Origin: Girardia tigrina
Lineage: Eukaryota
DNA length: 64,000 bases
Assembly (NCBI GenBank): GCA_001938485.1
Contig: MQRK01248872.1
Span: 1 to 64,000, forward strand
Direction: 5' to 3'
The notes under the pieces were generated by a model that was not told the origin of the DNA, did no database searches, and was given only the letters and a program-made list of their open reading frames with translations. Below, piece by piece: positions 1 through 64,000 of the stretch. Both the position numbers and the translations under genes were made by a program. Each line of letters starts with the position of its first letter. The first letter of the stretch is position 1.

Positions 1-342
1 CTCCATCAGAAAATTTTCGGAACCATCGTTGCACTGTGCGCTCAGAAGCTGTTCCCTTGCCAAACGCTTTATTGATATTGCGAGCCGTTTCTGCTGCTTT
101 ACGACCCAGTTTAAAGTCGCACAAGAAAATTAATTGAATTTTAATTTTTTCCATTATTAATTTAGCACCGTAAATATTCTAAAAAATAACAGCAATATGT
201 TAATAATGGCTATAGGAATATACAGCTAGGCATAAGATTTCAAATGATATCTAACACTAATGCATTTAAACTTATATACATATCAAAGTAGATAAACAAA
301 GTATAAAGCTCAAAAACCGCCATTATTTTTCGACCAACCTAA
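1..342 (-). mobile_element. Mariner (cecropia/Hsmar1-like) 5' end, truncated by the window edge
   Basis: TIR TTAGGTTGGTCGAAAAATAATGGCGG ending at 342, with TA at 343-344. ORF from 154: MEKIKIQLIFLCDFKLGRKAAETARNINKAFGKGTASERTVQRWFRKF. Confidence 0.9.
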
Positions 343-1434
343 TAAAAGATCGAGTATGTGATATGGTTGAACCAAAGATTTATTATAGAATTGTACAAAG
401 ATTGATTGTATCTGTTGTTAAAAATAATACAAAATTCTGATCTACAATGTTTATTATCTCAATTTATTTTAGATGTCCTTCTTCTCTTTTTGGTCTTAGG
501 TTAACGAATACAAAAATATATCAAGTCATTATTAAAAAAAAATAATTATTCCCCTTATCGACTTAAATCAAAACTAACTGAAAATTAAAGATAGAAAAAT
601 TAACAAAAAAAATAAGAATTTAACAAAAAAAATTAATAAAAAAATCAAAAATTAAAATTAATTAAAAATTAACAAAAAAACGAAATTTTTTTAAAATATA
701 ATAAGTATGTACAACGGTCTTTAACATTTGTGGGATGCAGTGGAGGTAAAAATTCAAAAAGAATAATATTTTTTAAAAAATAAATAATCTGTCTAATTTC
801 CTTTTAAAAAAAGATAAAATTATTAAATAAGAAAAATCTTTTTCCCTATTATTTATACATTAAATTAATGTGATGTCCGAAAAAAGCAAATAAAAAACAA
901 AAAGTTGAACAAGTAAAGAAACAAATTGAAATGCGAAACTAAATAGGAATAATTTTAACAACTTTCAACTATAATATAATTAATATTCTTCATCTATTTT
1001 TTCAGGTTGTACATTTTTATCCCATTAAATAAAGAAATTCATTAATCACTTATTTTTTAAAAAAAAATTATTAATTTTTATTATTTTTTAAATAAAAAAT
1101 AAAAATTTATTTTTTTAAATTTTAAGTATTTTAAAAATTCAAAAAACACATTAAAATTAATTTTGATAAAATCACAATTATTTAAATAGATTAAAATATA
1201 AAGTTCTTTTAAAATTCTTTTTAAATATGTTTTTATTCTTTAAAATCTTTAAAATTCTTTTAAATTTTTTTAATCTTCGTCTAACTGTTTCAAAACTCTA
1301 CTTATTTCTTCCTTAAAGTAAAATGTCATTGAATAACTTGATAAACACTGGACCCTCATTTTATCGAGTATTATTCTAATGCAATTTCTTTTATAACTCG
1401 GGTCGCATGATGGCAGAAATTTTATTCATATATA

Positions 1435-2430
1435 TTAGGTTGATGTAAACGTTATTGGTCTTTTTAAAGAAAATTTATTGAAAAAATATAGAAAAGGTAT
1501 CTAAGAGTAATTATCTAAGTAATCTCCCTCATCGTATATCCCCTTTTGCCATTTCCTTGTCATCTTTTGTATGTAGTCTTTAAAAAACTTTTCTGGGTTA
1601 GATTTGAAGTTATCAGTGCAATTCTTCACATCATCTTCGTTCTTAAAGCACTGTCCTACATAAGTGTGCTGCAGAGAAATGAAAAGATAAAAATCTGACG
1701 AGCTTGCTTCTGGATGTTGAAGAGTCTACGACCAAATGCCAAAAACTGCATTTTTCGTTGCTGCAGCAACATAATAGTAGAGGATAATTTTTCCTGGTAC
1801 TGTGACCAACTTGAGGCAGCTGTTCTTTGATTTTATTGCTCAGTTTGAGCAATTCTTTACTGTAGAGCTAGAATGTAACTATTTACCTGGATTTGAGTAA
1901 CTCATAGCAAAGCACTCCCAATATGCATAGCAGCATCTATGTGATCTGGTTTCTCGTTATGTTCCCATTTCTTGTCCCCAGTAACAATTCACCAAATGAA
2001 CAATTTTCGTTTGTGACGTGCATAATACAATATGGATTAACTACATTTTTGAGCAATATTTGCTAGAAACAGGTGGTGTGTCACCCATCTTCTAACCTTC
2101 AGGATTTTACCATTGCTTGCAATCTCCTTGGAACAGTGGACTGGTTCACTAAACGTTGCATAGTCAGTTCACATGTCCTCTCGCCAGTATCCTCATCCAA
2201 TATGACTTACAATTCAGTGTCCTCCTTTTCTTTTGTTATCCTTTTCTTTTAATCCATGAGCAAACATTCACCATTCCTGAACTTCTTGAACCAAAGTTTA
2301 ACCGTCGAATAGACCACAGCAGCATCTCCATACGTTTGATGTATCGAAGCTTTTGTTATTGCAGCGTTTATCAAGTTTAAACATGAAAATCATGCGATAT
2401 CCTTTATGTAATTTGTTGGCCTCCATTTTT
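1435..2430 (-). mobile_element. Decayed mariner transposase
   Basis: TA followed by the TIR TTAGGTTGATGTAAACG at 1435. Frameshifted transposase remnants start MEANKLH near 2426 and include IVTGDKKW-like and MLCIFG-like blocks. The second TIR is not seen. Confidence 0.8.
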
Positions 2431-2869
2431 ACATGTATTAAAAAACACAAATGAGCAAACAAGGTTTTTTTTTGAAAATATAGTATGCATATATATATAT
2501 ATATATACTTAGGCTGCCTCAAAAGTCCCCAAGTGGCCTTTAAAAACTCACTAATATTTTACCAAATTTAACCAAATTTGGATTGAATATTATTCAGACT
2601 GTCATAAATACTGTGTTAAAATTTCAAAGCATAAAATTAAAAAAAAGGTAAAATTTTGTTTTGCCATTAATTCCCAATAATATTTTCATAAATAATAATG
2701 TTTAATTTTTTTGTTACCTTTTAAAGTAAATTATATCTATTAAAATTGTATTATTCAAACAATCAATATTCATTTACTAAACATCCGAAAATTGCTGATG
2801 ATGATGTTATGTAAACATTGAAACATGTCCAATAATTATATAAAAAAAGCATTCATGAAATTATATTTT

Positions 2870-2905
<36 letters not shown>

Positions 2906-3206
2906 CGTCAATTTTTGTTTTAGGTTTTCATTATCCGAAGCAGAAATGAAAAATTCTCGGAATATTACAAGCGCAATAACTGTTTTATAATACGAATATA
3001 ATTACTCTCATTAATACATCAGGGATTTTTTTTAATTAAGTAAATCATCTTCTTTGACAGTTAATAACCAGCTTATAATATTGAAGAATAATAATGATAA
3101 TAATAGTAATAATATTTTTAATATTATCTATTGGAAAAATTCTTTGAAAATAATAATATTTTTTTCTAAATAATAGCAATAAAATATAAATAAATAAACT
3201 GTTTAC

Positions 3207-3326
3207 CTTTCTGATATTTATTGTTACAAATGCCCCTCTTACAGACACATATAGCGACGATAACAATCAGCATCACCATCGTAACGAATACCGTTCCCCC
3301 GACTATAAGTATCAGAGGCATCTGAC
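3207..3326 (-). CDS. Coding exon 10: transmembrane helix and juxtamembrane segment
   Basis: SQMPLILIVGGTVFVTMVMLIVIVAICVCKRGICNNKYQK. Acceptor AATTAG, donor G|GTAAAC. Confidence 0.9.
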
Positions 3327-6300
3327 CTAATTTAAAATACATATATGTATAAATGTATATAAATATAAAAAACATATGTTTATATAAATTTATTTTTTCA
3401 TTGAAATTTATTTATCAAGAAGAATGATAAATACGAATGTCTGTTGACACAGTGAAACAAATATATTTGGTAAACAATTCTGTTTTATTTGCCAGTATCA
3501 TTTATAAAATTGAAATTATTATATTAAAAAAACCTATTTTCGGTAGTTTTTGTGTTTTGTATTTAGTAAAAAAAACAATTTTTTTAAGAAAATATAATTG
3601 AAAGATAAAAAATAATTATTTTAAATGTAAAAAAACTTTCATTGATAAATTGGTCAATACAAATAATATAATAATATAGTAGAAAACCAAAGAATTTTAT
3701 TTCGAGGGTGTTGCAACCATGACGGAGGACATTTTGGACATCTCTGCAAGGCAAGCTTATTTATGTAAATATAATTGTTTACCTTTCTCGCGTGTTTTAT
3801 TAAATAAACTTTGGTTTCATGAAATCCTTTAGTTTTCTACTGGGCACCGCGTATTCTAAAAATATTTTCCAAAATTTATTGTAATTAATTTAGGTCACTA
3901 CCACCGTTTTCAGACTTTTCAAAATTAATGTTTTAAAATGTTTAAACCCTCTGAATTAGGAATTGATAAGTTATATTGAGTTGTAGTGAATTTTAGCCGA
4001 CATTAATCATATTAACCCGATTTTTAATTTCCTATTTATTGACTCAGTTAATATTTTATATAAAATTTGATAAGTCAATTTTAATTTATTTTTACTTTTA
4101 TCAGTTTTGAGAAAAAAAACTATGAAAGAAATTAGCTGACGAAAGAGACCAAGAATGAAATATTAAACATTTAATCAGGTTGCTGTGGTAACTAGATTCA
4201 CAGAAACTACCATGAGTTGTTACTAACCTGTGTCAGTTTTTTTTCTGTAAATTTCAGTTTCATAGGAATAAGATTGTTGAGGATGAAAAATGGTAAAGTA
4301 CTCTGAAGTTCTTTTAATGTTATTTTTTTATTAAATCGAAGTACATGATCTTAATTTTTAAAGATCAAAAATATATGCTCTACCTTTTATAGACAATTGG
4401 CTTATGATTGAAAGCAAATCAATATTTTCTTGCATTTTAGACAAAAATATTAAGGGTTGTGTTGGTGCTAAAGGAGATCACATGGCTCATTGATTATTAA
4501 ATAAAAAATTATATTTGGTTTGACTAATATCAAACGTTTTCGAACTGTTAAGTCATTTAAATATTTGTGTTCATGAATATTACACACCCTAGTGACAATA
4601 AGCTTCAAAAATCAATGTTAAGTTAGTCTGAAGATAATTTCTTAAAGATTACAAATATTACTAAATATTATATATAATTCCTTTTATTTCTAACTGGATT
4701 ATTATAAGAAATGTAATACCTTTTCATTCGTTTTGAAAATAAAATAAAATTAATTTATTTATATTATTCATAGTTCTTTTTTATGGACCATAAAAACCTT
4801 TCATCATTTCCCTTTCACTATTATTATATGTTTCGTTAGATTGAATTTGTTCATTTGTATTATTTCTTATTAAAAATAATGTTATTTACAAAAGATTTTT
4901 TTATAATTTTACGATTGAATAGACAGTCCTTTCTTCAATTATCAGATATATTTTCATGTGCAGCTGTATCTTCCGGGTCAAAATGGACCAGTACAAACAT
5001 ATCCTTCGAATCCCAATTTAAAAACCCAACTAACGGTTGACTCCTAATATTATCACTACTCATTTTTTCAATAAAATTTTAGTGATACTGTGATCTGGCC
5101 GGTCATAGGCGTTTGCCGAGTTCCGGGAAACTTAACTGTGGAGGGCCTTATCAGCCTCGGATCTGGGTCAGACGCCGCGTCAAAGTCGTAGGACCCGTCC
5201 GTCATCTCCGTGCCACCTGAAAGGTACAAGTCCCATGATGAGGATTTTGTGATGCTAGGTGGCTTGAAACAATCTGGGAACTCACTTACTGTCAGCGTCG
5301 AGCAAAGCTAGTTTCTTTTGACCTGGGAACATAATCTGATCATACGCCAGACGAATCTTATCGTCGACATTGAGCGTTTAGAAATTACTCTATTTGATCT
5401 GTTTATTAATGAAAATGTTCCTTTTGCTGCTTCGAGATCGAATTAATCGGTTAAAAACTCAAAATGATTTTTAGACATAAAATTTAACGATGAATAGTTT
5501 CTAACAAATATAGTTAATTTTCATTCAAAAATTATGTCAATTTACAGGCGTTAAAACAAGTACATTTTTACTTTACATTGATTATTTTAATAATAAATGT
5601 TTTTTTATTTACAGTAATTAATTTTGGTAAATTTCACAGGAGCACCACAGATACTATTTCAATCTTTATACAGTGCGTTCAAAAAGTAACTGTGCACCTG
5701 CAATTTCAAAACAAGAACGATATCCTGTTTGCCTTTTCGGCCAATTTTTCCTTCACTGCTTCTGTGTATTCATCATTCGCACGAAAGACATGTTCAATCA
5801 AAAATATTCTCTCCGTTGACAAAACCATTTTCAATTGGAATTAACTTCGCAATAAATTGACTTTCGTCAATGATTAGATTGAATATCAAAATGATATTTT
5901 TTTAAAAAAAATTAAAACGCTCAGTGTCAAGGTCAAAGTGTGTAGGTNTGTTTTTTGTTCACGAATCTATTTCATAGTTCGATTTCATAGAAATTTGCAT
6001 TTAAAAAGTCTGCTACAACGCTGATTATCTAAAAATAAACCAGACAATGAAAGGTGCACAGTGACTTTCTGAACGCACTGTATTAGGTGGTCCTAAAAGT
6101 TCCCGGTCAATGATGAAAATACTTTTTTTTCAAATCTCAACTGCTACAGAATCCACGAGATGACCGTTTTGGAAACGAATTGTGACGTCGGACGAGAAGT
6201 TGGTCTACTTGGTCAACCAGAACAGAGACAAGCGATATGTTCCACCGGACAAGCAACGTCGTCAGTTCCAAAACAAGATCGACTTGGCTTGAAAATCATG

Positions 6301-9300
6301 TTGTGTGTCTGGTGGAACTTTGAGGGAGTCGTGCACTTTGATTTTGTTCAGAACGACGAGGCCATCAATGCAGAGCTCTAAATGTCAACAACTGGACCGT
6401 GTCTACGAGAAGCTCAAGGAGAAGTTCCCTGCCTTAATCAACCGAAAACGTGCACTGCTTCAGCAAGACTAGGGAGTCGAAATCCTGCCGCATCCTACTT
6501 ACAGCCCTGATTGCGCTCCATCCGACTATGGCCTCTTTCGATCCATGCAACACTTGAAAGGCCATCGATTCGAAGCATTCGATGAAGTTGAACAAGCATG
6601 TCAAGAGTTCTTCAATTAGAAGCAGTTGAAATGGTACTTTGACCAGATCCGAAAGCTTGCAGACCGTTGACAGAAAGTAGTCGAAAATCATGGACTGTAT
6701 TTTGAAGATCAATTGTTATTTATTTAAAATAAATTCTTAATAAATTCTTAAAATAAATAAAAATTCATTCTTGACCAGGAACTTTTTGGACAACCTAATA
6801 ATACAATTATTACAAATTTTTAAAGATAGTTCATGATACAATTCTAATAGTTTCACTGATACTATTAGAACTTTTCCGTTAAAAAGATCATTTTTACACT
6901 TTGATCATGTTAGTAAAAGGCTTGTGATTATTATTTCTTGTGATTATTATCTCTTATATTATTATCTCTTGTTCATTGGTATGGTTTATATAAAAGTATT
7001 TATATATAGAATTCAGTTTACTTGTTTTAGAGAGAATCATTGTTTTGGAATCTGTCCCCATTTCGGTTGTCGCCGAACAATTATAGAACCCGAAATCATT
7101 CGAATCGACATTATTCAAATTCAAAATACTGACGGAACCACCCAAAATTTTTTCAGTGAAAATCGTATATCTGAAATAAAAAGATAAAATTCTCATTGAA
7201 AATCTCATAAAAACAAAAAAATCATTTTCAATGTCAATGTCTCGACAGTTCTCATTTCTCAGCGACGCAGTTGCTGAGTCTCTCCTAAGTGGCATTGAAA
7301 CTACTTAAGTAGTACAAAGCAAAAAATGAATTAATTTTAACACAATATTATCTACAAAATTAATCTTGTTTTTCTTCTTTTTCGTTGTTTTATTAAAATA
7401 ATATATTACCACATTGAATATTATGAATGAGATATAAAAATAATTTTATTTTATTCCCTTACTTATTGTTGTCTCCTAGTATTCGCCGACCGCGATGAAA
7501 CCACATTATTTGATCGTGAGTCGCCTCCGGAATCGAATTTATAACACATTTTATTTGGATGGATTTTCCGATCGTTGCAGTTCGATCGGGATTTTCACTG
7601 ATGAAAGGTTTACCTGAATAATTACAAAAATTATAATCTCTTTCTCAGTCTTCGTTTTCATATACTTCTTTTGGCGAGATAAAGTTTCTTGAAAATAGGA
7701 GTGAAATTTTCCGCTGCAGCAGTACAAATATAAATTCCAAAGTCCTGTTCTTGGACATTCTTTCGATAAAGAATCGAATCCCGACTGAGAATATCACTAC
7801 TTGATTCTCGTTGCCAGTAAATACTTGACGGAGGATTACTGTCGGAGATACAAGTGAGTTTTACATTATCACCGACATTCGCCGGATAAACCGTTGGAAA
7901 TTGGGGTCCCTCTTGGAATTGTGGCCCATCTATAGCAAATTTTACGTTAAACAAAAAAGAAAAAAAATCGTTGTTCTTATAACAATAAACAATGTCAAAA
8001 AATCTTGTTTTATTCAATTTCAGTAATTTAAACAAAAAAAATTGTTTCCAATAAAAACAATTATAATTTCTGTTTTAATTGTTAAAATCAATCAGAATAA
8101 AAATTACAAAACTTTTTTTGTTTTTATTTATTTAATAAAAATAAAAAATAAAATTTTAGTTTTATTAATTTTTTTTGTTATTTTGAAGAGAAAAAAATAA
8201 ATTAGTAAATTATTTTTATATTTTTGAAGGAAAGAAAAAAAACACAAATCCCATGAAACTGTATTTGAAAACCGGAAATAATTAAGAAAAAAAATAAATT
8301 TTGAATTTAATTTTAATGAGAAAAAATTAATTGAAATATAATTTGTTACTTTTTCAAAAAAAATTAAATTAATAATTGAATCGATTGTTTGATAATGATG
8401 ATAAATAATAAAAATAACTGTTTCGAAATAAATCTTTAATATAATAATTTGTTATCATTATTTATATTGAAACATCTCATCTGCCAAAAGACAGTTTCAA
8501 TTGAATTATTATCGAAATATTCAACCTGAAACCATTTCGCGAAATAAAAGATATGATATGCTGTTATATTGAAATTTTTTAAAAAAATAAATAAATAATA
8601 ATTTAAAAATAATTAAACATTCTTAATTTTTAAAAATGAATAATTTTTAATGACTCATCAAGTGTGTATGTGTGCCACCGAATTAAAAAGTGGAGTGAAA
8701 TAATTGAATGAAATGGCTCGCTCTCATTGGTCAAAAAATAAGTACTAGATTCATTAATGTTAAGTGATCTTACAATCACTTTTTATGAACCTTGTTTTCG
8801 AGACGATTTGTTTCATTTTTTTGAATTGAAACTTCTGTGATAAAATTCATTTCCAAGCTTTTAATTAACTAACTGCCAATTTTATTTCCTTCTAAATTAT
8901 TGTTGAACGATTTGATTTCTGATTCGCAACGATTTGATTAAAGAGAATTGTAACGAATTTACTGATGATTTATCTATTTTGTGAATAAATTTGCTTGAAA
9001 AAAATTATTGTACGAATATTTTGAGACGAAATTAAAGATTCATTTCAAATAAATTTGAATGATCAGTCTAAATATAAAATGAGCTCAGTACGAAATTCCC
9101 GAGCATCATTACTCTGCTACCACCCTCCTGTTTTCGGACCAATAATAATTATAGAATAATAATTTTAATAATATTTTTATTATTAATAATCATAAAAGAA
9201 AAAATAATAGTTTTTTTTTAATTTTTGCCATTTTTTAATATAGATATACAAAAATGACCAATTTTGCAAAACATAATAAATTATAACATAATTAGTTGTT

Positions 9301-12300
9301 TATTATTTATATTATTAATTCCAGAAATTAATGGCAAATCTTAATATATTTCCCACAGGATAAATAATTGTATTTTGGTTCTTTATTCAAAAATATTTTC
9401 CGTCCCCCCTCCTCCGATTTATTAATCCGATTGACGGAGAATATTTATAAATTCGGGGTTTTCATCAAATAAAATCAGATTTTTCAATATTTTTCCCATA
9501 TATTTATTCTTTTATCAAATTCTTTTATCTTTTGTGAGAAAATAATTAACAAATTTTGGTTTTGCCAATCATTTTTCGAGTTCTTTTATATTTATAAAAC
9601 ATTTTACGAAACAATAATACATAAACATTAAACTGTTTTTACGTTAAATATTAATTGTAATTTAAGTAAACGTTTTTAAATTTTTGACAATAAAAAAAGA
9701 ATAAATTACATTATAAATTATCATTTGCCAATTTTAACAAATGTTAATTTAATTTAAATTTTTTTATCTTTTCTTTTCATTATTTATTTTCATACATTTA
9801 TTTATAGATTTATTTTTAAAAATCTTTATTTTATTTTCATGATTTTTTTTATTTTAATTGCTAATTTTGTTATAATTTCTGGAATATTTTTTATTTTTCA
9901 AAGTTATTTATTTTTCTCGAAACTGTAAATAGAAGTTTGAATGTCTTTTTCTAAACATTTTTGAAACGAATTAAAAACTGTACTATCAGTGACTCTTTTT
10001 GGACTTCACATATCGGGTTGTGAAGAAAGTTCGTGCCCATTGTCTAAATATGACAGTGGCATGTGTCAGAATATGACAAAGGCATAGAAAATATATAAAT
10101 AGTTTATATATGAAGAAAAGTGATAGTCTGCAAAATCTTTGGAAAAATTGTTTGTCTAAGTTGTTTTTTATCTGCTACGCGCTAATTAGAAAAGGGAAGA
10201 ATAAAGGAGCATTTTCAAAACTTGAAACTTTTCAATTTCAACAAAGACTAGAATGCTTCCCAAACGAGGAACAAGATGTGCTCTGTTTACTGAGAACATG
10301 CTTTAGTTGACAGAACATTTTGTAGGTGATTTTATAAGTACACAACTGGTGATTTCAATCTAACAGACCCTCAAACAATGATATTGACCAACACAAGATA
10401 ACTCACTAAACAAATCGTACTTTTAGTATAGTACAATTAAGTGAATTGCGACGATGTATGGGTTAATACAATATATTTATTTGTGATACGCTTTGTGAGG
10501 AATATTTTAAATTTGGTATGTTGAAATTGGTTTGTTGAATTTTGTATGTTGAGTTTATTATTTGAACATGTGTTTCTCCCACCCAGATGGAAAATTGATA
10601 TTTTGGATGTTCATGATAAATAATTATTCGAGTATAATTTGCATTTTAAAGTACAGTATAAGATATTTAAAAACTTTAAAAATATTAAATCGCTTCAAAT
10701 TTTCATATTAAAATTTAAATAAAGTAAATAGCTTTTAACTAAGTTTTAAATTTAATAATCTTTAATTCTTTCTTTAAATAAAATCATTTTTAAAATAAAA
10801 TTAATATGTAAATAAAATTATAACTAAAATTACAAAATTTGAACTTTAAAAATAAAATCTGAAAATAATGAAAAATTTGTTCGACAAAAAACATTAACTA
10901 AAATTTATCAATTTAGAACGATGTCGAATTACGAAAGTTTTGCTGAGAGTTGTCCAAAAGACAATTCTGATTGTAATGAAAATAAAAGTTTGAAAACCCA
11001 TGTTGGTGTTCTTAATACGCTTAACAAATACTAGAAAAATGTACCATTTTTGAAAAAAATAGTGATAGTTGATGAAAAATGGATAGTCTGTGAACCACCA
11101 CTAGTAATTCTTTAAGCCAGTTTTCAACCGAAGAAAACCATGTTCTGTCTGTGATTGGATTTCAAAGGAATTTTGAATGACCTCCTACCAAACAACCAGA
11201 CAATTAATTGAGACAAGTACTGCTCTCAACTTGAATATAGCGATACGATACAAGGGATCATGACTGGTCATTTCTGACTGGGAAACCGAAGCGTGACTGT
11301 GCACTGAAAGCTTGCATTCCTGCATCTAAAGCCGTGCGAAAAAGTCAGTAGGCTCTGTATTGTGTAATTATGGTTTCAACCCGATACAGAATCTACAACT
11401 CACTACCCTGTACGCCAATGCTGGTACTGTAGTCTCTACAACACACATCCGTTCAGTCGGGGGAGGCTAATTATATGTAAGACATCTTGTTTTAATAATA
11501 TTTTATTTATATTTTTATATAAATATATAAAAGAATATCCAATATTTATAACAATATAAAATAAATGATCAAAATTATAAATATAATTATATTTTCTGTA
11601 ATTTCATTTGCCTTAAAAAACCTGGAAATAACAAAGCTTTTTTGTGAATGCCTTTTAAAGATTACAATGTATTTTGCCCATAACTTTGTATAAGAGTATC
11701 ATGAAATTTTTTTTTCAAAAAAACATTATTTATAATTGAATTTTAGTAAAACAAATGAACCGCAAATCAAATAAATCTGACACTCAGACTCTTTTATATC
11801 TTTAGATTCATCTTTCTCTTGAGGAACAATGAAATTCATTAAGAGAAATTAAAGCGTGGAGAAAATTTTGCATATTTTTTTCTATAAGAAATCTTTTAAA
11901 AGAAGCGCTCTATTGTTTGAAACATAAATCTTCATTAAAACATACAAAAAATGAATCTATAAAAGTTATATCTATTAGATGTTTTATTCATTGAAGCTGG
12001 GCAAAATGAATTTAAATAAAAAATAAATTTCAAGTAATAAGTTATATACAAATATTATTAAAAAAAATAGACCAGCACAATATATTTAACAAAATTATAA
12101 AAAAATAATTAATTAACTAGAAAATATTATTTTATTTAAATTAATTATTTTTAAAATATAAAATATAAAATATTCTATTATTTATTTTTTTTCTCATTAA
12201 AAATAGTTTTCAAATATTTAAATCGATTTTGTTGAAGATTTTTATTGTTCCGAGTCCGGTTGTAACATATCTAAATAGGGGAGCTGGATATTCATCTTCG

Positions 12301-15300
12301 GTGGTTATTATGTTGAGTCTTCGGTGATCGCCTCAAAAACGCCAAGAATTGTTTTTCGTTTTTTCAAAAGTATAGGTGTACACCAATTCGAAGAAGGTTT
12401 TAAAATGTCTATGTTTATAAGTTCTATAAGTTCATATGATTTTTGCATCGGGTAATCTGTTTTTGTTTCGTGTATGCACTTCTAGATAAAATATTTGTTA
12501 CCCAAGTATTTTCGTTGGTTTTATCGTTTTTGTAAGGTAAGGCTCTGGATTAATCAGGTAAATGAGATTTGTAATCATGTTGGGTTATTAGTTTGTTTTT
12601 TTTCGGATAGAGAATCAATTTTTTTGTTTGTTTTTGTTGAAGTTGAGTTTTCGCTTGTAATAGAAGTAGAATCTATTTAATTGTAATTGTATTGTATGTT
12701 TGGTTCATGCAGTATTTTGTTGATTAGATTTAATATGTGAGATTTGATATGTTTTAAAGTGGTTTGTAAGTCTTGTGATTTGTTGTGTTATTATTGATGG
12801 TATCGTGTTTAATGTAGATTTATTGTAGATTGAATTTCAAAATGTTGTTATTTTGGTTTTATTTTTTGTCTCAGTTCCATTATCTGGGTATAGTTTAATG
12901 TTGATATCATGTTAACAGTTGGTTTAATAAATCTAGGTAGGATGGAAAAAACCAGAACCGGAATTAGCTAAGAAACTATAATGAAACTGTTTTGGTTGCA
13001 CCATGAATATTTTAATATTTTTTATTTATTATTGTGAGGAATATTTTAAATTGTTTGAATATGTAAATGAAGTGTTGATTTAAATATGTTGAATTTAGAA
13101 TGGTGATTCTCCCACCCAGATGGAAATTGGTATTTTTTTATTTAAATTTAAAGTGATTGACTAATCGAAAATAATTAAAATAATCATTTTATAAGTTCAT
13201 ATTTTTAATTTCACAATTAAAATGAAGTTTAATATTTTTTGGTAAAATTTAAATTAAATTTTTAATAATTTGATGACATTTTTCTTATTTTGGGATTTAT
13301 TGAGAAATGGTAAAATTTATTATTTTTAATTAATATTAATTAATATATTTTAAAAAATAACTTAGAAAAATTGTTCGAATAATCATGATTAAAAAATAGA
13401 AATATGAAAACCAATTAGAACGATGACAAACGATGAAAGACTTTCTGAGAGTCATAATGACTCTAAATGTGATTGTAATAAAAGTTCAAACGCGACTTGT
13501 CTAAATATTCTTAATAAATATGTTACAGATGTCACTTAGATTTGGATTTAGTGTCGTTGTTAAGATTTTCCATTTTCTTTAGAAGGAATTCTATTGTTTG
13601 GTTATCATTTTCGGATTTCGTGTTTGTTTTGTTAATATTATTAATCGTGTTTAATTCGGCTAAAATGCCTTGTTCGTTGAGATTTAATTTTTGTTTTATA
13701 CTTCAATTTTAATTGATATAAAATTTTCAAATAATTTTATTATATAAATTGAAACAAAAATTTTTTTCGTCGGCAAATTATTATCCAATTTTATGTTTTG
13801 TATATTTCTTTAAAAAATCTTTAAATTTTTTTTTAAAAAATCATATTATTATTTTATTAATTTTATAAAAAAATTATTTAATATTTAATTTTAATTTTTA
13901 GTTTAATTTTATTAAAAAAACAAATTTTTTATCATTCTAAATTTGATATTTCTATAAACAGTCTAAAAAAATATTTACTTCAGGAAATTAAAAAAAAATT
14001 CGAAAATAAAAATAATTCTTTTTTTTTAAATGATCAACTTTATTTTTTTATAATTTTCTTTTATTTTTCTTGTTAAAAAATTACATTTCACTCTTAGGAC
14101 TTGTTGGGCATGACCCTCTTTGGTATTGTTGGCCACACATTTGACCACGGCTTTGTTTGTCGACCGAGTAGCAGTAATTTTGTACGAGCTCCGATTATCG
14201 TTATTTACTTCATTTTCATTAATAAACCATCTAAAAATAATAACAAAAAATATAATTTTATTAACATATCACAAAAAAATTCCACATTTATTTAACTCGA
14301 TTACCACAACATTCAAACAAACTATTCTGTCTGGGAGCAATTTCCAGAAATTATTTCCTTTCTGAGAAAAAGTCTCACGAAAAAAGACATTATAGAAATA
14401 ATACTCAATTTTATCTTGTGAAATCTAAAATTCATTAAAAAAAGTCTGAAATTTTTCCATATTTTTTCTTGTTGGTGTTTCGTTTTTCAATAAAAAAATA
14501 GTTTAAATCAAGCTTTGGTTTTTGATGACCTTTACTTAGGATTATCTATTTTTTCTTTCTTTGGGTATTTAATTTACATGCTCATCTTTAAACCTGACAC
14601 TGCTAATAATATATTATTTATTATTAATATTATTATATATTGTAAATACTTTATATTTTAATCAATTTTATCAAATACCTCCATGTGAATTTGTCGGGTC
14701 GACCAACGGCCGAGCAAATAATTGTAATCCATTCGTTTTCGATAAATTCATTTCCCGATTGTTGTGAGAGAATTTCCATTGTAACAGTTGGTTCCACTGA
14801 ATCATTTACACAAAAAAATTCAATAAATGGAAATATATATTAAAGAAATTTAAACTTTTTTAGTTAAGTAACTGATCTCAAAGCAAATCGAATTATGTAA
14901 TGAAATCACTTGCTTAACGCTAATTATATTTATCAAAATAGATATTATTAAATATTTATTAATTAGAGAAACGAATTAATAAAGGCAATAAGAAGAGGAT
15001 TATATATGTATCACATGAATGAATCGAGATTCAGTAACAGTAATATAATAAACTACTTTGAATTCGTAGATTTATGTGATAGTCTCTTGTGGCTAAAATT
15101 AGACAAACTCTTGTTCGTATTCTTAAGTGTATTACTATTCATCTTAGAATGTGCACAATCAGCTAATATTAGTTTGTGATGATTAGTGCTTATATTTGAC
15201 GAGGATTAACTTCTTGAATAATATGATGATTGTTTAGTTGCTTTTAAAATTTCAAGGACTTGGATATTGTAAATTTTGTTGGAATAAAATTATTTCTTGA

Positions 15301-18300
15301 TTTTTAAAAATCTGAATCCGCGTTGCAAGGGATTTTATAATTATTTAGTATTAATAATTATAAATCCTTAATTTAAAAACCGTTATCTCATAGTGATATC
15401 GATTAATTTCTTTAATTATAGTAGTTTCTTTAATAGCAGTCAAATACTGTTATTATTACGTAATATCCTTTACGATAATTATTATTTATGTGTATTAATT
15501 ATATTTGAAAAACACCAACCAAAGACTATTAGTGGATATAGTCTGGTTAAACTAATAACAAGAGGGACCGAAAAAATATGATAATAAGTTCATTTAATAT
15601 ATGATAAAAAATAACAAATATAATTACTAGATCATCAAGGAGGAAGAGGTTAACAAGATATGATCACAAAAAGTTGACAGATTTGGTTCAACAAATAAGA
15701 TTGCTTACGTCCATACTTCCGAACAAAGTACACAATCAGTCAAAAATAATAAAAAGATCTTCTGCTTATAAAATTTATGAACTCCGGATCCGAAACAGAT
15801 AACGCTAATTGGTTTGGGATTGGGATCACTCGGACAGAAGAACGTATTAATCAATTTACCATGTATTTTCATGAAACGAGAAACCAATGCTCGATTTTGC
15901 AAGATTAAGTCACGAAGGAAAAAGATTTTTTGTAAGACAAGAATAAACGATAGTAATTAAATTCCTTATTTAATTTTTTAATTTTTTAATTTATGAATTA
16001 ACTATTGCAATGTTTCTGATCAATAACGCCATAAATAATTAAAAATAATAATTTAATAATAATAATAATGATTATTTCTTCTCCCTGAATCAACCATACA
16101 GGAGGAGGTAACTCTTTGAGGGATATCCTTAAAGGGACTGGAATATGGAGAAGAAATCATCATAATAATATAAATAATAATAATTTTAGCATAATAATAT
16201 AATTGTTAAATGTACTAAAATATATTATACGAATTTCTGCAGATATACAATATTTATTTAACTTCATTCCATGAGTTAATTCAGCAAAGTCTTATACTTA
16301 TTCTACTTTTGTCTTTCGATCTACCAACCCAAATTATTATCTTTTTGTTGTCATTTAGTTTTTCTTTTGTTATAAGTTTATATGAATATTGTTTTATTTT
16401 TTACATTTAATATTGGTAGTTGGTTACAGAATTAAGTAGTGAATAAAGGAAGTTAAGTCTACACAATAAAGTGTAGCAATTACTAATATCCGCATTTTAT
16501 TATATATAATTTCGATTTGAATTACTTCAAAATGAAGAGTATGTTAAAGCAAAACCAATGAAACAAAAATTTTAATTAAATATAAATTATCGAATTTTCA
16601 CACATAAATACTCACAGATAAAACACATTAAAAAAGGAAAAAAAAGTCCCCAATTAATTAAAAAAGGCAAAATAAGTTTGTCCATTTCTAAAATCCCATG
16701 GGTTGATGAATGAGGGGACAAAAACTTTTTATATCAAAAATACGCAAGTAATACAAAGTTTATTTCCAAGTACTTTTATCGACCTCAACACAGTTTTTTC
16801 ATCATAAGACCATGTTGTGGAAAGTGATATAAAATCTCTTAGGAGGGGAATTGCTGGTCGCGGAGGTATTTCCTGATGTGTCAGATAATATTATCAACTC
16901 CGAATTGTGAGAAGGATTGGGAAGCTCTTTAAGCCAAAATCTCTGTTTGGTATCAAGTAAGATATATTCCCATTAACAACTCGTATAACAACTCGTTTTA
17001 ATGGACCACAATATACAATGTAAAGAATTGTGTATGGAAAATATAAAACAACATTACGATATTATAGGATGAGTATAATTATGCATCTACATGATACAAA
17101 AGATTACCAAATATTTATTAAATATAATATCATAAATATTTAAAATTTATTTCGAAATCACGAATCCCATTCGGAATGTATTTGGATGTTGTATATCGAT
17201 TACAATACCATGGACATAATGACACATTCATTGGAGAGACGTTCCGTCATTTCTGCAGCAGAATCCAAGAACAAGGTTAAAATGTGAGTGGAAGTAATAC
17301 TGCCGAGCAAAGAAAAGTTTGCAATTCAAACGCAAATATAAAAATAAATAATTTTAAAATACTGTGTGATCAGTTTCACAATTATTGTGAGAAACTCTTT
17401 GGGAGAGTGATCTTTGAAGAAATGTATATCAGATCTTTAGATTCTAAAAATAATGTTTAAACGAGTCTCTCGATAACATTATTGAGTATGTTTAGATGAC
17501 ATAATTATTCGTTGATTGTGTAATAGACGATTACATATACTACAGCTATGAAGCACTGATGGTCCATTGTGATATAATATTTGCAATTATATTTGATAAA
17601 ATATATAAAGCGTTATAATGGGATTATCATCGTCGCATTACCTCCTGAAAAGCTTAGGGTGTAATACCTTTGAAAGGCTGTGAGGACCCCATTGGAGAAA
17701 CAAATAGTCATCTCAAAACTGGATAAGAGAGCGAGTTGATCAAAGAAGGTTCATATATATATGAAACTCTAGGAATGAAAGCTATAACTTTCTGTGTTCG
17801 CTATTCAAAGTCTTCCAAATTTCTAGGTTTGATTGAGTAGATTTGCTCTTTAAAACAACTACAGAAAAAGTCTAGTTATGTTAAGTCAGGACTTCTGGCT
17901 AGTTATTTGAGCGAACCACGACGACCAATCCATCTTTCAGGAAATCTATTATTCAGCCATTCATAAACAGAGATTGGAGAGTTTTTTGAGAGCCATGTTG
18001 CTTTTTGAATTGAATTTTGTAGAAAACCTCAGGATCACTGGATATAGGTATCAGTTTTTCATGATAATTCTTGATCGTCTTTGCATCAATTTGAGCATAT
18101 TTTCCCTTAAAGATTCTACACAATCTTTCCACTTCAATAATAGATCTCCAAACTTTGTAACTTTCCGCAATCTGGACACGTTCCAGTGTTGTAAGACATC
18201 CAACCATTATACCAAGGTTTTTAAATTTCAAACGAATTAATTAAAACAAATTAACAAAACAGATGTAAAAAGAAAACGACAACATTTTTAACGTTGTCAT

Positions 18301-21300
18301 AGATTAAGTAAGATATACACAAAAGTTGAGAAATATACTACGATGTTTGAATTTAAATGTGTGTGTTTTAAACAAGGAAGTTATTTTTTAAAATTTATAT
18401 AATAATAATCTTAAAAATATCTAAAAATAATAGTTATTTAGTTATAGTTATTTATTTATTTAGTTATCTTTTATTTTGTAATAATTATACTTTTTTATTT
18501 ATAAAATAAATATATCAAAAACAACAAAAAAACGAAACTTTTTAAAGAAAACGAATATATTTATTTACCGTATATTTCAATTTTTGCCTTTGCCACCGGT
18601 AAATTGAATTTTTCGAATCCTTTATTGGTCGCGGAGCACCGTATAGATTTCCCATTTAAAAGCTGATTAACTTTGGCTTTTAAAGTACTGAAAGTGTCTC
18701 GCCTTTAAAAAAAAATAATGAATTAACATTAATGAAATATTGATTTTTTTTTCTTTTTTCTTGTTTTTTTTTCATTTATCAAAAATCTAGATTCTTAATC
18801 AACAAATATTTTTTAAACCTTTAAATGAAATTGTAGAAAAAAAATGTTTTTTTTAATAAATAATTTACTCTTGTTATACAAAATAAAAAAATATTTTTTT
18901 AAGTTATATTTTTTATATTGATTTAATTATTTTTTTATTTAATTAATTTATTTATTTATATTAAAAAGTGAACACCATTTTTCAAAATTTATTATAATTT
19001 GTATTCAATAATTTTTAAAATAAAATTTTTTTTAATATTATGATTTTTAAGGTTTTTGTACGTATAACTCATAAAATATATAATATATAATCGATAAATA
19101 TATTGTTCTATATTTGGTTTTTTTGAATATTATAGGGACATGGCTGAAACCCGATATTAAGTAAAATGATCAATTCCAACTTATTTTTTGTAATTACGTT
19201 TAACTTTTAGTGTAATATGTGAACTACGTGGAGGAGAAGAGCGAGACCTTTCTTATTTTTGTCCCAATCTAAATTTACGAAGTTATGGATATAAATAATT
19301 AGAACGGAACGACGGATTGTATCGTTTAACATGGTTATGATCGATCGCCGGATTTAAGCCGTTTAGTTAAATAATTCTTATGAAGGTTTACTTACAAGTT
19401 TCACTTCGCCAAATAATTTATGGATTTTTGTTTGAATTTAAAAATGTCAAAAAAATAAAAAAAATACAAAAAGTTAAAATTGATTTTTAAATTAAAAGAA
19501 ACAAAAATTAAATAATTAATTTAATACAAAAAATGTTTACATTAATAACAACTGATATATTTTAATAGGAAAATAATTATTGGGTTGACCAAAAAGTCAT
19601 TGCGTTTTTGAGTACCTCCTAATACAAAGCTTAAAAATATAAAATGATGTGATAAAATTTAAATTCAATTATATATTCTGAAACCTTAATTTTCAGACTA
19701 TGTTTATACAAAATATTACTTGATTTTGTTTTAATTTATTACTTTACCGTCAATTCGAAACGGAAAATCAAAATGAGCATATTCGTCATGTTTTGTTGCA
19801 TTATTTTCGCAAAGGGAAAACCGCTGTGCAAGCTCATAAGAAGATATGTTTTGTGTATGATAGTGACTCCTTAAAATTTCGACAGTGTCAATACTGGTTT
19901 TCTAAATTTCGTTCTGAAAAATGCACCACGCTCCAGTCGACCAGTTGAAGTTGATGGCGACAGAATAACAGCACTGATCAAATCTAATCCCCATATGACG
20001 ACAAGAGAAGTTGCAGAGACTCTGGAAATATCAAAATCAAGTGTTGGAAGTCATTTAAAGAAACTTGGATTCGTCAGTAAACTCGATATGTGGTTACCAC
20101 ATGAAATGAAAGAAATTCATTTGGTGAAACGTATAGATATTTGCGATTCCCTTTTAAAGCGAGAACAAAGTAATCCATTTATGAAGCGCTTGATTACGGG
20201 TTACGAAAAATGGATTGTTTACAACAATGTGGAACACCGACAATCATGGACAAAACGTGGTGAGCCTGCCAAAACGATCTCAAAAGCAGAAATTCACCAA
20301 AAGAAGGTTATGCTTTTTGTCTGGTGGGATTTTAAAGGAATTGTGTTTTTTGAACTCCTTCCGAGGAATGAAACCATCAATTCAGACAGATATTGTGGTC
20401 AGCTGGAGAAATTGGCTCATTCAATTCAACAGGAACGTCCTGAATTGGCAAATCGAAAAGGAGTTGTAATCCAGCATGATAACGCAAGACCGCATACAAG
20501 TTTGACTACTCACCAGAAAATCACTGGGTTGGGAGGTTTTGCCGCACCCACCGTATTCTCCAGACTTGGTCCCATCGGATTTTCACTTATTTAGATCACT
20601 GCAGAATTCCTTAAACAGAAAAAACATTCGCCAGGGATGATGACATAAAATCGTTCCTAGACGGCTTTTTTGCTGACAAAGTCAAAGGTTTTTATGAATC
20701 AGGAATAATGAAACTACCGGAAAGGTGGAAGAAAGTGATTGAAAATAATGGACAGTATATCGTGTAAAAATATTTGTGCATCATTGTCATTTTTTGATAA
20801 TAAATATTTTAGTAAAAAACGCAATGACTTTTTGACCAACCCAATAATAACAGTTTTAATAAGAATTTTAAAATAAATTACAAACGAATGAAAACTTATA
20901 TTTTTAAGAAATATATTTTTTTAAGTAAAATGCTTGTGATAAATTGAAATTAAATAAATGGATTTTGCGAAATGATTTAATTAACGAGAAATTTGTTTAT
21001 ATATGTGTAATACTGTCATTAATTAATTTTGTGTTAACTTTTGACATTGCAAACAGCGACAATGGCATAAACGTGACTGATAATTTGAAAAGTACAAAAT
21101 CGATGAATATTTTACCAAAATCATTAAGTAGCGTTGAAATGACCATTGCGTTTTGTTTTGTCCTCGAAAATCTTATACACTAATTTTAAGTTCGATAAAA
21201 GATTAGGAAGTGGTAAAAAATCGATGGCAGTATTCGAAGAAGGACAAACTGAGTGAACGTTTTATAAATAGGTTTTATTTTATATTTTTTTTCAAAAAAT

Positions 21301-24300
21301 CAAGATCTCTTTTGGTCTATTAATTTGTTTTACTGTTTTAATAGTAATGTAATTTTGACTTTTTTTCAACAGTAAAACAAGTTTTATTGAAAAATATTCA
21401 AATTTTATTCATTGAAACAGAATGGTGATTAATTTACGTCGATGTATTGAAAAGAATCTCTGTCAAATAATGACATTTTTTACTTCCATTGATATTATGG
21501 AAAACAAATGAGGAATTATTTAGTAAACAATTAATATAATTTCAAGAAATTTCTACAAATAAAATTACAAAAAAATATAATATAAGATATATTTTCAAAA
21601 CTTTTGTCCAATTAATTACTGTGATTAAAAAAATTGGTTTAAACGAAAGTTTTATCGGTAAGTTAACATTTATTAATAGCAAAATTTTTCAGTAACAAGA
21701 GTCGTTTTCATTAATGTTATCGTCATTACTTTGGATTATTCGTCTCCAACGAGGCTGCAACAAGAAAACTCCGCGGCGGTTAAACTCTGTCATTTTGAGA
21801 TATAGGCGTTTATCTTCAATGATGCGCATTCTGCGAGATCGAAAATAATGATAATCGAATGAGGAAACATCTTGGGTATATTGTTGATGCCTAAGAACAC
21901 ATCGACCCTATTTATCTAGGTTTTTGAAGCATCCAGTGTGAAACATGAGATCGGACGTTGTATTATTGAAGTCAACCACGAGCTGAACACAGTCCAATTC
22001 AATAGATTAAACCTCAGAAGTAATGGTTTAACCGCACGGATGGAGTTCCAAGTTAACAGGTACCGATTTCATCCACCAAACGCATTTTATACGTATCACT
22101 TTGAGGCGTCCGTTTTCTAAGTTGACCTGTACTCAACCATTGGTGTTTACGTTTCCGGTTATCATAGACAACCTATTTTACATCTTACGTCAAAGTCTGT
22201 TGCGATTCCTCACGGCTGAATTTGTGAAATATCTAAGAACGGTCGTTAATTCGCCGATTTTTCTGCATTTCGCTGAGTTAAAGACCTCTTGGCCACGTTT
22301 ATTTTCTGAATAATAGTTGTACGTGAATTCGTTTTCTTTTCTCACTTAAAGTCCGTTAAAATGTCTTATCATTTATTCATTTGTATACATTCCGAATTGT
22401 CTTCTTCATACAGTTACCCACATAAAGTTTTTTCATTTACTTTGACATGACATCCCCGGTATCCCGATACTTTAGGCAAGTTTTGAATAACCAAGTTTGT
22501 AAAATACTTCGCCCAAAACAACACGAGTACACTAAGAGGAATAATTCGTGCAAGTAAAAGGGAAATTGTTGGATTTGAGTTTTCCGGTAACGATGCTCGG
22601 ATAACAAGCGATCCGACAGTTGATCTAAACTTTCATGTAAATAATTTCGAGCAATTCTTATAATTTTTTAAAACTAATTTTTATATAACTGTTTAATTTT
22701 ATAAACCAACTTTCGTGGAAAAAAATTTGAAACTCAAATCTGTATGAAAATAGACTATCTTCAAATGTTCTTTTACAAAAGTAAAACATTTCCAAAAATC
22801 TTGAAGTTTTCTTCAACAAGAAAATGAAGTGACTTTGAAGAATCGTCACGCACTGATTTTTTTTATAATAATAAAAATAATCATTGAAATATTTTTAAAA
22901 TCAAAAAGTCGGTTTCGTTTCTCACAAAAATGGTACTCGGTGAGTTAAATGGGGTATGAATGGATATGATAGAGAATAGTGGAGTGTTCCGTCACGCTAT
23001 AAGAGATTGGAGAATATTCGGACTATTTCCTTCGTCTTAGTCCCAATGTTAACAATTTCTGAATTATCTTTACTTCTAAAAGATTTTTTGGATGCCAAAT
23101 AATTTCAAAAATATTTACGTTAACGAAACTTGAAAATAATTTTTTTCTTAAAGAATGGGAATATTACAGTCTTCTCCGACTAATCTAAACACCAAAAATG
23201 CACAAAAAACGTTCGGATTTGCCGATATTCGGTTAAGTAAGAAATCGAGTAATCCGAATAACTGTTCGAATTGACCTTTTGCATTTAAAAGGTAACTTCT
23301 TTCAACATAATCTCGACCCTATTTATTATTAATACTATTTATTTATAATAATTATTGAATTAGTTCATTGTAATTGGTATAAATGTCAAGGTATTCCAAT
23401 TTTTAAAGTGTTTAATTTAAATAGAGATACAAAAGATTATTAAAAAGAATATTAATGAGCACTTCAAAACTTCCTAAAATGAGTGAATGATCAAGATAAG
23501 AAATAAATGTGTGGCGAAATAAAGTCAAAAGAATGATCATCGAAGGATGTAGAGAAATTATAGAAAATGATATAAAAACTGTTTTAAAACGGATGAAAAT
23601 CTTAAACAAAAATAATATTAAAAAAATCAAAAATCTTTTTTAATAAAAGCGATTTTCAGATAAAAGTTTTCATTATTTTTCTAAACATATTTTTTAATTT
23701 TTCAAACATTAAATTAAAAATGTTTAATTAATACTGAAATGTATTTTAAAAACACAAAAATACTTTTCCAATAATTAAAAAAGAATTAAAAAGAATTTAA
23801 AACTGATTCTAAAAACTAATTTAAAAATTGTAATTATTTCTTTTGTATTTCGAAAAAAAATTAATTAATTAAATTAATTTTATAAGATTTTTATAAAAAA
23901 AATAGAGTTAACTTAAAATTTTCAAATAATTATAAAAATGAAGTTTTTTTAATTTATTTTTATTTATTTTTCAATTATTTTTTACAACATCAAAAATAAT
24001 AAAACAAACGATAGTAATAATAATAATATAATAAGAAGAAGAAGATGAATATTTAAAATAATAAAATAAATTATAAAAAATTGTAAATAATAATTTTTTT
24101 ATTTAATTAATTACTTACAACTTCGTTTCATTTTCGACTTTTCTTATTTCTTTAGTAATTGAACCACTTATTATTCCATTAAAATTTCCACTCTCGTCAG
24201 GGTTGATTGTGTCATTGTCAATCATCCACGTCAACGTCGCTCCTGGCCGACCTCTTTCAGCTTGACATCTAAGTACCATTAAATGACCATTGTCTACAAC

Positions 24301-24534
24301 AATTGGCGAATTTTCAAAACGTTGTTTTTCAGGTCCAGCTCCCTCATTCGTAATTTGGAAAATTTTCGGTGGTCCAGATGAAACTAAATTAATTTTGTTT
24401 TAATTAAGAAAAATTCATTTATTATTTTTTTATTCATTACAACGAAGTTTTCTTCTAGTTTTCATAATATATATATATATATATNNNNNNNNNNNNNNNN
24501 NNNNNNNNNNNNNNNNNNNNNNNNNNNNNNNNNN

Positions 24535-24567
<33 letters not shown>

Positions 24568-27500
24568 GCAATAATATAAGATTTATAAAATATAATATAT
24601 AATGAGATAATTAAATGTTGATTAATTTGAGATTTTCAGTAAATATTAATTTTCTTGCTATTTTATTCGATATTAATGCAAAATGTTTTATTTATTTTAA
24701 TTAAAGATTTTAAGAATTGACACGGCCTGACTTTATCGATTTTGAATATTAATTAATTGGTACTAGTTTCTGTATAACAGAAAACTTATTCCTTGAAAGA
24801 GACAAGATTCTATTTTTACAATGTAACCAATGTAACCTTAGTCCATCGACTTGATTGTGAATGCTCACTAATTCGGTTTTCGAGATGACTATACTCCAAT
24901 GAACAAGTATTTACACCAGTGACAATTCAAGCTATAAACGAGATTGGCTTGCAATCCACAAATCGTATTCGATTTATTTGAGAAAAATCTTTTGAAATTC
25001 GAATGTCATTGAAACCACTTTGACCAATAAATTATTAACTAAAAATGTAACTTTAATTAACATTTTATTATCTTACAAATTATAGTATAATTGCTGACGA
25101 TCGAATACGAAATTCCAAAACATGTACAATCGATTTCGTAAAAAAATGCTTTTAACAAAAATATTTTTCAAATATACATTCATGTATATATGTATATATA
25201 TATATATATATATACATAGTTTTAATTTATTAAAATTAATTAATATTATTATAGTCCATCTTCAATAACTTTTAAATTCCCGAATTATTTTTGAAATATA
25301 TGAGTAAAAATGTAAAATTCTAAAGAAGATAGTGGAGAAACTGTTTTGATATAAATTAAAGTGATAATACTGGGATTACAATTGAATTTATGACTTTAAT
25401 TCTCATCGGTGAGCATACCGTTCCTCGAGAGTAAAGTTACATGTTTGGACCAGGTGATCGCCCATGAACACTAATTAAAATAAAAAATATTAATACCAAA
25501 TATTAATTTTGAAAATAAATTGCAAATAGATAAAATAATTCAAATAATCATTTTATTTTATTAAATAAATAAAAAATAGTGACATTTTATTTTTGAACAC
25601 ATAATAACACCATGTTCAGAAAAAAATTATTATGACAAACAATTAATTTCGATGGTATAACCGTCGTTGCCAAGTCATAAAGAAATAATAAGCAAGCAGT
25701 GATTATATGTTCGGTGAATAATTGTGTCATCTAAACGCACTTTATATGGTCGATGACTCATTTACACATTAATCTTAGGATCTGAAGATCTGATATATAG
25801 TGCTTCACAGGCAACTCTCTCACGATAATTATTAACCTGAGCAGACAAGAAAAAAACCTTACTTTTTAAAATTATTAAAATTACTTTCGCACAAATATAA
25901 AATCGAAATGTATTTTGTAATAAATCTCTATTGTGTTCGGATCTCGTAAATCCATTTACATATAATTGATACAATGTCATATATATTGGAGAGACGTCTT
26001 GTCATGTTTGTAGAAGAATCCAAGAACATGGCTGTAATATGGGTGGAAATAATGTTAAAAAAACAAAGAAATGTTTTCTATTTGAAATGAAAAATGGAAT
26101 GTGAAGTATGAAAAATGGAATTATGTATCAGATCTTTAGATCCTAAGATTAATGCGCAAATAAGTTTCTTGACAAATTTATTGAGTGTTTTTAAATACCA
26201 AAATAACAATCACTTCTTGCATGTAAAAGTAGATTTAAAATTCATAATTTCTTTATGATCTGAATTTAACGGTTATACGTCGAAATTAATTGTCTTAGAT
26301 AGTATAAATATTCCTTTTTGTTTTCCATTCTTTGTACTTTTATTGACATAAAATTATGTATGCATCTTCAAATTACGTATTTATATATTACATCCAATAC
26401 CTTAGATATCTTAAAATTTTGTGAGAAAATGGGTGAGGTCGCAAGTTGGACATGGATACTTGCAACGTATAGGACACTTTTGAAAAACAAACATATTTTG
26501 TGGCTCTTTAGAACATGTAAAACGATATTTTGGGTTCTCTAAGGAGTCTAGATTGCCCACCCCTTCTCTAATATGTTTTTAATAATAAGAAATAAATAAA
26601 AAATAATTTTACCGAGAACTGTGACTAAAGCTTTATCGCTAACGATAGCATTATTGTTAACGGACGTTTGGCAGTTATAATCTCCTTCGTCGTACAGGTC
26701 CACGTTTGTGATTTGTAAGTCATAATAACCTGGAAAGAAAAAATAATAACGATCTAAATTCAATACAATTTTCTAATTGAATATTAAATTAATCGTCCAT
26801 ATTTGATGAATAAGAGATTGATACATTTTTCATCATGTAGTGATAATAAAATATTGTTTGAGAGAACGAAAGAGAGAGAGAGAGAGCGCGCGAGAAGAAG
26901 GAAAGAGAATATTTTTCAACATTAACATAGCAAAATGTACCAGTAAAAGTGACATACGAAATGCCTATTTTTTCAATAGATTTGGTAAACAAATTAATCG
27001 TTATGAAACACGAGGATAATTAAATGAACTCTTGATTGATATTTATCATAATTTCGTACGTAATAAAAACCGGAGATTGATAAACCGGAGAATGTAAAAA
27101 ACGCAACAAAACTTACGAAAACGTATTTGAACGATGTTTAGAGATTTTATTTATTTATTCTGAATGATTAATTTTTTTAAGTGGTCGTATTCAAAAGTCT
27201 CTTTCTGTATTAAGGTCAATTCATTAAGCTTGAAGTTTATAAAAAAAGAGATTGTAAGACTTATTTTGTTAATGAGACAGAAGATCGACAACAAATCAAA
27301 ACATACTAAATTTTAAGAATAGTTTGGTTTTATTATCAGTGGAAAGTCTTTAAAAAAGACACGGAAATTATTTTCTCATAAATAAATATTTGAAGTTTTT
27401 TTAAAAAGGCATATTATAACGGTTCAACCTTCAAATTGGAAAAAAATTTACTTAAGTATTTCTTAATTATTTGGTTATCAAATATGCAATTTGTAGGCAA

Positions 27501-30500
27501 ATTACAATAAATTAACAATATATTAATTTAACAATGATTTAACATTTTGTTATTCAAATTTTTTATCTTGGCTATTGAACACATCAATAAAATTAATAAA
27601 AATTATTGATAACTTGTTTTAATAATCAATATTTTAAAAAATGGAAAAGACAGAAAGTTGAACTATTATGAAGTACGAGTTCCTACGTGGAATCTCAGCA
27701 TTAAAAGCCATGCGAAACATCAATAGTGTATTTGGATACAATGTTTCTCTCGGAGTCGATAAGGAAGAAAAAGCATACAATGACGACATGAAGTTAACCG
27801 TGCAGTCGAATCCATCATACAGTGCTCATGATTTATCACTAACACTTGATGTTACAAAGAAAACAATATTGAATCACTTGACTCAAATTGGTGAGATGAA
27901 AAGGTTGGGTAAGTGGATTCTACATGAGTTGAATGAAAATCAGAAACAAAAGTTTTTGGATGCTTGCTGAATGATGATTTCTTGCTATAAATGGGACCAC
28001 CTTCTGAATCGAATCGTCACTTGCGATGAAAGGTTTACCCAATATGATAATTGCAAACGTTCAGCAAGTTGGGTGCACACGAATGAAACACCAAAGCACA
28101 GTCCAGAGTACAACATATATCAAAAGAAGTTGATAGTGAGTATGAAGTGGTCTGGCGCAGTTGAAATCCATTATGACTGGATGAAACCCGTATCATCCTC
28201 CATACTTACCAGACCTAGCCTAAACTGACTACCATTTCTTCCTTAATATAACAACTATTAGTTTATCTACTTCAAATTCAATTCTGAAGATACCTTAAAA
28301 TGACATTTAGGAGTTTATAGATTCTCGCCCACCAAATTTTTATTCTAATTGCCTCAACGAGCTGGCAAATGGCAAATGTGTGTTGATAATATGGTTGCAT
28401 ACTTAGATGAATGGTATAAATACTTGTTGATAAATTATGAAGAAACTTTGACTTTAGTTCTACAAATTTCATGTTTCATGATCTAATAAAAAATAAATAA
28501 AAGCAACATAAAAGTAAACAGTTTGTAATATAGACATTTTCAAGAATATTAGTATGTTCAATTCAATTATATAAAGAATAAATAATTAATTAATTTTAAT
28601 TAACATATAAAATTTTATGGATAATTAAAATTTCAATATTAACAAACAATTTTATAAAAACAGTTAAATAATATTTAATTATTATATACGTCAATGAACG
28701 TTACTTTTCTGGTTGACCCTTCCGAATTCTAAAGATATTTTTTTTAAATTCTGTGTTTAGTGAAGTGATAAAAAGTAATTTATGGAACCAAAATGAATAT
28801 GATCCTTCCAAATTGTTTGTTATGGGAATAATAATACTATATATTCTTTTTGATAAACTCACTAATTATCTGGTGAACCCCGTAAATTTAAAGTTAAAGA
28901 CCTTATTATTAAAAAACATCAAAAATCTATGAAACTATTGATACTTCATGCCCACAATTACCTTTTATTCAGTTTGATTCATATGGAATTTATATATTTA
29001 TTTTTTAATGTCATACTCGTCCCTCTTTCGCAATGTGTTATACGTTATAATTGAAATCAAGACAAATCAGCGGGAATCTTTTCCTGCTAAGTGAAATGAC
29101 GACTTGTTGATTTAAAAATGTTTAGATTAATGCGAGACTATCTTAAATACATTCAACATTTAACGGAGCCTTTCATAGGAACCATTAAATATTCGTTTGT
29201 AAAATATAATGAAGTTGGTTAAAGGTGTATAAGTAAGGAAACTTATCTACTGATATGTAAATATATAAATAAAAATAAATAATCACACAAAATAATCATC
29301 TTTTAGGAAATATAATATGAGATAAATAAAACAGTTTGGTTTAACTACAACGGAAGGAAGTAAAAGAAGATCAAATAAACAATTTATCAAGATTTTAAAT
29401 AGCAGGAAATGGATATCGAGAAGTAGACCAAACTACTTCGCTGTTAGAGTTTTAAAAGATGTAAACCTGAAAACAAATATTCCTTTGAAATAAAAGAAGA
29501 ACTAAAATTAGTCATTTGAAGAAATCGGAAATATTTCATATAAATATAAATAAAATAGATCGTAAAACACACGTTAAAAATACAAATTATTAATACTTAA
29601 TTTAGTTTAAAACTGAAATTTTATTAATTCTCTTATTTTGAAGAACTATTTCGAAGGATATCACATTTAAATAGCATTAATAATAAGTTAATTAAAAATT
29701 CATCTCGTCAAATAATTTATTTAGAAAAATCCAATTTAATATTATAATTTCAAAAACTAAAAAATAAAATAATGAATATGAAAGAAATATTGATTTTTGT
29801 TAACAAAAAAGTGAGAAATGAAAATACAAATGATGAAAGTTTTAAAGGAAAAGGATATCTTAGGATATTTTAATATTCATATGTGATTTCATTAATAAAA
29901 ATGTTGACAATCATGACTTCAAGTTATAATATTGAAAACAATCGAAATGCAACAAATGTAAAAAAACAATGGCAATTTATACTATTGATTAAAAAATGAA
30001 CGCCATTTTTCAAAATTTATTTTTGGTTTTTTAATGAATTTCGGAGGATTACCCGCCATCTAAAGACTATAAGCATTAGCTTTTTGCAGCTTATATATGA
30101 TAATAGTGATTATGTAATCAATTATGTCGTAAATTCTCTATTTGAAAATGTTAAACAGAGAAGTTAAACTTGAATATTAATTTTTGGATCCATGGATCTT
30201 ATTAATAAGGCCTCACACGTTACTCTCTCCCAGTAATTTTTAAATCGATTACACAGAATTTGAAAATCATTTGAACATGATAGAGCCTATATTACATAAT
30301 TGATTATATAATCGCCATACTCATACATAAAAAAAGCTAATGTTAATTTACTCTTAAGATGGCGGGTAACCAGCCGAAATTAATTACTAAACCAAAAATA
30401 AATTTTGAAAAATGGCGTTCATTTTTTAAACGCAACAAACATTATTAAAAATATATTTTTTTCTGTTTAAACCTGTTTTGATGTTTATCTTGAATCGACG

Positions 30501-32881
30501 CTCTTAAACCTTTCTTGTATTGAGGGGGAAGAAAGATTTATTTATACATTTAAAATATGCTGTTCAAAAAACTCAAAATTTTTACTTTTTACATAAAAGA
30601 AGAGACTTTTGTCAAAGGAATAAAAAACAATATATTTCTCCAAATTTCTGATCTTCAGAAAAAAACAGTCTGGTCAAAGATTCTACATCTGAGGACTAAA
30701 AATAAGTTGAATTATTAAATTATTTTACAAATAAAATAGGGAAAAATATTATTTCTTCTTTTCTAATTAACATAACTGTTCGAATCAGGCAGCAATAAAA
30801 CTTGTTTCCATTTCTACATAACTCGTTATTATACCCTATCAAAATACTTAATATAAATATAAAAAGATAAATTAGATAGATTATTTTTGTTATATTTTAT
30901 CGTCGTGTTTCCTCTTTTTTTATACTAGCAAAAAACTCTTCTTTTATATATTAATTACTATTTTTTCTAATATATCTCATTTTATAATATTAATTGATGT
31001 TTATATATTATTAATATAAACACAATTAAATTTAATTATTTCATATCACCTAAAATAATAATAATTAATACTATTAATTAGTTAGGTTTACCAAAAAATA
31101 TTATATTATATATATACATTTATTTATTAAAGCATTTTTTTTAAAAAATCAACGTTTGATATGTTTTGATCACAATCTTTGATCATCTTCAGTAACTTTA
31201 TTTGTGTTGTAATTTATTTTATTTTTATCGTTATTTTTTTCAATTTTAATGGTTAATATTGTATTTATTTTTTTCTATTTTATATAAAGGTATTTAATAT
31301 TGAGGCTGCTTTCCTTTTCCCATTTGGGATGTTAATCAATGGGTTAAAGTGTCTTATTAGCAATGATTTCCAATACAACCTCTCATAATGTGAATCAAAA
31401 TTCTTCTTAGAAATTGATGAAGTTTTATCTTTGCAACATTTGCATTGAAGAGGAATCTCACTCGATCTACTCGACTGTGAGTGTACACTAATCAGTGTTT
31501 TGAGATGACGATTTGTCTCTATAACATTTAAATATCAACTAAAGCAGATTAACCAGATTAGCTTTCCATTTCATTTTTGAATTTCACTGTTTTAACACTT
31601 TTTTAATATTATCGATATTTTTATAAATGTTATTCTTAAATCTTCTGAAACCTTCTGAATGAGGAATTTTTATAATTTTAACGCGCTCCTCATCATCCTC
31701 CTTGGTCTTGTTAAAGTGGATTCTATCTGGCATCAATTTAATATTAATTCAATTTTTTATTCGGATACATATTATTATTCAAACGTTTTATAAAGTATGT
31801 CGAATGCACTTGCAAATGTTGAGAAAAGATTCAATATTCTTTTAATTAAACCTTTGATCATACTTTCTTTTTATCTCTCTTCGCAGTAATATTGTATAAA
31901 GTTGTGTATCTATTACCTTTCTGTACTAATATGTTTCATAATTATCATTCATTCTTTTAACAAAAACATCCGAAATTATGTAGTAAAGTTAATATTATTA
32001 TGAATGGAGTTCATGAAGTTCAGAAATAGTTCTATGTGGACTTTGTTTTGGAGAACCAAGAAAATATCATCCACATATCTTTTATAAACAGAAGTTATTT
32101 CACCAATAAATGTATCCATGTGACTTTAAATATTAACCAATAATATTGAGCTTTAATATTATTTTATTAAAAATAGTTTAGATATCATGCTTGCCTTAAT
32201 ATTACTGGTTTTTTTATTTTATGCTCTTTTATGCTAGAAAATTCAACAATAACTGCGTAGGTATATCTTAGATTGTTACAAGAGAGGTTGTTGCGAGCTA
32301 TGCAAAAGTCTCAATGTGATAAATTTCAACACTACAACTAAACCAGGTTGAGGTACTAGGCCCCAGGCCTGACAGTTCACCTGACCTGAATCCTATAGAG
32401 AACTGCTGAGCGACACTCAGAAATAAGGTAACTGCTGTTTCGACCGACATCCTGGAACGATTTGAAAGAAAGAATCACTCAATTATGGTGCAGCAAAATC
32501 ACACCTTGAATAACACGTACAAAATATTAAAATGTAAAACGTTGGAATTGTTGTTTATCGTTGTATACTCAATATTTTGTGGAAAAATTATAACATCAAA
32601 TACGAGTTTTTACCATTCCTTCACAAAAGAAATATATTTTCCAAAAAACCGTAATATGATGGCAAGCGTGGTTGAAAATTACATGCAATTACAATTGTTG
32701 AAAAGAATTACATCATACGTCTCAAAAACATGCTTTTTTGCTTTTTTTTAAAAAAAAATATAGTTTTTCAACTATATAAATAGTAATTAATCTCTTTATT
32801 TCATTACACTGAAGATGCCGAAATGGTGAAACGCGTTTGTATTGGGAATAAATTTAATATTCAAAAATGGCCTTTGTTTGC

Positions 32882-32925
<44 letters not shown>

Positions 32926-32975
32926 NNNNNNNNNNNNNNNNNNNNNNNNNNNNNNNNNNNNNNNNNNNNNNNNNN

Positions 32976-33011
<36 letters not shown>

Positions 33012-36000
33012 TATTATTGATTTAAAAAATGAAATTTTTCCAAATTAAATTAAAACAAATATTTAAATTATGTTTTCTCTTTTAATAAATAATACGAAAA
33101 ACTCGATTAACAGGTGCCAATAGTGTTTTTTTGTTAATTAATTATACACATTAATGAATTCCAATAATAAATAATAATATAAAGAAAATAACACTTGGTG
33201 TTTTAATTAATGCGAACATGGTTTCGACGAAAGGCAATTCTGTGGCAATGTTATGAAACATTAATTAGCAAAATCTAGAAAATTAAAGACATTGACACAG
33301 AGACTTTATCGCGCCGCAATATCAGTTTTGTTTTGCATCTCTCCAATATTATTAATGAAAACCGATGCATTAAAACAACAAAATCCACGAACACACCAAC
33401 AGCACCGGTTGAAGTATTCCATAACAAGTAAAGAAGGGAATTTTTCAAGCTAATTATATATAAAATAGGAATATCAAACTTAGTTTTTCGTTTTGTTTTT
33501 TAATCTCCATTGCTGTATTGATAGACCGGTAAAAATTGGCATGTCAATGATAATAAACGGCACCGAAACAGACAATTTTTGGATGAAGATGTAAGAATGG
33601 CAGAAGTATGGAGGATAAATTAAAACAGTTGTAGGTCGAACAGATGGAATAATTATATAACAAAACCAACAAATAATTATATTTATATTTATTTATGTAC
33701 GTATAATGCAACAAGTAAACTGGAGAAATTTCCGATGGGACCGTCGATAAAAAAAAATTTTTTAATGTTTCAGTTATCATTATTTATATTAAAAAAATAA
33801 TTTTTAATTGAGGTATCAAAGAAGTTTCAATTTATCATTAAGTTTATTAAGTTAATTTTAGAATAATAAATTTTAAGCATGCAATGTGAATTGTTATGGT
33901 TTACTTTTAAAGACACTTATTCAAAATATATATTTACTTAATTTATTTATTCGATTTAATATATTTACAAAATTATACAAAAACAATGATTTAAATTAAA
34001 TATATTTATTAAAGTAATTATTGATTCAAAGTAAAAGCCGAACAGGAAGAAGGTTAATTAATAAAATTACTATGAATTTTTAATTATTTATTTATATAAA
34101 AGCGAATATCTGCACGTGCAGACTCAAAAACTATCAAACGATTGATACCAAACTTTGTAAAAGTTTTGTAATCAGCATCAAGATGGTTTCTGTTAAAAAA
34201 TAGAATAAAAATTGTGTGAAGTGGTTGCAACATCAATATCAGAATTCCTTTTTAACGCCAAAATTTATTAATATATTAACAATTCACATATTTAAACAAA
34301 TTTTTCTGTTAATTTAATTATCTCGCCACAGATTAATCTATTAAATTTTTTTCGATTCAATTTTTAAAATCTTGCAAATTTATTAAATAATTTTCTCATT
34401 AAAACTAAAATTTATTTAAATTTCTTTTATAACTTTTATTAAAATATATAAATTGTTATGACTGTAAAAATATTTTTATTTATAAATAAATATTTAATGG
34501 TTTTCTTATCATTTTTAATTTTAAGATATTTAATAGATATATTAAAAAGATATTTTTTATTTTTAAATAGATATTTAATTTTTTTTATGATTTTCTTTTA
34601 TATCATTTACAATTTTAAAATATTTTATAAGCATATTAACATTAAAATATTTTACCTTTTAAATTAAAAAAAATAATAAATTATTCTGGCGAGTTGCAAA
34701 TTTAAATTAAACCCTCATAAAAAAATGTTTAAAAATTAATTTTTCTACCTATAACTGTTTTTCTTAATTTTTGCTATGTGGTCTAATTATTTGAAGAGGT
34801 ATACCTCAAAGATATACGTGGCGATGATACTGATACACAACTGAGATAAGAAAATTATGGAATTTATTTTTTGTATCGGTCCAGTGGTGATGGAGCGAAA
34901 ATCAGAAATCCATTGTTTTTGTTTTTTGTATATGGATTCACATTGCAACGACACATGGACACAAGTGTGATACGAAAAGAACCGGCATTACTAGTCAAGT
35001 ATCCCAGTACCAGACTGCGCTTGTTTTGATCTACCGTTGTGGAGTTTTATTGATAAAGGACCATTGTCAATGAAATCACCTCGGTCTCCGTTACCCGTTA
35101 ACCATCAATTTAAAAATCATTTTACTTGCAAAGGAAAGGTAATTCAAAACGGTATATCGATTTTTCCAGTATGACAATCCATTGAGCAGTAAATTTTGAT
35201 TTTCACCTGTTTTTAATTTAGCTGCAGATTTCCCACATCAGTTTGGAGGTTTTTATATGAAAAAAGTACATTGATATCATATACCATTTCCAAGCCATTA
35301 GTATAATTTTCCAAACCAATAGTATAATTTTCTAAATCATATACATTAAATTCGATACGAATGGAAGCCTTTGTCCCCCGAAATGAGAACGTTCATTCCA
35401 ATCCCCTCCGGATAAATCCCGTGGTCGATGAGTCATTGGGACCGAAATGATTTACTTGACGACGTTCCTTTTATTGATATAACTGGACTGTGAGTGTTCA
35501 CTAATCCGTGTTTTGAAATGGCGATTTGTCTCTCCAATTAACGAATAAATGTGGCAATTAAATGTATAAACCAGATTAGCTTTTCCTAAATTATGAATTT
35601 TGGGTTTCAATGTAAGGTAATGTCTTGCATGTTGTGGATATTATTTAACTAAATTCTCTATATTTTTATAAATGTTATTCTTAAATATTCTGAAACCTTC
35701 TGAATTAGCAATTTTAATAACTTTAACGTCTTTGCCTTTCATTCTCCTTCCTCGTTTTGTTAACATGGATTCTATCAATAGCATCAATTTAGTAATTTTC
35801 TTTACTTGTTTATAAAAAATAATAAAATATTAACCAATAAAATTAAAAAAACTATCAAAATAAAAAATAATAAAAAATAAAATAAATTACAAAAACAAAT
35901 AAAGTTGCTAAAGATGATTAAAGATTGTGATCAAAATATGTCCAAAGTACCAAATATATATACAAATAAATTATTTTATATAAAAATATATTTTTATAAT

Positions 36001-39000
36001 ATCATTTATTTAATATTATTTAATATATAATAATATAATATTATTTATAATATAATATTATAATATAATATGATTTATTTCGTGATATGTTCAGTAATAA
36101 ATCTCCCACTCCTCTCGGTTTGTGCTCCGATCTTGTTTATAAATATACATGTAATGGGTGTAACGCCACATACATTGGAGAGACATCTCGTCATCTCTGT
36201 GAACGGATCAAAGAGCATTGTCGGTTGGATAATGGGAGCAATATTGCCGAACATTATTTAAAATGCAAAAAGAAAATCGGAGAAAATGATTTTAAAATTC
36301 TGTGTAATCGATTTAAAAATTACTGGGAGAGAGTAACGTATGAGGCCTTATTAATAAGATCCATGGATCCGAAAATTAATATTCAAGCTTCACACTCAAC
36401 TTCTCTGTTAAACATTTTCAAATAGAGCCTTTATTACATGATTGATTATACAATCACCTTCTCATATATAAGCTGCAAAAAGCCAGTGTTAATTTAGTCT
36501 GAAGATGGCGGGTAATCCGCCGAAATTAATTACGAAAATAAATTTTTAAAAATGGCGTTCACTTTTTAATAATGAATATCAATTGCCATTATTTTTTACA
36601 TTTCTTAGTAAATATTATTTATTTATTTATTATTTTTTTAAAAATAAAATATTCATATTAATTTAAAGAAAATACTCAATAATAAAAATATTATTAATAA
36701 ATTTAAAATCGGAAATTATATTTATTGAATTTATGAAATTTATTTCTATTTTTCTCTTTTATCGTTCGAATTTCAATTAATTTACAAAACGATGTCTAAT
36801 TTTTTTCGTTTTCTCTTTATTAATTTCGTATTTATTTTTAATTAAAAAATGTCAGGAATTATTTTATCTTATTACGAAAAAAAAAATAAAATTGATAATA
36901 ATTTTCTATCACACACAAAATTTTGTTTAAATTGATAAATTTTTATTTGAAAAAAATATTTCAAATAGGAAAATGATTAAAGAGAAATAATTTATTTTTT
37001 TCGTATAAATATTTGATGGATTTAATTGTCACATAAATCGAAACCGTTTTTTTTTGTAACCAAAAAAAACTTTAAACGATTTTGTTTGAAAAGAATCGTT
37101 CTTTTTTTCTAAAATAAAAATCGATTTTATTTGAGATATTTATCTTTTTTTCTGATTTAAATAAAAAACACAATTTCCTTTTCCATATTTATTGACGGAT
37201 ATTTAAAATTTTGGACAAATAAACAGATCGTTTTCGATGCAACACATTCAACAAGTTTCTTCTTTCCAAGAAAAAAAACCTTTCATAAAATGCATTAATT
37301 TATTTTTATTAAACAGCGGAAATTTGGCTGAGTTTTATATTTTTTCTGTAAGTTTTTTGATCATCACAAAAGTAATACCCGGCGGTTTTCCTTTTCGTTT
37401 AGCAAATACATATATATACATAGTTTTTGTTTTAACAAAATGAGAATTTTATTTTTTTTATATTTTATAAAAATAATATATAGTTCGACTTATTAGTGCT
37501 TCTTTTTATTTGAAGTCAATTAATTTTATTATAATTATATGTTTTTCTTTTGTTTAGTGAAACTGGGTCATTTACTTTGGACGTCAAATTATAGGTCGGG
37601 TTGATAAATAAGTCATGATGCTTTTATACACATTGGACATATATAGGGTACATGTTCGACGCCAAAAGTGTGGAGCTTGAGTCATGCTTGGCATGCAGTC
37701 CCATATCTATTGACTTTCCTTGACCAGCACTCATGAGAATATATTCCACTGAACACCATTGTCCAGGGGATCTATCGAGCCCGCAAATTTGCTCAGAATC
37801 GCGGAGACTTCGTCCTTTAGCGCTGCCTTGAAGAAAGCATTATAATCATCAATTTGATTTGCGTCAATTAACGTAAGCGGCTGGCACTTGGTATAATGAC
37901 TCCTAAACTAAAAAACTGTTCTTTTTTTAAATGCACAGTAAATGAATCATTGTCAATTTTATTTTAGTCACAAAAACTCAAAACGTATGACTGACTCGGC
38001 TGTTTTAGTTTTAAAGATCTTGGAATTCTAAAACTTCGTTGGTGATTTGTTCCTATCGTCTCAATCGTTGAAAAATCGATTCGAAACTGTTTGAATGGCC
38101 TCAATTTATGCAGGATGTATACTCGTTCGTCCTTTTAAATACTTGTTGGTTTCTATGTGGATATGGAAGGTTTTTTGGAAATTATAAGGCTTGCTTTTGT
38201 TGTTAAAACATTCTTTGTGTTTATACTATTAAAAGTAAATACAAAGTTTTGTATGTTAAAACAAGGTTATACAAGAATATAACAGTTCAATTATTATCAA
38301 AAAGAAAGTTTTTCTTTTTAAATATTTTTAAAAAATCTTTTATTAATTTATATTTGAGGAAATCTGGAATGTGGGGAAGTAAGCAAATCTAAGGGATAAA
38401 ACAATTTTACCGTTATTTGATGGCGTCTGGGAGTTGTAGGGGCCTCCATCACACCCGCGCACGACGCGGACCGATATGGTCGGGAAGGAAGTCACAGGAC
38501 TATGAGTGATGTAGAGGAAGTCCATTAATTGATTTATTGATCGATTTATGTATTATTAAATAATATTGCAAATCGATTCAAAAATCGCAAAAAACTCGAG
38601 AATAAGAGAAAATTTCCATGATTTATAGAACAAATATATTTTTTTACAAAGATATCAAATCCTTTCGAATTGGCACAATCACTGAGACAATATTTAAACA
38701 ATTGTTATTTTCAGATCGAAATGTTATTTGGAAACAAATAACAAATAATAAGTAATTTTAACAGAGATACAATCAGTCAAAACTTCAATAAGTCGAAGAA
38801 CTCCGTAGAATGTTGATAGATTTGGGAGTTTTGTTTTAGTCAGGAAAAGATTGTCGAGTAAAAGTTATGAGTTATTTCCGTGATGATAATGGATCGTCGA
38901 AGGTATTTATAATTCGGATAATCAATTCGTATTATTTCAATTCTTGGTAAGAGATAGCAACAAAATAATTAGTTCATTTGTGGAAAAGTAAGTTTTTTAA

Positions 39001-42000
39001 TTCCGAAGAATAATTGTATAATAATAATTATTATAATTTTGAAATTGATATTTTTTTAATTTGAAATTTAATATTCCCTTATCAATATACCTAAGAGAAT
39101 TTAATCTAATATATATATTTGTTATAAATCGTTTATGATCTATAGACTTAGAGAATATATGAATAGGAGTTTGATTATAATTAATCCCCAAAATAAAAAA
39201 AGTTATATCAAAAAGAATTATAGATTATAGTTGTTTTTTAATGAATTTATATTAACAAGCTTTTAACGCCACTATATACAAAATAAACGCCAACGTCTAA
39301 ATATGGTAATACGCTTGATATTAGGTTGTTCGATATGAAACGGGTCAAAATTAAAGTAAAATGTAAATCGATTTTTTTTAAATAATAACATTTTATTTTT
39401 AATCAAAATATCCCCCCATGTTGTCAACACACNNNNNNNNNNNNNNNNNNNNNNNNNNNNNNNNNNNNNNNNNNNNNNNNNNNNNNNNNNNNNNNNNNNN
39501 NNNNNNNNNNNNNNNNNNNNNNNNNNNNNNNNNNNNNNNNNNNNNNNNNNNNNNNNNNNNNNNNNNNNNNNNNNNNNNNNNNNNNNNNNNNNNNNNNNNN
39601 NNNNNNNNNNNNNNNNNNNNNNNNNNNNNNNNNNNNNNNNNNNNNNNNNNNNNNNNNNNNNNNNNNNNNNNNNNNNNNNNNNNNNNNNNNNNNNNNNNNN
39701 NNNNNNNNNNNNNNNNNNNNNNNNNNNNNNNNNNNNNNNNNNNNNNNNNNNNNNNNNNNNNNNNNNNNNNNNNNNNNNNNNNNNNNNNNNNNNNNNNNNN
39801 NNNNNNNNNNNNNNNNNNNNNNNNNNNNNNNNNNNNNNNNNNNNNNNNNNNNNNNNNNNNNNNNNNNNNNNNNNNNNNNNNNNNNNNNNNNNNNNNNNNN
39901 NNNNNNNNNNNNNNNNNNNNNNNNNNNNNNNNNNNNNNNNNNNNNNNNNNNNNNNNNNNNNNNNNNNNNNNNNNNNNNNNNNNNNNNNNNNNNNNNNNNN
40001 NNNNNNNNNNNNNNNNNNNNNNNNNNNNNNNNNNNNNNNNNNNNNNNNNNNNNNNNNNNNNNNNNNNNNNNNNNNNNNNNNNNNNNNNNNNNNNNNNNNN
40101 NNNNNNNNNNNNNNNNNNNNNNNNNNNNNNNNNNNNNNNNNNNNNNNNNNNNNNNNNNNNNNNNNNNNNNNNNNNNNNNNNNNNNNNNNNNNNNNNNNNN
40201 NNNNNNNNNNNNNNNNNNNNNNNNNNNNNNNNNNNNNNNNNNNNNNNNNNNNNNNNNNNNNNNNNNNNNNNNNNNNNNNNNNNNNNNNNNNNNNNNNNNN
40301 NNNNNNNNNNNNNNNNNNNNNNNNNNNNNNNNNNNNNNNNNNNNNNNNNNTGGAACTCATATTTCATTAAAATTCTGATTTCACTGATTTCCATTGCGCT
40401 GTTTGATTGTTTTTTGACAAGAAACTATTCAATATATTTGAAATTAAATAATTGATTTTTAAAGAGGAATAATATATCTGTCAAGAAATACCTTATTTAT
40501 TTTCATACGATAGTTCAAAGTTAAGTTATACGCGATTGAAATGTAAGGTGTGAAGTTTGACCCGTTTCATATCGAACAACCTAATAGATAAAATATTGTA
40601 ATCGTTTTCTAGGAGGCTTTAAATATTGAAAGCACTATTATAGGAATGATTTAAATACTCTTGAAAAAAATTTTGGATCGTAAGAATTAATATAAAACTG
40701 ATCCGTATTTCCGATAATAGAACTTAAAGTTATATGTAATTTGATGGATTGGAAACGATAATCGGAATTTAGTAGGATTGATAAATAAATTATTATTACT
40801 TGTATAGACCAAATGACGAAAATAAATATCGATAAAAATATTAAATGGATACGAAATTCAGAAATATTTGATAATTGTCGGGTACTCGAAAAAACGTAAT
40901 CTAATGTTAGGATTTGACTTTTGCCCTTCTTTATCACTTTAGTTTCTGTGTTAAATATGTTTTATTCATCCGAATAAATTATTAATGAAATTTCTTTAAT
41001 GTTTGCTTCTTCCGATTAAAGAAAATAAATAAAAAATGAGCAAAGACTGAATTTTGTTCTTGGATTTTCCTAGTAAAAAGTATAGTGTATCTGAAATTTG
41101 AAAGAAAAAAATTCCATTAAAATTTCTGTCAAAAATTCGATTAATAAAAATTAGAATTTAATCACTCGATTTTCCATATGAGCAAAACTCGAAAATATAC
41201 AATAAATTCCGATGCTGAAATAACATCACCAAAATTATCCTGGACGATTGTGCCGAAAAATAGGTTTGTTTTATTTATTATTAACTTTGTACACGTTTAA
41301 AAAAATATCATTTCTACTAGCTGCGATTCGGATATATGAAACGGATCCTACAAGATTTTTAGGACGATAAAAAGTCGTAATAAAATCAAGTAAGTTTTTA
41401 ATACTCATAAATATCGATTTTTTATTAAAATTTTCTTTAAGTGTTATTTACAATAAAAATTTTTCTTTAAATAAAATTGATAATTAAAATATTTTTTCTT
41501 TTGTAAGAATAAATATTAATTAAGGAGCATTACAATATATATATAATATAATTATGCATAAATATAATTAATTTATATAATAAAAAATAATGTGACCCGT
41601 CTATTTGTGTCCGCCTAATGAAAGGCTCAATAGACGTAACTGACAATCAAAATACCGGAAAATATTGATAAATAAAAGAAATAAATAATCATATAATAAA
41701 AATGAAGAAAGATTTTTAAATTAAATAAAAATAACTATATAAATGATGTCAGAAAAAAATACCAAAAGAAATAATGGTAAGATGTATTTGTACAGTACAC
41801 ATTAGAGAGATCATCCTCTAAAATAGGGGAATTTTTAAAGAGGGAGGTACTGAAAATACTGAATTAAGAGGATATATTTCAATTTTCGAATAAAATATGT
41901 CAATGAAAAAATAAAGTGAGGATAGAGCATCATAAACCATAACCGAAGCTTTAAAAGCGATTAGTCTTACTATATCTATTCAGATTGTAACTATACGTAT

Positions 42001-42618
42001 TCAGACATTTCAATAAATGATTAAAAATACGATTACATGTTGTAGATTAAAAATAGGAAAACATATACACTTCTCTCTACATACAGATGAGTATTTCATT
42101 CAAATCACGTAAGCATTCATAAAAATCTAAAAAGTGTTTTATTCCTACTGTCAGCATAGAATAACAGTTTCACACCTAATGCACTTCCTGTACTTCCTCG
42201 TCTCAGATCAAGATAGTATTTTTTAAAAAGTTTTTTTTTAATTGAAAAAAAAATTATTTATTCATTGTATCCATTTCAATTAAAAACAGTTATTTTTGAC
42301 TCTCTTTCAGTTTAAACAAAAAAGTAATCGACGATAATCGAATTGAAAGATAAGCCCACCTTTCTCAAGGTTATTTGGTAAATCATAGCGAAAGTTGTTT
42401 CCGCTCTGGCCGTATTGACGAATATCACTGCGTGTGTCACCGAGTCCAAATCCATTTTTCACCCATTGGACTTTTGCATTAGTCGATGGGTCTATACGAC
42501 ATAATAATGTGACTGTGCTGTTCAGAGTGACTGTTTGCCGCTGTGGATGAACGAGGATTAGATTTGGATTTGATACCACAACTCTTAGTAATATCCAGAT
42601 TACAAGATGTTTAAACAT
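3207..42618 (-). CDS. Multi-exon NEPH/Kirre/SYG-1 (IRM)-like Ig-superfamily type I membrane protein (signal peptide, 5 Ig domains, TM); 3' end off-window
   Basis: Join (minus strand) 42618-42360, 26729-26613, 24383-24119, 18702-18569, 14796-14679, 14230-14085, 7929-7666, 7613-7463, 7170-7022, 3326-3207. All introns are GT..AG and phases match, giving one open frame of about 574 aa. VQWVKNGFGLG in Ig1, five Cys-Trp-Cys Ig folds and no FnIII before the TM fit the NEPH/Kirre architecture rather than nephrin. Confidence 0.88.
4595..4665 (+). ncRNA. Degenerate PLE-type hammerhead (diverged relative of 36493)
   Basis: Upstream ATAAGCTTCAAAAATCAATGTTAAGTTAGT aligns with 36467-36498. Sequence TTAGT-CTGAAGA-T-AATTT...AGATT-ACAAA-TATT-ACTAA; the GAAA is mutated. 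Confidence 0.55.
5671..6080. mobile_element. Non-autonomous Tc1/mariner-type element (MITE)
   Basis: TIRs CAGTGCGTTCAAAAAGTAACTGTGCACCT / AGGTGCACAGTGACTTTCTGAACGCACTG, with TA on both sides. Confidence 0.9.
6083..6798 (+). mobile_element. Internally deleted mariner
   Basis: 28-bp TIRs TTAGGTGGTCCTAAAAGTTCCCGGTCAA / TTGACCAGGAACTTTTTGGACAACCTAA with TA TSD. Motifs RIVTSDEK, KIMLCVWW and HPTYSPDCAPSDYGLF. Confidence 0.92.
7022..7170 (-). CDS. Coding exon 9: C-part of Ig5
   Basis: KYTIFTE...SILNLNNVDSNDFGFYNCSATTEMGTDSKTMILSKT. Acceptor TTTCAG, donor GTAAAC. Confidence 0.92.
7463..7613 (-). CDS. Coding exon 8: N-part of Ig5
   Basis: SKPFISENPDRTATIGKSIQIKCVINSIP...IMWFHRGRRI. Follows a 52-bp intron; acceptor ATTCAG, donor GTAAGG. 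Confidence 0.9.
7666..7929 (-). CDS. Coding exon 7: Ig4
   Basis: YGPQF...VGDNVKLTCISDSNPPSSIYWQR...QDFGIYICTA...LAKR. Acceptor CTATAG, donor GTATAT. Confidence 0.92.
10013..11235 (+). mobile_element. Decayed mariner split by an inserted repeat
   Basis: TIR-like TCGGGTTGTGAAGAAAGTTCG, an HTH remnant (FYKYTTGDFNLTD) and ICDTL at 10480-10493. The transposase resumes after 11022 as PFLKKIVIVDEKWIV...KKTMFCL*LDFKG...DKYCSQL. Confidence 0.75.
10494..11014 (+). repeat. Dispersed TGTGAGGAATATTTT-ended repeat, copy A (solo LTR or MITE)
   Basis: Shares the blocks TGTGAGGAATATTTTAAAT, CTCCCACCCAGATGGAAA, TTAGAACGATG and GTTCTTAAT with the copies at 13033, 43883, 46914 and 47315. Confidence 0.75.
12215..12900 (-). 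mobile_element. Ty3/Gypsy pol remnant (RT N-terminus)
   Basis: Reads KPSSNWCTPI...DHRRLNIITTEDEYPAP...GTIKIFNKIDL, resembling the Gypsy RT motifs SPW.SP, DYRxLN, D.YP.P and FSKIDL. Disrupted by stops. Confidence 0.7.
13033..13527 (+). repeat. TGTGAGG repeat copy B (TG...CA), candidate LTR of the adjacent Gypsy remnant
   Basis: Runs TGTGAGG...TGTTACA. A PBS-like TGGTGCAACC lies about 30 nt beyond it on the minus strand, toward the RT remnant. Confidence 0.6.
14085..14230 (-). CDS. Coding exon 6: C-part of Ig3
   Basis: RWFINENEV...NKAVVKCVANNTKEGHAQQVLRVK. Acceptor TTTTAG, donor GTAATT. Confidence 0.9.
14679..14796 (-). CDS. Coding exon 5: N-part of Ig3
   Basis: VEPTVTMEIL...ENEWITIICSAVGRPDKFTW. 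Acceptor ATTCAG, donor GTATTT. Confidence 0.88.
17180..17500 (+). mobile_element. Penelope-like element GIY-YIG endonuclease remnant
   Basis: DVVYRLQY...TFIGETFRHFCSRIQE...ERVIFEEMYIRSLDSKNNV. Confidence 0.8.
17600..18330 (-). mobile_element. Decayed Tc1/mariner-superfamily element
   Basis: HTH-like N-terminus LTTLERVQIAESYKVWRSIIEVER...QIDAKTIKNYHEKL and a degenerate SPDLTPLDF-like block near 17660. Confidence 0.6.
18569..18702 (-). CDS. Coding exon 4: C-part of Ig2
   Basis: LRDTFSTLKAKVNQLLNGKSIRCSATNKGF...KIEIY. Acceptor TTTAAAG, donor GTAAAT. Confidence 0.9.
19580..20844 (+). mobile_element. Near full-length inactive mariner (mellifera-like)
   Basis: TIRs TTGGGTTGACCAAAAAGTCATTGCGTTTTT / AAAAACGCAATGACTTTTTGACCAACCCAA with TA TSD, 1265 bp. 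Motifs WLPHEM, ITGYEKW (first catalytic D replaced by Y), HDNARPH and frameshifted YSPDLVPSDFHLF. Confidence 0.95.
21780..22400 (-). mobile_element. Highly decayed mariner transposase
   Basis: YDNRKRKHQW, CVWW and HQQYTQDVSSFDYHYFRS, the last a degenerate HPPYSPDLAPSDYHLFRS. Confidence 0.65.
24119..24383 (-). CDS. Coding exon 3: N-part of Ig2
   Basis: VSSGPPKIFQ...LMVLRCQAERGRPGATLTWMID...ENETK. Acceptor ATTTAG, donor GTAAGT. Not present in the supplied ORF track. Confidence 0.9.
24466..24562. repeat. (TA)n microsatellite containing an assembly gap
   Basis: TA repeats flank the N run at 24485-24534. Similar tracts occur at about 2872-2903 and 32884-33004. Confidence 0.9.
25625..26300. mobile_element. 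Inverted pair of Penelope-like 3' ends (GIY-YIG plus degenerate hammerheads)
   Basis: Minus copy NYRERVACEALYIRSSDPKINV (about 25625-25880). Plus copy YIGETSCHVCRRIQEH...IRSLDPKINAQ (about 25940-26300). Each ends in the hammerhead-like sequence ...GTC/ATC GAAA TTAATT GT. Confidence 0.8.
26613..26729 (-). CDS. Coding exon 2: C-half of Ig1
   Basis: GYYDLQITNVDLYDEGDYNCQTS...ALVTVL with the DxGxYxC motif. Acceptor TTTCCAG, donor GTAAAA. Confidence 0.92.
27471..28486 (+). mobile_element. Decayed cecropia-subfamily mariner related to Dtmar1
   Basis: MEKTE..IMKYEFLRG, KWILHEL, RIVTCDE, QKKLIVS and HPPYLPDLA*TD, with degenerate TIRs. Confidence 0.85.
29954..30428. mobile_element. Inverted pair of Penelope-like 3' ends (same family as 36087-36600)
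   Basis: 29954-30272 is the reverse complement of about 36285-36605. 30281-30428 is a plus-strand copy of the same 3'UTR. Both carry mutated hammerhead cores. Confidence 0.88.
31150..32120 (-). mobile_element. Penelope-like retroelement remnant: RT (YVDD), GIY-YIG and 3' hammerhead
   Basis: YKRYVDDIFLV...LFLNFMNSIHNNINFT at about 31980-32090, then ETNRHLKT.IS.H and SLLIRHFNPLINI. Hammerhead-like CTGAAGA-TGATC...GATC-AAAA at 31155-31198. Confidence 0.88.
32340..32500 (+). mobile_element. Tc1 transposase C-terminal fragment
   Basis: PDSSPDLNPIENC*ATLRNKV. Confidence 0.75.
32795..32852 (+). ncRNA. Minimal type I hammerhead ribozyme (PLE-type), intact core
   Basis: TTTATTTCATTACA-CTGAAGA-T-GCC(GAAAT)GGT-GAAA-CGCG-TT-TGTATTGGGAATAAA. 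Stem I ends pair, stem III is the palindrome ACGCGT, and the cleavage triplet is GUU. Confidence 0.72.
35480..35960. mobile_element. Penelope-like fragment (family of 31150-32120) with an inverted 3' end
   Basis: Minus strand ANLVYTFNCH...IGETNRHFKTRISEHSQSS. A degenerate plus-strand hammerhead CTAAAGATGATTAAAGATTGTGATCAAAATATGTC lies at 35908-35942. Confidence 0.78.
36087..36605 (+). mobile_element. 5'-truncated Penelope-like element: open GIY-YIG domain and 3'UTR
   Basis: ORF 36087-36425 reads SDLVYKYTCNGCNATYIGETSRHLCERIKEH...SNIAEHYLKC...ERVTYEALLIRSMDPKIN, showing VY..CxxC..YIG, the catalytic R/E/N residues and a CCHH motif. Confidence 0.92.
36493..36537 (+). ncRNA. Minimal type I hammerhead ribozyme in the PLE 3'UTR, intact core
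   Basis: TTTAGT-CTGAAGA-T-GGCGG(GTAAT)CCGCC-GAAA-TTAA-TT-ACGAAA. The sister copy at 30386 has ACTAAA, which gives a perfect stem I. Confidence 0.78.
39321..40584 (-). mobile_element. Full-length young mariner, Dtmar1-like, with interior in an assembly gap
   Basis: Identical TIRs TTAGGTTGTTCGATATGAAACGGGTCAAA with TA TSDs. ORF ends MEISEIRILMKYEF... and ...CVDNMGGYFD* flank the N gap at 39433-40350. Confidence 0.93.
42360..42618 (-). CDS. Coding exon 1: signal peptide and N-half of Ig1
   Basis: MFKHLVIWILLRVVVS-NPNLILVHPQRQTVTLNSTVTLLCRID...VQWVKNGFGLG...NNLEK. Acceptor TTTTAG lies 1 nt before the ATG; donor G|GTGGGC. Confidence 0.9.
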
Positions 42619-43195
42619 TCTAAAACAAATAATAAAATATTCTAACATTCAAAGATAATGAGATCTATATGCATATACAACTGAAGTTCGTTTTTAATAA
42701 TTATTGCTGTGTTCGTGATCAATGATAGAGTTCATGACACAATTATTTATTATTATTTTAAAATCTCTTGTTTAAATAATATCCACTTATTTAATTTATA
42801 GCTTATGTAAAATGTTTTTAAAAATACTTTTTAAGCTCCAATTTTAAATAAATATTTTAAATCGTACAATTATAAAATTTTATATAAGAACATTGTAGAA
42901 TGTTTTACATTTTTCTTTTTAAATTCAAAAAAATTACGAGCTGTCCAAATTCCTTACAGTTATAATGAAATAACTACTAAAATATGTAGTAATCATAATG
43001 TTTTGGATATTCACTTTAAAATTCTAATAATAAACTCATTAATTTTACTTTTTATGTCATATCCGTGAGAGTTGTTTGGGATTTATCATAGTATTTTAGT
43101 CCTAATTATTCATGTTTTCAAAACATTTTACTCTAGAATTGCTTGAAATAAATAATTTTCAGCAAGATTGAGTGTTATTATTATTACGTTCAAAA

Positions 43196-43608
43196 CAAGG
43201 GATCAACTGTGCGGCCAGTGGGCATACTTCTACGTAATATCCCTGAGTAACTAGAGATCTCGGTCGCTAGGCTAAAGTGTCCAAGAGCTAGCCGATTATT
43301 GCGGAACAGCCGGCAATATATCATATTCAGGAATGGGCTAGCAATCCATTCACTAGACTACGCTTTATAATCTGGGTGTGAAGGCTGTGGTGTGTAGTAG
43401 TGACCCCGCTGTCGGTGGTTGGATTGCATCTTAATGATCTGGGATGAATCAATCCCGGTGAAGGGTGTTGTAATGACGTCGTTGCATCTTCGGACAGGCG
43501 GAACTAAGGTATAGATCCCAACATTTCAGGAGTACCCGTTGAGAACCATCAGCGTCCCAGGCCTCCTAAAAAGCTTCAGGCTTAATACCGTTAAAGGAGT
43601 AGAGGTGC
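43196..43608. mobile_element. Unclassified GC-rich ~410-bp insertion flanked by 10-bp direct repeats (SINE-like)
   Basis: ACGTTCAAAA at 43186-43195 and 43609-43618, an abrupt rise in GC, no ORF and several hairpins. Confidence 0.65.
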
Positions 43609-43882
43609 ACGTTCAAAAAAATAAATTACCACATCTTGGAATTACAAAATAGTGTCAAACAGTTCAAGTTGACCGGGTTAACTGAAACTGGAAAGTCAAA
43701 CAGCCTACGTAAAATTACTCCAAAGCGGCAGAATTGCTTAATTAGGCAGCCATAATATATTCAAACCGGAAGAAAAAAAATCAAACAGCAAGTATAAGAA
43801 TAAAGAAGAGACTGGTACATAATTTTGGCTTAAAAGTAAACATCCAGCCAAAAAGTTTATACTGATTTGTGCCTAATCACTT

Positions 43883-44330
43883 TGTGAGAAAATTTTAAAA
43901 TTGTTTATGGATGTGGTGTATTTATTTGAGTGTGCTGAAATTGGAATTGTGACTCTAAACCAGTTTGAAAATCGATGCTTTATTGTATTTGCGATAATGA
44001 ATCATTCAGAGTTCACATTTTTTAATAATCTGATAAAATTAAAATTTGAAAGTAATAATATTGGGTAATTTCTAATATAAGTAATATTTTTCAAAAATTA
44101 AAATAAACATGTTTAATGTTTTAATAAAAGACATTTTAGAGGTTTGAATAATTTTTAAATTGGTTTAATTATTTTTAATAATTTTTCTGAAATATTTTTA
44201 AGTTAAAATAATATTAAATGTTATTGAAAAATTGGGAAATTTGTTCGAATAATCATTATTAAAAATTCAGAAACTACATTAATTAATAAATTCGTTTGCA
44301 TAGTAATTGTGTTGGTGCTCTTAACAGACT
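43883..44330 (+). repeat. TGTGAGG repeat copy C (diverged)
   Basis: TGTGAGAAAATTTTAAAATTG, AAATTTGTTCGAATAATCAT and GTTGGTGCTCTTAA blocks. Confidence 0.65.
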
Positions 44331-44399
44331 TATACTACTTACGTTATATAACCACTATCAAAATTAGACGTTTTGTTAGTTGGATTCATTTGTCAATTT

Positions 44400-44900
44400 C
44401 GTGAGGTATCGTAAATTTCGAAGGTTACATCTTCGTTACACAATCTTAACTGTCGAACATTCTACTTTTTGTACTAATTTCAATAAATGCATATCGTTAA
44501 GTTTACTTTAACATCCTGAAAAGCAAATATGATTTTTTGCATATGTAGTCTGTTTCGACCGAATTCAACTCTTGCAAACTTTTGAATGACTGGTTCATTT
44601 TTAATTGGGTTCATATTCTGCGATGGCCTGCAAATGGTTGTTAATTCCATTGAAACATCATGAAGCTTTGTGAAGAGAAATGTAAGATTCCATCCCCCCA
44701 GAGACCTACAAAATTATGCCTATTTTATCAAGCGTAATTGATGTTTGGAAGCATCGTGGTATCCATGTAAAAGACTTGTTTATTCAAAGTTTTCAAGTTT
44801 GAAAATGTTGCTTAAATGTCATGGACATATTTCAAAATACTCGAATAGTGGTTCGTGTTAAGAGGTTTTGTAAAATTTTACAAAAAATTATGCTTTTTAT
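44400..44900 (-). mobile_element. Decayed Tc1 transposase fragment
   Basis: LWG, HGYHDASKH (QDNDPKH-like) and PSQNMNPIKN (PSQSPDLNPIEN-like) occur in the expected order. Confidence 0.55.
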
Positions 44901-45770
44901 AAATCATTTTGTCCTCTGTTATACTAATAATAAAAATAATTTAACTTCTTAATATTCTAAATTATATTTTGTTATAAAAAAAATTATTAAAATAAAACAT
45001 GTTTTATAACTATATTTTTTTAGTTTATTTTTAAAAAAAAGATTTTTCAAAGACATAATTAAGACATAAATTTAAATTTTCTTTTGAAATTATTATTTTT
45101 TAAAGTAATATTAAAAACAAAAGCAATATTAATTGAAATTAATAATATAATAAATTATACAGCGAAAAAACAGACCATTGATTAATTAATTAATAATTTC
45201 ATTATGAATTCATTATGGAAAATCAAAATAAATAAATCAGAAATGTCAAAATTTTAATGATTATAAATTATTTTATATTTTCCAATATTATCCTTATTTA
45301 ATTAAAGAAAAATATAAATAAATAAATATATTTAGAAATATTTATTAATAATATAATTAATATTTAAAAAAAACGTTTTTCAAAGACAAAAAAATATAAT
45401 TATCGTAATTATAAAATATAAACAAAGTAAACCAAATAATTTGTTTGAATTAATAAATGAAAAAGTGCATTTTTTCTTATTGGGATAATTATATTTATTT
45501 TTCCTTTTAAAAAAATATTGGGCGCGTAAATCAGATCATTTTACAGAGGCCTTTCCACATTTTTATAAAATTTTCGTACAAATTAAATTGATAAAATCGA
45601 AATAATGAAAAAATATCCCAATCGATAATTAAAACAAAATTAATAAGAATATTTTGTATGAAAAAATTTGGTTTTAAATCTTTTTATTATTTTTATATTA
45701 ACATACTTTGAATTTTGTGAGATTTCGATATGATTTTAAAATTTAAATTCTGAAAATCAATTGATTTTAA

Positions 45771-46130
45771 CCCGTTGACTACCGGAGACCCGTATATGGG
45801 TTTACGGCTTATAACTTTAGAACGAAGAAGAATTTTTTAATGCAGTTTTTGTTCTAAATATTACTATTAACTTTTCTAGTCCAGCTCTCTCGCTCTCTAG
45901 TCCAACTCTGGAGCATGTGGAACAGTGAGAAAAAATCGTAAAGATTTGCCAAAATTCACTGGAAAATCACGAAAAGGAGATGTTCAATGATTTTCGTCTT
46001 CAGCTCTTCTAGCAATGAAATGGAAAGACAAACGAGATGTCTACATGTTATCGACTGTAAATAGTATAAATTTCTTGAACAGTGGAAAAAGTGATAGATC
46101 AAACGGAACAGAAATTATGAAGCCCGCGAA
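45771..46130 (+). mobile_element. piggyBac left end with a PGBD4-like transposase fragment
   Basis: TTAA|CCCGTTGACTACC terminus and LLAMKWKDKRDVYMLSTV...GKSDRSNGTEIMKP. The right end was not found. Confidence 0.8.
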
Positions 46131-46913
46131 TCATGGAATATTCACAAAAAAATCGGAGCTCACTATTTCCGAAAATATTTTATTCTAACTAATGCTTCCA
46201 TTTATCCTTCATTTTGCGAACTTTTCCCAACACCCTTGTATTATTCATGTAAACATATTTTTTTACTAAAACTTAAAGATTTATTGAGGGTAATATGAAC
46301 TTAATGAAATTATTTTAAAAGATTTTCGCGGTTTTTTTTAAATAAACCGTTAATAAAAAAATTATCTTTAATTTTTTAATGAAATCATTTTTAAATATTT
46401 GTTATTAAAATTGTATCTTTATTCAATGTTTTACGATGAATATTAAGATAGTATAATGAAATAATATTTAACAATATTAAATTCTGAATAAATCCCCTTT
46501 CTTGGCGAATGTTTTTTCCGGTTTGAGAAGATTTTTACCAAATTGTTTGAATTTCCAAACTTAAACAAGCTCAATTAAACTTTGTCAATCAAATTTAATG
46601 TTGCCTCTTTAATGTTCTTTATAAAATCATGATTTTCTATTAAATTATATGATTTTGTTCTAAAATGTTTATCAATCCTGAGAGACATTCTTTTGCTACC
46701 TCTCCGTTACGTAAGTTACTGCCTAATTATTTGTTTTTTTAATTTTACATTTTATATTATTATTTATATTTTTTTTTATTTTTCAATCATGTTCTTCAAA
46801 GTTTACTTTGATACCGAAATCTTCCTCAAAGTTTTGGGTTTTAAAACCCCATGTCTCTGTACATTTCTTTCGGATTTCAAGTTGACATTATTAAAACTAT
46901 TAATATTATTAAT

Positions 46914-47636
46914 TGTGAGGAATATTTTAAATTGTATGTATTAAGAACATTAATTGGATTATTAATAGATTTATTGATATGACAACTTGAATTGACATTG
47001 TGACAATTCTCCACAAAACTTTTGTAACTAGTCATCGTTCTTGATTGACAGATTTTTTTTACTTCTATTTCTGAACGTCTTATTATTCAAACAAATTTAT
47101 ATTAAAATTTAATTTATAATATCGATTACAAAATAATTTATGATTTAAATTAGAAAATTATTTTAATTATTTGAAAATATATTTTAAATATTATTTATTA
47201 TACATTAATTTGGTTTAATTTTTCGATACACAATTGGTTTAAATTTTAAATTATATTTTAAATTATATTATTTTAAATTATTATTTTAAATTATATTTTA
47301 AAGAATTCCTCATAGTCTGAATGTGTGAATGTATTGATGCTGTATGTTGATTTGTGTATGCTGAACTTAGAATGGTGATTCTCCCACCAGATGGAAAATT
47401 ATATTTTTTGTATTTACAGTAAAAAAATAGTAAAAAAAATGTTCTAATAATCATGATTAAAAATAGAAATAAAAAACCAATTAGAGCGATGTCAAACGGT
47501 GAAAGATCTTCCGAGAGTTGTGATGACTCTAAATGTGATAATAATAAATCTTCAAACGAAAATCGACTCAATGTTCTTAATATTAATAATATTAAAACAT
47601 CTTTAATTCTTAACATACATAAAAATATCATCAAAA
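46914..47636. repeat. TGTGAGG repeat copies D (minus, 46914-47314) and E (plus, truncated, about 47315-47636)
   Basis: D starts TGTGAGGAATATTTT, carries the family's internal blocks in reverse orientation and ends AAAGAATTCCTCATA. E has CTCCCACCAGATGGAAA and CCAATTAGAGCGATG...GACTCTAAATGTGAT. Confidence 0.7.
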
Positions 47637-48702
47637 TTTAAAAGAATTTGAAAAAGAAATATCAAATAAATAAAATATTATCAACTTTTCAAAATATTAA
47701 ATTTTTTATATTTTTTTATTTAATTAAATTAATTAAGAAAAATATTTTTCTAAAGAAATGATTTAGTTTAAAAAAAATCAATAAAAATATATCTTTCAAA
47801 CAATTAATCAAATATCATTCGTTACCAAACTTAAATGCAGGGCAGATGGGAGGAAAGCGGGGGGAGAGTTGTCACGCCCCGGAGTTGGGATTTTTTTATT
47901 TAAAAATTATAACTAAAGAATGAATTAGTTTTTTAATTGAATTTTTCGATCTTAATTTAAGTATTTTAATTAATAGATTAATTTTTATGTTTTTTTATGG
48001 TTTTTTGTCTTTTTTTCCTAATTTATATTTTAAAATTAATCAATATCCAATAAAATAACATATTTATTGAATAATTATTATCTAGAAAAAAATACAAAAA
48101 GAAAAACAAGTAATTTGATAATTAGATTAGAAAAAGATGTATTAAAAATATTTATAATCTAATTGTTTAAGTTATTTTGTAATTTATAATTTATTCATTA
48201 TTCAATTAGACTTTACAAATCGTTACAAATAAACCAGAAAATCATTTTTTTTTAAATTTTATTAAATATATAATGATAAAAATAAAGACTTGTTTAAGAA
48301 AATTTTTTGTTATTATTAAATAGAAAAAAAATTAAAAATATAAATAAAAATTTTCTTTTTAAAATTTTATTATTATTTAAAATTAAATATTGAATATAAT
48401 TTCAATTAAATTATAATTAACACAGAAAAGAATAAGTCATATAATCACTGGACTTGAAACCAGTAAAAAATGACGAAAACCACGAATTAAACTAAATATG
48501 AATGAATCATCTTCGAAAGAAGGATGTTGATATAAATTTTATATCAATTTCTTTTTAGCAAGCTTTTTCATTATTTATATTTTTTAAAAAATAAATATAA
48601 AATAGTAGAATTTTTTTATCACATTGACAGACAGCAGGAACAAATGAAGTTCGAAAAATAACCCTAGATGTTTTTTTTATAATTTTTAGAATATTAGAAG
48701 TA

Positions 48703-48921
48703 CCGTAAATTCCGGACTATAAGCCGCACTTAAAAACCTGAAATGAGTCATAATTGAAGAGTAGCGGCTTAAAGTCCGTTGCGGATTATGCGTTTTTATA
48801 ATGTTTTTATTTGTTTTATAATGTTTATAATTTTTTATATAATATCATAGCTTATAATGTTTTTTTTGGAAAAGCAGGCTTATAATATAGTGCGGCTTAT
48901 ATTATAGTGCGGAAATTACGG
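48703..48921. mobile_element. pogo-like MITE
   Basis: TA|CCGTAAATTCCGGACTATAAGCCGCAC ... GTGCGGCTTATA..TATAGTGCGGAAATTACGG. Confidence 0.82.
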
Positions 48922-50319
48922 TTTATGTTAACTCTTTCTGCTTAAATAAACTTAATTTTGATTAATCCAAGACATGGTAACATGCTTCTACTTGTACGCC
49001 GTTAAATGCACATTGGCGCCGCAATAGCCGGATTGTCTGTGAGTAAAAATCAAAATGTTTGATATTCGGTGTTTGAATATTGTGTGTTAATTTGGGATTA
49101 TGTCTCTCCTACGTTGATTAATTTTTAAATAAATAAATTGAATTGATAATTTTTAAATAACTATTATTCATTTTAATTTTTAATCAATAAAATTTTCAGT
49201 AAATATTTTAAGTCATTAATCAAATATAAAGATGCAAATGTACAAAATCGTTGACAAAGATTGTTCCAAAGACAATCAAACTTAAAATACTAATAAAAAT
49301 ATTGAAAGTCTCATTGGTGTTCTTAATGGAGTCTAAAAAACAACCATTTCGTTTTGGAAAGCTCTCGCTAAACCGTAGAGTGAACTTCGCTTTGACGTTT
49401 ATAGATGCATGTGTATATGTAATATTTTTATAAAAAAAATTTAATTTTATTGATTTTTTTCTTAAGTATATATAATATTCAAAATATAAATAAAATGTGT
49501 ATATAAAGAACATGATTAATAGAATAATAACTAATAAACACCTGTTTTTGTTTGAATAGAAATCAATACAAGCTATTTCTGTGAATTTAAATCTAAAAAT
49601 AAAATAAAAATAAAATAAAGTATTTGTGAAATAAAGTCGAATAGATTTCTTAATTAGAAATCTTTACATATTAGCAGTCAAATGAATTAAATAACGCGGG
49701 GGAAATGGGCGAGATTGCATGACATTGTAGAAGAATATGTCACAATGAGGAAATTAAATTCAGCATTTTTCATTATCTCACAATCAATCAAACAAATACT
49801 TGTATTTCAATATTACAATTGATTTGGTAATGAATTTCATATCTCACCTCATTTAAACAACACTCATATTTCCCAGTTTATCTAAAATTATAACAAAAAT
49901 CAATTTCCCAATACTCAAATATTTCAATAAACACTAACTTATTAAACCCCATTAATAGTTGTTTTTTTTTAAAAAAAAAGAAACCAAGAAATTATAAAAA
50001 TATTTTATTTATATTATTTTATATTTTTGTTTATTAATATTATAAATTATTGGGAAAATATTCGAAAAGAAAAGATTAATTGTAATTTGAAATAGAAAAT
50101 AAAATATGGAAAAAAAATTTTTTTTAATAAATTATTATTGAATAAAAAAAATTAATCCTAGAAATATTTTTATTTTATTTATTTTTATTGTTACTGAACC
50201 ATCAACATTTTCAGTAATACAAAATTTGAAATTTCTCAATTTAAAAAGATTAAAAGAAAATCTTCAATCCGAATGAAAAATTTTTTAATATAAACCAAAT
50301 TCATCATTTTACAAATATA

Positions 50320-50800
50320 TTTAATGACAATATATTTCGACGGATCAAATCATGCTAATCAAAAATTCTCAATAAGCTGGTTGAGAATGCCGATTGAACA
50401 TGGATTTTAGGACAAAGCGAGTTAGTTAACAATATTTAACATGGCACTCTTCCAATGACTATCAAAATGCTTACACAGAATCTTGAAATCATCAATAATT
50501 ATATCACATTTACATTTTTTCCTATGTTCTACAACATTGCTCTTACTCTCTTTGTAAAAAATGTTCTTGAATTCGTTTACTGAGATTACAGGCAGTCTCT
50601 CCAATGTATGTGTCACGCAGCCATTACATTTATATGCATAAACAATATCAGAACAAAGTATTAAAGGTTTAATTTAATAATTTATTTATTTCTGAACATA
50701 TTTTGAATTTGATAAAATTTTAAAATTTAATTCATAGTTAGTTGCTTTTAACAATACATTTTTAAAGGTTTTAAATCCTTCAGAATAAGACGTATTATTA
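50320..50800 (-). mobile_element. Penelope-like GIY-YIG remnant with a partial hammerhead
   Basis: LCSDIVYAYKCNGC..TYIGETACNLSKRIQEH...SNVVEHRKKC...DDFKILC. The 3' half of a hammerhead, CCGTC-GAAA-TATA-TT-GTCAT, lies at about 50323-50343. Confidence 0.8.
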
Positions 50801-51171
50801 AATTTTATTTTACTTCAATTTCTTAGGTTTGCTCCTCCTGGTAGTTTTAAGAAAGAAACTGAAGTAAAATTTATATTAATAAACTTTTTGTCTTTAAGAC
50901 ACCGAATTTAAGGGTGGAAATAATAAGTTCAACCTACATAAGGTTTTAGGCTACATAAGCCTAAAACCGGACAAAATACGTAGTCATATATTTCGTTTAT
51001 TCCTCTGTGTTAGATTAAATTTGAGATATTTTCCTACAATGTTTTTTTGTAAAAAAAGGTATAGATTTTTGATCTGACAACACGTTAAGCTGAAAGAAAT
51101 TTTTCTAAATTATCTTTCTACAGAATTTGAATTTATTTAATTAATTGAAATTGTTCAAATACTAATACTAA

Positions 51172-51379
51172 GGGAGCATCCATTAAGCACGTCTCCTTCT
51201 AAGGGGGCAGGGAGGTCACCACAAGGGGGACATTTGGGGATAATAGTCTGTAATAATAATCTGTTTTCGGGGGGATGTCCCCCGGGGGGGTGTCTCATAA
51301 AAAGGGGCATAAAATGACAAGAGGGGGGAGGGGTCAAAATATGCTTATTTTTTATAGGACGTCCTTAATGGATGCTCCC
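51172..51379. mobile_element. PIF/Harbinger-type MITE
   Basis: TIRs GGGAGCATCCATTAAGCACGTC / GACGTCCTTAATGGATGCTCCC with TAA on both flanks. Confidence 0.9.
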
Positions 51380-54194
51380 TAATACATAATTCTTATAGCA
51401 AATTTACGACTTCTTTTATGACATATTTTCACGTTTAATATTAAATTTCTCGAATGATAATTATAAATTAGATGAAAATGTTATGAAACCCGAACAGTTT
51501 TTCAAATCCTGCACGAACGCCCAGGACGATCACAAAAAAAGACAAAAAATTAAGAAAGAAAGCTTGTAATATTTAGTAGATGTCTTCTGACGAAGGAACT
51601 GCTGAGTAGTTTTTTTTAATTCTAACTTATTATGTAACTTATATATATATATAAGAAATACTTCATTACTCTGTACTTTTATTTACAATTACGCAAAAAT
51701 AAAGCTTATCAAAATTTTAAAGCAACTTTCTTTTCCTAGAAGTATTCCAATAGATTAAAAATTAGCTTATAAAAATAACATAAGAATTTTTAGAAACAAA
51801 AATTTATGATTGTTACTTTTATTTTGAAATATCCTTTTCGAGAAAAAATCAAGATGGAGGATTACAAATGTCCTAAATACAGAACGGTAATATCCACAAG
51901 TAAATAAATATGGTTATTACATATGTTTCCCTTTCTATAGTCTAGGTAAATGATACTTTTGATTAAATTGTACTAATACTTTAATAATAGCAGCTAGTAC
52001 TTTTAAAAATTTATTTTGAAGATAATTATTAAGATAAAACAAATAGAAGAGAACTGCAAGAGCCCACTATTCACGACAGAAATGTGAATTACACGAAAAA
52101 AATAAAAATTCCTTGTACAAACAACCTACTTGAAGGCCCACAAAAGGATTTTCAAATGTCAATCGAAATGTTCCACCATTTCATGTAGAAATCTAATGAG
52201 GCGTCAGCATGAGAATAATTACTTTAACAAATAAAATACATCCAAATTTAATAAGATAGAGATTTACTTCCAAAAATAAAAATAGGCGGCCTTTAATAAA
52301 AGAATTACTGTAGTACAACAAAACCAAAATCACTACACTTAGGAAAGTTATTAAACTTGGAAATTAATGTTTTTAATTGCTTGAGTGGTTCGGATGAACA
52401 ATCGGGTTAGTGGCACTTCGGGCCAATTAACTGGAGGGTCTTTTCGACCAAGAATCCCGATTGGCCATAACCTTGCCGTTCCGAGTTGTGGCGGACCCGT
52501 TCGACCTAGACATTCCCTGGTGTTCGTGTGATATAATGTCTCGGTCGATCTCTCGTCGGTTAAAGTCGTACGTTTCGTTCGTTCAAAAGCATAAGTCGAG
52601 AAGTCAGTACAACAATTTTTATTCACTTTCAATTTTTAGTACCATCTTTTTGTGCAGTTAAACAAATTATATTTTTCACTCGACATGTAATTTTTACAAG
52701 TTACATTTAATTTTCGATAAAATGTTTTTTTTGTACAATTCGCATAATTTAAATACAGTATTTGTAGCAAAATTATCAGGAGCATCACAGCTTGGTTTTT
52801 AATTTTTAAGTGCATTTTTTGATTATCGCCATTGTGACTGTCGCTGAGCCCCCTCTAAGAATTATTTTACTTACAAAAAAAAGAATCAAATAATATTTGA
52901 AAAAAATCTCATAAAATAATAACAATTTTTAAATATATATTTCTCGAATGGTAACTAATTTATTTTCTATTTTATGTTAATACAAAACAAGACTATTTTA
53001 AATAAAAATTGATATCTCTTTATTGTTAAAATAATAATAATACATTTAATTATTAAACTAATATATAAATACAATGGAAAAAACAAATAAAAGTAGTTTT
53101 CCATTCGATTCTTCTGTCAATCAAAGGATAGGAAATAAAAATAATTTACAAATACCAATTAAGAAACAAATAGACAAAATAACGAAAAAAAAAGAAAAAA
53201 ATAATTTAAAATATGAATATTAATTATAGTTTTTATTCTTTTTTGTAATTTTTTTCCATTATTAATAAAATAAAATCTAAATCAAATATTTATTAATTAT
53301 AAAACAACATTTATTGTTATAAAAATAACAGAAAAATAAATTTTTTAAGAGGGGGAAAATTTTTATTTTTAAAAATCTTTTACGATTTTAAATATAATAT
53401 AATTGTCAAAGGAAGAATTATAAAAAAATGTATAAATAAATAAATGAACCATAATATTAGAGACAAATTTATTTTAATATCTTATTATAGATTTTATTCT
53501 TCTTAATAGTTTTGTTATGTTAAAATTACGAATTATTTTGAGAAAAAGAAAAGTTAACAAGTAAAATATAAATAATAATTTTATAAAAATCACTCTTATG
53601 GTTATTGATTCTGCTATAGAAAACCACGGTGACCCCAAAGATAAACTGAAATGTTAATGGGAGAGAACTCTGTGGGTTTTCTTGTAAATCGAAGTTCCAT
53701 TTGAAATAAAATTTTAAGGTCGGTTAGACTCTGAATAATATGAGCAATTCAGAGTCTAGATTGGGTTAAAAAATGACTGACCGGTTAAGAGTAGTTTTTA
53801 ATGTGTTTTATGCGGTGGAACTGTTAAATGATGATGGAATCTAAAACCATTCGGCCTGACTTTGAAATGATTTGCAAAGTCCGGTTTTTGGAGCGCCGTC
53901 TCGGCACCTTATACAACTAAAAAGTTGTTTATTAACACAAGATCAATATAAAAAAAGTGTGGAATACCCCGAGTCAACAAAAATCTATATTTTCGTTTTG
54001 AAAATTCCTTCTGGTAAAAATATAACCAAAATAAACTAATTAATAAAGAATTAAAATATGTATTTATTATGAAAAATACCGAAAATCCATTAAGTTATGA
54101 CAAATAATAAAATTAAAATTTATATTTCATTTGTTTTCTATTTAATTTATGAATATGGAATAATTAAGGTGTAATCGCAAATTTGTATTAATCA

Positions 54195-54558
54195 CAGAGC
54201 CGTAGTAAGGAAAAATTGCGCCCTGTGCGAAGTTCAAATCTGGCGCCTTAGCGCGAAAAAGATTTACTACTACAAATTATGCCTTAAAAGAATTAAATTG
54301 ACTTTGGACGTTCGTATTCACATGCTCTATGACGCAGCATTGATGCTTAAGCCTTACATCGCCTAGCTATAAGAAAACATCAATTTATTCGGATAAATTC
54401 ATGGATGCTTTGCCATTAAACAAAAAAGACTACTATAATTATTATTATAAAGTGATTAGCCTACAGAGATCTTATCAGTCAAAATTGGTCATTTTGCGAT
54501 TTGGCGCCCCTGCGCCCGATGCGGCCGCACCGCTCGCACCGCCCTCACTACGGCTCTG
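54195..54558. mobile_element. hAT-type MITE
   Basis: TIRs CAGAGCCGTAGTAAGG / CCTCACTACGGCTCTG, a perfect 8-bp TSD ATTAATCA and subterminal GGCGCC motifs. Confidence 0.93.
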
Positions 54559-55817
54559 ATTAATCATTCATAGATAGTAAATTACTTGACATCGGAATTT
54601 CACATTTGGGTAAAATATCGTTCAGTGGGACTACGGAAAGTGGGTGAAAAATCGTTTAACAAATTTGTGGCACACATTTATATGTGGTTATTAAGAATGT
54701 GAGCTAATAAAAGCTAATAAAAGATTTTGAAAATTTATTTTTTTTGTAAAATGTTGTATTTCTGTTCTTTTTCTTATTCTCCATCTATTATCATTGAAAA
54801 GATAAATGTAATATATAAATGATTATACGGAATTTTGGGGTGGAAAATCTATTCAGTGTGAAATCGATTAGGACATCATTTATGATGGTCCCTGAAAATT
54901 CTATCAAAAATGAATTAGGGATTCTGGAATCGATTTCCCCTGTTTTCCAGATCGAGTCGGTAAAAGCAATTTTATTTCAAGATACGGTTGAAAAATTTTC
55001 CAAAACACTTTCTTCAATATCAAATTTAAAGTCAAACAATATCAATGTGATTCAATTTTATTTTTCCTTTCATTATTTTTTTTGCAAAGTTAAGATATTT
55101 ACCCACAATAAAATCGAGTGTATCCCCACGTTATCTTTTATTTTTTAAATATTAAAAATATTTTTTTTAATTTATTATAATTTTTCAATTGAAAATTATT
55201 TGATTGTTTTTCTTTATTATATTTTTAACAAAAAATCACGAACATAATTAGAGTGAATTTTTTTTCATTTTTTTCTGTTTTCATATTTTCATAAATATTT
55301 TTTTCTGAAAAATATTTAAATTTTGAAATGATATTTTTTTAATAATAATTTATTTTATTATTTGTAGTAAATTTTATTTTCAATAAATAAAAAACAATTT
55401 TTTAAGAATAAAATATTTGCTAAAATTAAAATACAAAAAAAATAATTTTTTTATATTATGATTTTTGTAAAAAGGAAAATTAAAAAATAATAAAATAATT
55501 TTTGTTCATTTCTCAAAAGAATTGTTTTTTTCAAGCTGTTATAAAATAAAAAATGAATGCTGTTATTAAAAAAAATTTATTAAATTCAAAAACCTAATTT
55601 TGACTCTAAAAGAAGAGAACTGTTGTTAGAAATTTGGAAATACGATGTTTGAGTCAAATAAGATATAGAAAGAAACGTATATTGAAGGATTTTTAGATGG
55701 ATTTTTTCATCCCAATTCCATTTGAGAACAAAAAAGTAGTTTTTAAACTCTAAATTGCTTGAGACTATTGTGATAAATATTAGTCTGCGTTTTTTGTAAA
55801 CCATATACGTGCGAAGC

Positions 55818-56510
55818 ATAAGCGCCCCGAAGGGGGGGGCAAGGTGTTCATTTGCTCCCCTGGAATTAAAAATTAAATATATACAAAAAACAAAATATAA
55901 ATAGTAAATTAAATTTCACAGCAGATGCTACATTTCGGTTTGTATATTGGAACGGTAAACCCATAAATCTGATTCAAAATCTGAGTTTCTTAGATTTAAT
56001 ACAGTATTCGTCAGTATTTTATCCTACTGTTTCTTTGGCCCTTACTCTGGAATTGACACTTCCAGCTACTACTTGTACAGTAGAAGGTAATTTAGTACTC
56101 TACACAGGTTCAAAACCTGGTTACGGTCAACTATGGTAGAGAATATTCTGAATGGCCTTTGCAAGTTGAGTGTACATCGTCATATAATAGACGAAATGCA
56201 AGAACAATATTTTATAAATGTTTTTAATTGGTTTACGTTAGGAAAGAGAAGGATGCAATTTCTTTTCACAGAATAATTTGTGGTTGTAAACAAAAAAATT
56301 TTGAAAAAAATGAATGTTCTGATAAATATCAATTTGAATATTTTCTTTTTTTATATTGTTTATTGTGCAAGCTGTGGTTTATTAATGTGATTTATGTTTT
56401 AATGATTTCGAAATTTATGAGAAGAAAAATAAATAAATAAATTGCTATTTTAAAAACATTCTACCCAGTAGAAGTTATAAAATTTGCCCCTCGTAGTAAA
56501 CTTTCGCACT
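55818..56510 (+). mobile_element. Non-autonomous hAT remnant with dimerization-domain fragment
   Basis: GC-rich left end GGGGGGGCAAGG..TTGCTCCCC and LTLPATTCTVEG/FSTLHRFKTWLRSTMVENILNGLCKLSVHR. Confidence 0.75.
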
Positions 56511-59080
56511 GCTAAGCTCAGTAAATTAATGCTGATGTTAAGACTCGACTGACGATGATATGGGATGAGCTCCAAGTCTAGCACAAAGTATAATCAAATG
56601 CATCTGAAACGATAATAATGATGACAAAACTATTTGAAGGATTATTTTTAACACATTCTGAGCGAGAAACGAGTTAACACTGACTTTACGTAGTATCATT
56701 ACAGCAGGATTATACAAATAAGTGGAAGGCTACAGGAACCGTTTGAAAGGGGATGTTCAGGGAATCTCAAATTACTCATTATTTGTTTTCGGTATCAGCG
56801 AAATAATAATTTTCTCTAAACATTTTGCTCACAAGAATAATTCCTACTTTTTTGGCTTATATTGAGGTAAGACTCTGCATAGAATTTTTCATTATAAAAC
56901 TTTATCAAACTGAAATTGGAGAAAGAGTTGTATAAGTTTAAAAATGATGCGTTCATTGCGTACCCTCCAAATTTCACCACCCGCTATTTTTTAACAAATA
57001 CTCTCGTTCCTCCATGTTTCTTTTAGTAATAACAGCCAGAAATGCCCTCCTTTCTAATCCTGATTGACCATGTCTTATTTTAATAAAAGTTCAGACGGAA
57101 CTTTCTTTTCCGATATTTTATTTTCTAAATTTGTGGCTCCAAAAATTTGAGTTAATGTATCAATTATATAAAAATATTAAAATATATAACAAAATAAATA
57201 TATTTGTCTCAATTTTTTTGTTGTATAATAAATTTTCGCTGTTTAATTATTAATTAAATAATTGCGATAATTTAAACATAATTTAATTAATTCAGGTTAA
57301 CTTTCTGATTGATATTAGATTAAAATTTCCTTTTTCATTTAATTATTTTTATTGCAACTATGTTTAGATTTTATAATAAACTTTTTTTTCGTATAATTAC
57401 AAAATGAAATTTTTGAGAAAAAAAAATTTTTTAATGACAAAATTAAAATATATTATTTATAATTTTTGTGTTGTGTAAACAATTTATTAGAATATATATA
57501 TATTTATTTAATTAATGAGAGTAATTAAAATAATTTCGGCCTGTTATTTAAAGAGTTATTATTAATTTTGTTTATTAATTAAGTATTATTACATAAGAGA
57601 TGAGAGATTATATAATAGTGGGAAATTAACGGAATCCAAAAGTAATAAATAAAATCAGATTAACGAAAATTGTCAATAATTCGTTTGTTTCCAGGGCAGG
57701 TTGAAGGGCCCCCGTGGAAAACTACTTTAACTCGCTTTAAAATATAATAAACAATTTGTATTTTATTCATTATATTTCAAATATTTATTTAACCATTTAT
57801 GCAAAATAGTAATGGCGCAATTATTATTAGCTAAACGCCACCCACTTTGGGTTGATTGTACTGTTAGACTGAAATTAATTTTGATAAAATCGATTTGATA
57901 AGATTTTTGAAATATTCATAAAAAAACAAAATTATATTTATAAATTTTTAATTATTTAAAATATAAAAATGAAAAAAAAACGATTTTATATTACAAAAAA
58001 ATAAATAAAATTGTTAAATAATTTTATCACATTAATTGAAAGGAAAATATTTGTCCGAAAATAAAAAAATAATAATAAATATTTTTTAATAATAAAAATT
58101 AATTATTAAAAATTATATATTTATATTTTTTTGATATCGTTAAAAACCGGGTCGATATAAAATGAAACGTTTTATTTATTTGTTATTATTTTCGAATTGA
58201 ACATAATTAATTATTCTAACATATCAAATATTTTAAAGTTATTTTTTTTTCAAATAATAAATAACAAGAAAAGAGAATTTACTAATCTTTTTAGACATGA
58301 CCGGATGTTGTCGTTAATAAATAAAATCTGTTCTAATTCATTAATTATGTTGAGTCCTGATTTTGGTCTGAAAAATCAACTTCTCTGACTTAAAAGAGAA
58401 ATATTTAAAAAAGAGGAAGAAAATTGTTTTATTCATTTTCCTAAAAAAAATCTCAATGAACATATTTACACCGGACGTCTTCATTTGAGGACGACTAGTT
58501 GAACCAGTTTCGTGCCGAAATCTATTAAATTATCATTACAGGTTCTTGAATATTCGTTGCTCTCCTGAAGTGAGATGTGTACCGATACCATTGTCATCAA
58601 GTTCCTTGGCTCATAACATTTGATATTGACTCTCAAGTCAACACTCTCACTAATACTGAAAATATTTTATCTATGTCATCATTATTATCGTTTCAGATGC
58701 ATTTGAGAAGACTTTGTGTTAGACCTGGAGTTTGTCCCATACATCCCTTGTCAGTCGATACTTAACATAAGCATGAATTTACTGAGTTTTACACCTTTAT
58801 GGTATACAAAAACACCTTTACCAATTTCCTTTTTAGATTTCGATTGTATTGTCTCAAAAGTTTGGTGATTTCTCTAAAATATCTTGTTTCTTTGAAATCG
58901 GAAGTTTGACGTGAAACTGTCTTCGAATTTCCATTAATCTATTTACTGTTTTGATGTGATTCTTCTGTAAGTAGCTCCATTTTAAGAGAAGAAACATTTT
59001 GGCCATTGTAAATTCGAATATACGTTATGTCTTTGCCAACTTATTTCAAATGATCCCATAGGTAACACCGTTAAGTCAAG

Positions 59081-59430
59081 CAGTAGCGTCACTAAGCGGG
59101 TGCGGGGGTGCGGACGGCACCGAGTGACACAATCTCAGAGGGTGTCACCAAATGAAAAATACATCGCAGAAATAACCCTGTATAAATAACCCGATGTTAA
59201 GCTAAGGTTAACTAAAAATCACAGGTTATTCGGAGTCCATGACGTCAGTTTCCGGTATAGAAATATTATTACAAAACTAAAGCTGATAAAGAACTACTTA
59301 CGATCCACCATGGGACAGTCAAGGCTTTCTGGTCTGGCTCTATTATCAATTAAAAGTGAGATGGTGAAGGACAAAGACTTTAATGAAGTTTTTGACAAGT
59401 TTGCAGCTCTGAAAACAATCTCATGTGACC
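59081..59430 (+). mobile_element. hAT left end with dimerization-domain fragment
   Basis: CAGTAGCGTCACTAAG terminus and KLKLIKNYLRSTMGQSRLSGLALLSIKSE...FDKFA. Confidence 0.8.
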
Positions 59431-62196
59431 GGCTATTATTTTGTAAATCAATGTGGAAGTGAAACTATAAATAACTTACAATAAACGTTTGTATTATTGG
59501 GACAATGCTAACAAGATGAACAAAACTTTTGCAGTATTCTATATTGACCTGGGTTATATCAATTGAAGTAGCTAATACAAGTGCAAACACGAGTTAACTC
59601 ATAACCTGTAAAAATGTGTGCAAGCATAAAAAAATAAAAATATATCATTCCAATAATCAGAAAATAACAATTATTTGAGTTCAATAATTCCCTTTGTAAA
59701 GAAACTTATGCAAATCATTTACTAAACACAAATCTTAAGGAGTAAAACTTGGAAATCTCTTTGGCCGTATCCAAAGACGTTCCTCGAATCGGTAAACCTT
59801 AACCCTTCGTAACTCAATAGAACTCAACAGAATTTCATAACTCAATAGAGAGAACTGCCAAATTCATCATCCTACCTCCAACGCCACCTGTAGGTACTAA
59901 TAAATCACCGATGTTGTATAGATCGGTGTGTAACAGATATGCAACAGTGACTTAAAATGTGATATGTTAATAATTACTTTTTCTCAGTCCATCTTTGAAC
60001 TGTTTTGTGAAGGAGCACACATTTGAAGAGATTTTGTAGACTGTTTTCACTGGTTTAAGATTTTTCTCTTTATTTTCTTTAATTGAGTTAACAACTAGAT
60101 ATTTAACTTTAGAAAAATGCTATAATGCAGAAATTTTCTTTTTTTAATAATTCTTTCTTCAGTCTTTTTTGTAGTCTTATCACTTATGTTTCATTAGTGG
60201 CTTCAACTTTTACAACCTTTTTAGTTCACTTTACCTTGTTTTTTCTTCTTTATTTTTAATGTCTCCAGTTACATCAGTGATAGCGAACCCATGACACGCC
60301 AGCTCATTTTTACATTCATCTTTACAGATAAGAAATTTTATAATTTAAATGTTTGTCTTTTATAAACAGTCAGATTTGGTTATTAAAAATATTTTTAGGC
60401 CCAAGGTTACTTGCTGGGTATCGCCAAATCACGTGTTTTTTTAATTAATTTATTGTAAATTTTTTCATCAATCGTAATTCGAATTAATCAACATTTATTA
60501 ATTGATATTTTTTTGTTAGTGAACCAAAGCATTAAACAAATAAATTATTTTAACATATAATTATTTCTATTTTTAGTCTTTACTTTGGTTATGTGTTTTA
60601 TAATATAAGTTTTATAATATAATATAAAAATTTTATAATATAAGTCTTCTGCCGCTATATTAAAAATTTAAAAAAATTCTAAATCTATTAATATAAAATA
60701 ATTTTTATTTAAATTTATTTAAAATAAATTTCAAAGAATCTTTCCCATTATTAAATATTATTTATTTATATGTATATAATAAATCATTCAGGTTTTATAA
60801 TCAGTAATTAAATTGAGAGAAAAGAATTTAATAATGTGAAAAAGGTAATTTAAAGTTGACACGAAATGATACAAGTGTTATTCCCAAATTAAAGGAAATT
60901 TTCAATTTACATGTATATATTTTTTTGCGAAAAAAAACGATGTTTTTCGTTTAAAAATTAATAATTATTTTCTTTTATCATTTTTAATTTGGCATTATTT
61001 TGATTTTTGTTGTTATTTACATTTTAAGTTGATAATAAAAAAATCTAAAAAAATTTTTCTAAAAAAATCAACGAATTTCTTTTTAATATTTAAATGTCAA
61101 ATATTTTTTATAAACTTATTAATAAATTTTTTAAAAATTATTAATTAATAAATAAATATTTTATTTAATTAAATAATTTGAAGAAAATTTATCAAAAATA
61201 ATAGTATTACTATTAATATTTAATTAAACAAAAATTTTTTTTTGAAAAAAAGAAGACTTTTTTTCTTTGATTTAATAAGAGATTAAAATTGAAAATTAGA
61301 TTTTCTTTGCCACAAATCCGATAAAAAGGAATTGAAAATAAATTCGCAGGTTCTTGTTAAAGAATTGTTTCGGCCCCTACCATTTTCTTCGCCCGTGTCA
61401 CTTTTAATAAAATTATTTTATTTTATTTTTATTTCCAGAAAACTGAAAATATAAATTATTTTTTGTCGTTTAAATCGTGCATGCAAATCGTTTGATAAAT
61501 TTACATTTTATAACATATCATGCTAATAATTTCTGAATTTCGTTTGTATTCCATTTGTTTCAAAGAAAAAAAATATTTTTTTCTAATTTCAAAAACTTCT
61601 TAGAATATTATAAATATTAATAAATAAAAATATTTTTTATAAATTTTTAAAATNNNNNNNNNNNNNNNNNNNNNNNNNNNNNNNNNNNNNNNNNNNNNNN
61701 NNNTTTAAAATATTTTAAAATTAAAAAAAAATTTTTAATAATAATTATTATTATTTTTTAAAATAATTTATTTAATATTTTGGGGTTCCCTATTTAATTA
61801 AATTAATGATTAATGTGAATATAATGAAGAACAATTAGAATATTTAATCAAAAAAAAAGAAAATTTAACAAAAAATGAAATCAATATTTTCTTGTAAATA
61901 ATCCGAAGCCCGATAATAAAATATTTATGATTTTTTAAACAAGGCAAATTTATTTTTTTTGTAGAATAAAAGAAAAAAATTTTTAATTTCTTTTTAAAAT
62001 AATAGTTATTTAAAACTCGTTTTTTTAATTATTAATCAAAAATAATTTTAAAAAAATATATTTTTTAATTGTTCAATTAATTTTTATTTTAAAAAAAATC
62101 CCATAATTAACCGCGGGAAAAAATTAATTAATTTTAATTAAAAAAAAATTTTTTATCAACAATAATAAATTACAAGAAAATAAAAAAAATACTCAC

Positions 62197-63100
62197 CGAA
62201 ATTCGTAAAATAAACGCGGATTTTTTTGTCGTTCGTTTCTTTCTTGTTTTTTCGTTTTTTTTTTGATTTGTTCGATATCAAGAGGGAAATATAAAAAACT
62301 CCGTTTGATAATAATCGACCAAAAAATAAATAAATAATAAATCAAATAAAAGAGAAAATCTTGAACGTGGTGAAGCAGAAAAAAAAGAAAAATCAGTTAA
62401 TTATAAACTTTTTTTTCTTTAATATATAATAATAATGATAATAATAATAATAATAATAATTTTCCGGGGAGAAAATGCAAATATAAAATCCCAAAAAAAA
62501 GGAAAAGACAATCGAGAATCAAATCGGAAGGGTTTGGTGTTGAAAGAAAGTAAAAATAAGAAAAGCAGTGGAATAAAAATAAAACGGATAAATTCTGTTG
62601 GGAAATTCGCGCAGCACCAGTTTTGAAAGTTGAGACAGCATGCAGAATCCCGGCACACCGACACAAGAACGGCATCAACAAATACATAATCAATGATGAT
62701 TCAATTATCGACCAATCACAATCGAGAACACTAAAAGATTGATTTCAAAATCTTCACAAGCACTTTAATGCCAATTTTTGAAAGAATAAATAAATAAATA
62801 ATTAAAAATTTCTTAATTAGTCTACTATTTTCCAAACAAAAAAAACCAAAAAAAAAAAATAAATAAAAGCGTGCATTGTCAATATTAAAAATAATCTTTT
62901 TTTTATTGTTTTTCTTGTGTGCCTGAAAAATGATTGGAGAAAAATTAGGGGAGGCCGGTCCGAAGATCGGGAGGGACGAATGTTTTGTGGAAATAATTTT
63001 GAACACTGTTGATTAAAATGAGCATTACTTTGATTTTTTCCGAGTTTTTTTTTGTAAACAATTTATTATTGAATCATCTCTCTCTCGCTCGCTCTCAGTC
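62197..63100 (-). promoter_or_regulatory. Probable non-coding first exon / 5'UTR and promoter region of the Ig gene (5' boundary uncertain)
   Basis: Strong donor CG|GTGAGT at 62197/62196. The region is free of recognisable TEs, locally richer in CpG, and has a GA/CT tract near 63080. Coding exon 1 begins with an acceptor, so an upstream exon is required. Confidence 0.5.
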
Positions 63101-64000
63101 GTTTTTTTTTCGTTTCGTCAACAAAAAAATATCGGGTGCAATTCACACTTAATTTAAGTGTTTTTTTTCTTATTTATTTTATATTTTTTAATTTTTATTA
63201 TCTTTTCGAAAAAAAAATCAATCGGGTGCTATTGACACTTAATTTTTTATTATTATTATTATTTTTAATTAATTATTTATAATTTTACAAAAATTAAAAA
63301 CGGGTTTTTCTTGGGAAATTAAAAATTAGGAAAATAAAAAAAAATAATTTTTTTTTCACGCAAATTTGTCCCCAAATTGTAAATTTTTAGTCACTTTTCA
63401 ATGATAAATCAAACAGGAAAATCTCTCTGAGAAATTCAAACCTCTTAGATTGTTTATCTAAACTCATTAGGGACATTTTAGCACCATTTGTTGTTTATTC
63501 CTAAATCGTATTTTGTCTTATGTTTTTTCGATTTGGGAAAATTAACTTCTTTTTTTTTCGTCGACGAAGAAGCGAGCTGGTAAAATTACATGGAAATGAT
63601 AATTAATCTTGTCGTAAGTTGCCCAGCATCTTTTTCTGTTAATGACATCCTTAATAAAAAAGCCGTGTGTGTGTGTACAGACACACTGACAAAATATCCC
63701 ATCGGTGTGTGTGTGTGGAACGAGTGTGTAAATAGCACAGAATTATGATAATAATAATTATAATAACATTAATTATTATAATAATCTTAATAAACATTTA
63801 TCATAATTTTTATTTTATTTATTGATAATAAAATAATTTAAATTATATATTATTTTATTGATAAATATTTATATATATATAATTTTTTTAAATAATTTAG
63901 TTGAAGTTTTTTACGAAATTGATTATTAATGTTTCGGAATTCATTTTCCATCATCAAACACGTACGCAGGAATTAGGAGGATAAATCACCCCACGAAAAG

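Follow-up and report, generated by a model that had tools for sequence, protein, structure and literature searches.

A predicted minimal type I hammerhead in the pseudo-LTR of a solitary, truncated Penelope-like element of Girardia tigrina

We analysed a stretch of 64,000 nucleotides of Girardia tigrina DNA (contig MQRK01248872.1, positions 1 to 64,000; hereafter the window), in which a hammerhead-like motif lies close to the end of a Penelope-type endonuclease frame. The motif is carried by a copy of a retroelement family that we call F1 (Table 1). This copy is 540 bases long and 95-96% identical to 39 other best-scoring places. Because its relatives reach upstream by varying lengths, we read it as a 5′-truncated insertion; a target-site duplication was not callable in its A/T-rich flanks. 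Its GIY-YIG remnant stands in a 118-residue stop-to-stop frame with a Pfam GIY-YIG match that, at 21.8 bits (E 2.4e-4), falls slightly short of the 22.6 cut-off. The frame closes with the TAG at 36423-25, which lies 68 nt upstream of 36493 and 74 nt upstream of C3 of the motif, in agreement with an earlier sequence-only reading of this DNA that had put the distance at about 70 nt.

On both sides of the element there are Ig-domain exons on the minus strand, and the hammerhead likely lies antisense in an intron of an Ig-domain gene. Exon-like Ig-domain frames were seen at 42310-42648, 24118-24399, 7661-8074 and 6957-7304, all (-), and likely form one large cell-adhesion gene spanning the element, which we take to be nephrin/Kirre-like. 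A search with one Ig exon found no homologue, and Atlas hits were mostly labelled Arthropoda, on few records. Other Penelope RT/endonuclease remnants are found at 17146-17496 (+), 25753-26195, 50361-50790 (-), 3911-4510 (-) and 31787-32152 (-). A Mariner-type transposase remnant occupies 19875-20594 (+) (Pfam Transposase_1, E 2e-28), with similar fragments near 6097-6381 and 27662-27970.

Table 1. Features of the F1 copy and of its hammerhead motif, in window positions.
Feature	Position	Strand	Basis or remark
Family F1 copy: 5′-truncated Penelope/Poseidon-type 3′ end (ORF end, pseudo-LTR, long tail)	36079..36618	+	ends placed by aligning it with L068 and L062, which are longer
C-terminal GIY-YIG endonuclease remnant with CCHH-type residues	36079..36425	+	92% identical to the L068 endonuclease
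TATA box TATATAAG, promoter function predicted	36465..36472	+	31 nt before the initiator A
Stem I, 5′ arm	36493..36498	+	2 contiguous pairs at 36497-98, mismatch at 36496, three U-A pairs at 36493-95
Initiator-like TTAGTC, predicted transcription start A36496 inside the stem I 5′ arm	36494..36499	+	family comparison
Core C3-A9 (CUGAAGA, 36499-36505) and extra U (36506) before G10.1	36499..36506	+	sequence
AUG at A9, extra U and G10.1, where the RT ORF of full-length copies likely starts	36505..36507	+	frame in longer copies
Stem II, 5 G-C pairs and an optional G.U, with loop	36507..36521	+	pair probabilities 0.99-1.0; G-C to A-U change between families
GAAA (36522-25), palindromic stem III AUUAAU (36525-30), U17 (36531)	36522..36531	+	sequence, family comparison
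Stem I, 3′ arm (codons 10-11 in the frame of the ORF)	36532..36537	+	sequence, frame in longer copies
Optional tail between the two preferred F1 3′ ends	36566..36618	+	window copy has the long end, +114 from AUG

From 36493 to 36537 the window reads TTTAGT CTGAAGA T GGCGG GTAAT CCGCC GAAA TTAA T T ACGAAA, a pattern that corresponds to a minimal type I hammerhead with C3 at 36499, A15.1 at 36525, U16.1 at 36530 and U36531 as H17. The sequence-only reading had described CUGAAGA-U-GGCGG/CCGCC-GAAA with an AUU triplet at this place, and the letters bear it out: the stem II arms are 36507-11 and 36517-21, the ATT is 36529-31, and the cut is predicted between 36531 and 36532. The marks of a minimal hammerhead (min-HHR) are present as a CUGANGA core with GAAA, an NUH triplet and a palindromic helix III that can form only in a dimer, and the short helix I of this class appears at variant level, with 2 pairs in F1. 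The extra nucleotide between A9 and G10.1 is present (U36506), and the G10.1-C11.1 pair is G-C in 9/9 families.

Stem I consists of U36498-A36532 and G36497-C36533, followed by an A.G mismatch and then three U-A pairs. The description of the motif as intact has to be qualified for stem I, where only 2 pairs are contiguous. Decay of the window copy is ruled out as the origin of the mismatch, which is the state of the F1 family. Indeed, a 2-pair stem I was found in 33/33 distinct F1 copies, in a count where F1 copies were defined in part by a close match in the 5′ arm; with these positions left free, the third pair was formed in 4, and A stood at 36496 in 99, of the first 100 matches listed (counted by eye). 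Furthermore, the window copy departs from the F1 majority at 5 positions, every one outside the motif.

The palindrome of stem III is likewise present, although its extent differs from the one first given. The 8-base palindrome AATTAATT (36524-31) is ruled out as stem III by hammerhead numbering, because it begins with core A14 and ends with the cleavage-site U17, both of which have to remain outside the helix; this leaves the 6-base AUUAAU. This stem is conserved in 32/33 F1 copies, and U17, giving the triplet AUU, in 97 of the first 100 F1-pattern matches listed. AUUAAU cannot close as a monomer hairpin and needs a second copy; a U at position 17 could let an A14-U17 pair lengthen stem III into the core.

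No Rfam hammerhead covariance model matches the window at E ≤ 10, and a 66-nt monomer folds no better than shuffled sequences (z -1.04). The reality of the motif therefore rests on copy number and covariation. In genome G000 the pattern CTGANGAN{12,24}GAAATTAATT, which joins the core to an AUUAAU stem III, has 5,701 matches against 17 in a reversed control, and the F1-specific pattern has 1,496 exact matches against 0. Sister families with an AUUAAU stem III and AUA or AUC sites account for 7,279 matches (69 in the control), and other families with an ACAUGU or ACGCGU stem III and mostly a GUC site for 13,474 (24 in the control). In some sister families AUAUAU replaces AUUAAU, so that the palindrome is kept, and H17 varies between U, A and C across families, G being found only in rare copies.

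For covariation we took one hand-picked copy from each of nine families with a 33-nt core and aligned them without gaps. In this set, where kinship among the families can inflate the test, 81.7% of cells were paired against 71.4 ± 2.5 after shuffling (0/500 shuffles reached the observed value), with all slid controls below the true alignment. The covariation score was 0.300 against 0.137 ± 0.033 (0/500 shuffles), in line with the stem covariation and core conservation that had been put forward as a check on the motif. The two stem I pairs adjoining the core had both sides changed in 7/18 cells. Two of five covariation measures were no better than shuffles in these nine families (81/500 and 208/500), and the outer three stem I columns were unpaired in 4-5/9 of them. 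Within F1, comparison of 29 copies gave no excess conservation of the motif over its flanks, with 1-3% variation everywhere and no sign of selection on the motif, as expected of dead insertions. Taken across families, these data argue that the motif is a real minimal type I hammerhead of a Penelope-like element (PLE).

Hammerhead-like motifs of other families occur elsewhere in the window. The one at 2795-2827 (+) belongs to another very abundant family, with an ACAUGU stem III, a GUC site and a 4-pair stem I, and its G10.1 faces U. At 32809-32837 (+) the motif follows a TATA box and combines an ACGCGU stem III with U17; its relatives in L149 and L159 have A17. Decayed motifs lie at 63957 (-), 35908 (+) and 31192 (-), the last directly after a GIY-YIG remnant; the motif at 35908 faces away from the GIY-YIG remnant at 35452-35829, like an inverted pseudo-LTR (pLTR). 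A further GUC family, with a GAC/GUC stem I, has copies (L107, L120, L126-L131) that end within ~50 nt in (TA)n and show almost no PLE protein match; it is possibly non-autonomous.

Longer relatives place the motif in the architecture of a complete element. In two of them (L166 and L164) it stands on both sides of the RT-endonuclease ORF, 2,764 and 2,247 nt apart, with RT followed by a C-terminal GIY-YIG; in L165 a gap at the 3′ end falls where the second motif would be. This arrangement, together with the families described above, supports the proposal of the sequence-only reading that a PLE carries in its pLTR a minimal type I hammerhead whose palindromic stem III can form only between two copies. 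Another relative (L069) matches RVT_1 with E 1.8e-12. The RT of F1-type elements has the DKG motif (KYDKGNG) and not DKA or DKT, and no match to a CX2-5CxxC zinc-finger linker was found in the longer F1 copies. RT, DKG, absence of the linker and a C-terminal CCHH GIY-YIG are given as marks of the Penelope/Poseidon clade (PMC8557442), and by these marks the element appears to belong with this clade of EN+ PLEs; the homologues found for it are nearly all unnamed. Measured from the core AUG, F1 copies end at +61 to +76 in 24/49 cases and at +96 to +115 in 21/49; of the others, 3/49 run into the ORF and 1/49 ends at +40. An optional tail of this sort is known in PLEs. Inverted junctions of a truncated pLTR against an element, typical of PLE insertions, were seen at L007, L021, L022, L062 and L158, and several of this set stop only a few bases from the initiator or the core.

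The core itself likely provides the start of the ORF in full-length F1 copies, to judge from reading frames. In 3/3 longer F1 copies the core AUG and the RT ORF share a reading frame, the next methionine (Met42) lying 123 nt further on. A9-U-G10.1 reads AUG in 85/89 distinct cores, and of six variants in which the F1-type core differs in length, five are +3. From residue 12 onward the frame of family F3 is homologous, with Leu at the position of Met42 in F1, and full-length homologues from other sources begin ~25-35 residues before the Met42 position. In GUC families of G000 the frame from the core AUG mostly stops early (the search pattern required ATG). As a general rule for PLEs a core AUG was rejected, being present, by eye, in only ~10/56 motifs in Fig. 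S3 of PMC4209133. The core AUG is also spanned by AAGATGGCGG at 36502-36511 (+), which is lacking in sister families. We take AAGATGGCGG to resemble the YY1 binding motif.

Just upstream of the core, TTAGTC at 36494..36499 presumably matches the initiator consensus, and with the TATA box it predicts a transcription start three bases before the core, in stem I. The spacing between TATA box and initiator is 31 in 25/33 F1 copies. TCAGT, TTAGT or TCATT stands at the matching place in sister families, and most sister copies keeping both signals have 28-31 nt before TCAGT or TCATT; a pair with such spacing occurs at 0.5% of window positions. A strict initiator was found in 0/9 copies of family F2, and a strict TATA match was absent from both F6 copies. 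The distance to the core goes with the length of stem I: when the initiator A is 3 nt from C3 (F1 and F4) stem I has 2 pairs, and when it is 6-7 nt away there are mostly 3-5. TATA box and initiator have been published in the pLTR of Adineta (PMC3846280), and our literature search, mostly of open-access papers, found no work tying a transcription start to the stem I of a PLE hammerhead.

The same letters could be read as TTAG|T, the 3′ end of an intron, as in D. virilis Penelope, in which case splicing would give a different and possibly longer stem I. F1 and F4 do have YAG at 36495-97, and the D. virilis intron runs up to the 5′ end of helix I (PMC4209133) and overlaps the promoter (PMC2377424). 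Against this, the corresponding letters of F3 are TCATT, which contain no AG, the site keeps its 28-31 nt from the TATA box, and the 130 nt upstream contain only three GT, none in a good donor context. Furthermore, 0 of 15 listed joints (of 24, from contigs of four runs, which show presence only) was a GT-AG joint ending there. We consider an intron improbable.

In a full-length F1 element the TATA/initiator promoter of the 5′ pLTR would start an RNA at the equivalent of A36496, three bases before the core, and the stem I of the 5′ motif would have only 2 pairs because the RNA would begin there. The RNA would then run through the ORF to the motif of the 3′ pLTR, and pairing of the two AUUAAU palindromes would give a 6-bp stem III and a double hammerhead in which each core may act on its partner, cutting it after U17. 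If the 5′ motif were cut, the RNA would lose its cap and the first nine codons; cuts at both motifs would free a unit-length RNA. As a whole, the proposal that one 40-base stretch serves as transcription start, start codon and ribozyme, with the length of stem I set by the start site, and that pairing of the 5′ and 3′ hammerheads removes cap and AUG and turns a messenger into an RT template, seems to us rather doubtful. If true, such a switch from messenger to template would give PLE hammerheads a concrete job.

Nearest-neighbour models put an F1 dimer with one active site at -18.0 kcal/mol against -32.0 for the dimer minimum; the stem III duplex contributes -0.2 kcal/mol, and pair probabilities for stems I and III are ≤ 0.03. 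Not only in F1 but also in the AUC and AUA sisters, the active fold lies 10-14 kcal/mol above the dimer minimum, so that this handicap does not single out F1. It is in line with the low, dimer-only activity described for min-HHRs (PMC4209133) and with the need for protein of the Anolis element PAc (PMC11167929). AUU is reported as middling among NUH triplets (PMC8879150). We put the chance of assisted cleavage in full-length F1 elements at a little better than even.

The high energy of the active fold also fits another reading, in which the F1 motif no longer cuts and persists for other roles: it marks the promoter start, provides the start codon and N-terminal coding sequence, and may form a fold that the element's protein binds. 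Its 2-pair stem I with one U-A pair, its A/U-only stem III and a U17 able to pair with A14 in a dimer could all be signs of this. Core, stem II and stem III are also coding, and protein constraint could keep them without catalysis. In the reported PAc experiments, core mutants left in vitro insertion unchanged and no RNA ends were seen at the cut site (PMC11167929), and Naiad PLEs are described as spreading without hammerheads (PMC8557442). However, the stem I pairs that adjoin the core change on both sides (7/18 cells) though the 5′ arm is non-coding, H17 is U, A or C with G in rare copies only, and stem III stays palindromic through change (AUUAAU versus AUAUAU). Loss of cutting seems to us rather unlikely. 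We favour, with a probability of roughly 80%, the reading that the F1 hammerhead is a family-standard min-HHR in a Poseidon-type pLTR, likely inert in this solitary copy, and that full-length copies would cut weakly, in pairs and probably helped by protein.

The activity of the solitary window copy is expected to be very low. Having no same-strand partner and no RT, and being antisense in a likely intron, it would not cut the host transcript. A decayed F1 copy with a broken core at 29960-30271 (-) cannot partner it in one transcript because it lies on the opposite strand. The undamaged TATA box, initiator and motif, facing against the host exons, might suggest that the Ig-domain gene has recruited the window copy, either as an antisense promoter or to cut RNA. 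We regard this as highly improbable: the copy differs by ~4-5% from its relatives, the same as they do among themselves, is one of at least 1,496, and shows no excess conservation.

Hammerheads in PLE pLTRs were described in 2014 by Cervera and De la Peña (PMC4209133). Metazoan PLE min-HHRs in that account share with F1 the type I core, the extra base before G10.1, the G10.1-C11.1 pair, a palindromic helix III, an NUH site, presence in both pLTRs and thousands of mostly solitary truncated copies. Their consensus line has a 3-pair helix I, whereas F1 has 2 pairs and a helix III with a 2-nt palindromic insertion. Contrary to the suggestion that an A/U-only stem III and an AUU site are unusual, both are already drawn in Fig. 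S3 of PMC4209133, where by eye U17 occurs in 24/56 motifs and AUU in at least 5 (as in F1, among them D. rhopaloa, D. elegans and D. ficusphila), and where several motifs have an A/U-only helix III, that of Drosophila being an A/U-only 6-base palindrome. The figure further includes 2-pair helices I in Drosophila (several), Culex and Oikopleura, as well as a PLE motif of S. mediterranea. Hammerheads in PLE pLTRs, A/U-only stems III, AUU sites and 2-pair stems I are all known since that publication. The D. virilis Penelope variant shares with F1 the 2-pair helix I and the A/U-only 6-base palindromic helix III (PMC4209133); unlike F1, it has two G-C pairs in helix I, a bulged helix II and C as the extra base, which leaves it without an AUG (PMC4209133), and it has a TATA-less upstream promoter with an intron ending at helix I (PMC2377424).

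In PAc, the Poseidon element of Anolis carolinensis (Frangieh et al. 2024, PMC11167929), the ORF likewise starts at stem II and the cut lies 26 nt from the start codon, as does the predicted cut from the core AUG in F1. Two preferred 3′ ends define its tail, 111-118 nt into the ORF, compared with +96 to +115 and +61 to +76 in F1. PAc cleavage was measured, only with protein, whereas F1 cleavage is a prediction from sequence; a transcription start inside stem I, predicted for F1, was not seen in what that account gives on PAc (PMC11167929). The Penelope pLTRs of Adineta vaga (Arkhipova et al. 2013, PMC3846280) share TATA box and initiator, the first ORF codons in the pLTR and an optional tail (31-bp in Adineta); the account predates the hammerhead finding and, as far as it bears on this, draws no link to stem I. 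Non-LTR retrozymes (bioRxiv 10.64898/2026.07.22.740005) share a type I hammerhead from PLE pLTRs and are described as non-coding tandem repeats, each unit with a hammerhead; in contrast, the window copy is solitary and has a coding GIY-YIG remnant, which sets it apart from them.

What is added here is the core AUG as likely start codon, already published for Anolis PAc (PMC11167929), and the predicted transcription start beside the core. The finding itself matters little and its residual value is as a test set. The role of PLE hammerheads is described as still an open question (PMC8557442, PMC11167929), and the sister families of G000, which have the same stem III, AUU, AUA or AUC sites, a 2- to 5-pair stem I and a sharply predicted start, would make it possible to test directly if the cut governs translation or the use of the RNA as template.

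Assembled RNA contigs from two leaf-litter libraries of one study cover F1, one of them spanning the cut site, and DNA may be present in these libraries; contigs from 4 of 21 runs were compared with 36090-36600, and they show presence, not start, end, strand or cleavage. Runs under six coded organism labels and a leaf-litter metatranscriptome contain 0.12-0.52 of the F1 words; close relatives or horizontal spread may account for this.
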